Source: Escherichia phage PNJ1902
DNA length: 64,000 nt
Strand: one strand, 5' to 3'
Sequence record: OK254197.1
Shown here: piece after piece, positions 1-64,000 of the stretch
How the letters are laid out: every line of letters begins with the position of its first letter
Position numbering within the stretch: the first letter of the stretch is position 1
Notes under the pieces: generated by a model
What the model saw: only the letters and a program-made list of their open reading frames with translations
Databases searched by the model: none
What the model was told of the DNA's origin: nothing
Made by a program: the position numbers and the translations under genes

Positions 1-1317
1 ATGGAAGTATCAAGACCCTACGTTAATACGGTAGATGTTATTGATTTCGGAATAGATAAACGTTTCTTTCGTCTACCCGTTTCAGGAATATTAGCACAAG
101 AAGGTATTACACCTAATGGTCCTCAAATAGCAATTATTAATGCTCTAGAAGACCCTAGACATCGTTTTGTAACGGCGTGTGTATCACGCCGTGTGGGCAA
201 GTCCTTCATCGCATATACACTGGGGTTCCTAAAATTGCTGGAACCTAATGTGAAGGTGTTAGTAGTTGCCCCTAACTACTCACTGGCTAATATCGGATGG
301 TCTCAGATTCGTGGTCTCATTAAGAAGTATGGCCTACAAACCGAACGTGAGAACGCTAAAGATAAAGAGATTGAGCTGGCAAACGGCTCACTGTTTAAAC
401 TAGCTTCCGCGGCGCAGGCTGACTCAGCAGTCGGACGTTCATATGACTTTATCATCTTTGACGAGGCGGCAATTTCCGATGTAGGTGGTGATGCCTTCAG
501 AGTTCAGCTGCGTCCTACTCTAGATAAGCCTAATTCTAAGGCTCTATTTATCTCTACTCCTCGTGGGGGTAACTGGTTTAAAGAGTTTTATGCCTATGGA
601 TTTGATGATACATTACCTAACTGGGTATCTATTCATGGTACATATCGTGATAACCCACGTGCTGATCTGAATGATATCGAAGAAGCACGTCGTACAGTTA
701 GTAAAAACTACTTCCGTCAGGAATATGAGGCTGACTTCTCTGTATTCGAAGGTCAGATCTTTGATACCTTTAATGCTATTGATCATGTTAAAGACCTTAA
801 AGGTATGCGTCACTTCTTTAAAGATGATGAAGCATTCGAAACGTTGCTTGGCATTGACGTGGGTTATCGTGATCCTACAGCAGTTCTTACTATCAAGTAT
901 CACTATGATACGGATACTTACTATGTTTTAGAAGAGTACCAGCAGGCGGAGAAAACTACAGCTCAGCATGCTGCTTACATTCAGCACTGTATAGATCGTT
1001 ATAAAGTTGATCGTGTTTTTGTTGACTCTGCCGCAGCTCAATTCCGCCAGGATTTAGCTTATGAACATGAAATTGCATCAGCTCCAGCTAAAAAGTCTGT
1101 CCTAGACGGTCTAGCATGTTTACAGGCGTTATTCCAGCAGGGTAAGATTATTGTAGATGCTTCATGCTCTTCATTAATCCATGCATTGCAGAACTATAAG
1201 TGGGATTTCCAAGAAGGCGAAGAAAAATTATCACGTGAAAAACCACGTCATGATGCTAACTCTCACCTCTGTGATGCTCTGCGCTATGGAATTTACTCTA
1301 TTTCCCGTGGTAAATAA
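1..1317 (+). CDS. Terminase large subunit (ATPase/nuclease); ORF begins at window edge, N-terminus may be complete or truncated
   Basis: 438 aa; Walker A-like VSRRVGKS near N-terminus, Walker B-like FIIFDEAA, C-terminal nuclease-like acidic motifs; lies upstream of portal. Confidence 0.88.
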   Translation: MEVSRPYVNTVDVIDFGIDKRFFRLPVSGILAQEGITPNGPQIAIINALEDPRHRFVTACVSRRVGKSFIAYTLGFLKLLEPNVKVLVVAPNYSLANIGWSQIRGLIKKYGLQTERENAKDKEIELANGSLFKLASAAQADSAVGRSYDFIIFDEAAISDVGGDAFRVQLRPTLDKPNSKALFISTPRGGNWFKEFYAYGFDDTLPNWVSIHGTYRDNPRADLNDIEEARRTVSKNYFRQEYEADFSVFEGQIFDTFNAIDHVKDLKGMRHFFKDDEAFETLLGIDVGYRDPTAVLTIKYHYDTDTYYVLEEYQQAEKTTAQHAAYIQHCIDRYKVDRVFVDSAAAQFRQDLAYEHEIASAPAKKSVLDGLACLQALFQQGKIIVDASCSSLIHALQNYKWDFQEGEEKLSREKPRHDANSHLCDALRYGIYSISRGK

Positions 1318-1325
1318 ATAAGTAT

Positions 1326-1360
1326 AGGATGGGATACTACTCAGTTGGTATCCCATTCCT
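1326..1360 (+). terminator. Stable stem-loop just after terminase stop (possible attenuator/terminator or processing site)
   Basis: About 11 bp stem GGATGGGATAC/GTATCCCATTCC with 10 nt loop; weak U-tract after it. Confidence 0.3.
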
Positions 1361-1488
1361 GCATTTTAAAATCCCCTTTACAAATTCGATACGATTATGT
1401 ATACTATATTCATTGATCGGGAGAACTTCTCCCATAATAGAACGTAAACAAGAAAAATTAGTGCTCTACATGGGGTGTAGGAGATTCT

Positions 1489-2181
1489 ATGGGTCGACAA
1501 AAGCTAACAATAAAAGATATAAATACTAGATTAGCTGATCGTGGAATCCGAATTGTCGGTGAATATGTAAACCAACGTACAAAAACATTATTTATGTGCC
1601 AAAGAGCACACGTTTGGGAAGCAACGCCGCATTCTATACTTCATATGGGAAGGAGTTGCCCACATTGCGCTCCTAATAATATATCGCTAGATGAAGTTAA
1701 TAATAGGGTATCCAGTATAGGGTATACACTATTAAATAACTATACTAATGCAAAAACAAAACTGCATCTACGCTGTAACAATGGTCATGAATGCTATATT
1801 ACCTTAGATGGGTTGACGCAGGGTAGAAGATGTCCTTATTGCTCCCTTAAATGGGATAATGGTGGATTTCTCTATATCATGTCCTCCTCTATGGGTACTA
1901 AAGTAGGTATAAGTTTATACCCCGAGAAGCGGTTGAACGAGGTTAAAAGAGAGTCTGGATTTTCAGATTTATACTTGTTTACCACATATCATCTACCTGA
2001 TAGAGAAACTGCTCTAGATTTAGAAAAAGAAGTCCATAGAGAGTACTATAATAAAAACTGTGGGTTTTCAAAATTTACAGGAAGCACAGAATTTTTTAAT
2101 GTTGCTCCAGAGGATATAGTAGTCTTTCTAAGTAACTTTGGATTGGAGGAACATGGCCACCAATGTAAAATTCAAACGTGA
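1489..2181 (+). CDS. Putative endonuclease: two N-terminal zinc-ribbon-like motifs plus C-terminal T5orf172/GIY-YIG-superfamily-like domain
   Basis: 230 aa; repeated H...GRSCPHC / GRRCPYC motifs; GFLYIM..KVGIS..EKRLNE resembles a GIY-YIG core; C-terminal GSTEFF resembles the T5orf172 signature. Confidence 0.5.
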   Translation: MGRQKLTIKDINTRLADRGIRIVGEYVNQRTKTLFMCQRAHVWEATPHSILHMGRSCPHCAPNNISLDEVNNRVSSIGYTLLNNYTNAKTKLHLRCNNGHECYITLDGLTQGRRCPYCSLKWDNGGFLYIMSSSMGTKVGISLYPEKRLNEVKRESGFSDLYLFTTYHLPDRETALDLEKEVHREYYNKNCGFSKFTGSTEFFNVAPEDIVVFLSNFGLEEHGHQCKIQT

Positions 2182-2590
2182 CGCCATATCGATTATGCGT
2201 GACGGCATTAAATCTAGGTATAGGAGGGGTGATTGCTGTGCAATCTGTGGTAGTAATGATGACCTAGAGTTACATCATTATTTTACTATTTCTCAATTAG
2301 TTAAAAAATTCGCTAAAGAAAATCAATTAGATTTCACTGATGAGGAGATTACCCTATCTAATAGGGAAGCATTCTATAAGCAATATGAGCGAGAGCTAAT
2401 TGAAGAAGTAGTAACACTCTGCCAGCATCACCACCAACTATTACATAAGGTTTACACAAAAGAACCTCCTTTATTTTCTGCTAATAAGCAAAAAGTGTGG
2501 GTTCAAAAGCAGAAAGACAAATTACAGAATCCTCAAGAAAAGACACAAGTCAAGACTGAAACAAAATCAGGATTCGCAAGGTTCTTATAA
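2138..2590 (+). CDS. HNH endonuclease
   Basis: CCAIC...ELHH...CQHHHQLLH gives a classic HNH zinc-finger/catalytic motif; overlaps the previous ORF by 44 nt in another frame (alternative ATG at 2153); stop overlaps portal ATG (TAATG). Confidence 0.75.
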   Translation: MDWRNMATNVKFKRDAISIMRDGIKSRYRRGDCCAICGSNDDLELHHYFTISQLVKKFAKENQLDFTDEEITLSNREAFYKQYERELIEEVVTLCQHHHQLLHKVYTKEPPLFSANKQKVWVQKQKDKLQNPQEKTQVKTETKSGFARFL

Positions 2591-3807
2591 TGGGTTTTAA
2601 AAGCTGGATTACTGAAAAGCTAAATCCGGGTCAACGTATTATAAGAGACATGGAACCAGTTAGTCATCGCACTAACCGTAAGCCTTTTACCACTGGACAA
2701 GCCTACAGTAAAATTGAGATTCTCAATAGAACTGCTAATATGGTTATAGATAGTGCGGCGGAGTGTTCTTATACTGTCGGAGATAAATATAATATTGTCA
2801 CGTATGCTAACGGCATCAAGACAAAGACTCTAGACACTCTCTTAAATGTACGACCTAATCCATTCATGGATATAAGCACATTCCGTAGACTTGTAGTCAC
2901 TGACCTACTTTTTGAAGGTTGTGCATACATCTATTGGGATGGCACAGCACTTTATCATGTCCCGGCTGCTCTTATGCAGGTCGAGGCAGATGCCAATAAG
3001 TTTATCAAAAAATTTATATTTAATAATCAGATAAACTATCGCGTAGATGAGATTATCTTTATAAAGGATAACAGTTACGTGTGTGGCACAAACTCTCAAA
3101 TTTCTGGACAATCTCGTGTTGCCACTGTTATTGATTCTCTTGAGAAGCGTTCCAAGATGCTTAACTTTAAAGAGAAGTTCCTAGATAACGGAACCGTGAT
3201 TGGTCTTATTCTTGAGACGGATGAAATCCTGAACAAGAAATTGCGTGAGCGTAAACAAGAAGAATTACAACTAGATTATAATCCTAGTACTGGTCAGTCA
3301 TCTGTCCTGATTCTAGATGGTGGTATGAAAGCTAAACCGTACTCCCAAATATCCTCTTTTAAAGATCTAGACTTTAAGGAAGACATTGAAGGATTTAATA
3401 AATCCATCTGTCTAGCCTTTGGTGTTCCGCAAGTGTTACTTGATGGCGGTAATAATGCGAACATTCGACCAAATATCGAACTGTTCTATTACATGACTAT
3501 CATCCCTATGCTGAACAAGCTGACTAGTTCTCTTACTTTCTTTTTTGGTTATAAGATTACTCCTAATACTAAGGAAGTAGCTGCACTAACACCAGATAAA
3601 GAAGCTGAGGCTAAACATTTAACCTCATTGGTTAATAATGGTATTATGACTGGTAACGAAGCTCGTTTAGAGCTGAACCTTGAACCTTTAGATGATGAGC
3701 AGATGAATAAAATTCGTATTCCTGCCAACGTTGCTGGTTCTGCAACAGGGGTATCTGGTCAAGAAGGTGGCAGACCTCAAGGTTCCACCGAGGGAGATAA
3801 AGAATGA
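2590..3807 (+). CDS. Portal protein (pb7-like)
   Basis: 405 aa ORF between terminase and head genes; size matches my recollection of the T5 portal; overlaps downstream gene start (ATGA). Confidence 0.8.
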   Translation: MGFKSWITEKLNPGQRIIRDMEPVSHRTNRKPFTTGQAYSKIEILNRTANMVIDSAAECSYTVGDKYNIVTYANGIKTKTLDTLLNVRPNPFMDISTFRRLVVTDLLFEGCAYIYWDGTALYHVPAALMQVEADANKFIKKFIFNNQINYRVDEIIFIKDNSYVCGTNSQISGQSRVATVIDSLEKRSKMLNFKEKFLDNGTVIGLILETDEILNKKLRERKQEELQLDYNPSTGQSSVLILDGGMKAKPYSQISSFKDLDFKEDIEGFNKSICLAFGVPQVLLDGGNNANIRPNIELFYYMTIIPMLNKLTSSLTFFFGYKITPNTKEVAALTPDKEAEAKHLTSLVNNGIMTGNEARLELNLEPLDDEQMNKIRIPANVAGSATGVSGQEGGRPQGSTEGDKE

Positions 3808-4289
3808 TTGATTATAATGGTCTAAAGACCATTTTTGGTGAAAAACTACCAGAATCTCATATCTTCTTTGCTACGGTTGCTGCGCATAAATATGTTCCTA
3901 GCTATGCTTTTCTGCGTAGAGAACTAGGACTTTCATCTGCGCATACTAACCGTAAAGTATGGAAGAAATTTGTAGAGGCTTATGGTAAAGCAGTTCCACC
4001 GGCTCCACCATTAACTCTTTCTAAAGATTTAACTGCTAGCATGTCAGTTGAAGAGGGAGCAGCATTAACACTTTCTGTTACTGCAACTGGTGGTACTGGT
4101 CCATATACTTATGCATGGACTAAAGATGGTTCTCCTATTCCTGGTGCTTCAGGAGCTACCTATACTAAGCCTGCAGCAGCTACAGAGGATTCTGGAGCCT
4201 ATAAAGTAACTGTAACAGATAGTAAGCAAGTAAGCAAGGACTCTGCTACATGTGCTGTGACAGTTAATCCTACTGTTCCTGGAGGCTAA
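3804..4289 (+). CDS. Head decoration protein with C-terminal Ig-like domain (pb10-like)
   Basis: 161 aa; C-terminal GGTGPYTYAWTKDGSPIPGASGATYT...DSGAYKVTVTD is an Ig-like (I-set) signature; sits between portal and protease. Confidence 0.7.
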   Translation: MIDYNGLKTIFGEKLPESHIFFATVAAHKYVPSYAFLRRELGLSSAHTNRKVWKKFVEAYGKAVPPAPPLTLSKDLTASMSVEEGAALTLSVTATGGTGPYTYAWTKDGSPIPGASGATYTKPAAATEDSGAYKVTVTDSKQVSKDSATCAVTVNPTVPGG

Positions 4290-4292
4290 TAA

Positions 4293-4925
4293 ATGACACA
4301 AGCTGCTATTGACTATAACAAGTTAAAATCAGCACCCGTTCATTTAGATGCTTATATTAAATCTATTGATAGCGAATCCAAAGAGGGCGTTGTAAAAATC
4401 CGTGGATTCGCTAATACAATTAGTAAAGATCGCGCTGGTGATGTAATTCCTGCTTCTGCGTGGAAAACATCTAATGCACTTACTAACTATATGAAAAACC
4501 CGATTATTCTTTTCGGACACGATCATCGTCGTCCAATCGGTAAGTGTATTGATCTTAACCCTACTGAAATGGGTCTCGAAATCGAATGCGAGATCTATGA
4601 AAGTTCTGACCCGGCTATCTTTTCACTAATTAAAAACGGTGTACTGAAAACTTTTAGTATCGGATTCCGCTGCCTAGATGCAGAGTGGGATGAAGCTACT
4701 GATATATTTATTATTAAAGATTTAGAACTATACGAAGTTTCGGTAGTTTCTGTACCTTGTAATCAGGACTCAACGTTCAATCTCGCTAAGAGCATGAATG
4801 GTCATGATTATACTGAATGGCGTAAATCTTTTACTGCAATAAGTTCTAAAGCTGTCCCAGCTCAAGAACGTAATCTTTCTGAACTAGAAAAACTTGCGAT
4901 AGCTTTAGGCTACGTTAAAGAATAA
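4293..4925 (+). CDS. Prohead maturation protease (pb11-like, HK97-type)
   Basis: 210 aa ORF immediately upstream of major capsid gene; position and size as in T5. Confidence 0.75.
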   Translation: MTQAAIDYNKLKSAPVHLDAYIKSIDSESKEGVVKIRGFANTISKDRAGDVIPASAWKTSNALTNYMKNPIILFGHDHRRPIGKCIDLNPTEMGLEIECEIYESSDPAIFSLIKNGVLKTFSIGFRCLDAEWDEATDIFIIKDLELYEVSVVSVPCNQDSTFNLAKSMNGHDYTEWRKSFTAISSKAVPAQERNLSELEKLAIALGYVKE

Positions 4926-4942
4926 CGGAGAATTATTTAAAA

Positions 4943-6319
4943 ATGACTATTGATATTAATAAGCTGAAAGAAGAACTTGGTCTGGGTGATCTGGCTAAAT
5001 CTCTGGAAGGTCTGACCGCTGCTCAGAAAGCTGCTGAAGCTGAACGTATGCGTAAAGAGCAGGAAGAAAAAGAACTGGCTCGTATGAATGATCTGGTTTC
5101 TAAAGCAGTTGGCGAAGATCGTCAGAAACTGGAACAAGCTCTGGAACTGGTTAAGTCCCTTGATGAAAAATCTAAAAAGAGTGCAGAACTGTTTGCACAG
5201 ACTGTAGAAAAACAGCAGGAAACTATTGTTGGTCTTCAGGACGAAATCAAATCTCTGCTAGCAGCTCGTGAAGGACGTTCCTTCGTTGGTGATAGTGTAG
5301 CTAAAGCACTGTATGGTACTCAAGAAAACTTTGAAGACGAAGTGGAGAAACTGGTTCTTCTGTCCTACGTGATGGAAAAAGGTGTATTTGATACTGAACA
5401 TGGCCAGAGACACCTGAAAGCTGTAAACCAGTCCTCTTCAGTAGAAGTTTCTAGTGAAAGCTATGAAACTATTTTCTCTCAGCGTATTATTCGTGATCTG
5501 CAGAAAGAACTGGTAGTTGGTGCACTGTTTGAAGAATTGCCGATGTCCAGCAAAATTCTTACTATGCTGGTTGAACCAGATGCTGGTAAAGCTACTTGGG
5601 TAGATGCTGCTACTTACGGTACTGATGCTACTACTGGTGATGAAGTTAAAGGCGCTCTTAAAGAGATCAGCTTCAAAACTTACAAACTGGCTGCTAAATC
5701 CTTTATCACTGATGAAACTGAAGAAGATGCAATCTTCTCTCTGCTGCCTCTGCTGCGTAAACGTCTGATTGAAGCACATGCTGTTTCTATCGAAGAAGCG
5801 TTTATGACTGGTGATGGTTCCGGTAAGCCGAAAGGCCTGTTGACTCTTGCTAGCGAAGATGGTGCTAAAGTTACTACTGAAGCTAAAGCTGATGGTTCTG
5901 TTCTGGTAACTGCTAAAACTATCTCTAAACTGCGTCGTAAACTGGGCCGTCATGGTCTGAAACTGAGCAAACTGGTACTGATTGTATCTATGGATGCTTA
6001 TTACGATCTGCTGGAAGATGAAGAATGGCAGGATGTTGCACAGGTTGGTAACGATGCTGTTAAACTGCAAGGTCAGGTTGGTCGTATTTATGGTCTGCCG
6101 GTTGTAGTTTCTGAATACTTCCCGGCTAAAGCAGTAGATAAAGAGTTCGCAGTTATTGTTTATAAAGATAACTTCGTAATGCCGCGTCAGCGTGCTGTTA
6201 CTGTTGAACGTGAGCGCCAAGCTGGTAAACAGCGTGACGCGTACTACGTCACTCAGCGTGTTAACCTGCAACGTTACTTTGCAAATGGCGTTGTATCCGG
6301 TGCTTACGCTGCATCTTAA
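4943..6319 (+). CDS. Major capsid protein precursor (pb8-like, HK97 fold with N-terminal scaffolding domain)
   Basis: 458 aa; N-terminal coiled-coil-like delta domain MTIDINKLKEELGLGDLAKSLEGL... recognised as T5 major head protein; codon usage is host-optimal (CTG/CGT/GGT rich). Confidence 0.95.
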   Translation: MTIDINKLKEELGLGDLAKSLEGLTAAQKAAEAERMRKEQEEKELARMNDLVSKAVGEDRQKLEQALELVKSLDEKSKKSAELFAQTVEKQQETIVGLQDEIKSLLAAREGRSFVGDSVAKALYGTQENFEDEVEKLVLLSYVMEKGVFDTEHGQRHLKAVNQSSSVEVSSESYETIFSQRIIRDLQKELVVGALFEELPMSSKILTMLVEPDAGKATWVDAATYGTDATTGDEVKGALKEISFKTYKLAAKSFITDETEEDAIFSLLPLLRKRLIEAHAVSIEEAFMTGDGSGKPKGLLTLASEDGAKVTTEAKADGSVLVTAKTISKLRRKLGRHGLKLSKLVLIVSMDAYYDLLEDEEWQDVAQVGNDAVKLQGQVGRIYGLPVVVSEYFPAKAVDKEFAVIVYKDNFVMPRQRAVTVERERQAGKQRDAYYVTQRVNLQRYFANGVVSGAYAAS

Positions 6320-6340
6320 TACAGGCTTTTCAGCCGATAA

Positions 6341-6366
6341 GGAGAGCTTCGGCTCTCCTTTTTTAT
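6341..6366 (+). terminator. Rho-independent terminator after capsid gene
   Basis: GGAGAGC-TTCG-GCTCTCC hairpin followed by TTTTTTATT. Confidence 0.75.
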
Positions 6367-6378
6367 TGGGAAAAATAA

Positions 6379-6891
6379 ATGCAAATCATCACAGCCGAAG
6401 ATTATAGATTATACGGTAGTTTAAAACGACCTGAATTAGAGTCTGGTGTAGAAATGATGATTACTGCTGCCAATGCGCTGATTACGAGCCTTCTAGGCAT
6501 GGATGATGCTGATGCGGTAGACCAGTTAATCAATACAAAACCTACACGTAGGAAATATTTTCTGAGCTCACCATCTGCTACCTCCGTAACTAAAGTGACG
6601 ATTAACGATAATGAGATTGACCCAGAGCAGTATAAGTTATACTCTGACGGTATTATCCTTCTCAAATTTAATCCTCCGGAAGGTTATATGGATGTAGCAT
6701 ATACACAAGGTGGATTCAATCCAATACCTGAAGATCTCAAACTTGCAGCGTGTATGCTAGTAGATCATTGGCATAAACAAGATTACCGCCAAGCTAAAAC
6801 AATTGGTGGTGAAACAGTAACCTTCAATAGCACTAAGTCTGGTATCCCAGAGCATATTCGTACTATTATTGAAGTATATAGGAGAGTATAA
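6379..6891 (+). CDS. Putative head completion / head-tail adaptor protein
   Basis: 170 aa ORF directly after capsid terminator; position in morphogenesis operon; stop overlaps next ATG. Confidence 0.5.
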   Translation: MQIITAEDYRLYGSLKRPELESGVEMMITAANALITSLLGMDDADAVDQLINTKPTRRKYFLSSPSATSVTKVTINDNEIDPEQYKLYSDGIILLKFNPPEGYMDVAYTQGGFNPIPEDLKLAACMLVDHWHKQDYRQAKTIGGETVTFNSTKSGIPEHIRTIIEVYRRV

Positions 6892-7658
6892 TGTCTCTTT
6901 CCGATCTAGCTAAACAAATTATTAAAGAGCAGCTAGATACTGCAGGACGATCTGAAAATAATAAGAATACTGTTGTATACTCTGTTGAAACAGGGTTAAA
7001 AGATCCTACCAGAGATGGTACTGTTGCTCAAGTATCTTTTAAGTTTTCAAAACCTGTATCCCAAAATCTTCTTGATGTTAGAACAGCCTCTATACTAAAA
7101 GCTGTATCCTCTAGTCTAGATCTTTCGGGAGATTTAGGTGCTCTAGAAAATCTTATACAGGCAACTGCTGGCAAAAAATCTGCTGTAGGTAAAAAACGTT
7201 CTACAGGCAGAGTAGAGGTAAACTTTGGGGATCCTAGAGACGTAGAGGATGGATACTCAGGTGCAATAACAGGTGCTTCCGGACGCTTCGTGTCTAATAG
7301 CAATATGAAGGTTATACTAGAGATAGTTGCTAAAGAATACTTAATAAAGGATATGAAGAAGACAGGAGCACCACTAAAATTTAGAACAGGTCGCTTTGCA
7401 AACTCTTTAAAAATTAAAGATGTTATGCTCCGTGATTCTGAGGCTAGTAAAGGCTCCCCTGAATTGAACGTAACATATAATTATATGACTCGTCCATATT
7501 CTGTGTTCAACCCTGCAGTATCTACCTACAGGAGACTATCTCTACGACCTTATCCTGGTGCTAGAAACCCCCAAAAACTTATTGGTGAGGCTATAGCAAA
7601 AGCTGCAAGAGACCTGATTCACTCTAGATATAAAATCAAGGTTAATCAAGGAACATAA
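6891..7658 (+). CDS. Putative neck / tail completion structural protein
   Basis: 255 aa ORF, translationally coupled, between head completion and tail terminator candidates. Confidence 0.4.
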   Translation: MSLSDLAKQIIKEQLDTAGRSENNKNTVVYSVETGLKDPTRDGTVAQVSFKFSKPVSQNLLDVRTASILKAVSSSLDLSGDLGALENLIQATAGKKSAVGKKRSTGRVEVNFGDPRDVEDGYSGAITGASGRFVSNSNMKVILEIVAKEYLIKDMKKTGAPLKFRTGRFANSLKIKDVMLRDSEASKGSPELNVTYNYMTRPYSVFNPAVSTYRRLSLRPYPGARNPQKLIGEAIAKAARDLIHSRYKIKVNQGT

Positions 7659-7661
7659 TAA

Positions 7662-8147
7662 ATGGATCATAGAACAAGTATTGCACAAGCTCTGGTTGAC
7701 CGTATATCTAAACAGTTGGATGGCTCTCAACCTGACGAATATTTTAATAACCTATATGGAAACGTTTCTCGTCAAACTTATAAATTTGAGGAAATACGAG
7801 AGTTTCCTTATGTGGCAGTTCATATCGGAACTGAAACTGGGCAGTATCTTCCTTCGGGCCAACAGTGGATGTTTTTAGAACTTCCAATCCTGGTGTATGA
7901 TAAAGAGAAAACAGACATTCAAGAGCAACTTGAAAAACTCGTAGCGGATATAAAAACCGTTATTGACACAGGTGGAAATTTAGAATATACTGTTAGTAAA
8001 CCTAATGGATCGACCTTCCCATGTGAGGCAACTGATATGATCATTACATCAGTTAGTACAGATGAGGGTCTACTGGCCCCATATGGTTTAGCAGAAATAA
8101 ATGTAACAGTGAGGTATCAGCCTCCACGTAGGTCACTTCGCAGATAA
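7662..8147 (+). CDS. Putative tail terminator / tail completion protein (p142-like)
   Basis: 161 aa ORF immediately upstream of tail tube gene. Confidence 0.45.
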   Translation: MDHRTSIAQALVDRISKQLDGSQPDEYFNNLYGNVSRQTYKFEEIREFPYVAVHIGTETGQYLPSGQQWMFLELPILVYDKEKTDIQEQLEKLVADIKTVIDTGGNLEYTVSKPNGSTFPCEATDMIITSVSTDEGLLAPYGLAEINVTVRYQPPRRSLRR

Positions 8148-8173
8148 GTTACAGATTAGGAGAAAATAATTAA

Positions 8174-9568
8174 ATGTCTTTACAACTATTACGTAATACT
8201 CGAATCTTCGTGTCTACGGTTAAGACTGGTCATGATAAGACCAACACGCAAGAGATTCTAGTTCAGGATGATATTTCTTGGGGTCAGGACAGTAACTCAA
8301 CAGATATTACTGTTAATGAAGCTGGTCCGCGTCCAACTCGTGGTTCTAAACGTTTTAATGACTCTTTAAACGCGGCTGAGTGGAGTTTCTCTACTTATAT
8401 CCTGCCATACAAAGATAAAACTACTAATAAACAGATTGTTCCTGACTATATGTTATGGCACGCTCTTTCTAGTGGTAAAGCTCTTAACCTGGAAGGTGAT
8501 ACAGGGGCACATAATAACGAAACCAATTTTATGGTTAACTTTAAAGATAACGCGTACCACGAGCTGGCAATGCTGCATATCTACATCCTGACTGACAAAG
8601 CATGGAGTTATATCGATTCCTGTCAGATTAATCAGGCAGAAGTTAACGTTGATATTGAGGATATTGGTCGTGTAACTTGGTCTGGTAATGGTAACCAGCT
8701 TATTCCTCTGGATGCGCAACCATTTGATCCAGATGAGGTAGGTATTGATGATGAAACTTATATGACTATTCAGAGTTCTTATATCAAGAACAAATTGACT
8801 ATCCTGAAAATTAAGGATATGGATTCTGATAAGGCATATGATATCCCTATTACTGGTGGTACTTTCACCATTAATAATAACATCACGTATCTAACCCCGA
8901 ATATTATGTCCCGTGTAAATATTCCGATCGGTTCATTTACTGGCGCATTTGAACTAACTGGTTCATTAACTGCTTATCTGAATGATAAATCTCTTGGTTC
9001 TATGGAGCTGTACAAAGATCTTATCAAAACCCTGAAGGTAGTTAACCGCTTCGAAATTGCTCTAGTACTTGGTGGTGAATACGATGAAGAACGTCCTGCG
9101 GCTATTCTGGTAGCTAAACAAGCACACGTTAATATTCCTACTATTGAAACTGATGATGTACTTGGTACTTCAGTAGAGTTTAAAGCTATTCCATCTGATC
9201 TGGATGCTGGTGATGAAGGTTACTTAGGCTTCTCTAGTAAATATACCAAAACAACTATTAATAACTTGATTGTTAATGGTGATGGTGCTACTAATGCTGT
9301 AACCGCAATTACTGTTAAATCTGCTGGTGATGCTACTACAGTAAACAACTCGGCTACTCTTCAAATGAGTGTTGAAGTTACTCCTTCTTCCGCAAAGAAT
9401 AAGGAAGTTACTTGGGCTATCACTGCCGGTGATGCAGCTACTATCAGTGCAACCGGACTGTTAACAGCAGATGCTATTAAAACTGGTGCAGTTACTGTAG
9501 AAGCTACTGCTAAAGATGGTTCTGGAGTTAAAGGTACTAAACAGATTACTGTAACAGCAGGTGGCTAA
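8174..9568 (+). CDS. Tail tube protein (pb6-like) with C-terminal Big_2-type Ig-like domain
   Basis: 464 aa; C-terminal ITVKSAGDATTVNNSATLQMSVEVTP...VTVEATAKDGSGVKGTKQITV Ig-like domain; host-optimal codon usage; size equals T5 pb6. Confidence 0.85.
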   Translation: MSLQLLRNTRIFVSTVKTGHDKTNTQEILVQDDISWGQDSNSTDITVNEAGPRPTRGSKRFNDSLNAAEWSFSTYILPYKDKTTNKQIVPDYMLWHALSSGKALNLEGDTGAHNNETNFMVNFKDNAYHELAMLHIYILTDKAWSYIDSCQINQAEVNVDIEDIGRVTWSGNGNQLIPLDAQPFDPDEVGIDDETYMTIQSSYIKNKLTILKIKDMDSDKAYDIPITGGTFTINNNITYLTPNIMSRVNIPIGSFTGAFELTGSLTAYLNDKSLGSMELYKDLIKTLKVVNRFEIALVLGGEYDEERPAAILVAKQAHVNIPTIETDDVLGTSVEFKAIPSDLDAGDEGYLGFSSKYTKTTINNLIVNGDGATNAVTAITVKSAGDATTVNNSATLQMSVEVTPSSAKNKEVTWAITAGDAATISATGLLTADAIKTGAVTVEATAKDGSGVKGTKQITVTAGG

Positions 9569-9572
9569 TTAA

Positions 9573-10472
9573 ATGTACTACTCTCTAATGAGAGAGTCAA
9601 AAGTTATAGTTGAGTATGATGGTAGGGCATTTCATTTTGATGCCCTATCAAACTATGATATACAGACTTCCTACGAGGAATTCAAGACTCTTCGTAGGAC
9701 TGTTCATCGTAGAACTAACTATGCAGACTCTATTATAAATGCTCAAACTCCCTCTTCTATCTCTCTAGCAGTAAATTTCAGCAATACTCTTACGGAGGCT
9801 AACTTCTTTGAATGGTTAGGTTTTGATAGAAAAGGTAATACTTTCTTACTCCCACTATATAGTAATAATATTGAACCTATTATGTTCAATATCTATATAG
9901 TAAACAAAGATAATAACTGTGTATATTTTGAAAACTGCTATGTATCTACAGTAGATTTTTCTTTAGATAAGAATATACCAATTCTTAATGTTGGTATTGA
10001 ATCGGGGAAATTTTCCGAAGTATCTACATATAGAGAAGCAGCTTCTATTATACAGGGTGAAGTAATGTCTTATAGCCCAGTAGTAGCTTCTACTAATGGT
10101 AGCATCTTACCCGGTCTTATCTCTGCCTCTTTATCTTTCCAGCAGCAGTGCTCTTGGAGAGAAGATAAGAGTGTTTTTGATATAAATAAAATTTATAATA
10201 ATAAAAGAGCTTATGTAACCGAAATGAATGCTTCGGCAACCATTTCTCTATACTACTTAAAACGTTTTGCAGGAGATATGGTTTATAATATAGAACCGGA
10301 GATAGATGTACCTTTAACGATAAGAAATAATAATATTTCTATAGATTTTCCTTCAGCACGTATTACAAAACGCCTAGAGTTCTCAGATGTGTATAGAGTT
10401 GAGTGGGATATTATACCTACTACTTCTTCAGACCCAGTGAGAATAGATTTCTTTGGAGAAATTAAAAAATGA
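9573..10472 (+). CDS. Putative tail protein (p140-like, tube-associated/collar)
   Basis: 299 aa ORF after tail tube; AT-rich codon usage; synteny with T5. Confidence 0.45.
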   Translation: MYYSLMRESKVIVEYDGRAFHFDALSNYDIQTSYEEFKTLRRTVHRRTNYADSIINAQTPSSISLAVNFSNTLTEANFFEWLGFDRKGNTFLLPLYSNNIEPIMFNIYIVNKDNNCVYFENCYVSTVDFSLDKNIPILNVGIESGKFSEVSTYREAASIIQGEVMSYSPVVASTNGSILPGLISASLSFQQQCSWREDKSVFDINKIYNNKRAYVTEMNASATISLYYLKRFAGDMVYNIEPEIDVPLTIRNNNISIDFPSARITKRLEFSDVYRVEWDIIPTTSSDPVRIDFFGEIKK

Positions 10473-10873
10473 TTAATTTAAAAGATATTACTCTTGATAC
10501 TCGTACTATTACTCTTTCCTACCCAGGTATGCCGAACTTTAAACTAGAACTTAACTATATGTCTCGTGCTACCTCTAAACGTGTTATTTCTTCTGCTAAA
10601 CGCGATGAATGGGTTAACGGTACTTTGGTTCAGGTACAGGATGATGATAAGTTTATTGAAGCTTTCGTCGATGCTGCGATTAAAGGTTGGACTGGTTTGA
10701 CTGTAGGTGACGTTGAAAAACTGATGCTGATTGAAACAGATGCTGATCCTGAGACTGAAGTTCCTTTTAGTCGCGATAATGCTGTAATGCTTATGCAGAA
10801 CTCTGCTGCGTTTGATTCTTGGATCAACCAGACAGTGTTCCACTTAGACACTTTTCGTAGCCCAAAAGCGTAA
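10469..10873 (+). CDS. Putative tail assembly chaperone
   Basis: 134 aa acidic ORF upstream of tape measure gene; ATGA overlap with previous gene. Confidence 0.35.
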   Translation: MINLKDITLDTRTITLSYPGMPNFKLELNYMSRATSKRVISSAKRDEWVNGTLVQVQDDDKFIEAFVDAAIKGWTGLTVGDVEKLMLIETDADPETEVPFSRDNAVMLMQNSAAFDSWINQTVFHLDTFRSPKA

Positions 10874-10934
10874 AGAACTTCTAGATGCTGTTGCTGATTT
10901 TGCAGATAAATGTATTAAAAGCTCAGCATCTAAA

Positions 10935-11303
10935 ATGACTAAACAACAATATTTAATACTTTGCGAGTCAATGGGTATAGAGCCTGATCCTAAGGCTATG
11001 CCCGTTGAACTCGAAGATTTTCCACCTATTGTATCTATTAGTATGAATATTTATAATAGTCTAATTGACTGTTTCATACCTGGTGACTTTCCTATTTTTA
11101 TAGGCAAGGATAAGGCTGCATTAGGTGTTTTATTTGATATTTATGGGATTACTGATCCTATAGAAAAAGAATTTGTTCTACACATTATCAATATATTTGA
11201 TGCTAAAGCTGTAGATGCTGCACGTAAACGTGCTGAGAAGCATAAACCGCAAAACGGGAGGATTCCTAACGTTAAGCCACATGCTAGATCTCGTGCACGG
11301 TAA
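10935..11303 (+). CDS. Hypothetical protein (possible second tail assembly chaperone)
   Basis: 122 aa ORF between chaperone candidate and tape measure gene. Confidence 0.3.
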   Translation: MTKQQYLILCESMGIEPDPKAMPVELEDFPPIVSISMNIYNSLIDCFIPGDFPIFIGKDKAALGVLFDIYGITDPIEKEFVLHIINIFDAKAVDAARKRAEKHKPQNGRIPNVKPHARSRAR

Positions 11304-11338
11304 AAGTTTCCTCCAATGGGCGTTCCACGATGAGGCTT

Positions 11339-11370
11339 GGCTCTGGGTGATTTGCCCAGAGCCTTTTTTA
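11339..11370 (+). terminator. Rho-independent terminator upstream of tape measure gene
   Basis: GGCTCTGGG-loop-CCCAGAGCC hairpin plus TTTTTTA; followed by the same TTATTGGGAAAATAAA motif seen after the capsid terminator. Confidence 0.7.
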
Positions 11371-11385
11371 TTGGGAAAATAAAAC

Positions 11386-14300
11386 ATGACTGATAAGCTA
11401 ATACGAGAATTACTAATAGACGTTAAACAGAAGGGGGCAACTCGTACTGCAAAGTCTATTGAAAACGTATCTGATGCGTTAGAAAACGCTGCTGCTGCTT
11501 CCGAACTGACAAATGAGCAGTTAGGTAAAATGCCCAAAACCCTTTACTCCATTGAGAGGGCAGCAGATAGAGCAGCAAAAAGTCTTACTAAAATGCAAGC
11601 AAGCCGAGGTATGCTTAGTGTTACTAAATCTATAAATGATATAGGGGCTAAGTTAGATGACCTTGCTATCCAACTTATTGAAGTAACAGATAAACTAGAG
11701 ATGGGATTCGATGGAGTTTCTAGATCTGTTAAAGCAATGGGTAATGATGTTGCAGCTGCAACAGAGAAAGTTCAAGATAGATTATATGATACTAATAGAG
11801 CATTAGGTGGCACATCTAGGGGTTTTAATGATACTGCTGGTGCCGCTGGTAGAGCTTCTAGAGCTATTGGTAATACTTCTGGTTCAGCACGTGGCGCCAC
11901 TCGTGATTTTGCAGCAATGGCTAAGATCGGTGGTGGTTTACCTATACTATATGCAGCTATTGCTTCCAACATCTACGTTTTACAATCTGCATTCGAACAA
12001 CTTAAACTAGGTGATCAGCTAAACAGATTGGAACAGTTTGGTGTTATAGTAGGTACTCAGACAGGTACTCCTGTTCAGTCCCTTGCTAGATCGCTACAAG
12101 AAGCTGCTGGATATGCAATCTCTTTTGAAGAAGCTATGCGTCAAGCATCTACTGCCTCCGCTTATGGATTTGACAATGAACAACTGGAGCAGTTTGGTTT
12201 GATAGCACGTCGTGCGGCTGCTGTTCTTGGTGTTGATATGACTGATGCACTTAACCGTGTAATTAAGGGTATATCTAAACAAGAAATCGAACTTATGGAT
12301 GAACTTGGTATTACTATTCGTCTTAACGATGCTTATGCTGACTATGTTAAACAGCTAAATGCTGCTAACACGGGTATAACTTATAACATTAATAGTCTTA
12401 CTACTTTCCAGAAACAGCAGGCATACGCTAAGGCTGCTATAGCAGAATCTACTAAACAATTCGGGTATCTAGATGAAGTTCTGCGTGCTACTCCGTGGGA
12501 GCAGTTTGCTGCTAACGCAGATGCTGCACTAAGAACAATACAACAAGCTGCTGCTAAGTATTTAGGGCCAGTAGTCGATGCCATCAATACGGTATTCTAT
12601 ATATCTCAGGCTTCTATATCTGCTGAAGCAGCTAGAGCTCAAGAAAAAACTAATAAACAGATAGATCCTACCAACGTTGGTGCTGTTGCTTTAAGTTTAT
12701 CTGCTTCTGAAGAGGGGTATAATAAAGCTCTGGATATGTATAGAGAGTCTCTGGATAAACGTAACAAACTAAAGGCCGAGTTTGATAAACGTATGTCCCA
12801 AGCAGATGCTAGTACTGCAGCCGCTATTAGATTGGTGGGTGAGGGAATGCCTGTTGGGTTAGCTGCTGGAGGATTTGAAGTAGGAGGAGTGCGCATAGGT
12901 TCTTCCGAAGCTAACAAACAATTTGTAGCAGAAACTGCCGCTATGGGACTACAAGTAGCACGCTTAGATAAAGAAGTTGCAGATTCTACTGAAAACCTTA
13001 ATGCTTGGAAATCAGCGTTTCAAACTGCCGGAGCTGCTGTTGCAAAAGCTAATCCAGAGTTCCAGAAACAGATTAATCTACAGAAAGATGCTACGGATCC
13101 TGATGCTGTATATGACTTTAACTCTGCTGCTCTAAAGGGTCTAGTAGAGCAACAAAAAGCATATAATCAAACTAAGAAAACTTCTGGTGATTTAGCTAAT
13201 GACTTTCAAAATATAGCTAGTAGCACAGATACTGCTGCTAAAACTAGTGCAACTTTTGAAGAGGTAATTAGAAATGTAGAATCTCTCTCCGCAGGAACTG
13301 GTAAGAGTGCTGATGAGTACGTTAAAAGTCTCAACTTAGGGTTTAACACTCTATCTGAAATGAAAACTGCATCCCAGGCGCTATCTGAATACGTTAAATT
13401 AACTGGTAATGAAACTAAAAATCAGTTAGCAGTCCAACAGAAGATAGCTGACGTATACAACCAAACTAAAGATAAAGAAAAGGCACAGGAAGCCGGTAGG
13501 CATTTAGAACTCCAACAGTTAGAAGAGCGAGAAGCTGCTTTACGCCGTGTTCTTCAAACAAACCAGGGAAATAAAGCTGTTGAGAAAGAAATTGAAAAAG
13601 TTCAGCTGGAGAAACTTAAACTTACTAACCAGGATATGGAAGCTAAGAAGAAAGTTAAGGACTATACGGATAAAATTCTTGGTGTTGATCGTGAGATAGC
13701 TCTTCTGAATGACCGTACTATGACTACTACTCAGTATCGTTTGGCGCAGTTAAGACTAGAGCTACAGTTAGAGCAGGAAAAAACGGAATTATACTCTAAA
13801 CAAGCGGATGGCCAAGCTAAAGCAGAACAGTCTAGACGTGCTCAAGCGCAAATAAGTAGAGAACTATGGGAAGCGGAGAAACAAGCTACTGCCTCGCATG
13901 TGTCAGCTCTCATGGATGCCTTAGAGGTTAGCCAAACGCAGAGAAATGTCACTGGTCAGTCCCAGATTCTCACTGAAAGGTTATCTATTCTGCAGCAACA
14001 GCTGGAGCTATCTAAAGATAATACTGAAGAAGAAATTAAATATCGTAATGAGATTTATAAAACTTCAGCAGCCTTAGAACAGCTTAAAAAGCAAAGAGAG
14101 GATCAAAAGTACAAATCAGTCGTATCCTCACTAGGGGGTACCTTCACTCCTACCTATGGATTATCTGGTGCTGATAAGGAGTTTGCTGATTTTGAGAATA
14201 GAATGTCTATGTATGATCAGGCTATAGCTAAGATGTCAGAAGTAGATTCTGCTTCTACAGCACTGGCTAACAGCATAGGTAATTTCTCCTTAGCAGTGGT

Positions 14301-15093
14301 GGCTAATGCACAAGATAGCTTGGATAGTATAACAACCATATCTGCAGGTATGCAGATGGTGGGACAGATGATGGCATATTCCGCTAACCAGCAAATAAGT
14401 GCAATAGACCAGGCTATTGCAGCAGAACAGAAGCGTGATGGTAAATCTGAGGAATCTAAAGCTAAAATCAAGAAGTTGGAGGCAGAAAAGACTAAGATAC
14501 AGCAGCGAGAAGCTAAAAAGCAAATAATCATATCTACAGCCGTAGCTATGATGAACGCTGCAGCTACCCGTCCGTTCTTACCATTAGGGTTAACGATGAT
14601 GGCCACTGCGGCTGCTGCAGGTGCACTATCCTTAGCCTCTGCTTCTAGTGCATCCTCTATACCCTCTGTGGATTCTGGAGCAAATACAACTAGTTACTTA
14701 ACCTTAGGAGAGCGCCAAAAGAATATAGATGTGTCTATGTCTGCTAATGCTGGTGAATTATCTTATATTCGTGGCGATAAAGGCATAGGCGGTGCTAACT
14801 CTTTCGTTCCTCGTGCTGAGGGTGGTAATATGTACCCTGGGGTTAGCTATCAAATGGGTGAACATGGTACAGAAGTAGTTACCCCTATGGTTCCTATGAA
14901 AGCTACACCTAATGATGAGCTAAAAACTTCATCTAACTCAACTTCAGGAAGACCTATCATCCTGAATATTAGTGCTATGGATGCTGCAAGTTTTAGAGAG
15001 TTTGCTTCTAGTAATAGTGGTGCTCTAAGAGACGCAGTAGAATTAGCTCTGAATGAGAACGGTGCTAGTCTGAAAACATTGGGAAATTCTTAA
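11386..15093 (+). CDS. Tail tape measure protein (pb2-like)
   Basis: 1235 aa; long alanine/glutamine-rich coiled-coil regions, C-terminal hydrophobic segment; position before distal tail protein. Confidence 0.9.
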   Translation: MTDKLIRELLIDVKQKGATRTAKSIENVSDALENAAAASELTNEQLGKMPKTLYSIERAADRAAKSLTKMQASRGMLSVTKSINDIGAKLDDLAIQLIEVTDKLEMGFDGVSRSVKAMGNDVAAATEKVQDRLYDTNRALGGTSRGFNDTAGAAGRASRAIGNTSGSARGATRDFAAMAKIGGGLPILYAAIASNIYVLQSAFEQLKLGDQLNRLEQFGVIVGTQTGTPVQSLARSLQEAAGYAISFEEAMRQASTASAYGFDNEQLEQFGLIARRAAAVLGVDMTDALNRVIKGISKQEIELMDELGITIRLNDAYADYVKQLNAANTGITYNINSLTTFQKQQAYAKAAIAESTKQFGYLDEVLRATPWEQFAANADAALRTIQQAAAKYLGPVVDAINTVFYISQASISAEAARAQEKTNKQIDPTNVGAVALSLSASEEGYNKALDMYRESLDKRNKLKAEFDKRMSQADASTAAAIRLVGEGMPVGLAAGGFEVGGVRIGSSEANKQFVAETAAMGLQVARLDKEVADSTENLNAWKSAFQTAGAAVAKANPEFQKQINLQKDATDPDAVYDFNSAALKGLVEQQKAYNQTKKTSGDLANDFQNIASSTDTAAKTSATFEEVIRNVESLSAGTGKSADEYVKSLNLGFNTLSEMKTASQALSEYVKLTGNETKNQLAVQQKIADVYNQTKDKEKAQEAGRHLELQQLEEREAALRRVLQTNQGNKAVEKEIEKVQLEKLKLTNQDMEAKKKVKDYTDKILGVDREIALLNDRTMTTTQYRLAQLRLELQLEQEKTELYSKQADGQAKAEQSRRAQAQISRELWEAEKQATASHVSALMDALEVSQTQRNVTGQSQILTERLSILQQQLELSKDNTEEEIKYRNEIYKTSAALEQLKKQREDQKYKSVVSSLGGTFTPTYGLSGADKEFADFENRMSMYDQAIAKMSEVDSASTALANSIGNFSLAVVANAQDSLDSITTISAGMQMVGQMMAYSANQQISAIDQAIAAEQKRDGKSEESKAKIKKLEAEKTKIQQREAKKQIIISTAVAMMNAAATRPFLPLGLTMMATAAAAGALSLASASSASSIPSVDSGANTTSYLTLGERQKNIDVSMSANAGELSYIRGDKGIGGANSFVPRAEGGNMYPGVSYQMGEHGTEVVTPMVPMKATPNDELKTSSNSTSGRPIILNISAMDAASFREFASSNSGALRDAVELALNENGASLKTLGNS

Positions 15094-15098
15094 AACTG

Positions 15099-15128
15099 GA
15101 GGAGGACTTTGAGTCCTCCTTTTCTTTA
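15099..15128 (+). terminator. Rho-independent terminator after tape measure gene
   Basis: GGAGGAC-TTTGA-GTCCTCC hairpin followed by TTTTCTTTAT. Confidence 0.7.
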
Positions 15129-15146
15129 TGGAAAAATAAAAATTTC

Positions 15147-15175
15147 TTGATAAAATTTTCTAATACTATTATAAT
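15147..15175 (+). promoter_or_regulatory. Sigma70-like promoter upstream of distal tail protein gene
   Basis: TTGATA - 17 bp - TATAAT, followed by strong RBS AAAGAGGAGAAA. Confidence 0.5.
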
Positions 15176-15202
15176 ATTGTTATTAAAGAGGAGAAATTAA
15201 CT

Positions 15203-15817
15203 ATGAGATTACCAGACCCATACACGAATCCAGAACTTTCAGGCTTAGGATTCGAAAGTGTTAACCTGATTGATAATGACCCAGTAATTCGTGATGAGTT
15301 ACCAAATGGTAAAGTTAACGAAGTTAAGGTATCTGCTCAATACTGGGGTATAAATATTTCTTATCCAGAATTATTTCCAGATGAATATAGTGTTCTAGAT
15401 GCTTTTATTCTAGAATACAAAAGGACTGGTGGTTATATTGATGTTATACTACCACAATACGAAGCTTTTAGAGTTAGAGGTAATACTAGTCTAGTAAGTA
15501 TACCTGCTGGACAGAAGGGTTCTAATATAACTATGGATACAAAAGGACTTCTTACAGGTACTCCAAAACCTGGTGACCTGTTTAAGCTGTCCAACCACCC
15601 AAAAGTATATAAAATAACATCATTCAGTAAATCAGGCAATACGTGGTCTATGAACTTATACCCTGATTTATTTATAACTACTACTGGAGCAGAGAAGCCA
15701 GTATTTAATGGAATACTATTTAGAACAAAACTTATGAATGGTGATGCTTTTGGATCTACACTAAATAATAATGGAACATACTCCAACATCTCATTAAACT
15801 TACGGGAAAGTCTATGA
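15203..15817 (+). CDS. Distal tail protein (pb9-like)
   Basis: 204 aa, same length as T5 pb9; directly after tape measure; ATGA overlap with next gene. Confidence 0.8.
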   Translation: MRLPDPYTNPELSGLGFESVNLIDNDPVIRDELPNGKVNEVKVSAQYWGINISYPELFPDEYSVLDAFILEYKRTGGYIDVILPQYEAFRVRGNTSLVSIPAGQKGSNITMDTKGLLTGTPKPGDLFKLSNHPKVYKITSFSKSGNTWSMNLYPDLFITTTGAEKPVFNGILFRTKLMNGDAFGSTLNNNGTYSNISLNLRESL

Positions 15818-18663
15818 AAAAAATATTAGATAGTGCTAGAAGCTACTTAAAAACTAACAGCAGAATAAAAACTGCTAGTCTAATTTCTCTAGAGTTGCCT
15901 AGCTCTACTGGTACTAGTACTGCTTTTATTTATTTAACTGATTATTTTAGAGATGTACTATATAATGGTATTTTGTATCAGGCTGGTAAAGTTAAATCTA
16001 TTAGCGCACATAAACAAAACAGAGATTTATCTATTGGCAGTCTATCTTTTACTATTACGGGTACAGCGCAGGATGAAGTACTGAAATTAGTGCAGAATGG
16101 TGTGTCCTTTTTAGATAGAACAGTATCAATCCACCAAGCAATTATTACAGAGGATGGTTCTATTTTACCTGTAGACCCAGACACAAACGGGCCTTTATTA
16201 TACTTTAGAGGTAGAATTACTGGTGGAGGTATTAAGGATAATATTAGTACTTCGGGAGTTGGAACCTCCACAATTACTTGGAATTGTTCTAACCAATTCT
16301 ATGATTTTGATAGGGTTAATGGTAGATTTACTGACGATGCTTCTCACAGAGGGCTTGAAGTTGTGGCAGGACAATTAGTTCCATCTAACGGGGCTAAAAG
16401 ACTTGAATATCAAGAAGATTATGGGTTCTTTCATGCTAATAAAAGTATCTCTATTTTAGCAAAATATCAGGTACAGGAAGAAAGATACAAGCTAAAGTCT
16501 AAGAAAAAGCTATTTGGCTTATCTAGAAGCTATAGTCTTAAAAAGTATTATGAGACTGTTACTAAAGAAGTAGATATAGATTTTAACCTTGCTGCTAAAT
16601 ATATACCAGTAGTTTATGGTGTACAGAAAATACCTGGAATACCTATTTTTGCGGATACGGAATTACATAATCCTAATATAGTTTACGTAGTATATGCTTT
16701 TGCTGAAGGAGAGATAGACGGTTTTCTTGACTTTTCCTTTGGTGATAATCCTATGATTTGTATGGACTCTAATGATAGCTCTGCTAGAACCTGCTTCGGT
16801 GTTAAAAAAGTAGCAGGAGACACCATGCAAAGAATAGCATCAGGAATATCTTCTAGTAGTCCTTCTGTGCATGGCCAGGAATATAAATATAACGATGGTA
16901 ATGGTGATATAAGGATTTGGACTTATCATGGAAAAGCCGATCAAACTGCTTCTGAAGTATTAGTAAATATAGCGAAGGAGCGTGGGTTCTATCTCCAAAG
17001 TATGAACGGTAATGGACCTGAGTACTGGGATGCTAGATATAAACTATTAGATACTGCATACGCGGTAGTACGCTTTACTATTAATGAAAATAGAACTGAG
17101 ATCCCAGAAGTTAGTGCTGAGATTCAGGGTAAGAAGATAAAAATCTATCATTCTGATGGTAGAGTAACTGCTAATAGCACTAGTTTAAATGGTATCTGGC
17201 AAACACTTGATTACTTAACTTCAGATAGATACGGTGCCAACATTACTATTGATCAGTTCCCTCTTCAACAATTGATACAAGAAGCTGCTATCCTAGATAT
17301 TATAGATGAATCTTACCAAGTATCCTGGCAGCCATACTGGAGATATGTTGGGTGGACTGATCCATTAGCAGAAAATAGACAAATAGTACAAATGAATACT
17401 ATTCTAGATACATCTGAATCTGTATTTAAAAACGTGCAAGGTTTACTAGAGTCCTACGGTGGGGCTATTAACAACTTATCTGGTCAATATAGAATTACTG
17501 TAGAAAAATATTCTAATACTCCATTAGAGATTAATTTTCCGGATACTTATGGTGATTTAGAGCTATCAGATACTACTGGTAGAAATAAATTCAACTCAGT
17601 TCAAGCATCTATCGTAGACCCGGCTCTTAGCTGGAAGACTAACTCTATTACCTTTTACAACTCTAAATATAAAGAGCAAGATAAAAATTTAGACAAAAAA
17701 TTACAATTATCTTTTGCAAATATAACTAACTACTATACTGCTAGAAGTTTTGCAGACAGAGAACTTAAGAAATCTAGGTATTCTAGAACCCTCTCATTTT
17801 CTTTACCATATCAATTCATTGGTATTGAACCTAACGATGCTATTGCATTTACATACGACCGTTACGGATGGGATAAGAAGTACTTTTTAGTAGATGAAGT
17901 CGAAAACTCTAGGGAAGGAAAGATAAATGTTACTTTACAGGAGTATGGGGAAGATGTATTTATCAACTCTGATCAAGTAGATAATAGTGGTAATGATATA
18001 CCAGATATTAGTAACAATGTTCTTCCTCCTAGAGATTTTAAATATACCCCTACACCCGGTGGTTTAGTTGGTTCTATAGGAAAAAATGGTGAGTTATCTT
18101 GGCTTCCAAGCTTAACTAATAATGTAGTTTATTACTCTATCGTGCATTCCGGTCATGCTGAGCCTTATATTGTGCAGCAACTAGAAACAAATCCCAATGA
18201 ACGCATGATCCAAGAGATAATTGGAGAGCCTGCAGGTTTAGCAATATTTGAAATAAGGGCTGTGGATATAAATGGTAGGAGAAGTTCTCCAGTAACATTA
18301 TCTATAGAACTTAACTCTGCTAAAAACCTAAGCGTAGTATCTAATTTTAGGGTAACTAATACGGCTTCTGGGGATGTAACTGAGTTTGTAGGCCCAGATG
18401 TAAAACTAGCTTGGGATAGGATACCAGAAGAAGATATAATAGAAAGTATATTCTATACTCTGGAGATCTATGATTCTCAGAATAGAATGCTAAGAAGTGT
18501 ACGTATTGAAAATCAGTATACTTATGACTATTTATTAATGTATAATAAGGCAGATTTTGCTCTTCATAACAGCGATGCTCTAGGAATCAATAGAAAACTA
18601 TATTTTCGTATTAGAGCAGAAGGAGATGATGGAGAACAGTCTGTGGAGTGGGCATCCATTTAA
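15814..18663 (+). CDS. Baseplate hub / tail tip protein (pb3-like)
   Basis: 949 aa, same length as T5 pb3; synteny. Confidence 0.85.
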   Translation: MKKILDSARSYLKTNSRIKTASLISLELPSSTGTSTAFIYLTDYFRDVLYNGILYQAGKVKSISAHKQNRDLSIGSLSFTITGTAQDEVLKLVQNGVSFLDRTVSIHQAIITEDGSILPVDPDTNGPLLYFRGRITGGGIKDNISTSGVGTSTITWNCSNQFYDFDRVNGRFTDDASHRGLEVVAGQLVPSNGAKRLEYQEDYGFFHANKSISILAKYQVQEERYKLKSKKKLFGLSRSYSLKKYYETVTKEVDIDFNLAAKYIPVVYGVQKIPGIPIFADTELHNPNIVYVVYAFAEGEIDGFLDFSFGDNPMICMDSNDSSARTCFGVKKVAGDTMQRIASGISSSSPSVHGQEYKYNDGNGDIRIWTYHGKADQTASEVLVNIAKERGFYLQSMNGNGPEYWDARYKLLDTAYAVVRFTINENRTEIPEVSAEIQGKKIKIYHSDGRVTANSTSLNGIWQTLDYLTSDRYGANITIDQFPLQQLIQEAAILDIIDESYQVSWQPYWRYVGWTDPLAENRQIVQMNTILDTSESVFKNVQGLLESYGGAINNLSGQYRITVEKYSNTPLEINFPDTYGDLELSDTTGRNKFNSVQASIVDPALSWKTNSITFYNSKYKEQDKNLDKKLQLSFANITNYYTARSFADRELKKSRYSRTLSFSLPYQFIGIEPNDAIAFTYDRYGWDKKYFLVDEVENSREGKINVTLQEYGEDVFINSDQVDNSGNDIPDISNNVLPPRDFKYTPTPGGLVGSIGKNGELSWLPSLTNNVVYYSIVHSGHAEPYIVQQLETNPNERMIQEIIGEPAGLAIFEIRAVDINGRRSSPVTLSIELNSAKNLSVVSNFRVTNTASGDVTEFVGPDVKLAWDRIPEEDIIESIFYTLEIYDSQNRMLRSVRIENQYTYDYLLMYNKADFALHNSDALGINRKLYFRIRAEGDDGEQSVEWASI

Positions 18664-20720
18664 TGATTTCGAATAATGCACCAGCCAAAATGGTCTTAAA
18701 TAGTATAATGACTGGATATACAATGGCATATGTCCAGCACTCTATATATACTGACTATGACGTTATTGGTAGATCTTTTTGGTTAAAGACAGGAGAAAGT
18801 ATAGATAGACGTGATTATACTGGTATAGATACTTTCTTCGTAATGATTAATAACCTGACCCCTTCAACCTCTTATGAGATTCAAGGGGCTTTCTACGACT
18901 CTATTATTGATTCTGAACTGCTAGAGGCTAAGATTGGTATCAATCTCTCTAATGAGACTAACTTTAGGACAAAAGAGAAGCCAACAATTGTTGCAGCAAG
19001 ATCCGAGTCAGAACCTGTGGATGTTGGGGTAGGTGCACCGATAGTTGTTGTAGAAACAACTGGTGAAGCAAGCTACTGTACTATTGAGTTAAAAAGTACA
19101 GCTACTGAAGACAGTCCTTGGACTAAGTATTACATTGGTGCTTTAGGTTCTACTATTAAATTTGGTGGAGTTCCTATCGGAGATTATAAGATCAGAATAT
19201 CTGGTCAAGTAACTATGCCTGATGGTGTTACAGTTGATTCTTCTGGGTACTATGAATTCCCTAATATTTTAACAGTAGCTTATAATTTTGTTCCTCCTAC
19301 CGCACCGATTAATATTATTTTTAAAGCTGCACGAATTGCTGATGGTAAAGAACGCTATGATGTTAGAATTGAGTGGGATTGGGAACGCGGTGGTGGTGCT
19401 AATGTTCGTGAGTTCTTAGTTACATATATAAATTCTGAAGAATACGCTAAGACTGGCTGGGCTAAAGCTCAAAAGATAAACGTTGGTGCTGCCAGAGCTG
19501 CAACAATTATATCCTTTCCATGGAAAGTTGAGCATACTTTTAAGGTATCATCAATTGCCTGGGGACCAAATAAGCAGGACATAACAGAATCAGCTCCTGT
19601 AACATTTATATTGAATGAAGATACTCCTCTAGATAACAGCTTTGTCAATGAGACTGGTATTGATGTTAACTATGCCTTTATTAAGGGCAGTATGAAAGAT
19701 GGAGAAATCTGGAGACAGACATTCTTAATCGATGCAGCTACTGGTGCTATTAACATTGGTCTGCTAGATGAAGAAGGAAAAGCACCTATTTCTTTTGATC
19801 CTATAAACCGGGTTGTTAACGTTGATGGTAAAGTAATTACTAGAGATATTAATGCTGCGAACTTTATCATGACTAACTTATCTGGTAAGGATAATCCAGC
19901 AATTTACACTCAGGGTAAATCTTGGGGAGATAATAACTCCGGTATTTGGATGGGCATGGATAATACCTCTGCCAAAGCAAAACTAGACATTGGTAATGCC
20001 ACACAATGGATTCGTTATGATGGTGATACTCTTCGTATCTCTAGTGGAGTTGTTATTGGAACTCCTAATGGTGACGTAGATATTGGTACTGGGATGCAGG
20101 GTAAACAAACAGTATTTGTTTATAAGTTAGCAACATCTCTACCCGCTAAACCACTAGAACAAGATTATCCGCCTCCTGGTTGGTCAAAAACTCCACCTAA
20201 TCGTACAGATATGACACAAAATATCTATGCGACTACGGGTACACTTGATCCAGTTACTAATAAACTTCTTGCAGGTACTAGCTGGTCTGATGTAGTTCAA
20301 TGGAGTGGTACTGAAGGTACTATCGGTGCAGATGGGCAAAGAGGTCCTGGCATGTATTCCTTAGGTATTCCAGGTCTTGGAGGCTGGGATGACGGGCAAG
20401 CTAACGCCTTCTTCCAGAATAACTTTGGTAGTCCACCAGTTAGATATGATGTATTGACTGAGTTTAATAGTAATGCTCCGCAATCCGCATTTACAAGGCA
20501 ATGGAATGGATCTGGTTGGGTTAACCCTGCAATGGTTCTACACGGAAACATGATTGTTAATGGAACGGTGACGGCAGATAAAATTGTAGCAGGAAATGCT
20601 TTCTTATCTCAGATCGGTGTTAACATCATTTATGATAGGAACGCTGCGTTATCAGGAAATCCTGAGGCATACTACAAGATGAAGATAGACCTGAATAGTG
20701 GGTATATCCATATAAGGTAA
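18663..20720 (+). CDS. Tail tip central fibre protein (pb4-like)
   Basis: About 685 aa from ATG at 18663 (TAATG overlap with pb3 stop); alternative GTG start at 18648; synteny with T5 pb4. Confidence 0.8.
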   Translation: MISNNAPAKMVLNSIMTGYTMAYVQHSIYTDYDVIGRSFWLKTGESIDRRDYTGIDTFFVMINNLTPSTSYEIQGAFYDSIIDSELLEAKIGINLSNETNFRTKEKPTIVAARSESEPVDVGVGAPIVVVETTGEASYCTIELKSTATEDSPWTKYYIGALGSTIKFGGVPIGDYKIRISGQVTMPDGVTVDSSGYYEFPNILTVAYNFVPPTAPINIIFKAARIADGKERYDVRIEWDWERGGGANVREFLVTYINSEEYAKTGWAKAQKINVGAARAATIISFPWKVEHTFKVSSIAWGPNKQDITESAPVTFILNEDTPLDNSFVNETGIDVNYAFIKGSMKDGEIWRQTFLIDAATGAINIGLLDEEGKAPISFDPINRVVNVDGKVITRDINAANFIMTNLSGKDNPAIYTQGKSWGDNNSGIWMGMDNTSAKAKLDIGNATQWIRYDGDTLRISSGVVIGTPNGDVDIGTGMQGKQTVFVYKLATSLPAKPLEQDYPPPGWSKTPPNRTDMTQNIYATTGTLDPVTNKLLAGTSWSDVVQWSGTEGTIGADGQRGPGMYSLGIPGLGGWDDGQANAFFQNNFGSPPVRYDVLTEFNSNAPQSAFTRQWNGSGWVNPAMVLHGNMIVNGTVTADKIVAGNAFLSQIGVNIIYDRNAALSGNPEAYYKMKIDLNSGYIHIR

Positions 20721-20726
20721 TAAATA

Positions 20727-21149
20727 ATGAGTACTGAAAATAGAGTTATAGACTTAGTGATAGATGAGAAAGTACCTTATGGTCTAATGATGCAATTCTT
20801 AGATGTTGATGATAGTACTTATCCACCTACAAATACCCCTGTTAATTTAACAGGGTATTCCCTAAGGGGTACTATAAAGGCCGGGCTTGATGAGAACGCG
20901 GAAACTTTGGCATCTTTTACTACTAAAATTATTGATGCTGCTCAAGGTGCTATAGCTATAAGTTTACCTGTAGAGGCGGTAGATAATATTGGCGAAAAAG
21001 CTACCAAAGAGAGAGATAAGTATAACCCTCGCCAACGTTTTGCAGGATACTATGATATAATTATGACACGAGACGTCATAGGATCAGCTATTAGTTCTTT
21101 TCGTATAATGGAGGGTAAAGTATTTATCAGTGATGGGGTAACTAAATAA
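20727..21149 (+). CDS. Collar protein (p132-like)
   Basis: 140 aa ORF between pb4-like and tail fibre genes; size matches T5 p132. Confidence 0.6.
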
Positions 21150-23839
21150 TGGCAGTAACTACTAAAATTATTGTGCAACAAATACTAAATATAGATGATA
21201 CGAAAGCTACTGCTAGTAAATTTCCTAGATACACAGTAACTCTTGGAAATTCTATTAGCTCTATTACTGCTAATGAGTTAGTATCCTCTATAGATGCCGC
21301 TGCTAAGTCTGCCGCGGCTGCAAAAGATTCTGAAATAGCTGCTAAGACTTCAGAGCTTAATGCTAAGAATTCTGAACAGGAAGCTGCGATTTCCGCGGAA
21401 GCTTCTGAAGCATCGGCTACCCAATCAGCTACCTCTGCTACTCAGTCGGCAACGTCAGCCAATAAGTCTGCAGAATCCGCTGCCGCAGCTAAAACATCCG
21501 AGACTAACTCGAAGACTAGTGAAGCTAATGCAAAGACTAGCGAAACTAATGCAAAGACAAGTGAAACTAACGCTAACGCATCAGCTGCTGTTGCAAAAAT
21601 TAGTGAGACTAATGCAAAGACAAGTGAGACTAATGCAGCTCAATCAGCTGTTGCTGCAAAACTTAGCGAGGGTAGTGCAAAGGTCAGTGAGACTAATGCA
21701 GCTCAATCAGCTGCTGATTCTAGCGGTTTTAGGAATGAGGCGGAAATATTCTCTGGGCAAGCTGCTGCATCAGCAGCTGATGCAAAAACCTCTGAAACTA
21801 ATGCAAAAGCCTCTGAGACAAAAGCTAAGGCTAGTGAAACTAATGCTGCAGGGTCTGCAACTTCCGCCAACCAATCTGTAACTACTATTCAAGGACTTAA
21901 ATCAGATGTTGAACAGTTAAAATCTGATACCCAAGCCATTAAAAATAGTGCTGTAACAGAGACAACAGCTTTAAAAGCAGATGTTGAACAGTTAAAATCT
22001 GATACCCAAGCCATTAAAAATAGTGCTGTAACAGAGACAACAGCTTTAAAAGCAGATGTTGAGCAATTAAAAACAGATACACAAGGTATTAAGGATAGCG
22101 CGGTATCTGAGACAACAACTTTAAAAGACCAAGCTGCTGCTTCTGCTACACAAGCGGGTAATAGTGCTGTTGAGGCTGGGCAACAAGCTAGCAATGCTGC
22201 TAGTAGCGCACAAAGCGCATCTACCTACGCTGGACGTGCAGAAGTGGCTGCTGGAAAAGCTGAAGGTATTATTGGTAAATCATTACTAAAAGAAAATAAT
22301 CTTTCGGATCTTTTTAACGTAGAAATCTCCAGAAAAAATATTCGTGTAGACAGGTTAGAGCAGTATCCTAATGAAACTGTGTTATTCTCTCCCGGAAGAG
22401 GAAAATACCTAACAATAAGTGAATCGTCATGGGGTGTTTATTCAACGGAAGAAGGTAATGTTGGATTTATTCCACTTCCTATATCTTCAGGTGGTACTGG
22501 CGCCGTTAATATAACTGCCGCTAAGAAAAATCTGGAGATTGCATCATTCAAAAGTGCAGACGAACAAAGTTTAATGTACTCCCCTGATACTTCCAAATAT
22601 GCAATTTTTATAAAGGATAATGGCGATTGGGGTTGCCTTACAGTGTCTGACGGAGAAAGACATCCTTTAGCTATCAACGCTGGCGGTACAGGTGCAACAA
22701 CGCCAGATGGAGTAAGGCACAATTTAGGGCTTGCGACAAATCATATTCCTGTGTTCTTGGGTGTACATCTTGATGGAAACAACGGTGAAAACTCCGGCAT
22801 TCTTTACCTTAGAAACAAGAACGCAGAAGGTGTGCAACTTTCATACTCAAGGATCTACAATGAAATTCTAGGTGGTACTGCTTATGCAACAATACAGGTA
22901 ACAAGAGAAGGTGGAGACACAAATTATTATCAATTTGACGAAAGCGGAAACGCCATAAATTACAATACAATAGCAATTGGTAGAGGCATTATAAATTCAC
23001 TTGGGACTAATTCGTTAGCTATAGGTGATAGCCGCACTGGATTTAAGCAAGGTGGTAACGGAGTATTGCAGGTTTTTTGTAATGGTACAAATGTTGCATC
23101 ATTTGATCATCAAAACCTTCATCTTAACGGTCTTTTAAACATATGGCCTATTGATAATAATGCAAATGGCATTAGAGTTTCAGGATCTAGAACTGGTGGC
23201 GGCAATGCTCTAATTGGCGGTCAAGTATCTGGAGGTGCTTTTGTTGATTGGAGGGACCGAGCGGCTGGTCTTCTTGTTGAGTTGCCAAGCGATGGTGCAG
23301 CATCAAACGTCTTTAAGGCCGTTCGGTGGGGTTATGATTGGGTTGCTGGTCTTGATGTTGTCAGATTTAACACTGGAGCTTGCGAGGCTCGTTTTAATGT
23401 AAGGGGTGCGATTTACTCATTTAATGAAGCTGGTTACGCCTCATGTGTTCAATGGGTCAGTACGTCAGATATTAGACTGAAAGCAAACTTGAAGGAGATT
23501 AAGAGCGCTAGAGAAAAAGTGAAGTCAATCAAGGGTTACACTTACTTTAAGCGCAGTAATCTTTATGAAGATGAACATTCTGTATATTCGGAGGAGGCTG
23601 GTGTAATCGCTCAAGATGTGCAAACAGTTCTGCCGGAAGCGGTTTACAAGGTTTCAGATTCTGAATATTTAGGTGTTAGCTATGGCGGGGTTACTGCTCT
23701 TTTGGTTAACGCATTCAACGAAATGAGCGATCAAGTTGACAAGCAACAAGAGGAGATCGAAACACTGAAATCTGAAATTGCAGATCTTAAGGCGGCGGTA
23801 GCGGCGTTACTCAACAAACCAACAACGCTGGAAAGTTAA
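21149..23839 (+). CDS. L-shaped (side) tail fibre protein with C-terminal intramolecular chaperone domain
   Basis: 896 aa; N-terminal repeat-rich stalk; C-terminal ...DIRLKANLKEIKSAREKVKSIKGYTY...GVIAQDVQTVLPEAV... resembles the autoproteolytic chaperone of tail fibres and endosialidases. Confidence 0.85.
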   Translation: MAVTTKIIVQQILNIDDTKATASKFPRYTVTLGNSISSITANELVSSIDAAAKSAAAAKDSEIAAKTSELNAKNSEQEAAISAEASEASATQSATSATQSATSANKSAESAAAAKTSETNSKTSEANAKTSETNAKTSETNANASAAVAKISETNAKTSETNAAQSAVAAKLSEGSAKVSETNAAQSAADSSGFRNEAEIFSGQAAASAADAKTSETNAKASETKAKASETNAAGSATSANQSVTTIQGLKSDVEQLKSDTQAIKNSAVTETTALKADVEQLKSDTQAIKNSAVTETTALKADVEQLKTDTQGIKDSAVSETTTLKDQAAASATQAGNSAVEAGQQASNAASSAQSASTYAGRAEVAAGKAEGIIGKSLLKENNLSDLFNVEISRKNIRVDRLEQYPNETVLFSPGRGKYLTISESSWGVYSTEEGNVGFIPLPISSGGTGAVNITAAKKNLEIASFKSADEQSLMYSPDTSKYAIFIKDNGDWGCLTVSDGERHPLAINAGGTGATTPDGVRHNLGLATNHIPVFLGVHLDGNNGENSGILYLRNKNAEGVQLSYSRIYNEILGGTAYATIQVTREGGDTNYYQFDESGNAINYNTIAIGRGIINSLGTNSLAIGDSRTGFKQGGNGVLQVFCNGTNVASFDHQNLHLNGLLNIWPIDNNANGIRVSGSRTGGGNALIGGQVSGGAFVDWRDRAAGLLVELPSDGAASNVFKAVRWGYDWVAGLDVVRFNTGACEARFNVRGAIYSFNEAGYASCVQWVSTSDIRLKANLKEIKSAREKVKSIKGYTYFKRSNLYEDEHSVYSEEAGVIAQDVQTVLPEAVYKVSDSEYLGVSYGGVTALLVNAFNEMSDQVDKQQEEIETLKSEIADLKAAVAALLNKPTTLES
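21490..21860 (+). repeat. Imperfect 21-nt (7-aa, TSETNAK-type) tandem repeats within tail fibre gene
   Basis: Repeated ACTAATGCAAAGAC(A/T)AGTGA(A/G) units encoding ...KTSETNAKTSETNAKTSETNA... Confidence 0.8.
21898..22125 (+). repeat. Three tandem copies of a 75-bp (25-aa) unit within tail fibre gene
   Basis: ATGTTGAACA recurs at 21906 and 21981 (75 bp apart), third diverged copy at about 22056; encodes LKADVEQLKSDTQAIKNSAVTETTA x3. Confidence 0.85.
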
Positions 23840-23854
23840 CAAAAAATAATCACA

Positions 23855-23882
23855 AGGCGCGTCTTCGAGCGTGCTTTTTATT
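23855..23882 (+). terminator. Putative terminator after tail fibre gene
   Basis: GCGCGU/GCGUGC hairpin (includes G-U pairs) followed by TTTTTATT. Confidence 0.45.
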
Positions 23883-24218
23883 GGCTGTCAACCCTAATTT
23901 ACAAAATCTTTACATATGGATCATTGTAAAAACCATGTTAAGGGGTATGCTTACTTCGTAACCCGTTGATTACATTCGCTTAACAAGCCCATATATGGGA
24001 TTTTTCCATATCTGAGATAATTCTTTACCTCTAGTAAAGGTGAGGCTGGTTTTGGGGGTCGCAGCACCATAGCCCAACCCCTCAGTAAACAAACATAAGA
24101 TTTTAGGGTAAAAGTAGCCGTGCTAAAAGTACTACAAAACCCACTCAAGTAGGGGGCAAACTTGAAGCAGAAGTTAAAGAACTAAAAATATTAGCCAATA
24201 AGCTAATATCATAATAAG

Positions 24219-24252
24219 AAACCCCAGTGGACAAAATCCACTGGGGTTTTTC
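24219..24252. terminator. Bidirectional rho-independent terminator between convergent late (+) and early (-) units
   Basis: CCCCAGTGG-ACAAAAT-CCACTGGGG hairpin flanked by A-run upstream and T-run downstream. Confidence 0.6.
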
Positions 24253-24254
24253 TA

Positions 24255-24518
24255 TTATTCGCTTCTACAACCTTCTATAATACCAAGATTATAAATAGTT
24301 AGTAGTAATTTTAACTGCTCATTATCTGTATTAGTACAAAGCTCTACAAAACCTTCAGGATCCCAGAAGGTAACATTACCCTCTTTATCTGTTTTTAGCA
24401 CAAACGTTTCTGGTTCAGTAGTTTTAATCTGGTAAGTTAATGTATTAGTATCAACACCTACCGTATTAGGATCAGTAAAATTATTTGCTTCCTGAACTTC
24501 CAAATCCACCTTCCCCAC
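24255..24518 (-). CDS. Hypothetical protein
   Basis: 87 aa ORF with GTG start preceded by GGGAGA RBS; overlaps dUTPase 3' end. Confidence 0.45.
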   Translation of the reverse strand: MGKVDLEVQEANNFTDPNTVGVDTNTLTYQIKTTEPETFVLKTDKEGNVTFWDPEGFVELCTNTDNEQLKLLLTIYNLGIIEGCRSE

Positions 24519-24927
24519 GATTAGTCTCCCCTAGTTCGTCAACGATTTCAAAATTATGAGTTGAGTAGTGTGGTACTACTACTAGCTGACAAAGTCTTTC
24601 AAAATTTTCCAGAGTTTGAATTTCAGAACCATAGTTATAAAGGTTCATCTTAATAGTTCCACGATAGTCTGAGTCAATCACTCCTGCGGTGTTTGCAATC
24701 ATCAGATGACGCTTACCTAAGGAGCTACGAGGAACTACCAAACCGAACCAACCTCGCGGAATTTCTACCGCGACACCGGTGTCAATCATAAGAGATTTGC
24801 CTGGTGCAATAGCACGTAAATCTGCAGCAGGGTTAGTACCAAAGAACGCTCGCAGATCCATACCTGCGGCATCTTCAGAGCCAATCTTAGGCATACAATC
24901 TGGATGAGTTAATTTAATTTTAATCAT
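24481..24927 (-). CDS. dut: dUTPase
   Basis: 148 aa; dUTPase motifs AGMDLRA, PRSSLG, GVIDSDYRG, RGEGGFGSSG. Confidence 0.9.
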   Translation of the reverse strand: MIKIKLTHPDCMPKIGSEDAAGMDLRAFFGTNPAADLRAIAPGKSLMIDTGVAVEIPRGWFGLVVPRSSLGKRHLMIANTAGVIDSDYRGTIKMNLYNYGSEIQTLENFERLCQLVVVPHYSTHNFEIVDELGETNRGEGGFGSSGSK

Positions 24928-25799
24928 TGTTCTGCAATCTCCAAAATATCTTTTGTAAATTTATCTAATACATCTTGACCTACAGCAGCAATAGCATCCA
25001 CACAGTAGGTAGGTAAATCAACCAGAATTAGGTTTCGATAAAGCAATTCTTCCGAAGCATTTAAATTCTGTATATATTTCTGTTTTCCAGGCAATGGAAG
25101 CTGATCAATAATATCCAGAACGTTACCAAATTCACGAATAATATTATACCCGCGTTTTGCCCCAATACCTTCAACACCTCGGATATTATCCCCTAAATCA
25201 CCCATAATTGCTTTCAGAGAGATAAACTGCTCTACATCGTCAACATTATGATGCTCATACATATCACGAAGATGATATTCACGACGTGTTGTGAAAGAGA
25301 AGCGAGAAACTTTATCAGTTAATAAAGTATCCCAGTCACCATCAGTAGAAATCAGCCAAACGTGGTCATATAGATGCCCAATGAGCTTAACAATATAAGC
25401 TGCCATATCATCTGCTTCTACCCCACGAATAGTGAAAGTTGGGAATGTAGTTTCACATAATTCGAAAGCATCTTTCAAATACTCGAAGAACTGCTCATCT
25501 AACATTTTCTCCTCTTCCGTACGCTGCGAGTATTTCTCATCTCGGTTCCCTTTATACTCGGGGAGATGCTCCAGGCGGAATGCAGACTTCCCTTTATCTC
25601 CTAAAACTATTGTAGTTCTAGCAGAATAAGATTTTGCAAGAGACTGAATAGTGGAAACATAACTTGAGGCAAATGGTTTTTTACTATTGTTATGCTTGAA
25701 GCGAAAGCCTAAGTTAGTTCCATCGACAATCATTAGGTTACGACGGGAAGCCATTTCAGCTTCCTCTTCTTCAATAAATTTTCCCCAGGATTTACTCAT
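24924..25799 (-). CDS. Flap endonuclease / 5'-3' exonuclease (T5 D15-like)
   Basis: 291 aa; acidic metal-binding clusters (IVDGTNL, GVEADDMAAY, STDGDWDTL) and H3TH-like region typical of 5' nucleases. Confidence 0.88.
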   Translation of the reverse strand: MSKSWGKFIEEEEAEMASRRNLMIVDGTNLGFRFKHNNSKKPFASSYVSTIQSLAKSYSARTTIVLGDKGKSAFRLEHLPEYKGNRDEKYSQRTEEEKMLDEQFFEYLKDAFELCETTFPTFTIRGVEADDMAAYIVKLIGHLYDHVWLISTDGDWDTLLTDKVSRFSFTTRREYHLRDMYEHHNVDDVEQFISLKAIMGDLGDNIRGVEGIGAKRGYNIIREFGNVLDIIDQLPLPGKQKYIQNLNASEELLYRNLILVDLPTYCVDAIAAVGQDVLDKFTKDILEIAEQ

Positions 25800-26281
25800 T
25801 ATTTAATTAAGTCCTCAACAGATGCATGATGTAGCCACGGCTCAAATAAACCAATTACGATTTCCATGTCTTTCTTATTTAACACCATATGGGTACGACT
25901 CATTAAGTTGTCAACCATCGGGTCTGAGCTATCCAAAGCTATTAACCACTGTCCTCTGTCTTTTTTGAATATTAATGCAGGCTTGGAGTTCATCTGCTCA
26001 CCTTCACGTGAGCACTGCTGCCACCACTTCTCTAGAGTGGATTCACCAACATTAAATAAATTACTTGATATATTATCATCTTTATACCACTTAACTTCGA
26101 AGCAGTATTTACTAATGTGTCCGCTTTGTGGTGGAAGGTAGATGTCACCCTTCAGTCCATGGCTCTGGCCAAAAGCACCAGAACCAGGAACACGTTCCCA
26201 CTCAAGACCTGTACGCTCGCGTAGAATATCTCTTACCTGATATTCACCACGTTTACCTTTCTCTCTACTATCTACAGCCAT
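25799..26281 (-). CDS. D14-like protein, putative PD-(D/E)xK-type nuclease
   Basis: 160 aa; E..G...E...GSG...KGDI...E.K pattern resembles restriction-endonuclease-like fold; sits in recombination-gene cluster. Confidence 0.45.
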   Translation of the reverse strand: MAVDSREKGKRGEYQVRDILRERTGLEWERVPGSGAFGQSHGLKGDIYLPPQSGHISKYCFEVKWYKDDNISSNLFNVGESTLEKWWQQCSREGEQMNSKPALIFKKDRGQWLIALDSSDPMVDNLMSRTHMVLNKKDMEIVIGLFEPWLHHASVEDLIK

Positions 26282-26284
26282 GTT

Positions 26285-28123
26285 TTATTCTAGGTAGGAA
26301 AATCCTTCTGCATCTTTTTTGACAGTAATCTTATGAGCCAATGGATGCGTATGCCCATGAGAAACAATGATAGAGTTTAGACTTTCTTCCTCATTTAATA
26401 ATTCAACAAGAGTGTCAAGTCCTTTCGTATCAATAAAGCTAATTACTTCATCAAGGAATAGAAGATTAATATTAACTTTACTGATAGATGTTAGTAGCAT
26501 TCGAATAGCTAACAGAGTTGCTAGGTTGATTCTACTTTGCTGACCAGTAGAGCAGTTCTCCATACTGGTACGGTTTCCATCATTGAAGATTACTACTTGT
26601 AATTTCGTTTCATCAAGCTCAAATCCAAGTGCGAACTTACCACCAGTCATAATGGAAAGGTATTTATTGATAAGCTCTTCAAATACTTTCACACTATGCT
26701 CTAGCTTATATCCTACCAGATTCTTTAATGCAGCGATCAGAATATCGAGATCAGCAACAGCTTCTGATACCTCATCCAGTTTGGAAGTAATCTCAGACAT
26801 TTCTGCCTCAGCTTTCTCAATCTGTTCTAGTTTCGCTTTATATTTTGCATTGGCTAATTCGACATTTGCATTATGCTCTTTGGCAATTGCAACCTTAGAA
26901 CGGCCATCAGCTATTTCCTGTTCTAGTTGTCGGATTTGCACCTGTAGGATTTGCACATTGAGTTCTTCAAAAGAAGCATCACTCATTGAATTTTTGAACT
27001 CGTCTCTAGCTACCACTGCTTTATCCAAAGCATCCTTTGCTCTAATATACGCAGTGTATTCAAGTTGTTCTTTCTTCAGCTGTTCTAGCTTAGCTTCAAG
27101 AGATTGCTTCTCTTTGAACAGAGGATCATATTCTGTTCTAGCCATATCCATTGCTTTTTGAGCAGCAGTTGTATCCAGATGAGTACCACAAGTAGGACAT
27201 TCAGTATTTGAAGCCTCTTGCTTGAACTTCTGATAACGTTTCTTGACTTCGCCCGCACGTGAGGTCACAATCGTTAGGTCACGCGTAACACTTGAGATCT
27301 CTTCGTTTTGGTCAGTGGGCGCAGGCAAATTTTTGAAAGGCTCGAAAGATTGTTCGGCAACTTGTACAGCTTTGTCCAAATTACGCAATTTAGTAATATT
27401 AGCCTCTTGAGACTTGGCTAATGCCGCCTTAATTTTCGATTCAGTAAGTTCTTGTGCTAATGGCTCTTCATCAAACTCAGGCACTTCTACAGGTTCCTGC
27501 AAAGTTCCCAGATTATTCTTTCCATTAAGGATTTTCGTAATTACAGCCATTTGGCCCTGCAAATTATTCAAGGTATTTGCTATTTCTTTACGGTCAGCCT
27601 TAATAGTTTCCGACATTTCTTTATACTGTTCTTGATTGAACAAGTTAACAAGAAAAGCCTTACGTGTCGCATCTGTTGCTTTTAGGAAGTCTAGATTTGA
27701 ACCCACTGATTGATAGATTAGTTTAGTGAATGTTTGGAAGTCACCGCCCATAATCTCTTCAATCATCTTGTACGTTTGGGTTGCCGTGTGTCCACTAATA
27801 TCTTCTCCATTCTTAATAAGAGTTACTTTAGCAGTTGACTTAACTACTTTATGCAGTTCGTACTCATCTTCATCTTTCGAGAAGTAAGCGTGCATATCAT
27901 ACTCTTTTTTCGGAGAAGACCAAGAGAACAGAGCATCCTTCTTAATACCACGTGAGTTCTTATTATAGAATAGTTCTTCAATAACAGTGGCGATGGTGGA
28001 TTTCCCTAGCCCGTTGCCACCAATTAGTTGAGTAACTGGATTCTTATCGAAATGAATTACGATGTCCTTACCGTAAGACATAACGTTACTAAATTTTAGT
28101 GTCTTAATTGTAATCTTTGACAT
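26285..28123 (-). CDS. SbcC/Rad50-like recombination ATPase (D13-like)
   Basis: Walker A GGNGLGKST near N-terminus, long coiled-coil middle, CPTCG zinc hook, C-terminal signature region; start moved to internal ATG (MSKITIKTL...). Confidence 0.85.
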   Translation of the reverse strand: MSKITIKTLKFSNVMSYGKDIVIHFDKNPVTQLIGGNGLGKSTIATVIEELFYNKNSRGIKKDALFSWSSPKKEYDMHAYFSKDEDEYELHKVVKSTAKVTLIKNGEDISGHTATQTYKMIEEIMGGDFQTFTKLIYQSVGSNLDFLKATDATRKAFLVNLFNQEQYKEMSETIKADRKEIANTLNNLQGQMAVITKILNGKNNLGTLQEPVEVPEFDEEPLAQELTESKIKAALAKSQEANITKLRNLDKAVQVAEQSFEPFKNLPAPTDQNEEISSVTRDLTIVTSRAGEVKKRYQKFKQEASNTECPTCGTHLDTTAAQKAMDMARTEYDPLFKEKQSLEAKLEQLKKEQLEYTAYIRAKDALDKAVVARDEFKNSMSDASFEELNVQILQVQIRQLEQEIADGRSKVAIAKEHNANVELANAKYKAKLEQIEKAEAEMSEITSKLDEVSEAVADLDILIAALKNLVGYKLEHSVKVFEELINKYLSIMTGGKFALGFELDETKLQVVIFNDGNRTSMENCSTGQQSRINLATLLAIRMLLTSISKVNINLLFLDEVISFIDTKGLDTLVELLNEEESLNSIIVSHGHTHPLAHKITVKKDAEGFSYLE

Positions 28124-29081
28124 ATTTCGCAGCTCTAGCCAAGATTCTATCAATGTCGCCTTGAGATAGCTTCTCGACTTCACGGAAGTAAAGTTCAAGT
28201 TCACCTAACATATCAAGATCAACAAGATTTAACTTAGCGTCTTTAGTAACTCGATGGTTAATCTTCTTATCTAATAAATCAGAGTCTTTGATCGACTTTA
28301 ATTGAACAACGTCACCGGTAACTTCATAGACTACACGATCATAATCACTAGGTTCCATCTCTTCACCAGCCCCGATTGTTTTACGAATCAGTTGTGGTAA
28401 ATCACCGAGTTCAATCCACTCTACTTTTAATGTATCGGTATCAACGATAAAGCAACCATTTGTACCTTTTGTGCGTTCTCTATGGAACGATGTAGTTAAT
28501 GGAGACCCGGGGTAGAGGAGTCTAGTAGATCCGATAGTCTGGCTATTAGTATAAGAATGTAAATCGCCAGCAATTACAGTATCATAACAGTTGTACTTAG
28601 TTAGATCAATTTCTGGTTTTACATGTGGAGGGATTTCACCACGAACATGCGTGAAACATAGTTTTGATTCAGATGGTTTCCACTTAGACTTATGGATCTC
28701 ATCATACGGAACAATATCAAATTCAGGGGAACGATATGGTTTGGTAACTACTTCCCACTTCCCACTCGTTACTTTATTAATAACTCCTGCATAATGATAT
28801 AGGCATGAAATGGTTTTAGTTAACATTTCATGATTTCCAGTAAAGATTTTGCCTGGATGGTCAAGTCTTGACATGAACTGTTCAAGCAGTTCTATTTCTT
28901 CTGACGACGGGTCGGCAACATCAAGTATATCACCACCAGCAATATGAAGATCACAGTTATGATTATGGAATATATCATTTAACCGTTCTCCTAGCATCAG
29001 GAAGCGACGCTTCTGCCATTCCTTTGGAACTTTATCTTGTCCTAGTTTGATATGATGATCAGCACTAAATAATATTCTCAT
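28104..29081 (-). CDS. SbcD/Mre11-like nuclease (D12-like)
   Basis: 325 aa; calcineurin-like phosphoesterase motifs DHH, GDILD, GNHE. Confidence 0.85.
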   Translation of the reverse strand: MRILFSADHHIKLGQDKVPKEWQKRRFLMLGERLNDIFHNHNCDLHIAGGDILDVADPSSEEIELLEQFMSRLDHPGKIFTGNHEMLTKTISCLYHYAGVINKVTSGKWEVVTKPYRSPEFDIVPYDEIHKSKWKPSESKLCFTHVRGEIPPHVKPEIDLTKYNCYDTVIAGDLHSYTNSQTIGSTRLLYPGSPLTTSFHRERTKGTNGCFIVDTDTLKVEWIELGDLPQLIRKTIGAGEEMEPSDYDRVVYEVTGDVVQLKSIKDSDLLDKKINHRVTKDAKLNLVDLDMLGELELYFREVEKLSQGDIDRILARAAKYVKDYN

Positions 29082-29082
29082 T

Positions 29083-29110
29083 GGTTAAAAAGAAAGGGGC
29101 CGAAGCCCCT
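29083..29110 (-). terminator. Stem-loop terminator/attenuator between D11-like and SbcD-like genes
   Basis: AGGGGC-CGAA-GCCCCT tetraloop hairpin followed on the minus strand by TTCTTTTT. Confidence 0.45.
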
Positions 29111-29117
29111 CTATTTA

Positions 29118-29891
29118 TTAGTCGTCCAGATCGCTTGCAGCTTCTGTGTCAATACCTTTCTGGGAACCTGCATTGCTATTACCAGATTTGGCATCATCAT
29201 CTTTATTCTCACGACCCTCCATGAAGGCTAGAATTGCTTCTTTCTGCTCTTCATAGGTAGGAACCGGATAGGTTTGTTCCAGAGAAGGAACTTTTTCGAA
29301 CTTAATGATGTCGCCATCTTCATCACACATAGCTTCACCGATCAGATCTACATCCGCAGCATACTGCTTGGATTCCGCACTGTTAGGATCTTGCAGCTTA
29401 ATCTGGAACTGCATAGCAGCAATCTGCTGTACATCATACTCAGTATCGAAACCTTTACCTTTTTTCTCGATAGAAATATCAATATCAAACGGAGTTGCCA
29501 GACTCAACTGCTTCATGATAGACTGGATGCCTTTCAGAATAGTAGCCTTGACTTCCATTACTTTCAGTTTGTTATCAGAACGGTCGATAACAAAAGCGAT
29601 ATAGTTTTTCTTCGGTTTCAGCGGAACACGATTACCATCTTTATCCAGCTCTTTCTCGAAGAAGCCCATCTCATGAACCGGATCAGCTTTACCACGAACA
29701 AAGCTCTCTTTGTCACGGTTAAAACGGAGACATTCGAAAGGAGCTGCGTTACCATCTTTATTAGTCAGCCAATAGACATAACGTGGAAGAACACCAGAAA
29801 CGATACGGACACGAGTGATACCGTTGTTGAACTTCAGGAATTCGATTTTATCGTTAGAACCGCCAGTAGTTTCGCCCCAAGACTTAGCCAT
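29118..29891 (-). CDS. D11-like protein; possible ssDNA-binding protein (acidic C-terminal tail)
   Basis: 257 aa; RBS AGAGGA; C-terminal ...DTEAASDLDD acidic tail; host-optimal codon usage. Confidence 0.5.
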   Translation of the reverse strand: MAKSWGETTGGSNDKIEFLKFNNGITRVRIVSGVLPRYVYWLTNKDGNAAPFECLRFNRDKESFVRGKADPVHEMGFFEKELDKDGNRVPLKPKKNYIAFVIDRSDNKLKVMEVKATILKGIQSIMKQLSLATPFDIDISIEKKGKGFDTEYDVQQIAAMQFQIKLQDPNSAESKQYAADVDLIGEAMCDEDGDIIKFEKVPSLEQTYPVPTYEEQKEAILAFMEGRENKDDDAKSGNSNAGSQKGIDTEAASDLDD

Positions 29892-30269
29892 ATTTTATTT
29901 CCTCTTTAAAGATTAATTTTGATTTGTTAATTGCGATTAGTGGGTTAGTGTCGATTACTAAACGTGGTATCCATACTGGAACATATTGTATGTCCAAACT
30001 AGGATCGTTTGTAAACTTGTATTCGGCATAATTTCGTAGACTTAAAATTCCTAGATATTCTGCCAGTTGTCTATTAGACAATTTATTTGGATTATCAACT
30101 ATTGTTGATTCATTCAAAATGAATGAGGAACCGACCAATAATTGGTGAGCATCAGGCTCTGTAAGAATTCTTTTGAATAACTTAATAATTAGGTCGGAAT
30201 TTCCTCTAGCTAGTAAGTATAGCTTTTCATAATCGAAGAATTTAATTTTTGTTTTCTCCTCGAATTTAT

Positions 30270-30306
30270 GTATATATTATACTAGATTTCGAGAGAATTT
30301 AGCAAC
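30270..30306 (-). promoter_or_regulatory. Early promoter (minus strand)
   Basis: TTGCTA - 18 bp - TATAAT followed by ATATACATAAATT box typical of this promoter family. Confidence 0.55.
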
Positions 30307-30375
30307 TAAAATTTTTATTTTTCTGCTTCGGACTTTCTTATCAATCCGAAACTTTCTCTCTCAAATTTATGTATA

Positions 30376-30406
30376 TATTATACATCATTTATGAGCTGTT
30401 GCCAAA
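30376..30406 (-). promoter_or_regulatory. Second tandem early promoter (minus strand)
   Basis: TTGGCA - 17 bp - TATAAT plus CATAAATTTGAGAGAG discriminator, nearly identical to the neighbouring promoter. Confidence 0.4.
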
Positions 30407-31741
30407 TGCAATTTTAGCTAATTGAACTGCTTTCTCCGGAGTCATAGTAATAGTTTTCCACCCATTATTACGATATACTGCCATACGTCCAGAAGCCTGT
30501 CTTAGTCCAGTGCCGCCTTTCATAATTAGATCTACAACAATAGGGTCGAGTTTACCCTCGACAATACGTTGAACACGTCCTGCAAGCTGTTCGATGAGAG
30601 ACTCATTATTAATAAGACTTCCCATTATTAAACAAGACAACTCATTAAGAGAAATACCTTCAGAGAAGATACTTTGAGCTGCTGCAAGTACACAGGGTCC
30701 ACCTTTTGCTATATCTTCCTGAATTTTTAATCGGTCATCTAAGTGGGTTGCCCCTATAATTTCATATGTTGTAACACCACGCTGTGTAAGAGCTTCTAGT
30801 ACTGTTTGGATTAACTCTGTTCTATCACTTACAATGAGTACTTTATGCCCCATATTCACGTATAAATGTGCCAGGTTTATAATAGTCTCTCGATATTCAG
30901 GATGATTATACACATCGTTAGCACGTAATGCCCACGGTACGTTTTGGTTTCCTGATAACTCAACAGGCACGGAGTACCTATGGATTGTAGGTGCAACAGT
31001 ATTATTAACCGGCGGACTAAAGATCTTATATCCAAAGAAATCTTTGAACATAACTTGTAGACCATCTTTCCGTTTTAATGTTCCAGATAGTCCAATCTTA
31101 TAGCGAGCGCATGATATTTCTAGGAAGTTAGTGAAAGTTGTAGCCACACAATGGTGAACTTCATCAACTATAACAGTACCGAATACTTTAGAAAGATTAT
31201 TCGCATGTTTATTCACTGTTTGAATATTACTGACCACAATTGGCGGATCAATATTGTACTTCCCAGAACCTATGATGCCTGGTTCAAACCCAAACCATTT
31301 ACGAACTTCTGCTGCCCACATCTCACGAATGGATGTATTCGTACATATTACCAGAGTTTTCTGGCCAAATTTATATGCAAGTGCAAGAGCTAGGATAGTT
31401 TTGCCAAATCCGGGCTTACCATTAATAATACAGGTATCATCACACTCTTCATATATTGGGAGCTGGTCTTCTTCACGCAGTTTGAACTTAGGTTTTGGTA
31501 TATCTACCGGGGCTAATGTGCGTTTATCAACTAATTCGTATTTTACTCCTTTAGCATCTAGTAAATCCAGACGCGTGATAGGAATCCACTTAATCTCTTT
31601 AGCAACAACACCACTATTCTTATACATAATAGGGTATTTACTAGTCATTGTCTCTATGTGATAAGTGGTTTGCTTACTACAATAATCCCAAAGTTCATCA
31701 TCGGGCTTGAAATAGGCTTTATTAGATATAACAACCTTCAT
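30389..31741 (-). CDS. SF2-type DNA helicase (D10-like)
   Basis: 450 aa; Walker A GKPGFGKT, DEVHH box. Confidence 0.8.
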   Translation of the reverse strand: MKVVISNKAYFKPDDELWDYCSKQTTYHIETMTSKYPIMYKNSGVVAKEIKWIPITRLDLLDAKGVKYELVDKRTLAPVDIPKPKFKLREEDQLPIYEECDDTCIINGKPGFGKTILALALAYKFGQKTLVICTNTSIREMWAAEVRKWFGFEPGIIGSGKYNIDPPIVVSNIQTVNKHANNLSKVFGTVIVDEVHHCVATTFTNFLEISCARYKIGLSGTLKRKDGLQVMFKDFFGYKIFSPPVNNTVAPTIHRYSVPVELSGNQNVPWALRANDVYNHPEYRETIINLAHLYVNMGHKVLIVSDRTELIQTVLEALTQRGVTTYEIIGATHLDDRLKIQEDIAKGGPCVLAAAQSIFSEGISLNELSCLIMGSLINNESLIEQLAGRVQRIVEGKLDPIVVDLIMKGGTGLRQASGRMAVYRNNGWKTITMTPEKAVQLAKIAFGNSS

Positions 31742-32235
31742 AATTTTATTCTAAGTCTAGGAATTTCAGGCTCCTCTTGATGGACTTGATAAATAACAGG
31801 GCTATTATTTACCAGAATATAGCTTATATAAGCTGGAACATAGGATAATACAAATGGGTATGGAACTTTAGCTACATAGCATTGGTATTTTCCGTTATAA
31901 ATTCTAGCTGAATGCAAAACTTTAGAGGTGACAACATCATAGAACGTAGTTTTCTTCCAGTTAATAAGATTTCCATCAGAATCTATAAATTGGCTACGCT
32001 TTGACCCAACTAATTGAGACAACATTGATATTCTACCTCTAATAGGATAGAGCTTGTATGGTAATTCTTTCCGTTTCTCAAATAGAATAAGTCTACGTTG
32101 AGAAAACGTGCCAGGCAACTTCCTGTTATCTAGCACATATTTATTATACCTTGTTGTAATTACGGAATAATCACCTTCTTGCTCAATTGATACAAACGCC
32201 CGTAAAGCATATACGGGCAATTTGAAATCAAGCAC
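31738..32235 (-). CDS. Hypothetical protein
   Basis: 165 aa ORF between DNA polymerase and helicase, overlapping both. Confidence 0.5.
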   Translation of the reverse strand: MLDFKLPVYALRAFVSIEQEGDYSVITTRYNKYVLDNRKLPGTFSQRRLILFEKRKELPYKLYPIRGRISMLSQLVGSKRSQFIDSDGNLINWKKTTFYDVVTSKVLHSARIYNGKYQCYVAKVPYPFVLSYVPAYISYILVNNSPVIYQVHQEEPEIPRLRIKL

Positions 32236-34795
32236 CGAGAATCCTTCTCACGTTATCCAAATCTTTACATACAGCAATAAACTTATCATCCTTGTATTTG
32301 CTATGATCTGGATGCTCTTTATCCATTGCAGCTAGTTTCTTATACTCGAACTCTGCATCAAGTAATACACCCTTGACATAACGAGTATATTCATCATCAT
32401 CAATACAAGCGATTGATGGGTGCTGTTTCTTCATCTTACCACAAGAGTAGTCACGAGAACCTCCAGCTTCAGAATCTGAATCAATACCAATCGGACAGCC
32501 AGGAATACTGATACCACGGTCTTTCTGAATATTACGAATCAGGATTTCATTGTATTGATCAATCAAGTCTTCACGAACAATAGCAACCACGGAGTCGTGA
32601 ACCAGCATAACAATCTTCATCTCTTGTTCTAGGCCAAGAGAAATGATCTCATTATCTGCGTCTACAGCACCTAAAAGGAGACTATCAGAAGAAGCAGACT
32701 GAATGATTGCGTTAAATCCAGAACGAATTTCTTCACCCTGAACACCACGGTCTTCGGAATGAATATTATGCAGACGACGCTTACGACCAAAGTGGCTATA
32801 GATAAATCCATGATTCTTGATCTGATCGTGGCACTTATCAATCCAACGCTTAAGCTGTGGGAACTGACCGAAGTAAGTTTCAATGTACTCTTTAGCATCT
32901 GCAACAGTACACTCTACAAACGGTTCGCCTGTCTTAGCAGCCTGCTCCAGAAGAGCTTCGTTAACAGAATGAGCTACTTTAGCTGGGCCAGAACCATATA
33001 GAATACCAAAGGTGATTGCTTTAGCTGCTTGACGCAGAGCTGGGAATAACTTTTTAACATCACGAGGCTCGCATTGGAGTTTAAATACCATGTGTGCGAT
33101 GTTAGAGTGGAAGTCAGGGTATTTATCAGGTTCATTTCTCATGTTGATAAATACTTGTTGCATATTTCTATCACCAGATAGAACAGCAGCATAATAAACT
33201 TCCGCAGTTGTTAAGTCCCATGCGATTACACGATACCCAGGAGGAGCTACTACACAACCCTTGATAATAGATTCATCACGAGGTAACTGTTGCAGGTTCA
33301 GTTTACCAGAAGAACTCAGACGACCAGAAGTAGTCATATGTTCGTGGAAACCAGTACGAATGCAACCATCAGCATCAATACTCAGAAGAATTTTCTCAAC
33401 GTAAGTAGAGATCAGCTTAGTCAGCTTACGAATCTCTAGTAGAGTCTTAGCAATTGGATGCTGCGTAGACAATTCGTTCAGAGCTTCTGCATCTGTAGAG
33501 TCTGCTCCAGTATCCGTCAATTTACCTGTTGGAGTTAAGCCAACATAGTCAAACAGAAGAACACGGAGTTGTTTAACAGAGTTTGGGTTAAACGCTTCGT
33601 TCTGATCCTTCTCTAGCTGAACGACTTCTGGATAAGTATACAGCTTCTCACGAGCTTTATTCAGATTATGGGTTAACTGGTACTGAGCTTCTTTTAAACG
33701 ATCAATAGAAATAGGTACACCACGATCCTCAACACGCTGGAGAAATACGCAACCAGGCATTAGAACATCATAATACAGACTGCAAAGTTTTTCATTCTTC
33801 TCAATTTTTGGTAAGAAGAAGTTGTGCAAACGTATAGTGGCATCGGTATCTTTTGCAGCGTAAGGCCACATAATATCAAACGGAATTAAATCATAGGTGA
33901 AATCTTCTTTCTTGATTTTATGTGTTTTGCAGTAATCATCCTTGAACTTATCTAGTTCAAAGTCATAGTCACCCATATCGGTATACTTCATTGCTAAAGA
34001 TTTCAAGCCATGAGTACCACGACGCTCATCTAGAACATAATGCTGCAACATGGTATCATGGAGCCTACGTTCTTTATGTGCTTTATCAAAAGTAAGTCCC
34101 AGATGGTACTTATAAAAGTGCATATCAAACTTCAAGTTGTGAAAAACAATAATGTGGTTTTCACTATCCAGAATTTTCTGGAGATAATATACTGCAACCT
34201 CTGTGAGACAATCAGAATCGATATATACACCCTGATACTCTTGGTGAGACATAGAAACACCAAGCAGATAACCATCTCGACAGTATAGTGCTGAGGTTTC
34301 GGAGTCGAATGCGACAGGTCCGATAACCATATTATACACCATCTTGATATATTCTTCCGCCTCATCGGGGTCAGTAATAGGACGGTAATCACCAGCTTTT
34401 GCAATCTTCTCACGACCATTGATAATATCGTGGATACTCTCTACTGTTGCATCAAAAACTGGTTTCATTTCAGGCTTAAAGTGTAACTGGGCTGGGCTGA
34501 TACTCGCAATCCAGTTAGCATATCCATTATACTCTACACGTTTACCAGTATAGTCACCGATACCTTTCTTACCTGCAAAATATAGGAAAGGTTCAGCACC
34601 TACTAGTATAACAAAATCATAATCATTCGGATCAAATGGGTTTTCTGGTGTTCCAATAGTAATATGTTTTTTAAGCAAACGACCAGATAACTTCTCGTTA
34701 CACATATGGAATACATCAACTTCCTCGCCATATAGCTGGAAATGTTTATCGTAACGAGTGTTATTTAGAGCTTTATCAACTACTGCGATTTTCAA
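32228..34795 (-). CDS. DNA polymerase (family A, with 3'-5' exonuclease domain); TTG start codon
   Basis: 855 aa (same as T5 polymerase); exo motifs and polymerase motifs (e.g. KAITFGILYG-like); strong RBS AGAGGAGA 6 nt upstream of TTG. Confidence 0.93.
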   Translation of the reverse strand: MKIAVVDKALNNTRYDKHFQLYGEEVDVFHMCNEKLSGRLLKKHITIGTPENPFDPNDYDFVILVGAEPFLYFAGKKGIGDYTGKRVEYNGYANWIASISPAQLHFKPEMKPVFDATVESIHDIINGREKIAKAGDYRPITDPDEAEEYIKMVYNMVIGPVAFDSETSALYCRDGYLLGVSMSHQEYQGVYIDSDCLTEVAVYYLQKILDSENHIIVFHNLKFDMHFYKYHLGLTFDKAHKERRLHDTMLQHYVLDERRGTHGLKSLAMKYTDMGDYDFELDKFKDDYCKTHKIKKEDFTYDLIPFDIMWPYAAKDTDATIRLHNFFLPKIEKNEKLCSLYYDVLMPGCVFLQRVEDRGVPISIDRLKEAQYQLTHNLNKAREKLYTYPEVVQLEKDQNEAFNPNSVKQLRVLLFDYVGLTPTGKLTDTGADSTDAEALNELSTQHPIAKTLLEIRKLTKLISTYVEKILLSIDADGCIRTGFHEHMTTSGRLSSSGKLNLQQLPRDESIIKGCVVAPPGYRVIAWDLTTAEVYYAAVLSGDRNMQQVFINMRNEPDKYPDFHSNIAHMVFKLQCEPRDVKKLFPALRQAAKAITFGILYGSGPAKVAHSVNEALLEQAAKTGEPFVECTVADAKEYIETYFGQFPQLKRWIDKCHDQIKNHGFIYSHFGRKRRLHNIHSEDRGVQGEEIRSGFNAIIQSASSDSLLLGAVDADNEIISLGLEQEMKIVMLVHDSVVAIVREDLIDQYNEILIRNIQKDRGISIPGCPIGIDSDSEAGGSRDYSCGKMKKQHPSIACIDDDEYTRYVKGVLLDAEFEYKKLAAMDKEHPDHSKYKDDKFIAVCKDLDNVRRILGA

Positions 34796-34856
34796 ATTTA
34801 ATCTCCTCTTGGTAAGTAAGTATAACTTCAGTGTTTCTTCTCTAACTTACCAATAT

Positions 34857-34886
34857 ATTATACCAAATCTTTAAGCGATTCAGCAA
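34857..34886 (-). promoter_or_regulatory. Early promoter for DNA polymerase gene
   Basis: TTGCTG - 18 bp - TATAAT overlapping the 3' end of the primase ORF. Confidence 0.5.
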
Positions 34887-35748
34887 CTAAAATTTCAATA
34901 CGTTTTGCTAACATATCAATTTCATCTTTGTTTAAATCACCTGGATCTTTGCCTTCAGGCAGGAGAAAGTTAGCAACTACAGGTGTTAAACGCGTTTTTG
35001 TACGAATTAGCTTGGCCAACGCTTGTGCAGCTTTATTACCAGAAGCATCATTATCTAGTAAGATAACAACAACTTTTACACCAGCAATAATATAAGGACT
35101 GAACTTATCTGCAATGTTATCTGAAGTGAACTGATGTGTACCAAAGCAGCAAGAAGCATAGTCTATACCATTATCCTCTAGGTTCAGCATATCAAAGATA
35201 CCTTCAACTAGAATAAGAACTGGAGTATTATATCGTACAGGGAAAATCGGTGGTGAAACTTGTTTTGGTTTTACTAAGTATTTAGGAGGGGCAGAACTGT
35301 TTATAGAACGACCCAAAAATAGGATATTGCGTCCAACAGCATCTGTGATTGGGAATACAATTCTGCCTTCCCAGTCTGCTTGGTGTTGGAAAGCAAAATA
35401 TTTCTTCAAGGTCTTAGAACTTATACCTCGGAAATCACCTTCGAAAAGGTAAGCAGATTCAGGAATTGCAAGATTTGTAGATCCATTCCTAATCTCTGAA
35501 ATCTTTTTACGTACCTGCGATAGTCTTGGGGACTGTCGGTACTGAGTCTCATTAAAATAATGGTAAATGCTCGGTATACCTTTACCGAAGCCACAACTCA
35601 AGCAGTGCATAATACCTGTTTCAGGATCAATACGCAAACTTGGGTGTTTATCGTCATGATCTGGATTGAGACAACAGATGAGGATGTCCCCACCTGTGTC
35701 TTTATATTCAATGCCTTTCAGATCAAGTAGTTCTGTTATTCTACTCAT
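34858..35748 (-). CDS. DNA primase (DnaG-like, zinc finger + TOPRIM)
   Basis: 296 aa; zinc motif CCLNPDH...HCLSCGFGKG; TOPRIM-like LVEGIFDMLNL and ILLDNDASGNKAA. Confidence 0.8.
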   Translation of the reverse strand: MSRITELLDLKGIEYKDTGGDILICCLNPDHDDKHPSLRIDPETGIMHCLSCGFGKGIPSIYHYFNETQYRQSPRLSQVRKKISEIRNGSTNLAIPESAYLFEGDFRGISSKTLKKYFAFQHQADWEGRIVFPITDAVGRNILFLGRSINSSAPPKYLVKPKQVSPPIFPVRYNTPVLILVEGIFDMLNLEDNGIDYASCCFGTHQFTSDNIADKFSPYIIAGVKVVVILLDNDASGNKAAQALAKLIRTKTRLTPVVANFLLPEGKDPGDLNKDEIDMLAKRIEILVAESLKDLV

Positions 35749-37217
35749 ATATCGCTGGCCTGTTCACCTGTTGAATTTTCAGTTTTGTCTTTCTTAGCAC
35801 GTTTAGGTTGAGCTGGCTTATCCTTCTCAATAGGGATAACGAACTCAGCTTCCATTTGAGATATATCTTCCATTGCTAGGTTGGTAGTGTTATCCATTCG
35901 CAGAGTTTCCCAGTTCATTTTAGGCATAAACTTCACGCTATCAGAAGAACGAGTCTTAACGAAGTCAAACATAATAGCACCTTGACCATTATCAGCTTTT
36001 GCAGCATTAAGATTAGCAGCCATGTCAGCGGAATCAAGAATCCCCTTTGACATACGTGTTCTACCGTCTTGATCGATCTGGTAAGGAGCTACACCAGCCA
36101 CGTTATGTTTCTGGCAGATAGATTTGAAAGACGAGCTAACAACCATCTGTTCTTTCCAGTCATACATATCAATGGTTTTAGAGTCTGGAAGTCGGGTTTG
36201 GTTAATATAGTCCAGTAAAGCTACTGTAACTTTATCTCCATATCTAGCAACTAATTTATTTAGTTCTACGTCAACTGTTGTAATAGACAGCTCAGGGTCA
36301 TAAACAATAATCATAGGAGTATGTAGTTCATATCCCTCTATTAGCTTACTCTCCATATCGTAGAAATCGCTCATCTTAGCCATTGTGTACTGTTTAACGA
36401 AGCTATCGAAAAGCTCTTCACCTCCATTAAACATTCTAGCTCTAGTTCTGGCCAATCTCAACAGAGCTGCACCTTCTAGAGTATTATTACGCATTGCTAA
36501 TGCTGATACACCAGCTAACATGGCTAGATTACGTCTAAATACTTCATGTTCTTTCATCTCAATTGAGAAGTATGGAGCAATATCTCCATTCAAATATTGC
36601 TGAACCTGTATGTTTGAACAGATAATGGATTTACCAGTACCACGCCAACCACCAAGCAGTAACGTTTCTGTGCGAGCTAAACCAATTTGAGCGTCGAACT
36701 CATTACAAATACCAAGAGCGATTAAGTTCAGTTTGGTATCTTCTTCTCTCTGGAAAATACGCATGTTATCTGCGTTGAATACTTTTCCAGTATTCGTTAC
36801 TTTCTCTTCTAATTTTAAGTGAAGGGAGGCAACTCGGTTGAGAATTTCTCCCTGATCCAGCATTGTTAAATCTTGAAGCACGTCTGTTTCTAGAAGCTTC
36901 AGGAATAAATCCTGCGTATATTCGGCTTCTAGGACTTCAAGTGCCTGTTCCATGCTCACTTCTGGAATTTGAGTGTTAGCTAAGACGACTAGAGCTTGAG
37001 AAAGGCGGGCGTTCCTATTAGCTTCAAGCATAAGTGCGTCAATGGACGGCATTGTGTTATATTTTTTATAATAATTCTGGACGGCTTGGTAAATTGAGGA
37101 GAAAGCGTCATTAAAATGATCTTTATGCAGTTTTGAGAATGTTTCCAATGCTATTTGCTTCTGTTCGGAAGCTAGAAGCATCTTCAACACTACAGCTTGC
37201 ACGTTAAACAAGGTCAT
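35745..37217 (-). CDS. DnaB-like replicative helicase
   Basis: Walker A GGWRGTGKS followed by FSIEM; start placed at internal ATG (MTLFNV...) preceded by AAGGAG, because a terminator hairpin overlaps the longer ORF. Confidence 0.75.
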   Translation of the reverse strand: MTLFNVQAVVLKMLLASEQKQIALETFSKLHKDHFNDAFSSIYQAVQNYYKKYNTMPSIDALMLEANRNARLSQALVVLANTQIPEVSMEQALEVLEAEYTQDLFLKLLETDVLQDLTMLDQGEILNRVASLHLKLEEKVTNTGKVFNADNMRIFQREEDTKLNLIALGICNEFDAQIGLARTETLLLGGWRGTGKSIICSNIQVQQYLNGDIAPYFSIEMKEHEVFRRNLAMLAGVSALAMRNNTLEGAALLRLARTRARMFNGGEELFDSFVKQYTMAKMSDFYDMESKLIEGYELHTPMIIVYDPELSITTVDVELNKLVARYGDKVTVALLDYINQTRLPDSKTIDMYDWKEQMVVSSSFKSICQKHNVAGVAPYQIDQDGRTRMSKGILDSADMAANLNAAKADNGQGAIMFDFVKTRSSDSVKFMPKMNWETLRMDNTTNLAMEDISQMEAEFVIPIEKDKPAQPKRAKKDKTENSTGEQASDI

Positions 37218-37243
37218 TCTCCTTTGCACGCTTTCGTGCCTTC

Positions 37244-37281
37244 TAAATGCAAAAAGGGGAAGGAGCATAGCCCCCTCCCCT
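37244..37281 (-). terminator. Rho-independent terminator (minus strand) after DNA-binding protein gene
   Basis: GGGGAGGG/CCTTCCCC hairpin followed by TTTTTGCATTT on minus strand. Confidence 0.5.
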
Positions 37282-37299
37282 TAGGTTTAATTTACCAGA

Positions 37300-38067
37300 T
37301 TATTCAGCAGCCGCAGCTTTTGCATCCAGTTTAGCACGCTTAGCGGCACCATCATAGTCCTTAGCAACCAGACCACGACGAGACAGCATAGATTTAACAC
37401 CGCGCTCAGACTTACCAGTTTTCTCAGCGATCTCAGCAACAGTCATGTTAACCAGATCCAGACCTTCTAACAGATCTTCACGAGTTTTAGCACTTGAAGT
37501 TTCCTGTACCGGCATAGCAGCGATACGACCTTCACGAAGCAGGCTCAGAGCTTTACCACGGATCTGCTTGATATTACGACCGAAGTGAGCAGCGATAGCT
37601 TCAATAGTAGCACCAGCAACAACCTGATTAACAAAATCAGTTTCTTCATCCGGAGTAAAGGAACGAACAGCGGCAGCTTTTTCGGTTGGCTTAACAGAAG
37701 CGGTCATTTCCAGACTCAGGATCTTACCCTGTACCTGTTTAGCACCGAACTGACCACCAGCTACAGCAGCAGCGATTTCAGCATAGGTATACTGACCAGC
37801 ATGAGCGTTCAGGAAATCAACCAGTTCAGCTTCCTGCTCAGGAGTCCACGGGGATTTCTGTACTTCGTTAGCTTTTTGTACTTCAAAACCTTCTTTACGC
37901 AGTTTAGAGCCAACAGAGCGAGCAGTAACATCTTTGCCAGTTTCAGCAGCCAGTTCAGCAGCGATAGCAGCTACTTGTTCTTGAGAGATTACAGCAACAC
38001 CCAGAGCAGTGGCTTTTGCTTTCAGAGACTCAGTTACACCTTCTACGTTCCAGTTCAGTTTAGACAT
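37300..38067 (-). CDS. Putative DNA-binding protein with four tandem HTH-like modules
   Basis: 255 aa; four internal repeats of about 35 aa (e.g. ...IAAELAAETGKDVTARSVGSKLRKEG... / ...IEAIAAHFGRNIKQIRGKALSLLREG...); host-optimal codon usage. Confidence 0.5.
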   Translation of the reverse strand: MSKLNWNVEGVTESLKAKATALGVAVISQEQVAAIAAELAAETGKDVTARSVGSKLRKEGFEVQKANEVQKSPWTPEQEAELVDFLNAHAGQYTYAEIAAAVAGGQFGAKQVQGKILSLEMTASVKPTEKAAAVRSFTPDEETDFVNQVVAGATIEAIAAHFGRNIKQIRGKALSLLREGRIAAMPVQETSSAKTREDLLEGLDLVNMTVAEIAEKTGKSERGVKSMLSRRGLVAKDYDGAAKRAKLDAKAAAAE

Positions 38068-38842
38068 TATTATTTTTCTCCAATAGTTCTTTAATCGACA
38101 GGATTTCTATCCCATTCGTTTCGGCTTTCTTATAAGATGAGGAAGAACGTTTTGATTCATCCTCACAGATTAGGTATTTGACGTCTTTAGTAACGGATTT
38201 CTTAACCGTATACCCTAGACTTTCTAAATAGTTTGTTGCATCCGTTCTATTTGCAAAATCTTGCAAAGATCCGGTAATACATACCGCGATTCCTTTTGGC
38301 TGGGCAACTAATTCATCTGTAATGATGATATTAGCTTTTGCACCTCTGATACCTGTTGAGAATTTCCACGGTAGTTCGATAACATCCTTGCCTTGTGGGG
38401 AATTTAGCCAGGCTTTATAGTTTTCTCCAGCCTTACCGTCAGCCTTCACATCGTGGAAGCTAGTGCAATTTTGGGATAATTTCTTTGCTGCAACCTCTCC
38501 AATTAGAGGGATTCCTAAAGAACCGAGAACTGAACCAAAGTCAATGTCTCCGCGAACTTTAGTATTTAATTCGCTAATTAACTTAGCGGCAACCTTGCTA
38601 CCCACGGCTCTAACCAAATCTTCTTCGGTTAGGTAAAATAGTTCTGAAATCTTCGTCAGCTCCAGCTTCTCAATAGTTTTTGGGCCAAAGCCCTTTAACT
38701 TCATTTTTGAACAGAAGTTCTCAATTAACTTACTTGATTGCGCTGGACAGTTGGACTTATTCCGACAGAATAATTGTCCGTTGACAAGATCTAGCTTAGA
38801 ACCACAAGAGGGACATTGTGTTGGAATTTCGATTTTCATCAA
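38060..38842 (-). CDS. NAD-dependent DNA ligase, C-terminal part (Zn finger, HhH, BRCT)
   Basis: 260 aa; CPSCGSKL...CRNKSNC zinc finger, HhH-like GIPLIGEVAAKKL, BRCT-like C-terminus. Confidence 0.8.
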   Translation of the reverse strand: MMKIEIPTQCPSCGSKLDLVNGQLFCRNKSNCPAQSSKLIENFCSKMKLKGFGPKTIEKLELTKISELFYLTEEDLVRAVGSKVAAKLISELNTKVRGDIDFGSVLGSLGIPLIGEVAAKKLSQNCTSFHDVKADGKAGENYKAWLNSPQGKDVIELPWKFSTGIRGAKANIIITDELVAQPKGIAVCITGSLQDFANRTDATNYLESLGYTVKKSVTKDVKYLICEDESKRSSSSYKKAETNGIEILSIKELLEKNNNV

Positions 38843-38869
38843 ATTTCTTCCTTATCAATTTATATAAAT

Positions 38870-38898
38870 ATTATAGCAAGTATTTAAGCATTTAGCAA
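38870..38898 (-). promoter_or_regulatory. Early promoter within ligase spacer
   Basis: TTGCTA - 17 bp - TATAAT then ATTTATATAAATT, followed by RBS AAGGAA. Confidence 0.6.
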
Positions 38899-38962
38899 CT
38901 ACAATTTTAACTAACTTTGCTTACCCTCGCCATAACTTTCTATCCCTCAACTGAATGATAAT

Positions 38963-38991
38963 AGTATATACCTAAGCGGCGAAAATGTCAA
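38963..38991 (-). promoter_or_regulatory. Second promoter within ligase spacer
   Basis: TTGACA - 17 bp - TATACT. Confidence 0.4.
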
Positions 38992-39041
38992 TAACCACTT
39001 TATAATTCCGATATGGTAGATGGGTAGCAAAGGGTTATGTA

Positions 39042-40013
39042 TTAATCGTATACTCGCTCTACGATGCACGGGATTACACCACCAGCACGAATTACTCGAA
39101 TCTGGCAACCGATCTCTAGATCGAGAGAGTTAATATAATCAACGTTATTAAGAGTCGCTTTAACAATTGTAGCATCATCAATAATTACCGGTTCGAAATA
39201 ACCAACTGGAGTTACTTTACCAGAAGCCCCTACCTGCCATTCAACTTTAGTAAGAGTTGTAATCTCGCCTTCTTCATCCTCTTTAATAGCGAATGCTCCA
39301 CGAGGAAATTTATTAGTCCAGCCTTCACGGAAGAATTTGTTGTTGTCATTAATACGAACAACTTTACCATCCGTCGGAATCCATTTAAAGAAGGAACGCA
39401 CATTAACAACTGTTAAGAAGTCCTCATTCTCTAGCCAGAGCATATCTTTTAAATACGATTCTGTAATACCTACAGATTCAGCAGAACACTGGATACCGTA
39501 TGCAACGAAGATTAGACCACCTTCTCCGATACGTTGTACGAAATCATCACTATCTTTGAGGTTAATAGCACCAGAGGCAAAGTTACGTTTATTTTCTACT
39601 TCTTTTGTAATTAGAACTTCACCAGTGATTTGAGTAGGTACTTTTTGGGAAATCTTTTTAGGGATGTTCAGCAATCTTACGTTGCTTGTGACATCATTCC
39701 CTAGAATGCCATTACCACGAGTTAGTGCTTGAACAAATTCGCCATTAATATATAACAGAGAAATCGCACAACCATCTAACTTATCAGTTTCTACCTGACC
39801 TAATGGATTAAACGGAGGTTTATCTCCACGATTATAATAAACTTTCTGTAAAGAATACATACGATACAGATGTGGAATATCTCCCTTAGGCCCAATCTCT
39901 TCTTCTAACGGAAATCTTTTAATCAGACGATCATATTCTTCGTCAGAGATTAAAGACATGCCTTGATAATATGCTTCTTGACAGCGTTTAATAAATTCTT
40001 TTACATTAGTCAT
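39042..40013 (-). CDS. NAD-dependent DNA ligase, N-terminal part (adenylation + OB domain)
   Basis: 323 aa; KxDG adenylation motif (ETDKLDGCAIS), NAD-ligase-like N-terminus. Confidence 0.8.
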   Translation of the reverse strand: MTNVKEFIKRCQEAYYQGMSLISDEEYDRLIKRFPLEEEIGPKGDIPHLYRMYSLQKVYYNRGDKPPFNPLGQVETDKLDGCAISLLYINGEFVQALTRGNGILGNDVTSNVRLLNIPKKISQKVPTQITGEVLITKEVENKRNFASGAINLKDSDDFVQRIGEGGLIFVAYGIQCSAESVGITESYLKDMLWLENEDFLTVVNVRSFFKWIPTDGKVVRINDNNKFFREGWTNKFPRGAFAIKEDEEGEITTLTKVEWQVGASGKVTPVGYFEPVIIDDATIVKATLNNVDYINSLDLEIGCQIRVIRAGGVIPCIVERVYD

Positions 40014-40044
40014 TTATTTATATCTCTCATCAATTTATATAAAT

Positions 40045-40073
40045 ATTATATAATAAAACTGAGTTGAAAGCAA
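40045..40073 (-). promoter_or_regulatory. Early promoter for ligase N-terminal gene
   Basis: TTGCTT - 17 bp - TATAAT, ATTTATATAAATTGA discriminator. Confidence 0.6.
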
Positions 40074-40084
40074 ATACATTTATA

Positions 40085-40117
40085 AAGAAAAAGCCAAGAA
40101 CTAGGCATTCTTGGCTT
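40085..40117 (-). terminator. Rho-independent terminator (minus strand)
   Basis: AGCCAAGAA-loop-TTCTTGGCT hairpin followed by TTTTTCTTT on minus strand. Confidence 0.55.
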
Positions 40118-40409
40118 TGAGTTCTTCAGCTCGTTTCTGTACTTCATGTAAAACCTCAGATTCACTAAGAATCTGTGTAAACGCATAGAAAAGCTGTGAT
40201 GTTGTTTCTAGGGTGTAAGGAAAAGAGAAGCCAGATTTCGTTGGAAACCATTCATCATTAATATCAAGAAGCCAGTAACGAATACCCATGTATAGATTCC
40301 CACGAAATTCAGATACTGTTAATCTTACTTGTTCTCCCTCCTTCTCCCAGAGTATGATGGACTGGTCATCAACGTGTCCTTCATAGTTTTGATTTACCTG
40401 TTCGCTCAT
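40101..40409 (-). CDS. Hypothetical protein
   Basis: 102 aa ORF, acidic. Confidence 0.5.
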   Translation of the reverse strand: MSEQVNQNYEGHVDDQSIILWEKEGEQVRLTVSEFRGNLYMGIRYWLLDINDEWFPTKSGFSFPYTLETTSQLFYAFTQILSESEVLHEVQKRAEELKAKNA

Positions 40410-40423
40410 TTACATATCCCAAA

Positions 40424-40449
40424 TACACAAAAAGCCCCATATAGGGGCT
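40424..40449 (-). terminator. Rho-independent terminator (minus strand)
   Basis: AGCCCC-TATAT-GGGGCT hairpin followed by TTTTTGTG on minus strand. Confidence 0.5.
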
Positions 40450-40459
40450 AATTGGTTTC

Positions 40460-40756
40460 TTATCGGCCTACTGGAGAAGCACGATCTAACTCTGATTGGA
40501 GGCTAGTCACACGACGGACTTTCTCGACAGGAATAAAACGGAAGCTATCATTAGTACGAGAGAAGACAAGGATCTCATCATCTTTCGCTTTACGAATACG
40601 TTCACGTTTAATACGCTCAGCCAGATATTTATCTTGGGCTGGATCAAATTCCATCGTACCCTGAAGGTACGTGGTTCCTTTCTGACGAAGTTTCTCGTAA
40701 TGAAGATAAAACTCACCAAATTTTTCACATTGTGCGATAATTTCAGCTTTGGTCAT
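40460..40756 (-). CDS. Hypothetical protein
   Basis: 98 aa ORF. Confidence 0.5.
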   Translation of the reverse strand: MTKAEIIAQCEKFGEFYLHYEKLRQKGTTYLQGTMEFDPAQDKYLAERIKRERIRKAKDDEILVFSRTNDSFRFIPVEKVRRVTSLQSELDRASPVGR

Positions 40757-40792
40757 AACTGTGTTCCTTTTGTTGGTGGATTTATCTAAAAA

Positions 40793-41203
40793 TTACTTAG
40801 TGATAGCTCGGATTGCTTCTGCCAGATGAGCGGCTGCTTTACCGGTCAGTTTGTCGATAATTGCATCATCCAGAAAATCTGGTGCTAGGCCAGCATCAGA
40901 GAATGCTGAACGAAGATCGGCATGAGCTTGGGCTTTGGAAGTACGAGAACCACCAGAAGCTTTTTCTCCAGTAGATGCGCTAGATTTAGAAGCAGAGCCA
41001 GCAGCTTTCTTGATATACAAACCTGCTTTAGTCAGCTTCATACGAAAACCGTTCGGAGTTACACCATTTTCCTGGGCAATTTCGCTAACAATTTCCATGC
41101 TAACACCCGGACGTTCATCCTCTGGGAATTGCTCCATACGAGCAACGTATTCGGAAGACATTTTTTCGAACAGTTCATCAGTCCACTGAGTTGGAGTAGT
41201 CAT
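40793..41203 (-). CDS. Hypothetical protein with one HTH-like module and low-complexity Ser/Ala-rich region
   Basis: 136 aa; ...EIVSEIAQENGVTPNGFRMKLTKAGL... resembles the modules in the 37300-38067 protein. Confidence 0.5.
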   Translation of the reverse strand: MTTPTQWTDELFEKMSSEYVARMEQFPEDERPGVSMEIVSEIAQENGVTPNGFRMKLTKAGLYIKKAAGSASKSSASTGEKASGGSRTSKAQAHADLRSAFSDAGLAPDFLDDAIIDKLTGKAAAHLAEAIRAITK

Positions 41204-41260
41204 ATTTTATATTTCCTTAATTAAGAATTAAACAGAATAGTTCTTTCAAACTATGAGAAT

Positions 41261-41289
41261 ATTATATCAAGAATTATAGGATTAAGCAA
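41261..41289 (-). promoter_or_regulatory. Early promoter
   Basis: TTGCTT - 17 bp - TATAAT. Confidence 0.6.
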
Positions 41290-41309
41290 CTGAAATTTTT
41301 CGGTAACTG

Positions 41310-41564
41310 CTACACATCTAGCTCAACAATCTCCCAATCATCCGCTAGAGCTTCTTCTAGAGTAAGGTTTACTTGACGGATAAGTGGGGATTCCATACCG
41401 TTCTCCCACACATGTTCAGTCACTGTACCCTGCTCTACGTTAAATTCTAAAACCACTGTAAAGTGTTTATTATTTTCCCAGCAATCTCGCTGGAGATATT
41501 TTACGTCCCCAGCTTTCAGCAAATCTGTTAGCTTACTCACGGCGTTTTCCTTTTTCTTTATCAA
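41310..41564 (-). CDS. Hypothetical protein
   Basis: 84 aa ORF. Confidence 0.45.
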   Translation of the reverse strand: MIKKKENAVSKLTDLLKAGDVKYLQRDCWENNKHFTVVLEFNVEQGTVTEHVWENGMESPLIRQVNLTLEEALADDWEIVELDV

Positions 41565-42237
41565 ATTTCAAGGCAGCCTTAACAGCTTCATTAATTAATG
41601 AAATTACTTCTTCACGAGTCCACTTGTACCCTAGAGATTTTACGTCAACCCCTAATTTTTCCAGATGTTTAACAGAAGCCAGCTCGTAATTCATATAATG
41701 GACGTTCTGTTGTTTGCCTTCTGATAGAAGCCATACACGATAGCAACCAACAGGATTATCCATTGCTTTTTTGATTTCACCAATACACTGGTATCCAGGA
41801 ACCCAAACAAGCTCACCAACTGCAAATTCTTCTGCTACAGCATCATCAGGAATAATTGGAGGATTCAATGGATCTACAATATCGTTCAAACGAAGTAGAG
41901 CACCATATCGTTCCAGAACAGATTTAACCATTGCTACAGAGCGGTAATTACGATCGGCAATTTCTTCGAAAGAATCACCAGATAAATACTGCTCAATAAC
42001 GTTAGCTAACTCAATGCCTTCAATGAGTGTGCCACGTTTCTTTTTCTTCATTTCGGCAACTTGAATCTGGCGGTCTTGCCATTCTTCAATCATCCTTTCC
42101 ATAGTTGGATTGGATGATACGCCGAGCATTTCACATGCTGCTTTCTTAGTACCACCGTTCTCCAGATGCTCTATAACCTTTTTAAAGACTTCATCCGGGA
42201 TTTCATGGATATGTTTCTTTCTACGAGAACCAGCCAT
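41533..42237 (-). CDS. Putative HTH DNA-binding protein (possible regulator)
   Basis: 234 aa; N-terminal HTH-like GGTKKAACEMLGVSSNPTMERMI; immediately downstream of a PN25-like promoter. Confidence 0.55.
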   Translation of the reverse strand: MAGSRRKKHIHEIPDEVFKKVIEHLENGGTKKAACEMLGVSSNPTMERMIEEWQDRQIQVAEMKKKKRGTLIEGIELANVIEQYLSGDSFEEIADRNYRSVAMVKSVLERYGALLRLNDIVDPLNPPIIPDDAVAEEFAVGELVWVPGYQCIGEIKKAMDNPVGCYRVWLLSEGKQQNVHYMNYELASVKHLEKLGVDVKSLGYKWTREEVISLINEAVKAALKFDKEKGKRRE

Positions 42238-42268
42238 ATTTAAACTCCTCTCTCAAATTTATGAATCT

Positions 42269-42297
42269 ATTATACAGAAAAATTTTCCTGAAAGCAA
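42269..42297 (-). promoter_or_regulatory. Strong early promoter, near-identical to the classical T5 PN25 promoter
   Basis: Minus strand reads AAAATTTATTTGCTTTCAGGAAAATTTTTCTGTATAATAGATTCATAAATTTGAGAGAGGAG: A-rich UP region, TTGCTT, 17 bp, TATAAT. Confidence 0.8.
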
Positions 42298-42305
42298 ATA
42301 AATTT

Positions 42306-42548
42306 TTACGATTCCTTGAGCAAAGAAGCAAGTTCAGCATAGACTTTATCTAACTCAAAGCCGATGCGAAGAGACACGTTTGTTTTCCGTTGTTTAAGTA
42401 ACCACTCGGATATGTTAGGGATGCCAGCTAATCTATGTGGTACCACCCTACATAGCTTCTCCGAAGTGTCGTAAACAGGAACTTTACGCTCTTTTACTGG
42501 GAACTTCCTTGTTTCCCATTTTTTATTCTTCACTGTCATTTCTAGCAC
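42306..42548 (-). CDS. Hypothetical protein
   Basis: 80 aa ORF. Confidence 0.45.
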   Translation of the reverse strand: MLEMTVKNKKWETRKFPVKERKVPVYDTSEKLCRVVPHRLAGIPNISEWLLKQRKTNVSLRIGFELDKVYAELASLLKES

Positions 42549-45312
42549 CTAGCTCTGCCATTGCTTCATCATGCATATGTTTCTCCTCATCAGTCATAAA
42601 CTTATATGGGATTGGCATACACTCGATTTTACAATAGGTTCTGTACCAGTCTACAATATTCTCCGTGTTCATATCCTTACCAATACCCATCATACCAAGA
42701 TACATTCTCGCATATTTTGGGTTAGCACTCTGACCTGTTTTAAGGAAGAAATCTTTCTTCTTACCTTTCAGAGCTTCTATGAATGGTTTGATAGTGACAT
42801 TTGAACACTTCTTAATATCTTCCCAGAACATCTCGTGCATTTTATGGAAGAATGCCGCTCGATCATTCGGTTTATCTTTGATATATTGTTCAACGTGCTC
42901 AACTGTTACATCTTTAATAGACTCAAGATGATAGTAGCGAACAAGAAGTAGTTTAGCCTCATACGCATCTGCATGGCGTGGAGCACAATAATCAGGAGTT
43001 GAATACAAAATGGCTTTGATTCGCTCTTCCGTATACTCTTTTCCTGCACCTTCGATAGTTCCCCAGCTTTCACTGAAAATATCAATAGTTGCACCCTGAT
43101 CAAGCAAGTAATAACGTAAGGTACTAGTATAGTTTCTAGATTCCAGCTCTCTACGACGTGCGTATAATTGCTGTGCTAACTCCAGCCAACCTTCATCAAT
43201 GTTATATTGTTCAGAACCTGCGGAGAATCCACTCGTAGATTTATCAATAAAATAATAAATGTTCTGAGCGCCACGGTCGCGCCTGATTGCTTGGAAACGC
43301 ATGTTTGGCGCTTGGTTACTGGTTCTAGTAATAACGAATACGTTATCAAAGTAGTTGAAGTCAACGCCACTCGTTACGGATGGACTACATAATAAGCAAT
43401 CAATTTGTTGATCAATTAGCTCATTAGTTGTGTAATCCAGAATACGTCGAATATCTACATCAGACGTAGAATTTGAGTGGATTTCCTTAACTAGGGCACC
43501 TGTATTACGACGTAATGCCATACCCTTCTCATTCAGTTCATCCGGCCCACAGTCAGATACTAGGATAGATTTCTCACCCATCTCTAGAGAAGTCTGAAGT
43601 GCAACCCAAATACTGGATTCATCCGGGAACTCATAAGCATGAGCTTTTGACAGCATCTTACGGTGATGGTTGTAAAATGCAACCGGTTTATCAAAATCAA
43701 TTAGAGAACCGTAGGCTTCAATCGTCTCAGCACTAATATCACCATCAGATAAGATTACAGTTTTAGCTGTCATGAGGATGTCACGTAGAACTTGAATACA
43801 TTCGCGACGTTGTTTAACAACGGGGGCGAATAATAGATCATTCATTACAGCGTCACATTCATCAATAAAAATGGTGTCTATTTGACCAATAAAACTCTTG
43901 AACTTATGCAAAGAGTGAATAGTTGTGGACATACGGTCAATAGCGCCACGCTTAAAATTAAGCATATCTACAGACTTATCATATTGTCCTGCACTAAATT
44001 TCTTAGCATTTGAAGATACCAGCGCTCTAGTATTTGTAACTGCTAAAAAGTTGCCAGGAAGAACACCTGCGTCCAGCCATTTAGTTACTGCCGTAGTTTT
44101 ACCAGTACCAAGACTTGCCTTAACAAATGTTATATGGCCTTTTGGGGGCACAATGTTAATCTTCAGGTATGGAACTTCTGGTGGAGAATCCACTTCTAAT
44201 TTCTTGAGTGGAACACCTTTCAGATTTAATGGAATCTCACGTTTAGAATTATTAACAAACGCTTTGAGAGCCTGCTTGCGACCGTTATTAAAGTAATCTT
44301 GAATATTACGACTATTATCTTTAGTTGCAATATATTCAGATAAAGCGGGTTTAATCTCACGTTCTAGCCATGCGAAATCAACACCATCCTCTAATGCTCT
44401 ATGGTATAGTTTGGGGATAATACGCAAGTACACCCCATCCTCAGCTTCTTCCAATTCGCTGATGGTTTCTTCTACTTTATCAGACGCGATCTTTTTGCCT
44501 TTAATTTGGTCAAGTAAGGAATAGAATTCCTCTTTAAACTCTCCTCTAGTTGTTTCATAATCAACCAGATTATTGGGCAAATTTACCTTCGAACCTTTAA
44601 CATACACCAGACGTGGCTTACTCTCCGCTTTAAACGGATCTACAATACCATCGCTAAATAAAGGGTCGGCAAAATAGTGAAGCTGGACAGATGAATAATA
44701 AGCTAAGTCGGCAATGTCAAAACCGAATTTTTGCTTACTACTATCGTTGATGGATGTAAATAAGAACTTTAGCTGACCCTGAGTTACCTTGACGTTAGAT
44801 TCTAGCATTAAGTGCATTCGGATACCTGGTTTTAGGCCAGCCGAAGATGATGCATGAGCAATAAACCCTGCATCAAGAGGAAACATGTCCTCACTAATAC
44901 TATTCAACATCTTAATAATGTGGCGGGCCATGCCTACAAGATTAAACTTGTCGTACCCACCGGTATCTAGGATACCATCCACGTCCATAGCAATAATATT
45001 GCTGGGGTTGGATACATTAAAGTTACCTTTCTTACGCCGCACGTTATTTTTAGGTGCAAGACATCGACCTCGTACCGCAACGATATGAGGATCAGACGTT
45101 AAACGTCTCATAAGTGGTAACATTTCGGCAAGGCTTTGCGGGTCATGCTCTTCTATTACATCAAATTTGAAGGGCATAGAGGCTGGTTTACCTTCTGGAT
45201 GCTCTTTCGAGAATCGCTTGGCAAAGGTATAATCCTCCGCTTTGATTTCTCGCCAAATACCTGTTGCTAAATCACGAGAAAATCCGGCGTGACCTTGAAG
45301 AATAGAAAACAC
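42523..45312 (-). CDS. Large P-loop NTPase, putative replication-associated helicase / origin-binding-type protein; GTG start
   Basis: 929 aa; Walker A ASLGTGKTT and Walker B IFIDECD; RBS AGGAG 7 nt upstream of GTG. Confidence 0.75.
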   Translation of the reverse strand: MFSILQGHAGFSRDLATGIWREIKAEDYTFAKRFSKEHPEGKPASMPFKFDVIEEHDPQSLAEMLPLMRRLTSDPHIVAVRGRCLAPKNNVRRKKGNFNVSNPSNIIAMDVDGILDTGGYDKFNLVGMARHIIKMLNSISEDMFPLDAGFIAHASSSAGLKPGIRMHLMLESNVKVTQGQLKFLFTSINDSSKQKFGFDIADLAYYSSVQLHYFADPLFSDGIVDPFKAESKPRLVYVKGSKVNLPNNLVDYETTRGEFKEEFYSLLDQIKGKKIASDKVEETISELEEAEDGVYLRIIPKLYHRALEDGVDFAWLEREIKPALSEYIATKDNSRNIQDYFNNGRKQALKAFVNNSKREIPLNLKGVPLKKLEVDSPPEVPYLKINIVPPKGHITFVKASLGTGKTTAVTKWLDAGVLPGNFLAVTNTRALVSSNAKKFSAGQYDKSVDMLNFKRGAIDRMSTTIHSLHKFKSFIGQIDTIFIDECDAVMNDLLFAPVVKQRRECIQVLRDILMTAKTVILSDGDISAETIEAYGSLIDFDKPVAFYNHHRKMLSKAHAYEFPDESSIWVALQTSLEMGEKSILVSDCGPDELNEKGMALRRNTGALVKEIHSNSTSDVDIRRILDYTTNELIDQQIDCLLCSPSVTSGVDFNYFDNVFVITRTSNQAPNMRFQAIRRDRGAQNIYYFIDKSTSGFSAGSEQYNIDEGWLELAQQLYARRRELESRNYTSTLRYYLLDQGATIDIFSESWGTIEGAGKEYTEERIKAILYSTPDYCAPRHADAYEAKLLLVRYYHLESIKDVTVEHVEQYIKDKPNDRAAFFHKMHEMFWEDIKKCSNVTIKPFIEALKGKKKDFFLKTGQSANPKYARMYLGMMGIGKDMNTENIVDWYRTYCKIECMPIPYKFMTDEEKHMHDEAMAELGARNDSEE

Positions 45313-45810
45313 AACAATACTCCTGTGTTGGTTAATCGAAAATCTTTTCTTTAGGACTATTCAGAAAGAATAGAACAACTATTACTACTGTTTACGTAAA
45401 CATCAATTATCATCAAGCAATATGAATAAGTTATCATATCTCAGTGCTGTGCTCTCTTCGCTCATATACAGAATAGAACCTAGGTCATTGGCCGCTAAGC
45501 CGATTCTATTTGTCCTCACTATCCTATTGGTAGGTGACTACTGTACGTGCCGCCATTCGCTGCTCTTTTCGTTCGCACCCCCATATAAAGCTCTGCCTAT
45601 ATAACGAGCTAAATATGCACGGTTTGGATTTACCTTTCCGAATTCAGGGTACACAGATCACTTAATTGAAGATTAACTAATGCAATATAAACACTAGTAA
45701 TAGTTAAAACAACCCTTAATGGGGCAGCCTAACTGTTCCGTATCGCGGATTGTAAACAAGAAAAATTAGCAAAATCAATTTTTACTAATGTCTCTCAATT
45801 CAATATAAAT

Positions 45811-45839
45811 ATTATATCAAGATTTTGGGCATCCGGCAA
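45811..45839 (-). promoter_or_regulatory. Early promoter firing into an ORF-free leader of about 480 nt
   Basis: TTGCCG - 17 bp - TATAAT followed by ATTTATATTGAATTGAGAGA. Confidence 0.5.
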
Positions 45840-45933
45840 GTAAAATTTTCCGGATGGTGCTATCAGTGTCTTTGAGCATAGAGAAAACCGAGCCAAAATG
45901 ACTCGGTAATCAGAGTTCAGCTAATAAAAATCA

Positions 45934-46323
45934 TTAGTCATTTAATCCCGGAACATAGATCCCAACACGGCTTAACTGTTCTTTAGCTTCTGCGAGAATA
46001 TCTGGAGTGTACTCCCAAATATCATCTTCCACCTGTAAAAGATGGGGCGAACAACCGTCACCAGGCACACGACATATGGCCAAACCACGTGGATGGAATA
46101 TAGAGAAGTTTAGGGCAACAATTAAACCCATAGCGGACAATTCATTCCAGTCCATCTCCCACTCCCTGGCATATCCAGATAGGAAAACGCCAATGCATGG
46201 ATCATCTATTTGCTGCTCAGGAAAAGTGAAGGAGGCTTGTCTTACCCCCAACCAACGTTGTAGCAGCTTCTCCGCACGTTTCACCAAACTAGGGTCAATC
46301 TGACGCCAATATACTTGTTCCAT
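45934..46323 (-). CDS. Hypothetical protein (tandem paralog 2)
   Basis: 129 aa; shares PCIG..., EL.xMGL(I/V)(V/F)ALN(F/Y) and C-terminal (I/Y)(Y/M)(V/I)PGL motifs with upstream neighbour. Confidence 0.55.
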   Translation of the reverse strand: MEQVYWRQIDPSLVKRAEKLLQRWLGVRQASFTFPEQQIDDPCIGVFLSGYAREWEMDWNELSAMGLIVALNFSIFHPRGLAICRVPGDGCSPHLLQVEDDIWEYTPDILAEAKEQLSRVGIYVPGLND

Positions 46324-46332
46324 TCTGCCTCC

Positions 46333-46761
46333 TTAAGCAGTTAAACCTGGGATCATATACCCGAAACGGCGAAGTTTCTGAATCCCCTCATTTACTTCTT
46401 CCGGTGAGTAAGACCAACCATAACGTTCATTAACCTGAAAACCAGGAGATTCACTAGTTTTATAGTTAACAACGAGGCGATGCTTAACAGGCATAAACAG
46501 CTTATAATTTAACGCAAAAACTAAGCCCATTTCGTCTAACTCTTTCCAGCCGACAATCTCTTCAAGACCCTCCTCTACCTGAACAATTAAACCAATACAG
46601 GGAGCCTCATCAATATCATCTTTAAAAGCAAAGGAGATTTCGTTATTCTCACACCATATTTTCAAGGAATTAATAGCCTCATTATACAGGCTAGAGGGGA
46701 GAGTACGCCAAAAGTTAACTAAAATTGGGTTAACTTCTTTAGAGAAGACATTATTGAACAT
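46333..46761 (-). CDS. Hypothetical protein (tandem paralog 1)
   Basis: 142 aa; paralogous motifs as above. Confidence 0.55.
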   Translation of the reverse strand: MFNNVFSKEVNPILVNFWRTLPSSLYNEAINSLKIWCENNEISFAFKDDIDEAPCIGLIVQVEEGLEEIVGWKELDEMGLVFALNYKLFMPVKHRLVVNYKTSESPGFQVNERYGWSYSPEEVNEGIQKLRRFGYMIPGLTA

Positions 46762-46763
46762 AT

Positions 46764-47270
46764 TTACACCTTAAATTGTTGTAAGGATTTACACATTTCA
46801 AGATCTGGGCTAAATTCTAGCATATAGCTAACAGCTTTTAAATCTTGAAGATTTATCCCAGTCCTACCGTTGACTATAACCGTTGGATACTGATACATCA
46901 TAGCACCCGCATCATCAAGCACACACCAATGTTTGAGCTTATGATTTTCAACAAAGCGAAGAACAGAATTACCCCTAGATAATCCACCCCCAGTAAAATC
47001 CGTTGTACCAAGAAAACGATCGATAAGACCTAATCTGGTCATAATCTGAACGTTCTCCATTTCATTTCTGACAGAAAACCAAGATGATACTCCAACAATC
47101 ATTATCGGAGAAGGACGAATAAAGTCCTGAAAAGCCTTGAGAAGCGGTTTGAAAACCCAATCACTTCCAAAGAAAATCTTTTCATCATCAGGTGCATGAT
47201 GGTGGGAGATGCTCGAATTGAGCACCCCATCAATATCTAGAAAAATAATTGGAGTATTACTTATTTCCAT
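46764..47270 (-). CDS. HAD-superfamily phosphatase-like protein
   Basis: 168 aa; motif I IFLDIDGVLN (DxDGx), later VLDDAG acidic motif. Confidence 0.6.
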   Translation of the reverse strand: MEISNTPIIFLDIDGVLNSSISHHHAPDDEKIFFGSDWVFKPLLKAFQDFIRPSPIMIVGVSSWFSVRNEMENVQIMTRLGLIDRFLGTTDFTGGGLSRGNSVLRFVENHKLKHWCVLDDAGAMMYQYPTVIVNGRTGINLQDLKAVSYMLEFSPDLEMCKSLQQFKV

Positions 47271-47439
47271 TTTTGTTCCTTTCTAAGAACGTATCATACT
47301 CAACCGTATCAACATATATAACACCATAGTCATCGGATTTATAGTCCATTTCCCACAGCTCACAGCGATAGCACCAACTACCATCCGCCCACACAAATAT
47401 ATCATCGGGATGTGTATACACAGGTTTAACTATGGACAT
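47257..47439 (-). CDS. Small hypothetical protein
   Basis: About 60 aa from internal ATG (MSIVKPVY...); overlaps neighbours in operon. Confidence 0.35.
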   Translation of the reverse strand: MSIVKPVYTHPDDIFVWADGSWCYRCELWEMDYKSDDYGVIYVDTVEYDTFLERNKNGNK

Positions 47440-48262
47440 ATCTGTTTCCCTTGCTTCTCGACACATAAGGTCTACCCTCTAAATGAGCTTCTACACGAGC
47501 AATAAAATTAGGGTCACTAAAAGCATCTACCGCACCTTTACTCCAGTAGGGGATACCACGTTCTTCTAGCTGGTACATCTCACTACGAGTCATACCTTGA
47601 TAGCCCGGTTCCGCCGCTAGGGCACTATCATAGTAGTTAACAACCATAAGTTTCGCAGCAGTCAAATTAAGAACAGGAAATAATTCCCAGTAGAAGTTAA
47701 TTACTTGGTTAGAGCAACCAACCACAATGATCATATCTTGACTGGTAATACCATCAAAAACATTATACATTTCTGCGTATGCAGGAGCATGCTCCCCAAA
47801 GAAGATTACATTAGGTTTAACCCATTTATAATCATCTGGGTCAATAGAATTGTATCCTACATCAATAATCCGTTTATTGCTACTATTGTAGCTATCAGCT
47901 ACAACAACCTCTTTTAAATATCCGTGAATGTGCAGAATGTCACTATGTGGAACGCCAGCACGCTCAATAAGGTCATCAACGTTGGTAGTCAAGTTTACTA
48001 CTTGACCTGGATATTGTTTATACCATTCACCAATACGCAAATGCGCAAGATTGGGTTCAACAGTTTTTAGCTCTTCACGACGCTTGTTGTAAAACATATG
48101 GGTTTTATGGTAAAAATTACCACGAAAGGCATGAATATTACATACTTCTTCTAGGTCATAATCATCCCACAGTGCTTTACCACTAGCAGTATCAGTACGA
48201 AAAGCTCGTACACCACTTTCAACACTCAAACCTGCACCGCTAATAATAATTAATCTACGCAT
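47426..48262 (-). CDS. Sir2-family (sirtuin-like) NAD-dependent enzyme, apparently lacking the zinc ribbon
   Basis: 278 aa; GAGLSVESGVRAFR (cf. sirtuin GAGISxxSGIPxFR), NLTTNVDDLIERAG (cf. TQNIDxLHxxAG), catalytic HG in ILHIHGYL, PNVIFFGE, VVGCSNQV; no CxxC pairs. Confidence 0.75.
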   Translation of the reverse strand: MRRLIIISGAGLSVESGVRAFRTDTASGKALWDDYDLEEVCNIHAFRGNFYHKTHMFYNKRREELKTVEPNLAHLRIGEWYKQYPGQVVNLTTNVDDLIERAGVPHSDILHIHGYLKEVVVADSYNSSNKRIIDVGYNSIDPDDYKWVKPNVIFFGEHAPAYAEMYNVFDGITSQDMIIVVGCSNQVINFYWELFPVLNLTAAKLMVVNYYDSALAAEPGYQGMTRSEMYQLEERGIPYWSKGAVDAFSDPNFIARVEAHLEGRPYVSRSKGNRYVHS

Positions 48263-48458
48263 TTTTCACCTGTTCTCTGAAGTTTTGCCCAATACTGTCT
48301 AATAGCTCAGCTAATTCTTTATTGCCTTTCTCCATGAAGGTATTGGCAATAACTTCTAGCATAGTAGCGCAGGATTCAACACCATCCTTATAGCCAGTCT
48401 CCCAGTGCTGCATTAATGCGTTTTCCAAAGCGGAGTTTAAACCCTTATCTGGCAGCAT
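48255..48458 (-). CDS. Small hypothetical protein
   Basis: ORF in Sir2 operon; start uncertain (48476 or 48458). Confidence 0.4.
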   Translation of the reverse strand: MLPDKGLNSALENALMQHWETGYKDGVESCATMLEVIANTFMEKGNKELAELLDSIGQNFREQVKNA

Positions 48459-48648
48459 CAGCTTCGAGAATGCCATAAAGTTTCTCCTCTAGTTCCATAA
48501 CACGATTTTCATAAGAGGCACGCAACTTTTCAATTGCCAGCGCACGCACTGTAACCTCATTAGAATTAATAGCTAACTGGGCCAGGTCTTCTGTTTCCAT
48601 ACGTCCGTTGTAAATTAAGCGATATTTAAGATGTTTTACGTTTTTCAT
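48445..48648 (-). CDS. Small hypothetical protein
   Basis: 67 aa ORF in Sir2 operon. Confidence 0.4.
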   Translation of the reverse strand: MKNVKHLKYRLIYNGRMETEDLAQLAINSNEVTVRALAIEKLRASYENRVMELEEKLYGILEADAAR

Positions 48649-48657
48649 TCTTGTTCC

Positions 48658-48939
48658 TTAGTTCTGTACTGTAAACTCATTCTTATCACAGTGAGCATAA
48701 TAATACCCATACATACGATAAATTTTCACAGCCTTAGTAGACCCCTTCGATTCTTCATAATCAATCCAGAGCCACTTGTCTTTACCTACATAATGTACCC
48801 GAAACTTCTTAACTTTCTTATCATTCCATGTTGCAACAACACGACGATAATCAAATCCTCCCAACCAATCTAGAGCCTTACGTTCTTCGCTAGGCTCTCC
48901 AAAATGGGAGACATCTACTTTAGGAAGCAACTCACTCAT
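48658..48939 (-). CDS. Hypothetical protein (first gene of Sir2 operon)
   Basis: 93 aa; RBS GAGGAG downstream of PN25-like promoter. Confidence 0.5.
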   Translation of the reverse strand: MSELLPKVDVSHFGEPSEERKALDWLGGFDYRRVVATWNDKKVKKFRVHYVGKDKWLWIDYEESKGSTKAVKIYRMYGYYYAHCDKNEFTVQN

Positions 48940-48967
48940 AGCTTTCTCCTCTCAAATTTATAAATCT

Positions 48968-48996
48968 ATTATATATAAATTTTTGGCTGAAAGCAA
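48968..48996 (-). promoter_or_regulatory. Strong early promoter (PN25-like) driving the Sir2/HAD operon
   Basis: TTATTTGCTTTCAGCCAAAAATTTATATAATAGATTTATAAATTTGAGAGGAG on minus strand: TTGCTT - 17 - TATAAT. Confidence 0.7.
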
Positions 48997-49002
48997 ATAA
49001 AA

Positions 49003-49032
49003 TAAAAGCCAGGTCGACTAGCAACCCGGCTG
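49003..49032 (-). terminator. Putative terminator after nrdD (minus strand)
   Basis: GCCGGG-loop-CCTGGC hairpin followed by TTTTATTTT on minus strand. Confidence 0.45.
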
Positions 49033-49038
49033 ATTAGC

Positions 49039-50913
49039 TTATTTAGCTCGAATATCCTGATGTTTCACCCTGCCCATCACCTCGTGCTGTTTGCCGGGGT
49101 TAAATGGACGAGCACCCGGATTTCCAAGATACCCACAAACTCGACGAGTTACTTCAAGAGTTTCGGGGTCATGATTACCACAGATAGGGCACTTAAATCC
49201 ATCTTCGGATGCTATTGTTTCACCTAAGAATCCACATTTACCACAAGAATCCACTGGGGTATTAATACCGAAATAATGAACCTTACTAGCAGCATAATTA
49301 ATAACCCATTCCAGTGCATCTGGGAATCGTTTCATATCCGGTAGTTCTACATAGGAAATGCACCCACCAGAAGCAATAGGAGTAAAGTTAGATTCATAAT
49401 CAAATTTCACATTGGGAGCAACTTTACGTTCTACATCAAGGTGGTGCGAGTTAGTGTAGTATCCTTTGGACAGAATATCTTCATGCTCTGGGAAATATTC
49501 ACGGTCTAGACGACAAAAACGGTCACATAGGGATTCTGATGGTGTAGCATACAGGCTATAACCTAATTTAGTTTCTTCCTTCTTCTGATCGACTCTATCC
49601 CGCATGTATTGCAATACACGCTGAACAAACTTGATGCAGGTCTCGGACATTGTGTCTACCTCTTTGCCAAACATGAACTGTAGCATTTCATGGCAACCAA
49701 TATACCCTAGAGATACAGAAGCACGGTTATAGAAATGATCGAATACATATTCATCAGGCCCCAAGCGTAACCCAAAGGCTCCTGACATATAGAGGATAGG
49801 TGCAGCTTTAGCTTGAATGTATTTTAAGCGATCAACTCTCCATTCCAACGCTTTTAATGCTGTATCCACACGTAGCTCAAGCAAATCAAAGAATAGATCA
49901 ATATTTCCTTCAGCTTCGATAGCAATTCTAGGCAAGTTTACAGAAACAACACCTAAGTTATTACGACCGGCAGTTTCACCATCTTCTGTAGCAGCTAGGA
50001 ATGAACGGCAGCCCATAGAAACTTTGTAGTCTCCAGTAACCTCTACAACCTTGTCATAGCTGATATAATCTGGATACATACGTTCAGCAGTACATTTCAT
50101 AGCTAACTTCTTGATGTCATAATTAACATCTCCTGGTTTCATATTTACTCCATCACGAAGTACAAATACCAGTTTCGGGAAGATAGCTGTACGTTTATTG
50201 ATACCTAAACCATCCATGCGTACTTTCAGTATTGCTTTCTGTACTAGACGTGCTTCCCAAGAAGTTCCTAGACCAAAACCAAAGGTAATAAATGGACTCT
50301 GACCATTAGAGTTGAACATGGTATTGATTTCATATTCTAAACCCTGACAAGCGTCATAGACTTCTTTTTCAGTCATCTCCGTAGCCATTACGGATGCTTT
50401 GGCTTCATCCTTAGTCCAACGTTTTGCAAACGCATGATTTTTATCATAGGATTTACGTACATAAGGGGCTAATACTTCATCAAGGCGATCTACAGAAGTA
50501 CCACCATACTGATGGGAGCTAACCTGAGTGATAATCTGAGCAGTAATAGCCGCCGCAGTAGTGATAGAGTTTGGAGTGCTAATTTCAGCATTACCAACCT
50601 TCATACCATTCTTCAACATATCTTCCAGAGCTACCAGACAACAGTTAGTCATACCTAATGCAGCATAATCAGCATCATGGAAATGAATATCCCCAATCAT
50701 ATGAGCATTTCGAATCTGAATTGGCATTTCTTCTAGAATCAGATACTTACTCAATTCACCTGCAAGCATATCCCTTTGTGTAGGGAAACGTTCTGAGGGT
50801 TTATTAGCATTATTAAACAGCAGCTCTTCATCTGCTGACCCTTCGATAATCTCTTTGCAGTTTCTAATTAACGCCTGCATTTCTTTATACTTTAATTCTT
50901 CATTGCGATTCAT
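49039..50913 (-). CDS. nrdD: Anaerobic ribonucleoside-triphosphate reductase (class III, NrdD)
   Basis: 624 aa; C-terminal zinc ribbon CGKCGF...CPICG and glycyl-radical motif RVCGYLG; RBS AAGGAG. Confidence 0.9.
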   Translation of the reverse strand: MNRNEELKYKEMQALIRNCKEIIEGSADEELLFNNANKPSERFPTQRDMLAGELSKYLILEEMPIQIRNAHMIGDIHFHDADYAALGMTNCCLVALEDMLKNGMKVGNAEISTPNSITTAAAITAQIITQVSSHQYGGTSVDRLDEVLAPYVRKSYDKNHAFAKRWTKDEAKASVMATEMTEKEVYDACQGLEYEINTMFNSNGQSPFITFGFGLGTSWEARLVQKAILKVRMDGLGINKRTAIFPKLVFVLRDGVNMKPGDVNYDIKKLAMKCTAERMYPDYISYDKVVEVTGDYKVSMGCRSFLAATEDGETAGRNNLGVVSVNLPRIAIEAEGNIDLFFDLLELRVDTALKALEWRVDRLKYIQAKAAPILYMSGAFGLRLGPDEYVFDHFYNRASVSLGYIGCHEMLQFMFGKEVDTMSETCIKFVQRVLQYMRDRVDQKKEETKLGYSLYATPSESLCDRFCRLDREYFPEHEDILSKGYYTNSHHLDVERKVAPNVKFDYESNFTPIASGGCISYVELPDMKRFPDALEWVINYAASKVHYFGINTPVDSCGKCGFLGETIASEDGFKCPICGNHDPETLEVTRRVCGYLGNPGARPFNPGKQHEVMGRVKHQDIRAK

Positions 50914-50942
50914 TATACTCTCCTTCTCTAACTAAGACTACT

Positions 50943-50971
50943 ATTATAACTCATTCGAGGGCGGATGTCAA
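50943..50971 (-). promoter_or_regulatory. Consensus sigma70 promoter for nrdD
   Basis: Perfect TTGACA - 17 bp - TATAAT on minus strand about 30 nt upstream of nrdD ATG. Confidence 0.7.
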
Positions 50972-51163
50972 CAATATTTTACTATAAAGTTCTGTAACAT
51001 GATCTGAGTCAAAAAATTTTATTTGCCAATCTCTATTAAAAATTGTATAATCACGCACTCGTGCACGCGATATAAAATGATTATCTAGTATCACACATCT
51101 CACGTTAAAAGCAAGCAAATTTTTTATTTAAATGCAATATCATAGGCTTATTTAAAATTGTAG

Positions 51164-51192
51164 TTGCTTTTTACTGTATATATTGGTATAAT
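51164..51192 (+). promoter_or_regulatory. Early promoter for phoH unit
   Basis: TTGCTT - 17 bp - TATAAT. Confidence 0.6.
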
Positions 51193-51265
51193 ATATTTGT
51201 AAGTTGATAAACAAGATCTTTTTGTTGATCCTCTGTTAGCGAAGTACACTATAGGAGTGTTATTT

Positions 51266-52018
51266 ATGGGAAAAGCACGTCAAAAAAGAGAGAACCGCAA
51301 TGGTTCAAGAAAGCGTGGCAACAAATATGAGAACAACGTAATTCAGGCTGATTTTTCTAATGATTACGCTAATCCAGTTGCTAAATCCCTAGTAGGTAAA
51401 AACCGCGAGCAAAAATCATATATCAATATGATCAAGAACAACACAGTGACTGTGGGTATCGGTGAGCCGGGTACTGGTAAAACCTTTATTCCGTCCGTTC
51501 TTGCAGCTCAGGAACTCGTAGACATTCACTCAGATATTGAGCAAGTGATCCTCGTACGTCCTAATGAACCTCTAGGTAAGTCTCTTGGTATGCTTCCTGG
51601 TGATCTAGCGGAAAAGCTAGAGCCTTGGTTGGAACCAATAGCTGATGGTATGAAATGGGCCATCGGCGATCATGCATATAAGGGATATGTCGAACGTCAG
51701 AAAATTAAATTTTTGGCTATCGAACATGCTCGTGGCAGAACTTTCAACAACTCCTATGTAATTGTCGATGAAGCTCAGAATATTTCCGTTGAGGCAATGA
51801 TTTGTCTCCTAACTCGTGTAGGACAAGACTGCCGTTTAATTATCTGCGGAGATATAGCTCAGAAAGACATTAAAGGTGACTCAGGTCTAGCACTCCTTAT
51901 GGAAGTCTATGAAAAATACGAAAATGCCCCATTCTCAATGATCGAATTGATTGATAACGTTCGTTCTGCTGAGTCTAAAGCATTCTATGACATTTTTAAA
52001 GACATGGGGAAGGTGTAA
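51266..52018 (+). CDS. phoH: PhoH-like ATPase
   Basis: Walker A GEPGTGKT, Walker B VIVDEAQN; ATG at 51266 preceded by AGGAG. Confidence 0.85.
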   Translation: MGKARQKRENRNGSRKRGNKYENNVIQADFSNDYANPVAKSLVGKNREQKSYINMIKNNTVTVGIGEPGTGKTFIPSVLAAQELVDIHSDIEQVILVRPNEPLGKSLGMLPGDLAEKLEPWLEPIADGMKWAIGDHAYKGYVERQKIKFLAIEHARGRTFNNSYVIVDEAQNISVEAMICLLTRVGQDCRLIICGDIAQKDIKGDSGLALLMEVYEKYENAPFSMIELIDNVRSAESKAFYDIFKDMGKV

Positions 52019-52019
52019 T

Positions 52020-52262
52020 ATGGGAAACGTCGTTCATCTGAGCCGTAAAACTAAAATACATCGTACTTCACTGAGTGCTGCTAATATGATTACACGTAAG
52101 GAAGGGGAAGAAAGTCCTAAGACAACCCTAGCGTGGAAAATTGTAACCTCAAATCCAAATAAACCATTCAATTATAACGAGCTGAGCACCTCCATAGATA
52201 TTCTATTAAAAGAGGCAGCTAGAGCTAAAGTAATTGAACAAGCTAAAAAGCTAGACTGGTAA
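52020..52262 (+). CDS. Hypothetical protein
   Basis: 80 aa from ATG overlapping phoH stop region; RBS GGGAAGG. Confidence 0.45.
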   Translation: MGNVVHLSRKTKIHRTSLSAANMITRKEGEESPKTTLAWKIVTSNPNKPFNYNELSTSIDILLKEAARAKVIEQAKKLDW

Positions 52263-52268
52263 TATACA

Positions 52269-52300
52269 GGGCCTGGGTATGAAAATACCCGGGCCTTTTC
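52269..52300 (+). terminator. Rho-independent terminator
   Basis: GGCCTGGGTAT-GAAA-ATACCCGGGCC hairpin followed by TTTTCTAT. Confidence 0.7.
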
Positions 52301-52383
52301 TATCAGAAAATTTTATTTGCCTAATGACCGATAATAAAGTAGAATATTCCTTAAATCCTGATAACTATAAAAAGGAAAGCCAA

Positions 52384-54714
52384 ATGAGCCATCGCATTGA
52401 AAAAGTAATTAAACGTGACGGTACTGTAGAAGACTTTGCTCCCGAAAAAATCAATGGTTGGGCAGAGTATGGTTGCAAAACAGTTGATGTAAGTTGGTCA
52501 GCCATTACTATGGCTGCTCAAAAAACTCTGCCTAAAGGGGTTGTAGATTCCGACACTCTGATGGATGCATTAATTAAAGCTGCTGAAAGTCTTATTAAAG
52601 ATAATCCAGCATATGATGTGCCAGCAAAGGAATTACGTCTTGCGCAAATGCGTAAACGCCTTTATGATTCTTTCGAACCACCTTCTCTACGCTTCTTCCA
52701 TGATCACATGGTTAGCGTAGGTGCATGGGAAGACATGAGTGCATGGATTACCGATGAGCAATTTGAAGCTCTGAATCAAGTTATCGACCATGATCGTGAT
52801 CGTCTTTTTACTAGTGGTGGACTGAAACAGTTCTTTGATAAGTATTCCCGTCGTAACATAGCCACTGGTGAAATTTATGAAACTCCGCAGTTTGCCTACA
52901 TGGGTATGGCAATGGCGATGTTATCTCAACCTAACTGGACAATTCTAGATGCAATCGACCTCTACAACGCAATGTCACTCCACAAAATCAACGTTCCTAC
53001 GCCGCCACTGGTTGGTCTGCGCTCTAGTGACCGTGGATTTGCTAGTTGCTGTCTCGTGGATTCCACTGACACGTTGGATTCAATCGACACCGCCGAGCAC
53101 ATCGTCTTCAAAATGGTCGCAGCCAGAGCGGGAATCGGGTATCATCTTGAAAGCCGATCAATTGCTGATCCGGTGCGAAATGGGGCATTCCCGCATTCCG
53201 GAAAACTGCCATATTATCGACACATTGACCGCTCAGTAAAGGCCAATACTCAGCAAACTCGTGGTGGTTCTGCCACAGTGTCTTATCCGTACTTCGACCC
53301 TGAAATCATTCAATTGATGCAGGTTAAGCAACAACGTGCTACAGATGAGAATAAAATCGATAAGATGGATTATTCTCTGAGCTTTAACAATCTTTTGTTA
53401 AAACGTTATCTTAAAAACGAAGATATTACGCTAATGTCATACTTCTATGCTCCAGAAGTTCATGAAGCGTTTTATAGTGATGACGAGGCTAAATTTGAAG
53501 AAATCTACGTGGCAGCGGAGAAACGTGTGGCATCTCTTACAAAGATCGACCACGAAGGAAAAACAGTTCCTGCAGCTCCTAAAGTCTCTGCAAAAGAAAT
53601 CCTAGATACTTGGCTACGTATCCGAATGGAAACAGGACGTATGTATGCTCACCACATTGGGGAATCTAATCGTCACGGTAACTTCCTTGATCCGATCCGT
53701 ATGACAAACCTTTGTGTTGAAATTACTCAGCCTACACGCCCGTTCCATCACATTACAGAGCTGTACAAGACAAAAGAGCAGCTTGATCAAATGAAGCCGG
53801 AGGATATTGGTGAAGTATCTCTGTGTAACTTAGGTGGTGTTGTACTTGGACGCATGGAATCTCTGGCTGAGTGGGAAAAAACTTGCTACATCCTTCTGAA
53901 ATTCGTTGATACAATTATTGAAATTCAGGATTATCCGTTCCCAACTATGGAATATACGGCTAAGAAACGTCGTAATGTTGGTATTGGCCTGATGAACGCA
54001 GCAGGTGCAATGGCAGCAGAAGGTCTGGCTTACGAAGGTATTGAAGCTCGTAACTGGATTCACCGTGAGGCTGAAAAACTGTCTTACTTCCTGCATAAAG
54101 CCTCTGTACGCCTAGCTAAAGAACAGGGTGCATGTGAGTGGTTTGATCGTACTAAACCATCTAAAGGAATCCTGGTAATCGACACGTACAAGAAAACTGT
54201 TGATGAACTGGTATCCGTAGGTCTAGAAATGGATTGGGAGTCTCTGCGTGCAGATATTCTGAAATATGGTATGCGTAACTCTGTTCTGACTGCTCAGATG
54301 CCAGGAGAAAGTTCTTCTGTTCTGTTAGGTGTTACTAACTCTATCGAACCACCTCGTAAGATTGTATCTATCAAGGGTAGTGCAGTAAATAAAGTAATTG
54401 CAATTGCTCCAGGTGCAACCGATTGGGAAACGTTAATGAGCTATAAACTGGCTTATGATGTAGATCGTATCGAGTGGATCAAGTGGGTAGCAACTATGCA
54501 GAAATTCTTCAGTCAGTCTATCAGTACGAATATGTACTATGACTACACCAAGTTTGAGAATGAAATCATTCCTGGCCCAGTAGTAGTTCGTGATTTCATG
54601 ACTGCTGTTAAGTATGGATGGAAAACTTGGTATTATGCTAACTTCAATACCGCAAATGGTGGAGGTGCTGGAGAAGAAGCAGCCGGTTGTGCATCCGGTG
54701 GTTGTACTATTTAA
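52384..54714 (+). CDS. nrdA: Ribonucleotide reductase large subunit (class Ia, NrdA)
   Basis: ATP-cone VIKRDGTVEDF at N-terminus, active-site region NLCVEI, C-terminal CASGGC; start moved to ATG at 52384 with RBS AAGGAAA. Confidence 0.9.
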   Translation: MSHRIEKVIKRDGTVEDFAPEKINGWAEYGCKTVDVSWSAITMAAQKTLPKGVVDSDTLMDALIKAAESLIKDNPAYDVPAKELRLAQMRKRLYDSFEPPSLRFFHDHMVSVGAWEDMSAWITDEQFEALNQVIDHDRDRLFTSGGLKQFFDKYSRRNIATGEIYETPQFAYMGMAMAMLSQPNWTILDAIDLYNAMSLHKINVPTPPLVGLRSSDRGFASCCLVDSTDTLDSIDTAEHIVFKMVAARAGIGYHLESRSIADPVRNGAFPHSGKLPYYRHIDRSVKANTQQTRGGSATVSYPYFDPEIIQLMQVKQQRATDENKIDKMDYSLSFNNLLLKRYLKNEDITLMSYFYAPEVHEAFYSDDEAKFEEIYVAAEKRVASLTKIDHEGKTVPAAPKVSAKEILDTWLRIRMETGRMYAHHIGESNRHGNFLDPIRMTNLCVEITQPTRPFHHITELYKTKEQLDQMKPEDIGEVSLCNLGGVVLGRMESLAEWEKTCYILLKFVDTIIEIQDYPFPTMEYTAKKRRNVGIGLMNAAGAMAAEGLAYEGIEARNWIHREAEKLSYFLHKASVRLAKEQGACEWFDRTKPSKGILVIDTYKKTVDELVSVGLEMDWESLRADILKYGMRNSVLTAQMPGESSSVLLGVTNSIEPPRKIVSIKGSAVNKVIAIAPGATDWETLMSYKLAYDVDRIEWIKWVATMQKFFSQSISTNMYYDYTKFENEIIPGPVVVRDFMTAVKYGWKTWYYANFNTANGGGAGEEAAGCASGGCTI

Positions 54715-54723
54715 TAAAAACAA

Positions 54724-54747
54724 GGAGATCTTCGGGTCTCCTTTTTC
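54724..54747 (+). terminator. Rho-independent terminator after nrdA
   Basis: GGAGATC-TTCG-GGTCTCC hairpin followed by TTTTTCTTT. Confidence 0.7.
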
Positions 54748-54760
54748 TTTGAAATTTTAC

Positions 54761-54790
54761 TTGCTAATCGCTACCAGATTTGCTATAATA
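54761..54790 (+). promoter_or_regulatory. Early promoter for nrdB-frd-thyA unit
   Basis: TTGCTA - 18 bp - TATAAT. Confidence 0.65.
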
Positions 54791-54820
54791 TTCCTGAAAT
54801 AGTGAGAAAGAGGAAAATCA

Positions 54821-55966
54821 ATGACTACTTTACTAAACCTGAATTGGGATCATACTAACGCTGACCTTTTCCTGGGAGATTCTCTCGGTATCGCAGATTA
54901 TGTACGTGTAGCACACCCAGAACTAGAACGTCTAGCACTTTTGCAACGCTCTCAATTTTGGACTGAAACTGAAATCAGTCTAGAAGCAGATAAGAAACAA
55001 TGGCCTAATCTCCCACGTGAAATTCAGGAAATTACACTCCTGAACTTAGCATGGCAGACTCAAACTGATTCCTTTATCAGTCGTGCTCCTGAAGCAGCTA
55101 TTATGCCGCTTGTAAGTCGTCCAGAATTGGAAGGTATGCTCAAACAGTGGAGCTATTTTGAAGACCTGCATAGTCGTGCTTATAGCAATATTATTCGTAA
55201 TGTGCTAACTGATCCAGCAGAATTTATTGATTCTGTAACCAAAAACCAAGAAGCATTCGCACGCATCGCTGATTCTGTTGAACTATTCGATGAACTGTAC
55301 CAGTTAGGTCAGTATTTCATCGCAGTACGCGATCATCGTGGTGACAATACATATCCAGAAACTGAGTTCCCTGAAGTTAAACGTGAAACTCAGGCTAAAC
55401 TATTAGACGCTTACTTTGCGATCTACGGTCTGGAAGCAATGCAGTTTTACGCATCCTTTGCATGTACCTTTGCATTAGCAGAAAACGATATTCTGCAAGG
55501 TATTGCTAAAAATCTGCAATTAATCGCTAAAGATGAAGCTCTGCACACTCAGATGTCCAAAGCAATCATCCAGATTATGTTTCAACAATTTGACAAAGAT
55601 CTGGTAGAGGAAGCAGTGGCTAAAGCACCAGCACAGCTCCTGAAAACTCTGAAAACTGAAATTGAATGGGGTCATTTCATTTTCAAAGGTCGTAGTCTGA
55701 TTGGCTTGAATGCAGAACTTCTAGAAGAATATCTGTACTTTGTGGGGCGTAATGCATTTATGCACATCGGTGTAGAATGGCCAAGTAACCTGCCGGTAAT
55801 CACCAAGAACCCTATTCCATGGATCATGAACTGGTTGGATACCACTTCTTTACAGCCTGCTCCACAAGAAATCCAGATTGGTGCAGCATATCGTGTAGGT
55901 CAGGTAACTGAGACCTCTACTGATACTCTGAAAGATCTGGGCAATGAATTTGGAGATTTCTTATGA
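54821..55966 (+). CDS. nrdB: Ribonucleotide reductase small subunit (NrdB)
   Basis: 381 aa; di-iron ligand regions (E..H-type, e.g. DEALHTQ) in a ferritin-like helical protein; follows nrdA. Confidence 0.9.
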   Translation: MTTLLNLNWDHTNADLFLGDSLGIADYVRVAHPELERLALLQRSQFWTETEISLEADKKQWPNLPREIQEITLLNLAWQTQTDSFISRAPEAAIMPLVSRPELEGMLKQWSYFEDLHSRAYSNIIRNVLTDPAEFIDSVTKNQEAFARIADSVELFDELYQLGQYFIAVRDHRGDNTYPETEFPEVKRETQAKLLDAYFAIYGLEAMQFYASFACTFALAENDILQGIAKNLQLIAKDEALHTQMSKAIIQIMFQQFDKDLVEEAVAKAPAQLLKTLKTEIEWGHFIFKGRSLIGLNAELLEEYLYFVGRNAFMHIGVEWPSNLPVITKNPIPWIMNWLDTTSLQPAPQEIQIGAAYRVGQVTETSTDTLKDLGNEFGDFL

Positions 55967-56496
55967 TAACGGCATTATATGCAGTTGGGCCGAATGGGGA
56001 GTTCGGCCTCCGAGGTAAACTCCCCTGGGGTTCCTTCAAAGAAGAACTAGATGCTTTCTACTCTCAACTGGACGTGTTGAACCCAGATAACATCATCATT
56101 GGTGCGGGCACTTATTTAGCACTTCCAGAAGTTGTTCGGCAACGTATGATTGGAGAATCTGACCTCTTTATTCGTGCGGATCGTCCTCTGCCTGATGATA
56201 TTAAACATGGTATTTACACTCCAATTTCTAAGATTGGGGATACATTACCTACATTCTTAAAAGATCAACAGACAGTGGTTTTAGGTGGCGCAACATTATT
56301 GTACGAAATGTATATTCATGGACATATTGAAAGTGCTTTTGTATCCACAATCTTTAGTAATCAAAAACTAGAGGCAGATGTACATCTGGATAATACGATT
56401 CTAGATTACAACTATGAATCTACTCGTTTAGTTTACGCAACTGGCGCAAACAGTGATAACAGCCTGCGATTTGTACAGGAATTGGTTACTTATTAA
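55963..56496 (+). CDS. frd: Dihydrofolate reductase
   Basis: 177 aa; N-terminal [25 protein letters not shown]-like; overlaps nrdB stop and thyA start. Confidence 0.8.
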
Positions 56497-57350
56497 TGGA
56501 TCAGTATATCGAAGTTGGAAAACGTATTCTATCAGAGGGTCAGTGGGTAACGAATCCTAGAACAGGGGTTCGTTGCCTAACTATTATTGACGCAGATTTT
56601 ACTTTTAACGTAGGTGCAGGTGAATTCCCCCTTATTACTACCCGTAAGGCGTTTGCAAAACAAGCAATAATGGAAATGATTGGGTATCTACGTGGATATG
56701 ACTCAGCAGCACAATTCCGCGCTATTGGTGTTAACACATGGAATGCTAATGCAAATGAAAACTTAGCTTGGCTAGACAATCCATACCGTAAAGGTGAGGA
56801 TGATATGGGGCGAGTCTATGGTGTTCAAGGACGTCAGTGGACTAATTCCGATGGTCTTATGTTTGACCAACTAGCCAAGATTTATCATAATCTGAAGAAG
56901 GGCATTGATGATCGTGGGGAAATTCTAACATTCTGGAATCCGGGAGAGTTCTCAAAGGGTTGCTTACGTCCATGTATGCACACTCATCAGTTCTCTATTT
57001 TGGGAGATACATTATACCTGAACTCTTTCCAGAGATCTAATGACTTCCTGTTAGGCCAAGTATTTAACATGGTTCAGTGCTATACGCTTCTAGCATTAAT
57101 GGCACAGATTACAGGCCTTAAACCAGGAATTGCACGCCAGAAGATTATCAATCTTCATATCTATGAGGATCAGTATAATGTTTTGATGGAGCATAAGCAA
57201 TTCGATCGTGAACCTTTTGCACATCCTACTCTAGAAATCAATCCAAATATCCGAACTCTGGAGGATGTATTGACCTGGGTAAGTAAGGATGATTTTACTG
57301 TCCGTGGTTACGAACACCACCCTGCTATTGCATATCCATTCACTGTGTAA
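56496..57350 (+). CDS. thyA: Thymidylate synthase
   Basis: 284 aa; catalytic-Cys region [10 protein letters not shown], other ThyA conserved blocks. Confidence 0.9.
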
Positions 57351-57355
57351 TTTAA

Positions 57356-57380
57356 ATAGCCCTTCGGGGCTATTATATTT
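57356..57380 (+). terminator. Putative terminator after thyA
   Basis: ATAGCCC-TTCG-GGGCTAT hairpin followed by T/A-rich tract. Confidence 0.5.
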
Positions 57381-57389
57381 AAATTTCAT

Positions 57390-57419
57390 TTGCTTATTTA
57401 GTGAAATTTAAATATAATA
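57390..57419 (+). promoter_or_regulatory. Early promoter
   Basis: TTGCTT - 18 bp - TATAAT. Confidence 0.6.
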
Positions 57420-57443
57420 TATTTTATAAATTGGAGGCATATA

Positions 57444-57725
57444 ATGATCTCAGCCAAAGAAGCTCAAGAACTTGCAGGATTAACAGAAGTACCTGCATTT
57501 CTAAAGTTTATAGAAGAAAAGATCGTAGAAGCTGCTAAGTCTGGAAATACAGAAGTAATTATTCGAGATAATCCTTACGCTAGGTGGCTATATAATCCTA
57601 GAGAAATGCCAGGAGCAGCTAAATCGGTACTAAAAACCTTATCGGATAAGGGGTATCATATCTCTCAATACTACCGAGAAGCTGCCTTTGTAGACATGGG
57701 TCTTAAAATTAGTTGGGAGGTATAA
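57444..57725 (+). CDS. Hypothetical protein
   Basis: 93 aa; RBS GGAGG; stop overlaps RNase H start (TAATG). Confidence 0.5.
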   Translation: MISAKEAQELAGLTEVPAFLKFIEEKIVEAAKSGNTEVIIRDNPYARWLYNPREMPGAAKSVLKTLSDKGYHISQYYREAAFVDMGLKISWEV

Positions 57726-58201
57726 TGTCGGTTTTCCACATTTACACAGATGGTGCTTGTAAGTCTAACCCAGGTCCAGGTGCTTGGGGTTTTATTGTCT
57801 ATAATGATAACGACGATCGTTTAGGTTCTAAATCTGGTTATAATCCTAAAACTACAAATAATGAGATGGAACTCACAGCTATTGTAGAGGCTTTACGTTG
57901 GTCTGTTAAAAAAGATAATAGACCAATTGCTATCTATACTGACTCTGCTTATTGCAAAAATGGCATGGAAAGTTGGATGTTTTCTTGGCAAAGGAAAGGC
58001 TGGAAGAAAGCAGATGGTGAAGCTCCTCTTAATCTAGAACTTTGGCAGGAAGCATTTAAATTAACACAGCAGTATATCAACTTTCATAATACTAACCCTA
58101 CCTTTATTAAGGTTAAAGGACACTCTGGTATTAGTGGTAATGAAGCTGTAGATGCATTGTGTAATACAGTTATTACTGAAGCTGAAATGGCTGAGATGTA
58201 A
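57725..58201 (+). CDS. rnhA: Ribonuclease H (RNase HI type)
   Basis: DEDD-type acidic residues in YTDGAC, ELTAIVEAL, IYTDSAY, plus GHSGISGNEAVD; ATG at 57725 after GGGAGG. Confidence 0.85.
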   Translation: MSVFHIYTDGACKSNPGPGAWGFIVYNDNDDRLGSKSGYNPKTTNNEMELTAIVEALRWSVKKDNRPIAIYTDSAYCKNGMESWMFSWQRKGWKKADGEAPLNLELWQEAFKLTQQYINFHNTNPTFIKVKGHSGISGNEAVDALCNTVITEAEMAEM

Positions 58202-58221
58202 TAAATAAATTAAAAATTCAC

Positions 58222-58250
58222 TTGCTTAAAGCCCTCTAATTTAGTATAAT
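58222..58250 (+). promoter_or_regulatory. Early promoter flanked by a 9-bp inverted repeat
   Basis: TTGCTT - 17 bp - TATAAT; AAAGCCCTC at 58228-58236 and GAGGGCTTT at 58268-58276. Confidence 0.6.
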
Positions 58251-58277
58251 ATTCGTATTGAAAGTGAGGAGGGCTTT

Positions 58278-58562
58278 ATGCGGATTTATAACTCAAATTC
58301 ATTAGGATTTAAGCCATTGAGAAAACGTGCACAATCACCTCGTCAAATAAGAAAGGCTAATATTGGTGAGCCAGAAACACGTCTTCCACCTCCTCCAGAG
58401 CAACGTTTAGTTTATCTGGACGAAGAGTTAGCTGAACGCGAAAGAAAAGCTCAAGAAGAGATTGAGCGTAAGAAAATGTGTACTGCTCCAGCCTACTCCA
58501 AAGGAGCTTATCAGTATATCTATACAGCCGAGGAGGCTAAAGATGCGGGGCGTAAAAAATGA
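58278..58562 (+). CDS. Hypothetical protein
   Basis: 94 aa; RBS GAGGAGGG. Confidence 0.5.
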   Translation: MRIYNSNSLGFKPLRKRAQSPRQIRKANIGEPETRLPPPPEQRLVYLDEELAERERKAQEEIERKKMCTAPAYSKGAYQYIYTAEEAKDAGRKK

Positions 58563-59008
58563 AGATTACCGAATTTAAAGGTACTTATAGTTTCTTATCT
58601 AACTTTTATTTATCACCAATTACTTTCGAATACCTAAACGAGATATGGCATGCTGATACTGTAGAACATGCTTTTCAGGCTATGAAATCCGACCAAAAAG
58701 ATGATGTAGCTCATGTACTGCGCTCCCTAAATGCAGGAGTTGCCAAACGTAGAGGACGTAAATTAACTCTACGCTCTGACTGGGATAAGGTAAAAGATGA
58801 TGTAATGCTAGAGCTTTTACGGTTAAAGTTTGCAATCCCTGATTTGAGAGACAAACTGTTAGCAACAAAAAATGCAACTTTGATCGAAGGAAATACCTGG
58901 GGAGATACATATTGGGGTGTTTGCCGAGGCATCGGGGATAATACTCTAGGTGTTCTTTTGATGCAGGTAAGGTCTGAAATTAAAAGAAGCTTACAGTTAA
59001 TAAATTAA
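58559..59008 (+). CDS. NADAR (YbiA-like) domain protein
   Basis: 149 aa; FLSNF, EHAFQA, AKRRGRK, WDKVKDDVMLELLRLKF, GNTWGDTYWG, GDNTLGVLLMQVR line up with E. coli YbiA blocks (FSNF, EHYFQA, ARMGR..., NDAYWG, LGYLLMELR) as I recall them. Confidence 0.75.
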   Translation: MKITEFKGTYSFLSNFYLSPITFEYLNEIWHADTVEHAFQAMKSDQKDDVAHVLRSLNAGVAKRRGRKLTLRSDWDKVKDDVMLELLRLKFAIPDLRDKLLATKNATLIEGNTWGDTYWGVCRGIGDNTLGVLLMQVRSEIKRSLQLIN

Positions 59009-59016
59009 AAATTCAT

Positions 59017-59045
59017 TTGCTAAATGCTTCAAATTCTCGTATAAT
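59017..59045 (+). promoter_or_regulatory. Early promoter
   Basis: TTGCTA - 17 bp - TATAAT then ATACTTCATAAATTGA. Confidence 0.65.
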
Positions 59046-59083
59046 ATACTTCATAAATTGATAAACAAAAAGGAAAACAAATA

Positions 59084-59599
59084 ATGGCTAAGCAGAAAAA
59101 CGCAAAAACTCAAGCAGCTCCGGCAGTTAAAACTTTCCCGCAGACCGAGGCTAATCGCAAAGCTCGCCTGGAACGTCACCTGCGTAAGCATCCTACCGAT
59201 ACCCAGGCTGCGCAAGCACTGAATAATCCGGCTCCGATTCGTCAGAAGCCTAAAGCTAAAAATGCCACCCGTAAATCCTACAAAATGGTTATGTATGTAG
59301 AAAATTACGGCCACAAATCTGTCCCAGTTTCCCTGAGCTTTAACGCTGGGGCTGAATTGTTCTCTCGTAATGGTATGTCTATGAAAGACTATGAGAAGGC
59401 AGTTAACCAGAAGCGTAAACCAACAGCAGATGTATTGCGCGATACTCGTGGACAGTTTGGTTCTGTTAAGCCAAATATCTTTGGCGTAGAGTATAGTAAA
59501 GATAATGTTCGTGCTCTGTGTTACGGTGTAGGCATTAAGTTCACGGGTGATTCTGCTTGTAAATCTGCTAAACCAGCTCGTAAGCGTAAAGCGAAGTAA
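59084..59599 (+). CDS. Hypothetical highly basic protein (possible nucleic-acid-binding, highly expressed)
   Basis: 171 aa, Lys/Arg-rich termini; strongly host-optimal codon usage; own promoter and RBS AAAGGAAAA. Confidence 0.55.
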   Translation: MAKQKNAKTQAAPAVKTFPQTEANRKARLERHLRKHPTDTQAAQALNNPAPIRQKPKAKNATRKSYKMVMYVENYGHKSVPVSLSFNAGAELFSRNGMSMKDYEKAVNQKRKPTADVLRDTRGQFGSVKPNIFGVEYSKDNVRALCYGVGIKFTGDSACKSAKPARKRKAK

Positions 59600-59608
59600 T
59601 AGATAAAT

Positions 59609-59630
59609 AGGGGCGAAAGCCCCTACAATC
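59609..59630 (+). terminator. GC-rich tetraloop stem-loop (weak terminator or processing site)
   Basis: AGGGGC-GAAA-GCCCCT; downstream tract not strongly U-rich. Confidence 0.4.
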
Positions 59631-59663
59631 GATTAATTCTCTAACTAATCAAGGATATTTTTT

Positions 59664-59879
59664 ATGTTCTCTAAGAAACCACGTTCTGTTACTGAAATTG
59701 TTGCTTCCTTTACCACTATCACTGATGAGCTTCAAGCTCGTATTGAGGCTGATCAAAAAATCGCAGCTGATATTCAGAAACAGCAGGAAGAACTCGCTTT
59801 AAAGTTGGCTGAAACTAACAAGAGTGAAAAATCTGCCCAAACTATTATGGAAAATATCCTTAAACTGCTGGGCAAGTGA
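59664..59879 (+). CDS. Hypothetical protein
   Basis: 71 aa ORF bracketed by stem-loops. Confidence 0.5.
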   Translation: MFSKKPRSVTEIVASFTTITDELQARIEADQKIAADIQKQQEELALKLAETNKSEKSAQTIMENILKLLGK

Positions 59880-59886
59880 TTTAAAT

Positions 59887-59912
59887 CAGGGGGCAAAAGC
59901 CCCTCTTATTTG
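59887..59912 (+). terminator. Putative terminator
   Basis: AGGGGC-AAAA-GCCCCT followed by CTTATTTGG. Confidence 0.5.
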
Positions 59913-59920
59913 GAGAAACT

Positions 59921-60142
59921 ATGCGTAATTTTGTAGCAAAGAATGATTTTAACCGTGCTAGCACCCATAAGTCAGCTAGGGATTATACACGACTTTCTAG
60001 TCATGAGGTAATGGATTTAGCAGTGGATGAGTTAGACTTAGATGACCCCTATATGGAAGAGAACTGGGATGTCAGTGAGGATATGCTTCCTGGTTTTAAA
60101 GACCCCAAGAAGTGGGAGTCTATTAAAGAGACAGCTCTTTAA
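59921..60142 (+). CDS. Hypothetical protein
   Basis: 73 aa acidic ORF. Confidence 0.5.
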   Translation: MRNFVAKNDFNRASTHKSARDYTRLSSHEVMDLAVDELDLDDPYMEENWDVSEDMLPGFKDPKKWESIKETAL

Positions 60143-60170
60143 TAGTTTTCTACACAATAAAGGATAAGTT

Positions 60171-60872
60171 ATGAAAGTAAAACCATTTGGTATGCTAGAT
60201 ATTGAATCTCTAGGAACTCCAGGAGATTGTGGTACTACTCATATCGCAATGCCTTCTTTCGCTTTTGTGGCTATGCATGGAATTGATAAAGACCCTGATC
60301 TAGTATTTGTTACTTTGGATGTGCAAGATCAACTTAATTCTGGTGCCAAAGTTACAGCATCTACTCTAGCATTCTGGATGGATCAAGCTAAAAATAGTCC
60401 GTCTGCTATCCACATTATGGAAGCTATGAAGGAACGTAATCCAAAACTGATTGCCTTCCAAAATGGTAAACATCATTGCACTAATAAATTAGGCTCAAAC
60501 TATGCTGCCTTCTCTATGGCTCAAAATATTATGGAGTTGGCTCTAGGCGAAAATGCTTTGTATTATGGCAATGGCCCAGAGTTTGATATGACTATCTACT
60601 CTGCAAATACGTTCCATGCTGGAACCAATGAAGAGGTAGTTCCGTGGAAATTCTGGAATTTGGGCAATGTTCGATCTCTTCGTAATCTCTGGATGCAAGC
60701 TGGATACAGTTATAAAGCTCTAGAGACCGAAGGTATTAGCTGGGCAATAGCTAAAATGGAGAAGATGGACACTATTCGTTATGGGATCTATCCGGTTAAG
60801 CACGACCCAGCATTCGATGCCTTAGTTGAGAGCTATTGTGTTGCAGCTATGATCGAAAAAATGAAAATTTGA
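60171..60872 (+). CDS. Putative DEDDh-family 3'-5' exonuclease (DnaQ-like fold)
   Basis: 233 aa; exo I-like MLDIESLG and exo III-like HDPAFDA motifs. Confidence 0.55.
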   Translation: MKVKPFGMLDIESLGTPGDCGTTHIAMPSFAFVAMHGIDKDPDLVFVTLDVQDQLNSGAKVTASTLAFWMDQAKNSPSAIHIMEAMKERNPKLIAFQNGKHHCTNKLGSNYAAFSMAQNIMELALGENALYYGNGPEFDMTIYSANTFHAGTNEEVVPWKFWNLGNVRSLRNLWMQAGYSYKALETEGISWAIAKMEKMDTIRYGIYPVKHDPAFDALVESYCVAAMIEKMKI

Positions 60873-60873
60873 T

Positions 60874-60902
60874 TTGCTTCCGGCTCCAAAATTCTGTATA
60901 AT
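60874..60902 (+). promoter_or_regulatory. Early promoter
   Basis: TTGCTT - 17 bp - TATAAT then ATATTCATAAATTTGAGA. Confidence 0.65.
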
Positions 60903-60942
60903 ATATTCATAAATTTGAGAAAACAATAAAAGGAAAACAAAT

Positions 60943-61125
60943 ATGCCAGTATCTAAAAATGTTCGTAAAAATGGTAAGAAAGCTACTCGTGATCTGGGTA
61001 TCCGTCGTATGGCTGAACGTCAATCAGGTATCCAGAAAATCTTTAATCTACTAAATCGTGCTAATCCTAAAATTGATAACAGTAACGATACTGTTCTGCG
61101 CACTCTGCTGGCAATTGGTCTGTAA
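60943..61125 (+). CDS. Small basic hypothetical protein
   Basis: 60 aa; RBS AAAGGAAAA; own promoter. Confidence 0.45.
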   Translation: MPVSKNVRKNGKKATRDLGIRRMAERQSGIQKIFNLLNRANPKIDNSNDTVLRTLLAIGL

Positions 61126-61178
61126 TAGACCAAATTTAAACAAATTCAAATCTCAAACTTCATATAAGGAAGCAAATA

Positions 61179-61817
61179 ATGACTACTCGTATTTCTAAAA
61201 CTCGTGCTCTGGCAACTATCAAATCTCTGGAAGCTAAAATCCGTAAAGCTACTGAACAGCAGCTTCTGATCGCTGTTGGTGAAGGTAAGGATAAAAACCA
61301 GGTTGTAGTTGGCGCTGCAATCGAAGTAGCCGATCTGTCTACTCGTATTAAGACTGATTTCCAGTCTCTGCTGGATATGATGTCTAAGCGTGATAGTATC
61401 AAATCTGCTCTGATTAAGAGCAATGCAGAAACAATCGTTGAGATTGGTTCTCGTAAGATGACTGTTGCGGAAGCAATTGAAGCTAAGCGTTCTATGGAGC
61501 TTAAAGCTCAGCTGCTGGCTAACATGCGTAAGCAGTTCCATGCCGCTACGGTTAAGTTTAATACGCAGAAAGCACAGTTTGACGCTAAATATGAGCGTTT
61601 GCAGGATAGCATGGCTACCCGCGATAAGAAAACTTCCGAAGATGAAGTTAAAATGCAGCTCAACCTGCTGGAACTCAAGAATACTCCATTCTTGATTGAT
61701 CCGCTGGAACTGGAGAAGCTGATTAAGCAGCATGACGAGGAATACCAGGACTTTGCAACAAATGTTGACTTTGTTCTGTCCGAGTCTAACGCCTCTACCT
61801 TCATTGAAGTAGAGTAA
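61179..61817 (+). CDS. Hypothetical protein (highly expressed early protein)
   Basis: 212 aa; host-optimal codon usage; RBS AAGGAAG. Confidence 0.6.
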   Translation: MTTRISKTRALATIKSLEAKIRKATEQQLLIAVGEGKDKNQVVVGAAIEVADLSTRIKTDFQSLLDMMSKRDSIKSALIKSNAETIVEIGSRKMTVAEAIEAKRSMELKAQLLANMRKQFHAATVKFNTQKAQFDAKYERLQDSMATRDKKTSEDEVKMQLNLLELKNTPFLIDPLELEKLIKQHDEEYQDFATNVDFVLSESNASTFIEVE

Positions 61818-62200
61818 TAATTTAAAAGCTAGTAAATCGGTAGACGAAAGCCTAAGCATCTTACCTCGCAGCAGCGGTTGAAATACGAGGTTAAATAAGA
61901 CCGCTGACCATACTATAAAGTATAATCTATTGGAGATTATGTTTATTACACCAGCCTTTTAAGCTGACACGTAAGAACAAAGCGTCGTTGATATTACCGA
62001 CACAACTTCAAAGATCAACATTTAAGTATGAAAGCTGAAAAGTTTAAAGAACTCAAACTTCTAAACTTCTAAAGCTAAAAGATGCAAAGTATTCGTTGAT
62101 GATTCAAACCCTAGATCAAAGGTACATGGCTCATAAGATATGGCCTGTGGCGCCTCTAGGCTGTTTATCGGTTTACTAGTTTCACAATTTAAAAATGTAT

Positions 62201-62229
62201 TTGCTAATCTACTAAATTATATGTATAAT
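62201..62229 (+). promoter_or_regulatory. Early promoter
   Basis: TTGCTA - 17 bp - TATAAT. Confidence 0.65.
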
Positions 62230-62259
62230 ATATTTTTAAATTGATGAAACGAGGCTATT

Positions 62260-62577
62260 ATGACTTTTCATATTTTGATTGATGATGTGCGTAATCTTCA
62301 CGGAATGGACATTATCATTCGAACCCCAGAAGCCGCTGTAGAGTTTCTGAATAAAACTGATACCACAGGCCATTTTGTTTATATGGATAATGACTTGGCT
62401 GTAGATGGTATGGAAGGTTATCAAATTCTTCGTTTACTCTTAGAATTTGGGCAGAGACCAAAGAAAGTGGTACTAGTAACCTCGAACCCAGTAGCTAAGC
62501 AAAATATGCGTAATGATTTGCTTGACTTAGGGTATAAAGAAAATCCCAATCGTGTTGAATATGATTGGCAGGAGTAA
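62260..62577 (+). CDS. Hypothetical protein
   Basis: 105 aa ORF with RBS; overlaps downstream gene. Confidence 0.5.
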   Translation: MTFHILIDDVRNLHGMDIIIRTPEAAVEFLNKTDTTGHFVYMDNDLAVDGMEGYQILRLLLEFGQRPKKVVLVTSNPVAKQNMRNDLLDLGYKENPNRVEYDWQE

Positions 62578-63032
62578 AAAGAATGAAGGCAGCTTTGCTT
62601 TTAGTAGCTGCCCTTACCTTCAGCTTTAGTAGTCAGGCATCGCACGATGCAAAAGAAATAGATTGCATTGCTAAAAATATCTATTTCGAGAGTCGTGGTG
62701 AGGGCATAAAGGGAATGACGGCGATTGCACATGTTACTAAAAACCGTGTAAACTCCGGTAAATTCCCAGATTCCTACTGTAAAGTAGTATATCAGTCTAA
62801 CCAGTTCTCTTGGGTATCTAAGAGACCAAAAGTTGATAAAACCGATGAGGCTTGGCAAACAGCCAAGAATTTAGCTAGAGTGATATACTACGTTGATTTA
62901 CCACAAGATCCTACACATGGAGCACTATACTTCCATAGTGGTAAAGATAAACCTTATTGGACAAAGAAGTTTAAGAAAACAACTAAGATTAAGGGACATA
63001 CGTTTTATAAACCTGTTGTCACTAAAACTTAA
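62565..63032 (+). CDS. Secreted cell-wall hydrolase-like protein (SleB / Hydrolase_2-like) with signal peptide
   Basis: N-terminal MKAALLLVAALTFSFSSQA signal-like segment; CIAKNIYFESRGEG...VTKNRV and SNQFSWV motifs. Confidence 0.6.
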   Translation: MAGVKRMKAALLLVAALTFSFSSQASHDAKEIDCIAKNIYFESRGEGIKGMTAIAHVTKNRVNSGKFPDSYCKVVYQSNQFSWVSKRPKVDKTDEAWQTAKNLARVIYYVDLPQDPTHGALYFHSGKDKPYWTKKFKKTTKIKGHTFYKPVVTKT

Positions 63033-63040
63033 AAATTTAC

Positions 63041-63069
63041 TTGCTTAAATACTTAAATTTCTGTATAAT
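63041..63069 (+). promoter_or_regulatory. Early promoter
   Basis: TTGCTT - 17 bp - TATAAT. Confidence 0.65.
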
Positions 63070-63100
63070 ACTTCCATAAACTAATGAGAGGAAGCGAAAT

Positions 63101-63271
63101 ATGAAATCAGTTGTAATTATTGGTGTTAACACTCGCGGTATTCGTACTACGAAAACTGTTAAAACATCTAACGTGGCTGAAATTACTACTAACCCTAAAA
63201 AGTTTGATTTCGCCAAAGTCTCGGCAGTTATGACAGAACAATCTTTTAACCAAGCGTTAGGAATGAAATAA
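63101..63271 (+). CDS. Small hypothetical protein (56 aa, below ORF-track threshold)
   Basis: ATG preceded by GAGAGGAAG RBS and a dedicated promoter; MKSVVIIGVNTRGIRTTK...; stop overlaps next ATG (TAATG). Confidence 0.35.
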   Translation: MKSVVIIGVNTRGIRTTKTVKTSNVAEITTNPKKFDFAKVSAVMTEQSFNQALGMK

Positions 63272-63714
63272 TGGAAGAGAATATTTTAGATGTTTTGCGT
63301 AGAGCTTTGCAGGATTCTAAGTTTAATGGTTCTGATAAAGAAGTCGCTAAAAGCTACCAGACCATAATCGGGGATCTTCAGCGTATTGATAAAGATTTCA
63401 TCACTTCTGAACAATTTGTGTCTTATCTCAAAGCTCAACTAAAAAGCATTAACCAGATGAAAGCTAAACTTCATGGTCAAGATCTTGATAGTTATAGCTT
63501 GCAGTCTGCTCAGTATGAGTACATTCTAAATAAATGGTTGCAGGAGTATCTGCCTCCTCAGTTATCTGATACTGAGATTCGTAAATACTTTGCAGAATTA
63601 GTTAAGCTAAACCCTGGAATTACAAAGGGTATGCTGATGAAAGCGATTAAGGAAGAATTTCCTGGGCGTTATGATGGCGGTACTGCTGCTCAGATTGCTG
63701 GCGAATTTAATTAA
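63271..63714 (+). CDS. GatB/YqeY-domain-like protein
   Basis: 147 aa; C-terminal ...PGITKGMLMKAIKEEFPGRYDGGTAAQIAGE resembles the YqeY family. Confidence 0.45.
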   Translation: MEENILDVLRRALQDSKFNGSDKEVAKSYQTIIGDLQRIDKDFITSEQFVSYLKAQLKSINQMKAKLHGQDLDSYSLQSAQYEYILNKWLQEYLPPQLSDTEIRKYFAELVKLNPGITKGMLMKAIKEEFPGRYDGGTAAQIAGEFN

Positions 63715-63722
63715 AAATTTAT

Positions 63723-63751
63723 TTGCTAAATGCCTTTAAATTCTGTATAAT
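63723..63751 (+). promoter_or_regulatory. Early promoter firing into ORF-free region at window end
   Basis: TTGCTA - 17 bp - TATAAT then ATATTCATAAATTAGGG; almost identical to the promoters at 59017 and 60874. Confidence 0.65.
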
Positions 63752-64000
63752 ATATTCATAAATTAGGGAACAGCGAGCCGATTACGCTGAGTGCAGAATC
63801 CCAACCGGAGCGCATTGAATAGAGTCGGTGGGTTAGTTGTAAAACTAGTACACAGGGGGCGGCAATCCCGGTTAGTGGCTAGAACGTGTAAAATGAGGCG
63901 TCTGAAACCTCTCCCCTAAACTCTTCTCTAATTTATAAATAGTGGGGTGTGGAAATCACTTATGTAGTAACACTGCCGTCCTAGTATAATTGGTATTATC

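What the first reader, a model, noticed from the sequence alone, without database searches (positions are those of the whole stretch)
1318..2592. Tandem nuclease ORFs (Zn-ribbon/T5orf172-GIY-YIG-like plus HNH) inserted between terminase and portal
The terminase-portal junction is normally tight in siphophage head modules. Here about 1.27 kb is inserted, starting with a strong hairpin, then a 230-aa protein with duplicated zinc-ribbon-like motifs and a GIY-YIG-superfamily-like core (GFLYI...KVGIS...R...E, C-terminal GSTEFF), then an HNH endonuclease overlapping it by 44 nt in another frame. The HNH stop overlaps the portal ATG. This could be a homing-endonuclease-type mobile cassette, or an HNH that cooperates with terminase in DNA packaging. 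The two-nuclease arrangement with an out-of-frame overlap might also reflect a decayed or frameshift-linked single gene.
Basis: partly seen in the sequence, partly recalled or inferred. Interest (0 to 1): 0.55.

Follow-up and report, generated by a model that had tools for sequence, protein, structure and literature searches.

The report
T5 homing endonuclease beside resident nickase
In this T5-like phage, only the first of the two nuclease genes between terminase and portal is an insertion (a probable selfish homing endonuclease found in about one relative in six). The second is the phage's own, already characterised DNA-nicking enzyme, so the locus is essentially known biology.

Summary
The window comes from a T5-like phage, closest to Salmonella phage SP01.

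- **ORF1 (1489-2181)** is the homologue of T5.154. It has two CapR/DUF4379-type zinc-finger modules and a T5orf172 (GIY-YIG-fold) nuclease domain, the known architecture of free-standing phage homing endonucleases.
- **ORF2 (true start ATG 2153, to 2590)** is the homologue of T5.153, the nicking endonuclease sciA. Its structure is solved (PDB 9qgv, 9qgx).

The nickase is a single-copy core gene upstream of portal in 899 phage records. ORF1 is polymorphic. About 73 of roughly 472 T5-like records carry it intact, about 25 carry decayed remnants, and the rest have a clean 114-nt terminase-nickase spacer.

The hairpin (1327-1358) and promoter (1377-1405) also occur at empty sites, so they are resident. 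The real insert starts at 1414.

ORF1 is completely linked to a deeply diverged allele of the first 91 nickase codons (67-78% nt identity), while the flanks are 95-99% identical and mix freely between carriers and non-carriers. Klebsiella Sugarlandviruses show the same pattern.

The best reading is a promoter-less homing cassette that co-converts the 5' part of sciA. A single two-nuclease mobile unit, a frameshift fusion and an HK97-style packaging HNH are not supported. Homing itself was not demonstrated.

The parts
1..1317 (+). Terminase large subunit (T5.155 homologue). Left flank, not part of the element.
   Evidence: Pfam Terminase_6N 7.7e-15 and Terminase_6C 4.2e-11. Annotated TerL in T5 and relatives.
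1327..1358 (+). Resident intrinsic-terminator hairpin after TerL (13-pair stem followed by a T-run). NOT part of the insertion.
   Evidence: Terminator scan. dG -20.7, z -4.9. Essentially identical (one stem substitution each in DaisyDussoix and HildyBeyeler) in empty-site phages such as DaisyDussoix and SP3.
1377..1405 (+). Resident sigma-70-type promoter, TTTACA-17-TATACT. It drives the nickase-portal operon, and the inserted gene uses it.
   Evidence: 10 of 12 consensus match. Lies within the 'putative promoter' annotated in T5 st0 AY692264. Conserved at empty sites.
1414..2152 (+). DNA present only in carrier genomes: ORF1 leader, ORF1, and a replacement ribosome-binding site for the nickase. 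Homology with empty sites breaks after ...TATATTCAT (1413).
   Evidence: Alignments A1. TerL-to-nickase gap is 834-835 nt in carriers and 114 nt at empty sites.
1419..1433 (+). Small inverted repeat GGGAGAACTTCTCCC at the left edge of the insert. Role unknown, and it is kept as a footprint in HildyBeyeler.
   Evidence: dG -9.1, z -1.7, not significant on its own. Retained in HildyBeyeler, DT57C and smaug.
1489..2181 (+). ORF1, 230 aa, the T5.154 homologue: putative free-standing homing endonuclease. Zinc-finger module 1 is about aa 5-61 (nt 1501-1671), module 2 about aa 64-120 (nt 1678-1848), and the T5orf172/GIY-YIG nuclease is aa 126-211 (nt 1864-2121).
2145..2150 (+). Shine-Dalgarno-like GGAGGA for the nickase, embedded in the 3' end of ORF1.
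   Evidence: Read from the sequence. Replaces the GAGGAG found at empty sites.
2153..2590 (+). Nicking endonuclease (T5.153 / T5p149 / sciA homologue), 145 aa, His-Me-finger (HNH) type. A resident core gene.
   Evidence: PDB 9qgv and 9qgx 'Nicking endonuclease', E 2e-83. Annotated sciA in DT57C. 899 records, single copy.
2153..2425 (+). The 5' 273 nt (codons 1-91) of the nickase gene: the allele segment inherited together with ORF1 (co-conversion or immunity tract).
   Evidence: All 45 fixed differences between carrier/remnant and empty classes fall at nt 6-273. 67-78% identity between classes against 95-99% in the flanks. dS 1.3 to saturated here, 0.1-0.3 downstream.
2590..3807 (+). Portal protein. 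Right flank, with its ATG overlapping the nickase stop.
   Evidence: Pfam Phage_portal 1.8e-50.
27318..27325 (+). GGCGCAGG, predicted nick between 27318 and 27319: a conserved substrate site of the nickase, homologous to a major T5 single-chain interruption.
   Evidence: Motif search. T5 misc_feature at 78573-78574. Alignment A3. Consensus R/GCGCRGG cited in PMC3517423.

Best explanation
Two unrelated nuclease genes lie side by side.

ORF2 (2153-2590) is the phage's own late-expressed site-specific nickase, sciA. It makes the single-strand interruptions typical of T5 virion DNA at R/GCGCRGG-type sites, one of which is conserved at window 27318. It is a core gene that sits immediately upstream of portal throughout the Demerecviridae.

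ORF1 (1489-2181) is a free-standing homing endonuclease gene with two zinc-finger DNA-binding modules and a T5orf172/GIY-YIG nuclease. It has no promoter of its own. It is inserted between the resident promoter (1377-1405) and the nickase start codon, and its 3' end supplies a new ribosome-binding site for the nickase.

Inferred mechanism: when a carrier and a non-carrier phage co-infect a cell, the ORF1 protein cuts the non-carrier genome in or near the 5' part of its nickase gene. Resection then proceeds to the highly conserved flanks, the promoter region on the left and the HHHQLLH-coding segment on the right. Repair from the carrier genome copies ORF1 together with the first ~273 nt of the carrier's nickase allele, which is presumed resistant to cutting.

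Once fixed, ORF1 decays (DT57C, smaug, HildyBeyeler) while the linked nickase allele stays.

Shown here: gene identities, folds, presence/absence and remnant states, cassette boundaries, complete linkage, mixing of flanks, and purifying selection on ORF1.

Inferred only: nuclease activity of ORF1, its target site, and biased inheritance.
For: Identities:
- ORF1 is zinc fingers plus a T5orf172/GIY-YIG fold.
- ORF2 is the T5 nicking endonuclease sciA, with a solved structure. The crystallised variants differ from wild type only at the second His of LELHHY.

Core versus accessory:
- The nickase is in 899 records, 902 places.
- ORF1 at >=80% identity is in only 81 records.
- Cassette DNA is in 98 records, 73 of them full length, out of 472 with TerL-portal DNA.

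Junction classes:
- full, gap 834-835 nt;
- remnant, gap 517-518 nt (DT57C, smaug);
- footprint, 260 nt (HildyBeyeler);
- empty, 114 nt (17 of the 33 Tequintavirus/Epseptimavirus loci classified (L001-L006, L008-L034; 34 loci scanned, including one Sugarlandvirus), plus SP3, an empty-type allele with a 38-nt deletion).

Cassette and movement:
- Sharp boundaries at 1413/1414 and nickase nt ~273, with complete linkage in 32 loci.
- In TerL and portal, nearest neighbours alternate between carriers and non-carriers. IrisVonRoten (carrier) is 99.6% identical to an empty-site phage in the nickase 3' end and portal stretch (nickase nt 274 onward plus the first ~1250 nt of portal).
- ORF1 dN/dS is about 0.09, with dS 0.6 against T5.

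Independent replicate: in Klebsiella Sugarlandviruses, 8 of 80 records carry a 53%-identical ORF1 at the same site. It is again linked to a divergent nickase 5' end (58-71% identity against >=96% in the flanks).

Literature:
- CapR-type zinc finger plus T5orf172 is a described homing-endonuclease architecture, and 35% of such genes lie near terminase genes (PMC10448857).
- Free-standing phage endonucleases cut at a distance, co-convert flanks, and are often promoter-less cassettes (PMC2988022).
- Erwinia phage Key has the nickase but not the endonuclease (PMC10194208).
Against: - No cleavage or inheritance data exist for T5.154 or this homologue in anything I could read.
- The target site is not identified.
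- The right boundary of the linked tract is the same in all 32 loci. Repeated independent homing events might be expected to leave variable tract ends. The uniform edge could simply mark where 30% divergence gives way to near-identity.
- Strong purifying selection on ORF1 fits an actively homing gene equally well as a gene useful to the phage.
Confidence: 0.8

Rival explanations
1. ORF1 is a domesticated nuclease that benefits the phage, for example by excluding competing T5-like phages, attacking a satellite as ICP1 Odn does, or processing DNA. Its patchy distribution would then reflect accessory-gene gain and loss by ordinary recombination, not biased homing.
For: - dN/dS about 0.09 shows strong constraint.
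- T5orf172 nucleases have been domesticated elsewhere: Odn and CapR (PMC10448857).
- The tract boundaries are uniform.
Against: - Several independent decay states exist.
- About 80% of close relatives do without it.
- The zinc-finger plus T5orf172 architecture and the position next to terminase are typical of homing genes.
- The linked divergent allele of the neighbouring gene is the classic homing signature.
Confidence: 0.12
2. ORF1 was ancestral at this site. Today's pattern would come only from repeated deletion and decay plus homologous recombination of the flanks, with no active endonuclease-driven spread.
For: - Remnants and footprints show that deletion does occur.
- A homologue sits at the same site in a different genus.
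Against: - Empty sites are clean and uniform (114 nt), carry no footprint, and have their own distinct nickase allele.
- Distant subfamilies (Vibrio phage Ceto, Erwinia phage Key) lack ORF1.
- Intact copies are under purifying selection.
Confidence: 0.05
3. The HNH protein is a packaging accessory that works with terminase, like the HK97-type HNH proteins needed for end cleavage.
For: - Its position between TerL and portal is conserved.
- T5 annotations name TerS as 'probable sciB, involved in formation of single-chain interruptions'. This suggests that nicking is coupled to packaging.
Against: - Viable nick-less T5 mutants are reported (PMC3517423).
- Natural isolates carry frameshifting deletions in the gene: SP3 38 nt, pKMKP103 74 nt.
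- In Proteus phage PM135 it is separated from TerL by the receptor-binding protein gene.
- The depositors of the solved structure call it a nicking endonuclease.
Confidence: 0.02
4. ORF1 and the HNH ORF are two halves of one gene, joined by a programmed +1 frameshift or split by decay.
For: The two ORFs overlap out of frame.
Against: - The nickase is a stand-alone gene with its own ribosome-binding site at all empty sites.
- It was crystallised alone as about 145 aa.
- The overlap length varies: 11 nt in T5 and 29 nt here, because TAA became CAA.
- The two are unrelated folds with different distributions.
Confidence: 0.01

Closest known systems
Phage T5 gene T5.154 (T5p150, ORF143-type 'endonuclease'), annotated 'putative homing endonuclease' in the BASEL phages (bas32_0003) and 'T5orf172 domain-containing protein' or 'GIY-YIG nuclease family protein' elsewhere
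   Same: 87% amino-acid identity, the same position between TerL and the nickase, and the same domain order.
   Different: The window copy, shared with SP01, belongs to a diverged cassette lineage: dS 0.6 against T5, and 85% nt identity across the cassette. It also has a 6-aa C-terminal extension because the T5 stop codon TAA is CAA here.
Phage T5 nicking endonuclease sciA (T5.153 / T5p149; PDB 9qgv, 9qgx)
   Same: 86% identity over the full 145 aa. The CxxC...LELHH...C.HHHQLLH motifs, the position upstream of portal, and a conserved T5 major nick site in the genome all match.
   Different: The first 91 codons are a distinct 'window-type' allele, 78% nt identity to the T5 type and about 69% to the empty-site type. 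I could not test whether this changes site specificity.
T5orf172 homing endonucleases of Vibrio phage ICP1 and relatives (Barth, Dunham and Seed 2023, PMC10448857)
   Same: CapR-type zinc-finger repeats followed by a T5orf172 nuclease. They are free-standing, lie next to terminase or structural genes, and sit at boundaries of genetic exchange.
   Different: Only distant sequence similarity. No intron or 'HEG island' is involved here. The cassette is about 1 kb and includes part of the neighbouring nickase gene.
Free-standing GIY-YIG (Seg) endonucleases of phage T4, e.g. SegG and SegF
   Same: An intergenic, promoter-less cassette that uses an upstream resident promoter. The presumed target lies in the neighbouring gene, with co-conversion of flanking sequence (PMC2988022).
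   Different: The nuclease subfamily differs (T5orf172 rather than classic GIY-YIG), and so does the DNA-binding domain (zinc fingers rather than helix-turn-helix). Homing is shown experimentally for the Seg genes, not for this one.
HK97-type HNH proteins of packaging modules (Kala et al. 2014, as cited in PMC10448857)
   Same: A small HNH protein encoded next to terminase genes.
   Different: Here the HNH makes site-specific nicks, is reported dispensable, and lies downstream of TerL rather than upstream of TerS.

Membership tests
T5orf172 / GIY-YIG superfamily nuclease (ORF1) | Match to Pfam PF10544 above the gathering score | tested here: met
   36.1 bits against a cut-off of 20, aa 126-211. 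The related MUG113 scores 35.9 against 22.3.
T5orf172 / GIY-YIG superfamily nuclease (ORF1) | GIY-YIG fold (beta-beta-alpha-beta-alpha core) with a conserved Tyr, Arg and metal-binding Glu | tested here: met
T5orf172 / GIY-YIG superfamily nuclease (ORF1) | Metal-dependent DNA cleavage | not testable with these tools
   Needs purified protein.
Free-standing homing endonuclease gene (ORF1) | Presence/absence polymorphism at one site among closely related genomes, with clean empty sites | tested here: met
   Gaps of 834-835 nt against 114 nt. 73 full, about 25 partial, out of about 472 records. Alignments.
Free-standing homing endonuclease gene (ORF1) | Distribution that disagrees with the phylogeny of the flanking genes (horizontal spread) | tested here: met
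   Nearest neighbours in TerL and portal alternate between carriers and non-carriers. Between-class identity equals within-class identity in the flanks.
Free-standing homing endonuclease gene (ORF1) | Co-conversion of flanking sequence, or a cleavage-resistant allele in the carrier | tested here: inconclusive
   A linked divergent tract (nickase nt 6-273) is present and replicated in Sugarlandvirus. Resistance to cutting and the origin of the tract were not tested.
Free-standing homing endonuclease gene (ORF1) | Site-specific cleavage of the gene-less allele and super-Mendelian inheritance in mixed infection | not testable with these tools
   Requires phage crosses and in vitro cleavage.
T5 sciA nicking endonuclease, His-Me finger (HNH) (ORF2) | Full-length homology to the characterised T5 protein | tested here: met
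   E 2.2e-83 to PDB 9qgv 'Nicking endonuclease', aa 6-150 of the TTG ORF against 4-148. 86% identity to T5.153.
T5 sciA nicking endonuclease, His-Me finger (HNH) (ORF2) | HNH profile match | tested here: inconclusive
   Pfam HNH_2 scores 13.9 bits against a cut-off of 21. phrog_8048 HNH endonuclease 8e-7. The motifs CAIC...LELHH...LCQHHHQLLH are conserved across all alleles.
T5 sciA nicking endonuclease, His-Me finger (HNH) (ORF2) | Conserved single-copy gene upstream of portal in Demerecviridae | tested here: met
   899 records, 902 places. Synteny holds in T5, DaisyDussoix, Sugarland, Ceto and PM135.
T5 sciA nicking endonuclease, His-Me finger (HNH) (ORF2) | Cognate nick sites (R/GCGCRGG) in the genome, on one strand | tested here: met
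   Four matches on the + strand and none on the - strand. The one at 27318 aligns to the annotated T5 major interruption.
HK97-type packaging HNH | Required together with terminase for genome end cleavage | not testable with these tools
   The literature cited in PMC3517423 reports viable nick-less T5 mutants. Natural frameshifting deletions in SP3 and pKMKP103 argue against an essential role.

The most novel reading that the evidence does not exclude
ORF1 and the first 91 codons of the sciA nickase form one co-inherited module that exists in at least three deeply diverged forms: window type, T5 type and empty-site type. The same linkage is repeated independently in Klebsiella Sugarlandviruses. 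In this reading the endonuclease targets the nickase gene itself, and an arms race between cutter and target has diversified the catalytic and DNA-recognition part of the nickase. That could change where different T5-like phages nick their genomes.
Probability: 0.25. Interest if true: 0.5.

Novelty: already known. Interest (0 to 1): 0.27.

Why it matters
There is little here that is new. Both genes are orthologues of T5 genes already annotated as 'putative homing endonuclease' and 'nicking endonuclease'. The nickase has a solved structure, and the variable presence of the endonuclease has been noted in print for phage Key.

The useful results are corrective:
- the insert is about 0.72 kb, not 1.27 kb;
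- the hairpin and promoter are resident;
- the nickase start is ATG 2153.

There is also one population-level observation that I did not find described: complete linkage between the endonuclease and a deeply diverged 5' allele of sciA, replicated in a second genus. It gives a concrete, cheap experimental system of natural carrier, remnant and empty phages, several of them in the BASEL collection. That system could test homing by a T5orf172 nuclease, and whether nickase alleles differ in specificity.

Tried and rejected
- **The search for homologous proteins for ORF1:** only 4 proteins. The exhaustive HMMER search gave 11,352 relatives. Most of the best-scoring ones were long arrays of the zinc-finger module rather than full-length homologues.
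- **NCBIfam:** no meaningful hit for either protein.
- **PDB sequence search for ORF1:** only spurious ankyrin-repeat matches.
- **Literature:** the paper describing PDB 9qgv/9qgx was not found. Zivanovic et al. 2014 on T5 morphogenesis genes is not held. Two searches failed on the 3-character minimum term length.
- **ORF1 paralogues in the 64-kb window:** none at E<0.01, although the SP01 genome has 5 matching places overall.
- **tRNA scan of the window:** none.
- **An ORF1-specific promoter in 1414-1488:** none reached the scan threshold.
- **The small hairpin at 1419-1433:** not significant against shuffles.
- **Rejected:** Reasons are given under the rival explanations.
Full report
**What the window is.** The first 4.3 kb match T5-like phages over their full length. 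The best match is Salmonella phage SP01 at 96.4%, and T5 itself is 92.4%. The gene order is TerL (1-1317), ORF1 (1489-2181), ORF2 (2138/2153-2590), portal (2590-3807). In T5 the two middle genes are T5.154 ('endonuclease') and T5.153. Newer annotations call them 'putative homing endonuclease' or 'T5orf172 domain-containing protein', and 'nicking endonuclease'.

**Checking the observation.**
- The hairpin at 1327-1358 folds at -20.7 kcal/mol (z -4.9) and is followed by a T-run.
- ORF1 has two homologous zinc-finger modules. BLASTP of one half against the other gives E 5e-10. Pfam gives CapR 6.7e-8 and DUF4379 3.1e-7.
- ORF1 also has a C-terminal T5orf172 domain at 36.1 bits against a cut-off of 20.
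- An AlphaFold model from a 14-sequence alignment (mean pLDDT 86.7) has the beta-beta-alpha-beta-alpha core.
- C37/C57/C60, C96/H100/C115/C118 and Y129/K138/G140/R148/E179/E201 are invariant.
- ORF2's stop overlaps the portal ATG as TAATG.

Two details need correcting.
- **Start codon.** ORF2 begins at ATG 2153, not TTG 2138. The solved T5 protein begins MATN, and homology with phages that lack ORF1 begins exactly at this ATG. The overlap with ORF1 is therefore 29 nt. In T5 it is 11 nt, and the difference arises because T5's TAA stop codon is CAA here.
- **HNH call.** By Pfam alone it is sub-threshold, HNH_2 at 13.9 against 21.

**What ORF2 is.** It is 86% identical over its whole length to PDB 9qgv and 9qgx, 'Nicking endonuclease' (E 2e-83). 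The two crystallised variants differ from the native T5 sequence only at the second His of LELHHY, as expected for catalytic mutants of a His-Me finger.

The DT57C record names the gene sciA, 'nicking site-specific endonuclease (T5p149)'. Together with the T5 st0 record, it names the small terminase 'probable sciB, involved in formation of single-chain interruptions'. PMC3517423 adds three points:
- sciA and sciB were mapped to the late region;
- nick-less mutants are viable;
- the major T5 nicks share the consensus R/GCGCRGG.

That motif occurs four times in the window, all on the + strand. The copy at 27318 aligns base for base with the 'major DNA single-chain interruption' annotated in T5 at 78573-78574. 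The enzyme's substrate is therefore in the window as well.

By tblastn the nickase is present once in each of 899 phage records, spanning Escherichia, Salmonella, Klebsiella, Vibrio, Proteus, Providencia, Serratia and Aeromonas phages. It lies directly upstream of portal even in Vibrio phage Ceto (81 nt after TerL) and in Proteus phage PM135. It is a resident core gene.

**What ORF1 is.** ORF1 at >=80% identity occurs in only 81 records. Everything else is a <60% paralogue elsewhere in T5-like genomes or in unrelated phages.

I classified the TerL-nickase junction in 34 loci (with alignments).

| Junction class | TerL-nickase gap | Examples |
|---|---|---|
| Full ORF1 | 834-835 nt | T5, SP01, IrisVonRoten |
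| Remnant (nuclease domain deleted; start codon also mutated in DT57C) | 517-518 nt | DT57C, smaug |
| Footprint (only the left ~60 nt of the insert remain) | 260 nt | HildyBeyeler |
| Empty site | 114 nt | 17 loci, e.g. DaisyDussoix; SP3 also has the empty-type allele, with a 38-nt deletion |

Across the whole phage collection, the cassette DNA is found in 98 records, 73 of them full length. That is out of 472 records sharing the TerL-portal region. [quoted passage not shown]

**Anatomy of the insertion.** The terminator hairpin and a promoter, TTTACA-17-TATACT at 1377-1405, are essentially identical in empty-site phages; the hairpin stem carries a single substitution in DaisyDussoix and in HildyBeyeler. 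The promoter lies within the 'putative promoter' annotated in T5 st0. Both are therefore resident.

Homology breaks right after ...TATATTCAT at 1413. At empty sites the promoter is followed by GAGGAG-N6-ATG of the nickase. In carriers it is followed by ORF1, whose last codons supply a new GGAGGA and the nickase ATG. No promoter of ORF1's own was detected. It is a promoter-less cassette, as is common for T4 seg and mob genes (PMC2988022).

**The linked nickase allele.** Sliding-window comparison shows carriers and non-carriers are equally similar in TerL (88-99%) and from nickase nt ~300 into portal (95-99%). In the first ~300 nt of the nickase they are only 67-78% identical.
- All 45 fixed differences between classes lie at nickase nt 6-273. 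The sequence becomes near-identical exactly at the codons for HHHQLLH.
- Remnant and footprint genomes carry the carrier-type allele.
- Linkage is complete in 32 loci.
- In codons 1-91, dS is 1.3 between the window type and the T5 type and saturated against the empty type. In codons 92-145 it is 0.1-0.3.
- There are thus at least three old alleles of the cassette. The window, SP01, vB_Sen_I1 and HildyBeyeler share one of them.

In the flanks, nearest neighbours alternate between classes. IrisVonRoten (carrier), for example, is 99.6% identical to an empty-site phage from nickase nt 274 through the first ~1250 nt of portal. The cassette therefore moves, or is retained, independently of the genomic background. 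ORF1 itself is under purifying selection, with a median dN/dS of 0.09.

**Independent replicate.** In Klebsiella Sugarlandviruses, 8 of 80 records carry a 53%-identical ORF1 homologue at the same position, among them the type phage Sugarland. Against IME260, which lacks it, the flanks are 96-100% identical. The first ~150 nt of the nickase are only 58-71% identical.

**Mechanism.** The best-supported reading is a free-standing homing endonuclease. Its target lies in or next to the 5' part of the sciA gene of non-carrier phages. Double-strand-break repair from a carrier copies the whole heterologous block (1414 to ~2425) using the conserved arms on either side. Decay follows once the gene is fixed.

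This matches what is described for T4 Seg/Mob genes (PMC2988022) and for T5orf172 genes of ICP1-like phages. About 41% of those carry CapR-type fingers and 35% lie near terminase genes (PMC10448857). The nuclease activity, the cut site and biased inheritance remain inferred.

**Rivals.**
- *Domesticated, beneficial nuclease.* Not excluded: constraint is strong and tract edges are uniform. It fits poorly with the repeated decay and the absence of the gene from about 80% of relatives.
- *Ancestral gene lost repeatedly.* Contradicted by clean, uniform empty sites with their own nickase allele, and by its absence from distant subfamilies.
- *HK97-style packaging HNH.* Argued against by viable nick-less mutants (literature). 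Frameshifting deletions in the nickase of SP3 (38 nt) and pKMKP103 (74 nt) point the same way. The sciB = TerS annotation does hint that nicking is coupled to packaging.
- *Frameshift fusion.* Excluded for practical purposes.

**Verdict.** Both genes are already known from T5, and the nickase has a solved structure. I therefore rate the finding as already known and of modest interest.

One element I did not find described is the complete, replicated linkage between the endonuclease and a deeply diverged 5' allele of the nickase gene. It offers a ready natural system for testing homing by a T5orf172 nuclease.

Noticed in passing
window 27318-27325 (+ strand): GTGG|GCGCAGGC aligns exactly to the 'major DNA single-chain interruption' annotated in T5 (AY543070 78573-78574, inside the D13 SbcC-like gene). 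It is therefore a conserved nick site for the nickase encoded at 2153-2590. All four RGCGCRGG matches in the window (411, 16065, 27318, 48366) are on the + strand and none on the - strand.
   Followed up: partly
L033 (Salmonella phage SP3), nickase gene, about locus 3001-3397: The empty-type nickase allele carries a 38-nt internal deletion, which shifts the frame. This could be a natural nick-less phage or a sequencing error.
   Followed up: partly
L007 (Klebsiella phage pKMKP103), nickase gene, relative to Sugarland L037 2286-2360: A 74-nt deletion inside the nickase gene of a phage that carries the endonuclease. The gene is annotated as a truncated 119-aa hypothetical protein.
   Followed up: partly
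window about 1100-1413 and 2426-4300, with the same regions in L001-L034: Nucleotide identity among all T5-like phages is unusually high right next to the cassette: 96-99% in the last ~200 nt of TerL plus the spacer, and 95-99% across the nickase 3' end and the first ~1.4 kb of portal. Further into TerL it is 86-94%. It drops to 65-85% from about 1.8 kb right of the nickase start, at the decoration-protein gene. This could reflect homogenisation by gene conversion spreading out from the homing site, or simply constraint.
   Followed up: no
L005 and L015 (DT57C, DT571/2), L006 (smaug, Epseptimavirus), L032: Phages from two genera share near-identical remnants of the endonuclease gene: N-terminal 48 codons kept, nuclease domain deleted, gap 517-518 nt. 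The decayed cassette itself therefore seems to have spread, or to have persisted for a long time.
   Followed up: partly
L040 (Proteus phage PM135): The receptor-binding tail protein gene lies between TerL and the nickase. The TerL-nickase junction thus accepts other insertions or rearrangements in more distant Demerecviridae.
   Followed up: no
search result, relatives of window 1489-1850: The zinc-finger module of ORF1 occurs in very long tandem arrays, with up to 14 matched stretches in proteins of 1000-1600 aa, among 11,352 relatives in metagenomic proteins. The function of such arrays was not examined.
   Followed up: no
one search hit H274 (OR846838.1 'Listeria phage LM 4-11-1') and the 'Listeria' and 'Campylobacter' hits: Records labelled as Listeria or Campylobacter phages carry T5-like DNA about 95% identical to this locus. 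This probably reflects mislabelled or contaminated database entries.
   Followed up: no

Follow-up and report, generated by a model that had tools for sequence, protein, structure and literature searches.

Two junctions in the late region of this phage, site A after the major capsid gene and site B before the tape-measure gene, are very probably leaky intrinsic (Rho-independent) terminators whose U-tracts run directly into the ribosome-binding site (RBS) of the next gene. Most likely, T5-like phages thereby produce capsid and tail-tube protein in large amounts and the products of the genes further downstream in small ones. The sequence that A and B share is a composite of terminator U-tract, Shine-Dalgarno and spacer, and no special cassette. 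The window (the whole 64-kb stretch of DNA analysed) is the late region of a T5-like phage (Demerecviridae), matching Salmonella phage L6jm at 96.7%, and its gene order is that of annotated T5-like relatives.

Anatomy of the repeated sequence

A terminator followed by a shared sequence, the core of the original prediction, does recur here: CTTTTTTATTGGGAAAA comes after the hairpins at 6339-6360 and 11339-11363 and leads into an ATG, and this 17-mer has exactly two copies in the window, at 6358 and 11363. The two junctions comprise:

4943-6319: major capsid gene
6326-6337, + strand: small hairpin GGC-TTTTCA-GCC in the 3' untranslated region of the major capsid gene
6339-6360, + strand: terminator A hairpin, 9 bp with a UUCG loop, 20 nt past the major capsid gene stop
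6359-6367, + strand: terminator A U-tract TTTTTTATT, the first half of the reported motif
6368-6378, + strand: RBS of the head-completion gene, GGGA at 6368-6371 plus spacer AAAATAA
6379-6891: head-completion gene
11304-11338, + strand: conserved non-coding block AAGTTTCCTCCAATGGGCGTTCCACGATGAGGCTT, 35 nt, between the chaperone stop and terminator B
11339-11363, + strand: terminator B hairpin, 11 pairs, past the tape-measure chaperone ORFs
11364-11372, + strand: terminator B U-tract TTTTTTATT
11373-11385, + strand: RBS of the tape-measure gene pb2, GGGA plus spacer AAATAAAAC
11386-15093: tape-measure gene pb2

Read directly, site A is AAGGAGAGC-TTCG-GCTCTCCTT at 6339-6360, then TTTTATTGGGAAAAATAA and the ATG at 6379; site B is GGCTCTGGGTG-ATT-TGCCCAGAGCC at 11339-11363, then TTTTTTATTGGGAAAATAAAAC and the ATG at 11386. 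Within the composite, TTTTTTATT is the U-tract, GGGA a weak Shine-Dalgarno, and AAAA(A)TAA(AAC) an A-rich spacer before the ATG, which lies 18-22 nt 3' of the hairpin at both sites. The GGGA stands 7 nt (A) or 9 nt (B) from the ATG, within the 5-12 nt expected of a Shine-Dalgarno, and its duplex with the 16S 3' end has an energy of -4.2 kcal/mol at both, near the weak end of the range among late genes having a Shine-Dalgarno (-4.0 to -9.3 kcal/mol); pb3 likewise uses GGGAAA. The start codons at A and B match those of annotated orthologues, and for T5 pb2 the record annotates identification by N-terminal sequencing. A G+C-rich hairpin with a U-tract immediately next to it on the coding strand, the mark of an intrinsic terminator, is present at A, at B and at a third site, C, past the tape-measure gene, and all three hairpins are among the four top-ranked terminator-like sites in a scan of window positions 1-20000.

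Searched with up to 3 mismatches, shuffled sequence is expected to give 0.56 matches to the 17-mer, and 2 matches were reached in 10 of 100 shuffles; sequence statistics alone do not make a lone 17-mer repeat very improbable in DNA rich in A and T. The non-random part is the setting, a terminator hairpin immediately on one side and a start codon immediately on the other, together with conservation in relatives. A repeat finder joins 6357-6379, 11362-11384 (91%) and 15118-15140 (83%) in one family. Two broader candidates were rejected: a dispersed motif family, the 12-mer occurring at chance level with up to 2 mismatches (14 found vs 11.7 expected), and GGAGAGC-TTCG-GCTCTCC as a T5-specific signature, this being a terminator of generic type that many unrelated viral contigs contain. 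In those contigs, too, an RBS and ATG often follow.

No promoter fits between hairpin and ATG at A or B, and the downstream genes would therefore be expressed by read-through; since read-through would be the sole transcription route of both, termination would have to be partial. If a sigma-70-like promoter is taken as a pair of -35 and -10 hexamers, 16-18 nt apart, with 10 or more of 12 matches, 0 of 29 distinct sequences at A and 0 of 28 at B have one up to 120 nt from the hairpin. The suggestion that partial termination is coupled to translation initiation thus stands to this extent, that the U-tract physically joins the Shine-Dalgarno and spacer and that partial termination is implied by read-through. 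We observe the anatomy, conservation and in-place substitutions of the junctions directly; we infer the partial efficiency of termination and its stoichiometric role, the lack of promoter room being the sole ground for leakiness.

On paper, stems of 9-11 bp and tails with 8 U in 9 make these sites strong terminators, for which little read-through would be predicted, and this speaks against leakiness.

Conservation of the junctions and the third site

Relatives were sampled through the capsid protein, giving 79 loci and, as distinct sequences, 29 for site A, 28 for site B and 17 for site C. Across the 79 loci, terminators lie about 20 nt, 4.65-5.7 kb and 8.2-9.5 kb past the capsid-gene stop, all three positions holding down to about 46% capsid-protein identity and that of site A down to 44%. 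Of the distinct sites, 26 of 29 at A and 26 of 28 at B have a start codon no more than 35 nt past the hairpin, compared with 0 of 17 at C. The intergenic regions at A and B (60-83 nt) are more conserved than flanking coding DNA in 6 of 6 comparisons.

The motif itself is kept only in part: terminators and U-tracts persist in relatives, but GGGAAAA is swapped in place for GGAGG, GGAGA, GAGGA, AGGAG or AGGTGA. Specifically, i) at A, a hairpin plus U-tract occupies the position in 29 distinct T5-like sequences, the stems differ yet stay complementary, T5-6 A T T is kept across genera in the U-tract, and the Shine-Dalgarno is replaced in other lineages by GAGG, GGAGG, GGAGA or AGGAG; this terminator is annotated as such in AKFV33, Sepoy and Spivey, and the RBS in Sepoy and Spivey; ii) at B, the terminator is present in 28 distinct sequences 4.65-5.7 kb past the capsid-gene stop and is annotated in AKFV33 and Spivey, 5 of its 9 stem pairs show compensatory changes on both sides in a 10-sequence alignment, the A-run and spacer length vary freely in close relatives with GGG 8-12 nt from the ATG, and elsewhere the Shine-Dalgarno becomes GGAA, AGGTGA, GAGG or GGAGG; iii) phage T5 carries an additional ORF immediately 3' of TTTTTTATT, an insertion that splits the motif exactly between TTATT and GGG, and pb2, thus parted from TTTTTTATT, has a different RBS, AGGAAAACATTAG; and iv) Enterobacter phage KKP_3711 keeps TTTTTTATTG at site B and has a new AGGTGA nearer the ATG.

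The third site and the internal promoters comprise:

15098-15122, + strand: terminator C hairpin, past the tape-measure gene
15120-15146, + strand: U-tract TTTTCTTTAT, then GGAAAAATAAAAATTTC, the A/T-rich upstream ('-43', UP-like) promoter region
15147-15175, + strand: sigma-70 promoter TTGATA-17-TATAAT (T5 P-G25) driving pb9, 11/12 matches
15188-15193 and 15203: pb9 start, Shine-Dalgarno GAGGAG and ATG
7963-7991, + strand: sigma-70 promoter TTGACA-17-TATACT ahead of the tail-tube gene, 11/12 matches
8174-9568: tail-tube gene

Read directly, the hairpin at 15098-15122 is followed by TCTTTATGGAAAAATAAAAATTTC; the scan counted 11 pairs (with a 7-bp G+C-rich core) and the U-tract TTTTCTTTAT. The terminator lies 8.2 to 9.5 kb past the capsid-gene stop in 17 distinct sequences, and its position is annotated as a terminator in AKFV33 and Spivey. 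The predicted variant after 15099 does exist as a looser copy, but it leads to the promoter at 15147-15175 and not to an ATG, which is a different arrangement. The likeness of site C to the motif comes from its U-tract and the A/T-rich upstream region of the promoter, which adjoins the -35 hexamer on its upstream side. T5-type promoters carry AAAAATT around -43 (PMC3326045), and the stretch 15130-15175 resembles T5 P-G25 in position and sequence, with AAAAATT just 5' of TTGATA-17-TATAAT, a likeness that concerns the third copy only and has no bearing on translation initiation. The T5 st0 record names the promoter at the position of 15147-15175 P-G25, that of AKFV33 also has a promoter there, and a promoter matching at least 10 of 12 within 120 nt is found at 13 of the 17 distinct C sites; the string GGAAAAAT is not conserved outside Tequintavirus and Epseptimavirus. 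As to the other promoter, T5 st0 has P-J5 annotated inside the orthologous gene T5p142, upstream of pb6, and the placement of 7963-7991 matches it, a correspondence by gene order with the sequences unaligned.

Under the leaky-terminator account, host sigma-70 RNA polymerase would terminate at A, past the very abundant major capsid gene (775 capsid protein copies per virion; PMC7472727), and at B, past the tail-tube, minor-tail and chaperone genes; the smaller share of polymerases, reading through, would give the sole transcripts with the head-completion genes (past A) or the tape-measure gene (past B), and translation of these genes would start from a weak Shine-Dalgarno whose A/U-rich surroundings are unstructured; site C would act as a terminator followed by a restart promoter; and the terminators, together with the internal promoters at 7963-7991 and 15147-15175, would set expression tiers matching virion stoichiometry. 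ATTGGGAAAA would then be exchangeable, neutrally, for an unrelated RBS of equal strength.

Alternative explanations and the block before terminator B

The hairpins might mainly be RNA stability or processing elements, protecting 3' ends after RNase cleavage of a long late transcript, with expression tiers stemming from differential mRNA decay. Both 3' untranslated regions hold two putative hairpins in tandem that would suit this (6326-6337 plus A; the block 11304-11338 plus B), and placement directly past highly expressed genes also befits a stabiliser. The small hairpin at 6326-6337 is predicted in several folds, and in Klebsiella, Proteus, Providencia and Pectobacterium relatives GGC-N5-6-GCC is retained while the loop varies. 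A pure stabiliser, however, needs no U-tract, and canonical U-tracts follow all hairpins and are conserved family-wide; we consider this explanation unlikely, while stressing that stability and termination are not exclusive roles.

Also improbable, in our judgement, is a regulated attenuator or a clamp that hides the Shine-Dalgarno, the 5' flank pairing with U-tract and Shine-Dalgarno on read-through transcripts (CCGAUA with UAUUGG at A; UUCCACGAUGAG with UUUAUUGGGAA at B). Such a clamp would close around the terminator and hold translation down, and the motif, being one strand of its helix, would be kept for that reason. The minimum-free-energy fold for A and the centroid fold for B do contain the extended helices, Vibrio phage folds show a comparable pairing of UCCACGAG with UUCGU..GGA, and the extremely conserved block upstream of B holds two anti-SD-like strings. 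Yet U-rich tails pair with any purine-rich stretch via G-U pairs, and double compensatory changes are not seen in the clamp; the consensus fold of B gives the terminator stem with no clamp or other consensus structure beyond it, and that of A, from a poorly registered alignment with the Vibrio hairpins out of register, also lacks one. Predicted Shine-Dalgarno accessibility with native vs shuffled upstream sequence is 0.45 vs 0.47 at A and 0.50 vs 0.53 at B, and its z score falls below -1.5 in only 3 of 30 (A) and 5 of 29 (B) sequences. A local AU hairpin, UUUAUU/AAUAAA with the Shine-Dalgarno in its loop, was rejected at -1.5 kcal/mol, no better than shuffles, and positions 6000-15400 have no meaningful Rfam match to a described structured RNA at E up to 5.

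The proposed duplicated module fared poorly. Were the cassette spread by recombination or gene conversion, or recognised by a mobile-element nuclease, identity between A and B would reflect descent or homogenisation and not function; Epseptimavirus members do share an identical 25 nt, CCTTTTTTATTGGGAAAAATAAATG, at A and B, and some relatives carry insertions at the two junctions, the inserted ORFs belonging to a single family (CapR-homology domain plus zinc finger); the junctions tolerate gene insertions. But A and B have different hairpins and different sequence everywhere upstream of them, the 64 kb contain no more than two good copies, and A-B identity within the same genome is no higher than across lineages (0.52 vs 0.50; 24 lineages), which leaves this origin very unlikely. 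The idea of a late-promoter or re-initiation element for phage-modified RNA polymerase, which recurrence ahead of late genes and a third copy adjoining a real promoter might recommend, we regard as practically negligible, given an ATG 18-22 nt past the hairpin with no room for a leader, a G-rich core whose place in relatives is taken by canonical Shine-Dalgarno sequences, the lack of any sigma-70-like promoter up to 120 nt from the hairpin in all distinct A and B sequences, and the reported use of ordinary sigma-70 promoters by T5 late genes (PMC7472727).

Near-perfect conservation of TTATTGG across genera exceeds the needs of a minimal 'U-tract plus Shine-Dalgarno' reading, and so does conservation of the 35-nt block before terminator B. 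Of 539 phage records, 394 match a 66-nt query containing that block (11301-11366) at 99% identity or more, and motifs of the block are kept in Vibrio relatives, UUUCCUCCA and UUCCACGAG from T5 to Vibrio phages. Coding is rejected as an explanation (1-nt indels between relatives, ATG not conserved), as is a stable hairpin (folding energy no better than shuffles), and the block has no Rfam match. Block and terminator B could conceivably form a functional RNA of about 65 nt, a doubtful reading; such an RNA might serve as a small RNA derived from the 3'UTR, its seed being anti-Shine-Dalgarno, or as the operator of a phage RNA-binding protein; if so, control of tape-measure synthesis or of other targets would be possible, and part of the conservation of TTATTGGGA would reflect pairing with the block. 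Only this block may merit an experiment.

Relation to known systems

We wish to stress that the junction terminators and RBSs are already known from related GenBank annotation, and that the finding is ordinary and changes no concept. AKFV33 (NC_017969), Sepoy (MK728825) and Spivey (MK630230) carry the same three sites as terminators and GGG/GGA as ribosome_binding_site, the records making no comment on the sequence identity of A and B or on family-wide conservation. What emerges is an ordinary account of the way in which T5-like phages probably set different expression levels inside a single block of late genes, with terminators past the capsid and tail-tube/chaperone genes, weak RBSs next, and promoters that restart transcription before the tail-tube and baseplate genes, of use in the annotation and engineering of T5-like phages, which are popular for therapy and biocontrol.

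T7-like phages have a leaky terminator, T-phi, after gene 10 (major capsid), and phiX174 likewise has leaky terminators. As proposed for the sites described here, an intrinsic terminator lies past the most abundant structural gene, the downstream genes are reached by read-through only, and expression steps down. T7, however, has its own RNA polymerase, whereas here the polymerase would be the host sigma-70 enzyme (PMC7472727) and the terminator tail abuts the next RBS. The likeness to T-phi is also qualified in that read-through in T5-like phages is inferred, neither T5 transcript 3'-end maps nor read-through measurements being found in the searchable literature.

In E. coli, attenuating terminators stand within operons, as in the rplL-rpoB attenuator and the terminator before dnaG in rpsU-dnaG-rpoD. 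These too are partial Rho-independent terminators that yield different protein levels from one promoter, as would the sites in the phage; they belong to cellular operons with longer leaders, whereas the phage junctions are compressed into 60-83 nt of intergenic DNA, with the ATG 18-22 nt past the hairpin.

Late genes and the three hairpin junctions

Positions 6000-12000 of the window match 549 phage records, overwhelmingly T5-like phages (best match Salmonella phage L6jm, 96.7%), and open reading frames together with annotated relatives yield the following gene map.

Late genes of the window (basis throughout: ORFs and annotated relatives)
4943-6319, + strand, major capsid protein pb8
6379-6891, + strand, head-completion gene
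up to 8147, + strand, two further head/tail-completion genes
8174-9568, + strand, tail tube pb6
9573-10472, + strand, minor tail protein
10469-10873 and 10935-11303, + strand, two tape-measure chaperone ORFs
11386-15093, + strand, tape measure pb2
15203-15817, + strand, distal tail protein pb9

Predicted terminators lie after the capsid gene (site A: hairpin AAGGAGAGC-TTCG-GCTCTCCTT at 6339-6360, then TTTTATTGGGAAAAATAA and the ATG at 6379), before the tape-measure gene (site B: hairpin at 11339-11363, then TTTTTTATTGGGAAAATAAAAC and the ATG at 11386), and after it (site C: hairpin at 15098-15122, then TCTTTATGGAAAAATAAAAATTTC). Direct reading of the sequence confirms the terminator, shared sequence and ATG that the original prediction described at A and B. 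All three sites fall within the four top-ranked terminator-like sites of the first 20 kb, and a repeat finder places them in one family. The 17-mer CTTTTTTATTGGGAAAA occurs exactly twice in the window, and a relaxed 12-mer turns up about as often as chance predicts (14 copies versus 11.7 expected), so that the motif is not dispersed; its non-random feature is its context.

The second chaperone ORF (10935-11303) has no Shine-Dalgarno sequence (-0.1 kcal/mol); its reading frame, offset by +1 (or -2) from the first, already runs open at 10848, within the 3′ end of ORF 10469-10873, and CCCAAAAG lies at 10861. This suggests a programmed frameshift fusion (window 10848-10935) of the kind seen in the G/GT chaperones of other phages. 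At 21467-22123, within the large ORF 21149-23839, units of 21 nt and 75 nt repeat in tandem and in frame, probably as repeats of a tail-fibre protein.

Junctions A and B across T5-like relatives

The comparison set for the three intergenic regions comprised annotated genomes from six further genera (Tequintavirus, Epseptimavirus, Sugarlandvirus, Novosibvirus, Priunavirus, and Hongcheonvirus), one Enterobacter phage, three Vibrio phages, and 79 loci drawn from a viral contig collection by capsid-protein alignment. In these relatives a hairpin and U-tract recur at about 20 nt, 4.65-5.7 kb and 8.2-9.5 kb past the capsid-gene stop, a placement kept to about 46% capsid-protein identity (44% for site A). 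A start codon lies within 35 nt of the hairpin in 26 of 29 distinct sequences at A, 26 of 28 at B, and none of 17 at C. At A and B the sequence past the hairpin follows one grammar throughout, in which a T-run (usually TTTTTTATT) leads to a purine cluster rich in G, then to a spacer rich in A and the ATG.

Because the purine cluster varies freely between lineages (TTTTTTATTGGAGGTAATAAAATG, TTTTTATTGGAGGTAGCCAATG, TTTTTTATTGAGGAAAATATATG, TTTTTTGTGGAGGTAAAATG, TTTTTTATAGGTGAAATTCATATG, or TTTTTTATTAGAGGTATATAATG), the GGGA of the window is a Shine-Dalgarno sequence. Its computed pairing with the 3′ end of 16S rRNA, -4.2 kcal/mol for A and B alike, is near the weak end of the range for late genes possessing one (-4.0 to -9.3 kcal/mol), and the pb3 gene also uses GGGAAA. 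Three natural experiments show that the motif is modular: i) in T5 an extra ORF directly follows TTTTTTATT at site B, and pb2 then has another ribosome site, AGGAAAACATTAG; ii) Enterobacter phage KKP_3711 retains TTTTTTATTG at site B, with a new AGGTGA nearer the ATG; and iii) close relatives differ in A-run and spacer length, the GGG-to-ATG distance being 8-12 nt.

In some relatives both junctions are insertion sites for ORFs that combine a Pfam CapR-homology domain with a treble-clef zinc finger (T5 st0, locus L003, 15079-15831; relatives' loci L138 from 11467, L141 from 11465, L174 from 10289). In T5 the ORF separates the terminator B U-tract from pb2, and in NR01-like phages it follows the capsid-gene stop and precedes terminator A; these ORFs may be mobile nuclease-type genes favouring such conserved intergenic sites.

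The A and B intergenic regions are more conserved than flanking coding DNA in 6/6 comparisons (83% for both versus 54-66% against Providencia phage PSTCR5), and so are under selection. The duplicated module originally proposed finds no support, nor does gene conversion: A and B are no more alike within a genome than between lineages (identity 0.52 versus 0.50), and their hairpins are unrelated, so that the likeness is best explained by a shared, narrow functional grammar. The A hairpin, GGAGAGC-UUCG-GCUCUCC, is a generic terminator found in many unrelated viral contigs, often before a ribosome site and ATG.

A near copy of the A hairpin, AAGGAGATCTTCGGGTCTCCTT, at 54722-54743 precedes a promoter, TTGCTA-17-TATAAT, at 54761-54789, an order typical of the early region. 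Three additional terminator-then-start junctions lie at 40433-40449 (-), 59889-59904 (+), and 29093-29112 (-); in two of them the U-tract runs straight into a TTTGGGA or TTTGGAG ribosome site, and at 29112-29093 (-) the start codon is 12 nt past the hairpin with no visible Shine-Dalgarno.

A clamp, in which sequence 5′ of each hairpin pairs with the 3′ U-tract and Shine-Dalgarno, appears in predicted folds at A and B; it is nonetheless very improbable, since its helices are missing from consensus folds (the A alignment being poorly registered for Vibrio sequences) and predicted Shine-Dalgarno accessibility is equal with native and shuffled upstream sequence. The terminator B stem has five compensatory pairs, and no meaningful Rfam family match was found. 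Just upstream of terminator A is a small GGC-N6-GCC hairpin (6326-6337), its stem kept and loop variable in five other genera; in some predicted folds the GCCGA next to it can instead pair with the ribosome-site UUGG.

Between the chaperone stop and terminator B lies a strikingly conserved 35-nt block, AAGTTTCCTCCAATGGGCGTTCCACGATGAGGCTT (11304-11338), non-coding as judged by 1-nt indels among relatives and more conserved than neighbouring genes: a 66-nt query containing it is at least 99% identical in 394/539 records, and Vibrio T5-like relatives retain UCCUC(C)A and UUCCACGAG from it. It contains anti-SD-like strings and has no Rfam match; a stable fold does not explain its conservation, no fold being significant.

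Site C and the promoters

The site C terminator is followed by TTGATA-17-TATAAT (15147-15175, score 11 of 12), which bears the name P-G25 in the T5 st0 annotation and is labelled 'promoter' in AKFV33; pb9 has its real ribosome site, GAGGAG, at 15188-15193. GGAAAAATAAAAATTTC fills the stretch leading up to the -35 hexamer; an A/T-rich '-43' region, AAAAATT, is a feature of T5-type promoters (PMC3326045). Since this stretch is A/T-rich and different in sequence outside Tequintavirus and Epseptimavirus, the likeness of C is that of a U-tract plus A/T-rich promoter DNA: the variant copy noted after 15099 is present, but leads into a sigma-70 promoter and is not an element shared with A and B. Of the 17 site C sequences, 13 have a sigma-70-like promoter that scores 10 or more of 12 and lies within 120 nt of the hairpin. 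A further promoter of the window, at 7963-7991, matches T5 P-J5 in placement. At 51146-63753, about nine repeated 49-62 nt units (TTGCT(T/A)-17-TATAATAT, with upstream AAAAATT) are strong T5-type early promoters.

Expression of the late genes

The terminators at A and B are coupled to the next gene as originally proposed, in being fused to its ribosome-binding site; a late-promoter-like element finds no support: by the same criterion 0/29 A and 0/28 B sequences have a promoter. As the hairpin-to-ATG gap is only 18-22 nt and no promoter fits, the head-completion and tape-measure genes would be transcribed only by terminator read-through. A handful of copies of their proteins suffices. In T5, late transcription is the work of host sigma-70 polymerase acting at ordinary strong promoters, and each virion requires 775 copies of capsid protein (PMC7472727). 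The late region is most likely a tiered operon, in which i) the capsid gene would end at terminator A; ii) the completion genes would lead to the promoter at 7963-7991; iii) tail tube, minor tail protein, and chaperones would end at terminator B; iv) the tape measure would end at terminator C; and v) P-G25 would drive the baseplate genes. In this coherent reading, termination efficiency and stoichiometric purpose are inferred.

The anatomy of the junctions and its conservation are demonstrated. We conclude that the finding is real but ordinary, namely intrinsic terminators fused to the next ribosome-binding site and one terminator-promoter junction, elements already known from related genomes: the AKFV33, Sepoy, and Spivey records label these very sites 'terminator' and 'ribosome_binding_site'.

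Follow-up and report, generated by a model that had tools for sequence, protein, structure and literature searches.

The closest described systems are the lateral tail fibres of T5-like phages. In DT57C, LtfA is helical from T40 and forms a three-helix coiled coil that radiates from the LtfC ring (PMC10713586). The coiled coil of pb1 from Tequintavirus Salten is extended by repeat insertions (PMC12639943), and pb1 of BD13 combines a longer coiled coil with a shorter fibre domain (bioRxiv 10.1101/2024.03.13.584857). For T5 pb1, changing Ser1264 to Ala blocks auto-proteolysis, and Lys1269 is highlighted beside Ser1264 in the structure (PMC4690869).

We analysed a 64,000-nt stretch of DNA from Escherichia phage PNJ1902 (OK254197.1), referred to here as the window. 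As for T5 pb1 (Ltf, 1396 aa), the fibre gene follows pb3, pb4 and a collar gene and faces dut; this order, pb3-pb4-ltfC-ltf with a convergent dut on the opposite strand, was read from ORFs and Pfam matches and is found in T5 and 10 relatives. The following features define the locus.

21149-23839, + strand: lateral (L-shaped) tail-fibre gene ltf, 896 aa (ORF, gene order, PHROG tail-fibre families)
20727-21149, + strand: collar gene ltfC, homologue of T5 p132 (Pfam PF23926 LtfC, E 8e-15)
21149-21268, + strand: fibre aa 1-40, N-terminal segment predicted to insert into the LtfC collar (8hqz similarity, PMC10713586, AlphaFold2)
24217-24251, both strands: bidirectional terminator hairpin, a 15-pair stem with a T run on both strands

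The 896-aa ORF is the lateral fibre gene of a Tequintavirus and, by the ORF list, the sole fibre gene at the locus. A PHROG profile, phrog_24369, whose 1396 positions equal the length of T5 pb1, matches aa 3-190. The ltfC product is the anchor of the fibre; its gene occupies the same position in T5, ESCO40 and other relatives, and its PHROG annotation reads 'collar tail protein for L-shaped tail fibre attachment'. The first ~100 aa of the fibre are strongly similar to the N-terminus of DT57C LtfA in 8hqz, and the AlphaFold2 model has no helix before residue 41. Between the stop codon and the next gene, on the opposite strand, lie 415 bp of non-coding DNA, in which a second fibre gene, ltfB, was not found; homology to most T5-like backbones restarts near the hairpin, from about 24180-24212 (from about 24081 for NBEco002). 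Two ORFs in alternative frames (21360-21881, + strand, 173 aa; 21889-22194, - strand, 101 aa) were rejected as low-complexity read-throughs of the repeat. A search of 5.8 billion cluster representatives gave no identical protein; at full length, the closest match has 87% identity. The initial annotation had stressed that the fibre is shorter than that of T5, which holds for the numbers (896 versus 1396 aa), but the shortness is not unusual: T5-like fibres in our survey are mostly about 680-1070 aa long, so that 896 aa is normal for the group and T5 exceeds the range.

The same annotation had described tandem DNA repeats inside the gene, and these are present as three 75-bp units and about 11 diverged 21-bp units.

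21488-21718, + strand: first 21-bp cluster, 11 heptads (8 AKxSETN, 3 AxxSAxx), from TRF, repeat families and an in-frame listing
21782-21844, + strand: second 21-bp cluster (AKTSETN AKASETK AKASETN), sharing the heptad register of the first
21299-21886, + strand: aa 51-246, 28 uninterrupted heptads in the register table
21899-22123, + strand: three 75-bp units of 25 aa each (K.DVE.L / K.DTQ.I / K.SAV.ETT.L = 7+7+11)

The 75-bp copies lie at 21899-21973, 21974-22048 and 22049-22123 (TRF: period 75 bp, 3.1 copies, 21899-22127, 90% matches, score 353). Copy 2 is 99% identical to copy 1 and copy 3 is 80% identical, and an 85-nt segment is a perfect direct repeat (21903-21987 = 21978-22062). The stalk matched itself at 75/75 positions, against a maximum of 46/75 across 100 codon shuffles. 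An in-frame three-copy array of equal total length is found in the independently sequenced ESCO40, FFH1, APCEc03, NBEco002 and EC100, and copy 1 of EC100 is 100% identical to that of the window. In the window copy 2 equals copy 1; in FFH1, NBEco002 and EC100 it is pieced together from copies 1 and 3. Among public records, the I14 assembly has a 28-bp out-of-frame partial duplication within the array, and the phA11 record stops within copy 2.

The first 21-bp cluster can also be read as three 63-bp super-units of three heptads each; TRF reports a period of 63 bp (3 copies, 21529-21716, 83%) as well as one of 21 bp with only 68% matches (6 copies, 21512-21637). For the second cluster, the match in the repeat search extends over 21782-21868. 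Divergence among the 21-bp units is mostly at third codon positions, and these units are older than 75-bp copies 1 and 2. The description of the repeats as perfect or near-perfect therefore fits only copies 1 and 2 of the 75-bp array and not the diverged 21-bp units.

Several observations argue that the repeats encode a helical stalk. One 21-bp unit is one heptad (AKTSETN), and one 75-bp unit is 25 aa, that is, two heptads plus one 11-residue unit. Across aa 51-190, position 1 of the heptad is Ala or Ser in 20/20 cases and position 4 is Ser in 20/20; these two sites, filled by small residues, are presumed to form the core. AlphaFold2 predicts helix at aa 41-228 and 245-378. The prediction is for a single chain and of modest confidence (pLDDT averaging 58, and about 45-74 in the stalk), so that neither trimerisation nor register can be read from it. 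In a PDB sequence search, aa 1-214 matched DT57C LtfA (8hqz_d, E 1e-31), whose homologous helix is experimentally resolved for the first few turns only. A Fourier analysis of stalk hydropathy gave only harmonics of the repeat lengths (2.34 = 7/3; 5.0 = 25/5), with no clean 3.5-residue peak, and is thus uninformative on helical register. Stable coiled coils seldom have a core of Ala and Ser, a point against this reading. Foldseek of the full-length AlphaFold2 monomer against the PDB returned BamB and OspA as best matches, which were discarded; their TM-scores (<0.1) are meaningless for an elongated low-confidence monomer. The coiled-coil stalk proposed initially is supported by the unbroken heptads, the AlphaFold2 helix and the DT57C LtfA match. 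We consider it highly probable that the repeats encode the stalk of a T5-like Ltf (pb1 homologue), built as an alpha-helical coiled coil that is most likely a trimer, and we infer that the trimeric coil runs along the whole stalk.

We compared stalk length across 129 unique homologues and found that it varies in steps of 7, 11, 25 and 36 aa. The segment from IQGLK to AGQQA is 34, 45, 56, 67, 70, 81, 88, 92, 95 or 117 aa long, and the segment from GFRNEAE to IQGLK, which holds the second 21-bp cluster, is 54, 61 or 68 aa long. The first heptad cluster has 85 aa in most homologues; rarer lengths of 36, 57 and 71 aa differ from 85 by whole heptads, and lengths of 88 (13 proteins), 87, 32 and 29 aa do not. 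Among the OSYSP, VEc33 and MET_P1 genes, which are 97-99% identical, the differences are clean 21-bp and 108-bp indels. The closest full-length relative of the window protein, P0001 (878 aa), differs by +7 and -25 aa; over gene nt 1-1035 its identity is no more than 75%, and the length difference could reflect another N-terminal module rather than slippage. Within the lineage of the window itself no change in 75-bp copy number was seen, all five closest N-terminal relatives having three copies. The suggestion that the repeats are substrates for length change is thus supported by the 7-, 11- and 25-aa steps, the one-unit indels and the patchwork structure of copy 2. The outcome named initially as refuting was not observed: repeat number varies among relatives, and no full-length match to the T5 fibre was found.

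Copy changes can be tolerated by the fibre because the units are in frame and helical register is kept. Copies could then be added, removed or homogenised with the fibre left intact, and stalk length would change in discrete steps of about 1 nm for 7 aa, 1.6 nm for 11 aa and 3.7 nm for 25 aa. Replication slippage, unequal recombination and gene conversion are the likely mechanisms.

The length variation might have no function of its own. The repeats could have accumulated neutrally in a low-complexity coil in which in-register indels do no harm, with the distal module alone setting host specificity, a view we regard as quite possible though on balance not probable. It is favoured by the constancy of the three-copy array in ESCO40, FFH1, APCEc03, NBEco002 and EC100 despite their different distal parts, and by the location of published host-range determinants of T5-like fibres in C-terminal regions (PMC4728585, PMC4690869). 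The many length classes, and their recurrence across unrelated fibre backbones (34-67 aa in Nonagvirus, 45-117 aa in Tequintavirus), count against it, although recurring classes fit drift or selection and do not discriminate between the two. Under our preferred reading, in which the in-register units change the length of a coiled-coil stalk, that length might affect adsorption or host range.

We also examined the gene beyond the repeats, where its ancestry changes abruptly.

22198-22207, + strand: left crossover between a Tequintavirus LtfA-type 5' part and a Nonagvirus-type 3' part, from informative sites and sliding identity
22207-24060, + strand: imported module, which holds the last part of the coiled coil, the distal fibre domains and the chaperone and extends about 220 bp into the 3' flank
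22346-22732, + strand: two tandem ~64-aa modules (aa ~400-463 and 464-528), each ending GGTGA...NL
23465-23836, + strand: intramolecular chaperone (Peptidase S74), aa 773-896 (Pfam PF13884, SDxRLK motif alignment, 6f45 match)

The crossover falls about 75 nt past the last 75-bp unit, at aa ~350-353. Informative sites are like ESCO40 up to gene nt 1050 and like a Nonagvirus-type phage contig, L017, from nt 1059. The upstream part (nt 1-1050) is ESCO40-type LtfA at 94%, with nt 1-1035 being 92-94% identical to ltfA of ESCO40, FFH1 and APCEc03. Downstream, gene nt 1080-2691 match L017 and the metagenomic fibre P0002 at 97.5% over 1612 nt without gaps, and the distal module is 96.6% identical to that of Nonagvirus SP8; the best matches of L017 are coliphages. 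Nonagvirus-type homology runs about 220-280 bp beyond the stop codon, the flank at 23780-24059 matching L017 and SE1 at 89-92%. Two T5-like N-terminal types, those of the window and of P0001, bear the same distal module. The initial proposal of a swapped receptor-binding region is supported by the sharp crossover and the 97.5% downstream identity to a Nonagvirus-type fibre; the distal end was swapped in recently from an unrelated phage group. In our preferred reading, the conserved distal end of the stalk was also the homologous joint by which this Nonagvirus-type distal fibre was acquired.

Further joints lie within the distal part. The two ~64-aa GGTGA modules are alike by eye and repeat a strand/helix pattern in the AlphaFold2 model; a BLASTP self-comparison of the C-terminal half gave no match between them. 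SP8 lacks exactly 192 nt (64 aa) at these modules, and homology to Stf of phage tiwna, recorded as Drexlerviridae, genus Warwickvirus, begins at aa 484.

At the C-terminus, the PF13884 match covers aa 773-833 (E 1.6e-13, 51 bits against a cut-off of 22), and S74 was the only Pfam domain detected in the window protein, with no phage_tail_N (PF08400). Ser773 and Lys778 align with T5 pb1 Ser1264 and Lys1269 in the SDxRxK motif. The C-terminal chaperone had been thought to be kept, in agreement with the domain match and the Ser/Lys alignment. By analogy with T5 pb1, it should fold the trimer and cleave itself at Ser773, which would expose the tip; the exposed tip presumably binds a surface glycan.

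The position of the crossover bears on a second alternative, that the main role of the repetitive stalk is as a homology joint for swapping receptor-binding modules between families, length variation being a side effect. The crossover lies in a conserved coil segment just past the repeats; Nonagvirus SP8 and P0002 share the 25/36-aa units and the AGQQA...LLKENNLSDL segment, Stf of the Drexlerviridae phage tiwna has related 11-aa units, the shared distal module stands behind both T5-like N-terminal types, and the other joints fall at GGTGA motifs. As an account of the main role of the stalk we find this rather doubtful: one-unit indels between genes that are 97-99% identical are more simply explained by slippage or unequal exchange in one lineage, and the two processes are not mutually exclusive.

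Misassembly is a very improbable source of the array, or of the near-identity between its copies 1 and 2. Some public assemblies do go wrong at this place, as with the partial duplication in I14 and the phA11 record that ends in copy 2, but five genomes sequenced independently have the in-frame array at equal length, EC100 and the window agree at 100% in copy 1, and the reading frame is intact across 896 aa. Finally, although beta-structured repeats make up the shafts of many phage fibres and bacterial phase variation is driven by tandem repeats, we see hardly any chance that the repeats form a non-helical (beta-structured or collagen-like) shaft, a contingency locus for phase variation or a target for diversity generation, given the absence of a Gly-X-Y pattern, the strictly heptad and hendecad periodicity, the AlphaFold2 helix and homology to a solved helical bundle, units that are all multiples of 3 bp, such that copy changes cannot turn the gene on or off, and relatives that vary by whole-unit indels and ordinary substitutions, without adenine-targeted changes.

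A broader idea is speculative, and we think it rather unlikely: that the conserved Ala/Ser heptad/hendecad stalk end and the GGTGA linkers act as 'universal joints' for the exchange of receptor-binding modules among virulent siphoviruses from unrelated families (Demerecviridae, Queuovirinae and Drexlerviridae), with register-preserving 7-, 11- and 25-residue indels matching the reach of the fibre to how deep the host's glycan layer is. If this is true, stalk length and tip would both be selected host-range traits. The locus is in any case a clean, sharply bounded example both of unit-by-unit change in coiled-coil length and of a receptor-binding module exchanged recently across phage families (97.5% nucleotide identity). 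For engineering of T5-like phages, tips could be swapped at two kinds of natural splice point, the crossover at aa ~350-353 and the GGTGA motifs, and fibre length could be altered by the natural increments of 7, 11 and 25 aa that the units provide. Short-read assemblies of ltf are error-prone.

Compared with known systems, the window protein combines familiar parts. T5 pb1 shares the anchor and the Ala/Ser-rich KTSETNA-type heptads (pb1 aa 4-239 versus window aa 5-275, 48% identity) as well as an S74 chaperone at the C-terminus, in which the Ser/Lys motif recurs. It lacks 25-aa units, and its coil is shorter, about aa 42-225 in consensus numbering (PMC12639943), compared with a helical stalk at aa 41-378 in the window. 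T5 pb1 has about 1000 aa of fibre domains, including a polymannose-binding 'bullet' (aa 970-1263); by sequence alignment, similarity past the stalk was absent except for the chaperone motif, and a PDB sequence search gave no match to the chains of 4UW7/4UW8.

Branched, two-protein LtfA/LtfB fibres are known from DT57C; those of ESCO40, FFH1 and APCEc03 have the same three 75-bp units as the window. Their loci carry ltfB and a small ORF downstream, both of which are missing from the window, and LtfA of the ESCO40 type has no recorded S74 chaperone domain, in contrast to the window protein. Lateral fibres of Nonagvirus (Queuovirinae), including those of SP8 and SE1 and the metagenomic P0002, have the same kind of 25/36-aa coil unit, in one unit and 34-67 aa in total; the anchor of Nonagvirus-type fibres (P0002-P0006) is an N-terminal phage_tail_N (PF08400) domain, whereas that of the window is the T5 collar-binding segment. 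T4 fibritin (gpwac) is also a trimeric phage fibre, with a segmented coiled coil whose segments differ from one relative to another; the protein itself is unrelated, is anchored differently and ends in a foldon where the window protein has an S74 chaperone.

The architecture of the window protein is that published for pb1 of Salten and of BD13 (labelled Salmonella phage BD13, 983 aa). The 983-aa group aligns to 100% of the window protein at 38-39% identity; BD13 and Salten pb1 have other repeat units and distal domains, with an overall identity to the window of at most 39%. The locus is thus a clear but ordinary case of phage-fibre evolution and no new kind of system: the literature on T5-like phages already describes coiled coils lengthened by repeats as well as variability of the fibre locus, and the window gene is a new allele of this known kind.

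The 20 kb around the fibre gene matched hundreds of T5-like phages in nucleotide comparison, with Escherichia phages MM-1 and MM-2 as the best matches (93% identical, covering 89% of the query). The genes are arranged as follows:

15814-18663, pb3
18648-20720, pb4, with all four Pfam pb4 domains
20727-21149, LtfC-like collar protein
21149-23839, + strand, fibre ORF of 896 aa
dut, D15 and D14, on the strand opposite to the fibre ORF

Given that T5 has an identical gene order, we assigned the 896-aa ORF as the lateral (L-shaped) tail-fibre gene ltf. The collar gene is a single 140-aa ORF in the window and all relatives, whereas the T5 reference record (NC_005859, 8056-8480) has two short ORFs, T5.135 and T5.136, consistent with an earlier proposal that the T5 sequence contains a frameshift error (PMC10713586).

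The initial annotation described perfect or near-perfect tandem repeats within ltf. Tandem Repeats Finder and a repeat finder agreed on three 75-bp units at 21899-22123, where copies 2 and 3 are 99% and 80% identical to copy 1, respectively. The longest perfect direct repeat spans 85 nt (21903-21987 = 21978-22062), and the best 75-nt window had 75 matches, compared to a maximum of 46 in codon shuffles of the stalk. The same tools detected a 21-bp period at 21512-21637 (68% matches) and a 63-bp period at 21529-21716 (83% matches); another cluster of 21-bp units lies at 21782-21868. Tandem repeats thus are present, though only two of the 75-bp copies are near-perfect, the 21-bp units being old and diverged. 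An assembly artefact as the source of the 75-bp array was ruled out, since five independent genomes share the same in-frame three copies.

We also noted that public assemblies fail at this array. In phage I14 (PP892525; 4800-4900), labelled Felixounavirus yet T5-like at the fibre locus, a 28-bp out-of-frame partial duplication breaks ltfA into two ORFs, and the phA11 record (OQ680478) stops within copy 2. ORFs in other frames across the repeats, at 21360-21881 (+ strand, 173 aa) and 21889-22194 (- strand, 101 aa), are low-complexity by-products of the repeat period and probably not genes.

Read in frame, the window protein has 28 consecutive heptads (aa 51-246), with Ala/Ser at position 1 and Ser at position 4 in all 20 heptads of aa 51-190. 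On this reading, the discernible 21-bp repeats are just the youngest AKTSETN heptads of a long heptad array, and the 63-bp unit corresponds to three heptads. The 25-aa unit encoded by the 75-bp repeat consists of two heptads and one 11-residue unit (K.DVE.L + K.DTQ.I + K.SAV.ETT.L), with a hydrophobic spacing of 3-4-3-4-4-3-4. An AlphaFold2 monomer model (46 homologues; mean pLDDT 58) is irregular to residue 40, helical at 41-228 and, after a short break, at 245-378, and beta-rich beyond. Residues 1-214 match DT57C LtfA (8hqz chain d, E 1e-31), whose N-terminus is interwoven with a dodecameric LtfC ring and whose long helix, starting from T40, forms a three-helix coiled coil directed away from the tail (PMC10713586); fibres are anchored similarly in the p132 collar of T5 (PMC10038345). 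The heptad pattern, predicted helices and DT57C LtfA match together support the proposed coiled-coil stalk, which we infer to be trimeric along its whole length and which, at ~0.148 nm per residue, would measure ~28 + 20 nm.

The pattern of Ala/Ser heptads is broken, with no shift in register, by a conserved segment containing Gly, Phe and Arg (21719-21760, aa 191-204, SSGFRNEAEIFSGQ) that is found in many relatives. The L-shaped fibre could have its hinge, or a docking site, at either this segment or the helix break predicted by AlphaFold2 at aa 229-244 (21833-21880). K..(S/T)..I units of the same kind, 11 and 7 aa long (QIKDSALAETQKIKDDAVSETNAIK...), occur at aa ~140-200 of Stf from the Drexlerviridae phage tiwna, so the coil motif extends well outside T5-like phages.

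The repeats had been suggested as substrates for length change, and repeat-number polymorphism indeed was found upon surveying three stalk segments between conserved anchors in 129 unique homologues. The segment with 25-aa units is 34, 45, 56, 67, 70, 81, 88, 92, 95 or 117 aa, in steps of 11 and 25 aa. For the second heptad cluster, lengths of 54, 61 and 68 aa occur; the changes in both segments leave the helical register intact. The first heptad cluster is 85 aa in most homologues; among rarer lengths, 36, 57 and 71 are a whole number of heptads away from 85, unlike 88 (13 proteins), 87, 32 and 29. Clean 21-bp and 108-bp indels distinguish OSYSP, VEc33 and MET_P1 despite 97-99% identity over the first 1.2 kb. 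The closest full-length relative, a metagenomic protein of 878 aa with 87% identity, is offset by exactly +7 and -25 aa, which may not reflect one slippage event given that its N-terminal part is from a different lineage (75% nucleotide identity). In the window, the second copy of the 75-bp array is the same as the first, but it has a copy-3-like 3´ half in FFH1 and NBEco002 and a copy-3-like 5´ half in EC100, a patchwork that bears the signature of gene conversion among copies. The segment lengths, clean indels and copy-2 patchwork show gain, loss and homogenisation of repeat units within this gene family.

No record in the phage collection covered 80% of ltf. Nucleotides 1-1035 of the gene are 94% identical to ESCO40 ltfA and 88-93% identical to FFH1, APCEc03, NBEco002 and EC100. 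Nucleotides 1080-2691 align without gaps, at 97.5% identity, to a ~60-kb phage contig (L017), termed Nonagvirus-type as a label drawn from its fibre gene and best matches (~57-64-kb coliphages), not as the taxonomy of those matches; identity to Nonagvirus SP8 and SE1 is 96.6% and 90%. Informative sites place the crossover from ESCO40 type to Nonagvirus type at gene nucleotides 1050-1059 (22198-22207), ~75 nt past the last 75-bp unit and within a stretch of coil that both fibre types conserve. This sharp switch supports the swapped receptor-binding region anticipated in the initial annotation, a swap that may, as also proposed there, alter host range. Nonagvirus-type homology reaches ~220-280 bp past the stop codon, to ~24060, and T5-like backbone homology resumes from ~24081-24212, close to a bidirectional terminator (24217-24251), delimiting an imported cassette of ~1.9 kb. 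The higher identity of the cassette (97.5%) compared to that of the backbone to any known T5-like phage (~93%) suggests a recent transfer. At the protein level, the distal part is 78% identical to tiwna Stf from aa 484 and 73% identical to a fibre protein of Epseptimavirus STK8t from aa 509.

Two tandem ~64-aa modules, each closed by a GGTGA...NL motif, lie at 22346-22732 (aa ~400-528). Nonagvirus SP8 lacks exactly one such module (192-nt gap), and homology to the Drexlerviridae and Epseptimavirus fibres starts at or near the second motif; the GGTGA motifs look like further recombination joints. The intergenic region following ltf (23840-24254) is unusually long, 415 bp compared to ~57 bp in OSYSP and MM-1, and is shared in its entirety with two metagenomic contigs (L015 and L016; 98%). 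Over its first ~220 bp this intergenic region is 3´-flanking sequence of the Nonagvirus-type fibre, and thus the cassette carried non-coding DNA along.

The C-terminal intramolecular chaperone is retained, as had been noted, with a Pfam S74 match at aa 773-833 and an SDIRLK motif in which Ser773 and Lys778 align with Ser1264 and Lys1269 of T5 pb1. In T5, Ser1264 to Ala blocks auto-proteolysis, and the receptor-binding tip is unmasked once the chaperone is removed (PMC4690869); an equivalent cut here would leave a mature fibre of 772 aa.

Collectively, these data make it quite probable, for both structure and evolution, that ltf encodes a register-preserving, repeat-built coiled-coil stalk whose conserved end was the recombination joint for a recently acquired Nonagvirus-type receptor-binding module. 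The exact protein was not found among 5.8 billion cluster representatives, so the allele is new, of a kind already known.

The window protein (896 aa) is shorter than T5 pb1 (1396 aa), but its helical stalk is longer. Similarity between the two is confined to the stalk (48% identity over aa 5-275) and the chaperone motif. The short fibre is not the oddity implied initially, as most T5-like fibres surveyed are ~680-1070 aa. The fibre locus of T5-like phages is reported to be highly diverse, with one- or two-protein fibres (PMC8594841; PMC4728585). In a Tequintavirus pb1, repeat insertions are described as lengthening the coiled coil (PMC12639943), and BD13 pb1, as published, has a long coil and a short fibre domain.

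Follow-up and report, generated by a model that had tools for sequence, protein, structure and literature searches.

The DNA between the D10 helicase gene and the D11-type gene of Escherichia phage PNJ1902 quite probably holds a standard T5 early-gene cassette, in which a tandem of strong sigma-70 promoters (P31A and P31B) stands before a gene for a 120-aa protein starting at an ATT codon, with the D11 gene next in line. The 64,000-nt stretch of sequence record OK254197.1 that was analysed is referred to here as the window. Judging from its homologues, the stretch of 350 nt after P31B is a conserved protein-coding gene, homologous to T5.125 and belonging to the phrog_4258 family, and it is coding over its full length of 120 codons. 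According to the start-site features presented below, the gene most likely begins at the ATT at 30246. T5 records already contain both promoters and the gene, while the start at ATT, 26 codons earlier, is likely new.

The window comes from a T5-like phage (Tequintavirus). A 901-nt query across the region matched 441 phage records, 206 of them with an identity of at least 95%, and the closest records (98-99% identity) are Tequintavirus by classification. Every gene at this locus is carried on the minus strand (Table 1). The first-pass annotation had described an intergenic region of 500 bp at this site. The frame of its 84-aa ORF is however open upstream to 30275 and the segment 30246..29884 is coding, which reduces the real non-coding gap between the D10 helicase gene and the 120-codon gene to 142 nt (30388..30247). 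At the other end, the stop of the 120-codon gene overlaps the start of D11 by 8 nt, and the D11 gene's own Shine-Dalgarno sequence (AGAGGA) sits within the 3' end of the 120-codon gene.

Table 1. Features of the D10-D11 locus, in positions of the window.
Feature	Position	Strand	Basis or remark
D10 helicase gene	31741..30389	-	stop at 30391-30389
Promoter P31A	30370..30405	-	consensus scan and T5 RefSeq annotation; -35 box TTGGCA 30405-30400, -10 box TATAAT 30382-30377
Hairpin	30325..30352	-	folding; +19 to +46 in the transcript predicted for P31A
A/T-rich tract AGAAAAATAAAAATTTTAG	30306..30324	-	directly 5' of the P31B -35 box
Promoter P31B	30269..30305	-	consensus scan and annotation in three T5 records; -35 box TTGCTA 30305-30300, -10 box TATAAT 30281-30276
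Shine-Dalgarno GAGGAG	30256..30261	-	sequence reading; 9 nt before ATT
120-codon gene, T5.125 homologue	29884..30246	-	proposed start ATT 30246-30244; stop TAA 29886-29884
Codon 27 of the 120-codon gene	30166..30168	-	ATT (Ile) in the window
D11-type single-strand DNA binding protein gene	29118..29891	-	phrog_1607, E = 5.8e-106

The ORF at 29884-30138, which according to the first-pass annotation needs a TTG start without RBS, can indeed begin at TTG 30138 in the window, but 36 extra codons lie 5' of that TTG, headed by an ATT with a strong Shine-Dalgarno sequence. The translation of the whole frame aligned with phrog_4258 from residue 2 to residue 120, on profile positions 2-120 of 120 (E = 7.5e-61). 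Nineteen homologues, with identity down to 44%, are mostly 116-122 aa long and have the N-terminal block FFDYEK-LLA-GNS in common. A profile search against 1.8 billion cluster representatives led to 299 relatives and, among the 150 relatives listed, most align their own first residue to profile position 1. Additionally, AlphaFold2 predicted a fold for the 120-aa protein with a pLDDT of 93.9 and a pTM of 0.88, of which residues 1-30, consisting of a strand and two helices, are the top-confidence part (pLDDT 96-97). Concerning the annotated relatives, the protein of the window is 97-99% identical to the T5.125-type orthologues, and the T5 orthologue itself (T5.125, T5p123 or 'D10-3'') occupies the same place directly upstream of D11. 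In the T5-type records inspected, T5.125 starts at codon 27 and has 94 aa, whereas phrog_4258 and the distant homologues have about 120 aa. The annotations of Epseptimavirus and Sugarlandvirus also give a protein of about 120 aa, in contrast to the 94 aa of the T5-type records. Specifically, Stitch and Sw2 (Epseptimavirus) annotate the 120-aa version with an ATG, and in the records of Stitch, Sw2 and Sugarland the gene is 117-120 codons long and has a ribosome-binding site.

Codons 2-26 are, by their substitution pattern, conserved as protein under frame-specific purifying selection. Compared with Stitch, the window has 12 synonymous differences in 15.5 sites and 5 non-synonymous differences in 59.5 sites when these codons are read in frame (pN/pS 0.11, binomial P = 1.3e-5), while the shifted frames of the same 75 nt gave pN/pS values of 0.60 (2 stops) and 4.45 (6 stops). 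Among 23 Tequintavirus sequences, the polymorphic sites were 5 synonymous and 1 non-synonymous (P = 0.002), a test resting on the sparse variation of 6 sites in the N-terminal extension. This within-clade result matters most, because the Tequintavirus sequences are without an ATG at codon 1. No stops or indels were found in codons 2-26 across the Tequintavirus sequences, whereas the short untranslated leader beside them does have indels at the Tequintavirus loci. The 350 nt, for which the first-pass annotation had suggested a regulatory leader or small RNA, evolve in this way as protein-coding sequence.

At the start position, ATG is found in 6/6 Epseptimavirus IMG/VR loci and in Stitch, and ATT in 22/22 Tequintavirus loci and in the window. 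GAGGAG is located upstream of the ATT in all 22 of these Tequintavirus loci with a spacer of 8-10 nt, and the ATT sits 23 nt after the predicted start of P31B. From the in-frame stop at 30278-30276 to the ATT there is no ATG, GTG or TTG. A 42-nt query with the ATT context matched 210 phage records, of which 185 are exact, and its ATG version had no exact match among phage records. No CDS is annotated over the ATT in any of the matching records listed, and the T5-type records inspected contain either a 94-aa protein from the ATG of codon 27 or no gene at all. The 94-aa product in these records can be attributed to the fact that gene callers do not consider ATT, and our results would correct a truncation of the 120-codon gene by 26 codons. 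ATT is also present in L036, a diverged clade with about 55% protein identity, at a distance of 7 nt from AAGGAG. In general, ATT goes with the strongest Shine-Dalgarno sequences; Stitch, which has an ATG, bears GAGAGA. In the window, a Shine-Dalgarno sequence plus an ATG also comes after most of the remaining promoters of this motif family, spaced roughly as the ATT is from P31B.

The internal ATG at codon 27 is, on the comparison of the aligned sequences, not the real start. It is present in 22 of the 23 Tequintavirus sequences, the window being the exception with ATT, and members of the family have M, L or I there. The ATT variant that the window has at codon 27 occurs in 0 of 208 phage records, and this singleton change from ATG to ATT could be a sequencing error. 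No Shine-Dalgarno sequence is found in the window before codon 27 or before TTG 30138. In a local hairpin predicted at the start site, the Shine-Dalgarno sequence of the ATT pairs with codons 3-5 (-6.1 kcal/mol), and such pairing could further reduce initiation. A masking of the Shine-Dalgarno sequence from upstream by the P31B spacer, confined to P31A or read-through transcripts, was rejected because the pairing with codons 3-5 occurs in both transcripts once the coding start is included, and because the pattern is not common to Stitch or L036. An out-of-frame ATG at 30230 (MKSYTY*) was considered a by-product of two neighbouring codons, TAT-GAA, and Stitch does not have it.

Bacteria are known to start genes at AUU, though rarely, and infC and pcnB do so in E. 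coli; as a start codon AUU is inefficient and IF3 discriminates against it (PMC5499595). The gene described here resembles infC and pcnB in having AUU at the start position with a good Shine-Dalgarno sequence upstream, both conserved across the clade, and a limited, IF3-sensitive translation would be expected by analogy (PMC5499595). In contrast to infC and pcnB, its product is unrelated to the translation machinery, its close relatives use ATG, TTG or GTG, and AUU initiation is here a prediction from the sequence. The literature provided nothing specific on T5.125 or on AUU/ATT starts in phages, and no peptide, ribosome-profiling, toeprint or reporter data on ATT initiation were found in it.

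The two tandem minus-strand promoters that the first-pass annotation had placed here were recovered as sigma-70-type sites by the consensus scan. P31A reads TTGGCA-17-TATAAT (30405-30377) with 11/12 consensus matches and P31B reads TTGCTA-18-TATAAT (30305-30276) with 10/12, and the T5 RefSeq record (NC_005859) annotates a promoter P31A and a promoter P31B at the homologous D10-D11 positions. A second T5 record presents 'repeat c copy 7' and 'putative early promoter T5P38' at the matching sites, and the P31B site is a 'putative promoter' in another T5 record; all these features are labelled putative or given without a basis, with no experimental mapping cited, and no T5 transcription-start map was found in the literature. 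P31A and P31B of the window are the same elements as those of the T5 annotation, in a close relative. The -35 box and the spacer of P31A overlap the final codons of the D10 helicase gene. In Sw2, a HNH endonuclease gene separates the helicase gene from P31A, and P31A is kept intact there as non-coding DNA, with the helicase codons of T5 included, which argues for its upkeep as a promoter.

The two promoters had also been described as near-duplicates, and they do form a direct repeat of 31 nt with 87% identity and an offset of 101 nt, including the exact 19-mer TATAATATATACATAAATT. They are not, however, the outcome of a purely local duplication. With up to 3 mismatches, the 19-mer has 9 copies in the window, where chance would give 0.09, and therefore P31A and P31B are members of a promoter family. 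One of them, at 42256-42274, proved to be the classical PN25 promoter of T5 when checked against a published template. The -35 box is of the TTGCT type at 8 of the 9 copies and TTGGCA at P31A; the upstream A/T block is present at 9/9, and the family, P31A and P31B included, shares the initial transcribed motif ATAAATT(T/C)GAG. The two promoters thus agree with the PN25-type T5 early promoters in the -35 and -10 boxes, in the A/T block and in the initial transcribed motif, but P31A is unusual within the family, as it is followed by a hairpin instead of a Shine-Dalgarno sequence and a start codon. The +1 positions are predicted at A 30370 for P31A and at A 30269 for P31B, by analogy with the N25 initial transcribed sequence, which we take to be AUAAAUUUGAG....

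The hairpin between the promoters, already noticed in the first-pass annotation, was confirmed as GUUUCGGAUU-(8 nt)-AGUCCGAAGC at 30352-30325, with a stem of 10 bp and a loop of 8 nt. It appears in the minimum-energy and the centroid structures alike, the 124-nt segment containing it folds better than 200/200 shuffles (z = -4.08), and it has one copy in the window. The terminator scan did not flag it as an intrinsic terminator and there is no U-tract 3' of it but AGAAAAAUAAAAA instead, so that P31A is not predicted to give a short terminated RNA. From the predicted +1 of P31A through the hairpin into the A/T tract, the Tequintavirus and Epseptimavirus loci are identical, apart from one loop variant; codons 2-26, beside this conserved non-coding segment, differ at 17/75 nt between the window and Stitch (Epseptimavirus). 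Sugarland keeps the stem with a rebuilt 5' arm and a loop of 3 nt, and the 3' arm together with the A/T tract is identical as far as Sugarland. The hairpin is absent in L036, L037 and L040. The other promoters of the window that bear the motif have the same A/T block before their -35 box, and the tract AGAAAAATAAAAATTTTAG corresponds to this upstream block of the T5 promoter family. Candidate roles for the hairpin are those of a 5'-proximal stabiliser, a processing site of the P31A transcript or a protein-binding site. A conserved small peptide encoded after P31A was rejected, as the short frames across the hairpin in T5 and Sugarland lie in different frames. An inverted repeat acting as an operator of fixed spacing is less likely than a hairpin, which better fits the shortening of the half-site spacing from 12 nt to 3 nt in Sugarland.

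In the explanation that we propose, the transcripts of P31B would probably start at A 30269 and have a 23-nt leader bearing GAGGAG, and the 120-aa protein would probably be translated from ATT 30246, a weak codon discriminated against by IF3. Such a weak start behind very strong promoters would yield little 120-aa protein, and D11, having its own Shine-Dalgarno sequence and ATG, would be abundantly produced from the same transcripts. P31A, located 101 nt upstream, would add transcripts with the conserved hairpin in their 5' part. The rationale of low expression is suggested by the weak or awkward start contexts recurring across clades. Among the clades with an untranslated leader, L040 has GTG with GAGGG, L041 and L043 have ATG with a weak Shine-Dalgarno sequence and L046 has ATG with AAGGAG. 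In phiR201 and L037, TTG is located one nt after the proximal TATAAT, and in Sugarland ATG is located four nt after it. The ATG of L048-52 follows directly after the proximal -10 box and that of L057 overlaps the box. With the proximal -10 box abutting or overlapping the start codon, transcripts of the proximal promoter cannot encode the protein and carry the ORF as an untranslated leader of D11. The idea of a leader in the first-pass annotation holds in this form for the proximal-promoter transcripts of several relatives, whereas the 350 nt of the window are a gene. More tentatively, T5 and its near relations (about 210 phages) may keep a conserved AUU-initiated gene just before the D11 gene, in which the IF3-sensitive start and the strong Shine-Dalgarno sequence, behind very strong promoters, would set a low, host-state-dependent ratio of the protein to D11, and related clades may reach the same end via UUG/GUG or a -10 box over the start; we hold this reading to be plausible, short of probable. 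If true, the start is mis-annotated in all the T5-type records inspected. If confirmed, the gene would be a phage example of conserved AUU initiation, in a tractable system that offers T5, E. coli, strong promoters and close relatives with ATG.

Three other explanations were weighed against the cassette. The suggestion of the first-pass annotation that the roughly 350 nt after P31B form a structured regulatory leader or a small RNA, with a spurious ORF, can draw on a 391-nt stretch that folds better than its shuffles (z = -3.15), on the lack, for this ORF in the window, of any ATG, GTG or TTG having a ribosome-binding site, and on the proximal -10 box of phiR201, L037, Sugarland, L048-52 and L057, which lies at most 4 nt from the start codon or overlaps it. 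It did not survive the comparison with the full-length phrog_4258 match and the 299 protein cluster representatives, the frame-specific excess of synonymous differences and the predicted protein fold, and no Rfam family came near its threshold (the best matches in the scan of the region reached 18.9, 15.2 and 14.1 bits, where the gathering scores are 100, 35 and 55). The hairpin also lacks a U-tract, and we consider a leader or small RNA at this place extremely improbable. A gene decaying in this particular phage, with both ATGs lost, no protein made and the stretch serving as the 5' UTR of D11, would account for the ATT at codon 1 as well as at codon 27 in the window and for a codon 27 change that is unique among 208 records. 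The 120-codon frame is nevertheless intact, the protein is 98-99% identical to its relatives with no non-synonymous excess, and M27I is a conservative replacement, the family having M, L or I there, which makes decay very improbable.

A further, unlikely reading is that the Tequintaviruses make a truncated protein only, of 94 aa from the ATG of codon 27 (in the window, of 84 aa from TTG 30138), and that codons 1-26 are a relic. Every T5-type record inspected has the 94-aa call or no gene, the codon 27 ATG is nearly constant in the Tequintavirus sequences (22/23), and AUU is inefficient as a start codon (PMC5499595). Against a truncated protein, neither codon 27 nor the TTG has a Shine-Dalgarno sequence before it, whereas a strong one is kept exactly before the ATT, and codon 27 encodes Leu or Ile in many members of the family and is ATT in the window. 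A relic would also be difficult to reconcile with codons 2-26 having 5 synonymous versus 1 non-synonymous polymorphic sites within the clade and no stop or indel beside a leader that does have indels, or with residues 1-30 being the most confident part of the predicted fold.

Returning to the 120-aa protein of the preferred reading, Pfam gave no hit for it or for 10 distant relatives, PHROGs matched it to the family of unknown function alone, no match of the PDB fold search had an E-value below 1, and the BFVD matches were to uncharacterised homologues only. Sequence profile matches in PDB were designed helical repeat proteins only and were judged spurious. A helix-turn-helix protein was rejected too, the best PDB matches being FNR/CRP with E-values of 1.4 or worse and a probability of at most 0.08. 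The LAEYLG motif of the protein resembles a helix-turn-helix merely to the eye. One may reasonably guess at a D11-related role, and the ATT start, if confirmed, would also point to a small, structurally novel partner of D11 in T5 replication or recombination. In all contexts examined, namely the window, T5, Sugarland, Vibrio phages and five metagenomic contigs (relatives of 137-144 aa), the gene is located directly upstream of the phrog_1607 D11-type gene and usually overlaps it. In most of these contexts, the pair is established inside a block of PolA, helicase, SSB, SbcD and SbcC genes.

Five relatives have the -10 box of their proximal promoter either overlapping the start codon of phrog_4258, the T5.125 homologue, or at most 4 nt away from it. 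With the box in this position, transcripts from the proximal promoter must be devoid of the start codon, and the ORF can only serve in them as a leader of D11. The pair formed by phrog_4258 and the phrog_1607 gene of the D11-type SSB is kept even in metagenomic relatives with a length of 137-144 aa, usually with overlap of stop and start. In two relatives' loci (L061 and L062) a gene other than a helicase gene lies next upstream, and the SSB, SbcD and SbcC genes still follow downstream. The coordinates of these features, along with others described here, are collected in the table below.

Location of the features described in the window, in relatives' loci (L), among sequence-search matches (H) and among database entries
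Feature	Location	Strand	Remarks
phrog_4258 followed by phrog_1607 (D11-type SSB)	window 29884-30246 + 29118-29891; L057, L058, L060, L061, L063		
Proximal -10 box near phrog_4258 start	L006 900-950; L037 85-115; L007 1245-1275; L048 ~680-705; L057 17-46		
Short BFVD entry A0A2H4PRI8	Proteus phage PM135		92 aa
Short BFVD entry H6WXA1	Vibrio phage pVp-1		67 aa
Classical T5 PN25 promoter	window 42230-42300	-	compared with published template sequence
Further promoters of the same motif	window 38857, 40032, 48955	-	
Further promoters of the same motif	window 60897, 62224, 63746	+	
G+C-rich hairpin directly 3' of D11	window 29093-29112		terminator score on both strands
HNH/homing endonuclease gene, helicase gene-P31A interval	L066 (Salmonella phage Sw2) 408-938; H71, H72, H86, H87		

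N-terminally short proteins occur among the database homologues (P0003, P0016, P0018 and the BFVD entries A0A2H4PRI8 and H6WXA1). Both P0003, which is T5-type and 97% identical, and P0018 have the internal Met encoded by codon 27 as their first residue; inspection of the P0018 contig sequence showed that its full-length frame starts at ATT. P0016 starts at an internal Met, because its TTG start adjoins the -10 box. Concerning the proposed ATT start in the window, the Shine-Dalgarno sequence UCGAGGAG is able to pair with codons 3-5 (UUCUUCGA), leaving AUU in the loop (30233-30262, minus strand; -6.1 kcal/mol). The significance of this pairing is doubtful, since it is absent in both loci compared, those of the Epseptimavirus Stitch and of L036 from the diverged ATT clade.

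The non-coding stretch running from the predicted +1 of the putative promoter P31A through the hairpin and into the A/T tract (30312-30370, minus strand) is the same in Tequintavirus and Epseptimavirus loci, with the exception of one loop variant; the neighbouring codons 2-26 differ between the two groups at 17 of 75 nt. The copy of the 25-mer AAAGTCCGAAGCAGAAAAATAAAAA from this stretch in Klebsiella phage Sugarland is identical as well.

The PN25 promoter of the window does not differ from the published template over the part compared, which spans the upstream A/T block through the ribosome-binding site, and has an ATG downstream. Five of the six further promoters of the motif family precede a short leader with an ATG at its end, while no start codon was found within 45 nt of the one at 63746. 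The hairpin that follows D11 corresponds to the putative terminator annotated 3' of this gene in T5. Finally, the helicase gene and P31A are separated in some Epseptimaviruses by a gene for an HNH or homing endonuclease. In Sw2, the one whose sequence was read, the 3' end of the helicase gene differs and the P31A sequence is kept intact 3' of the endonuclease gene.
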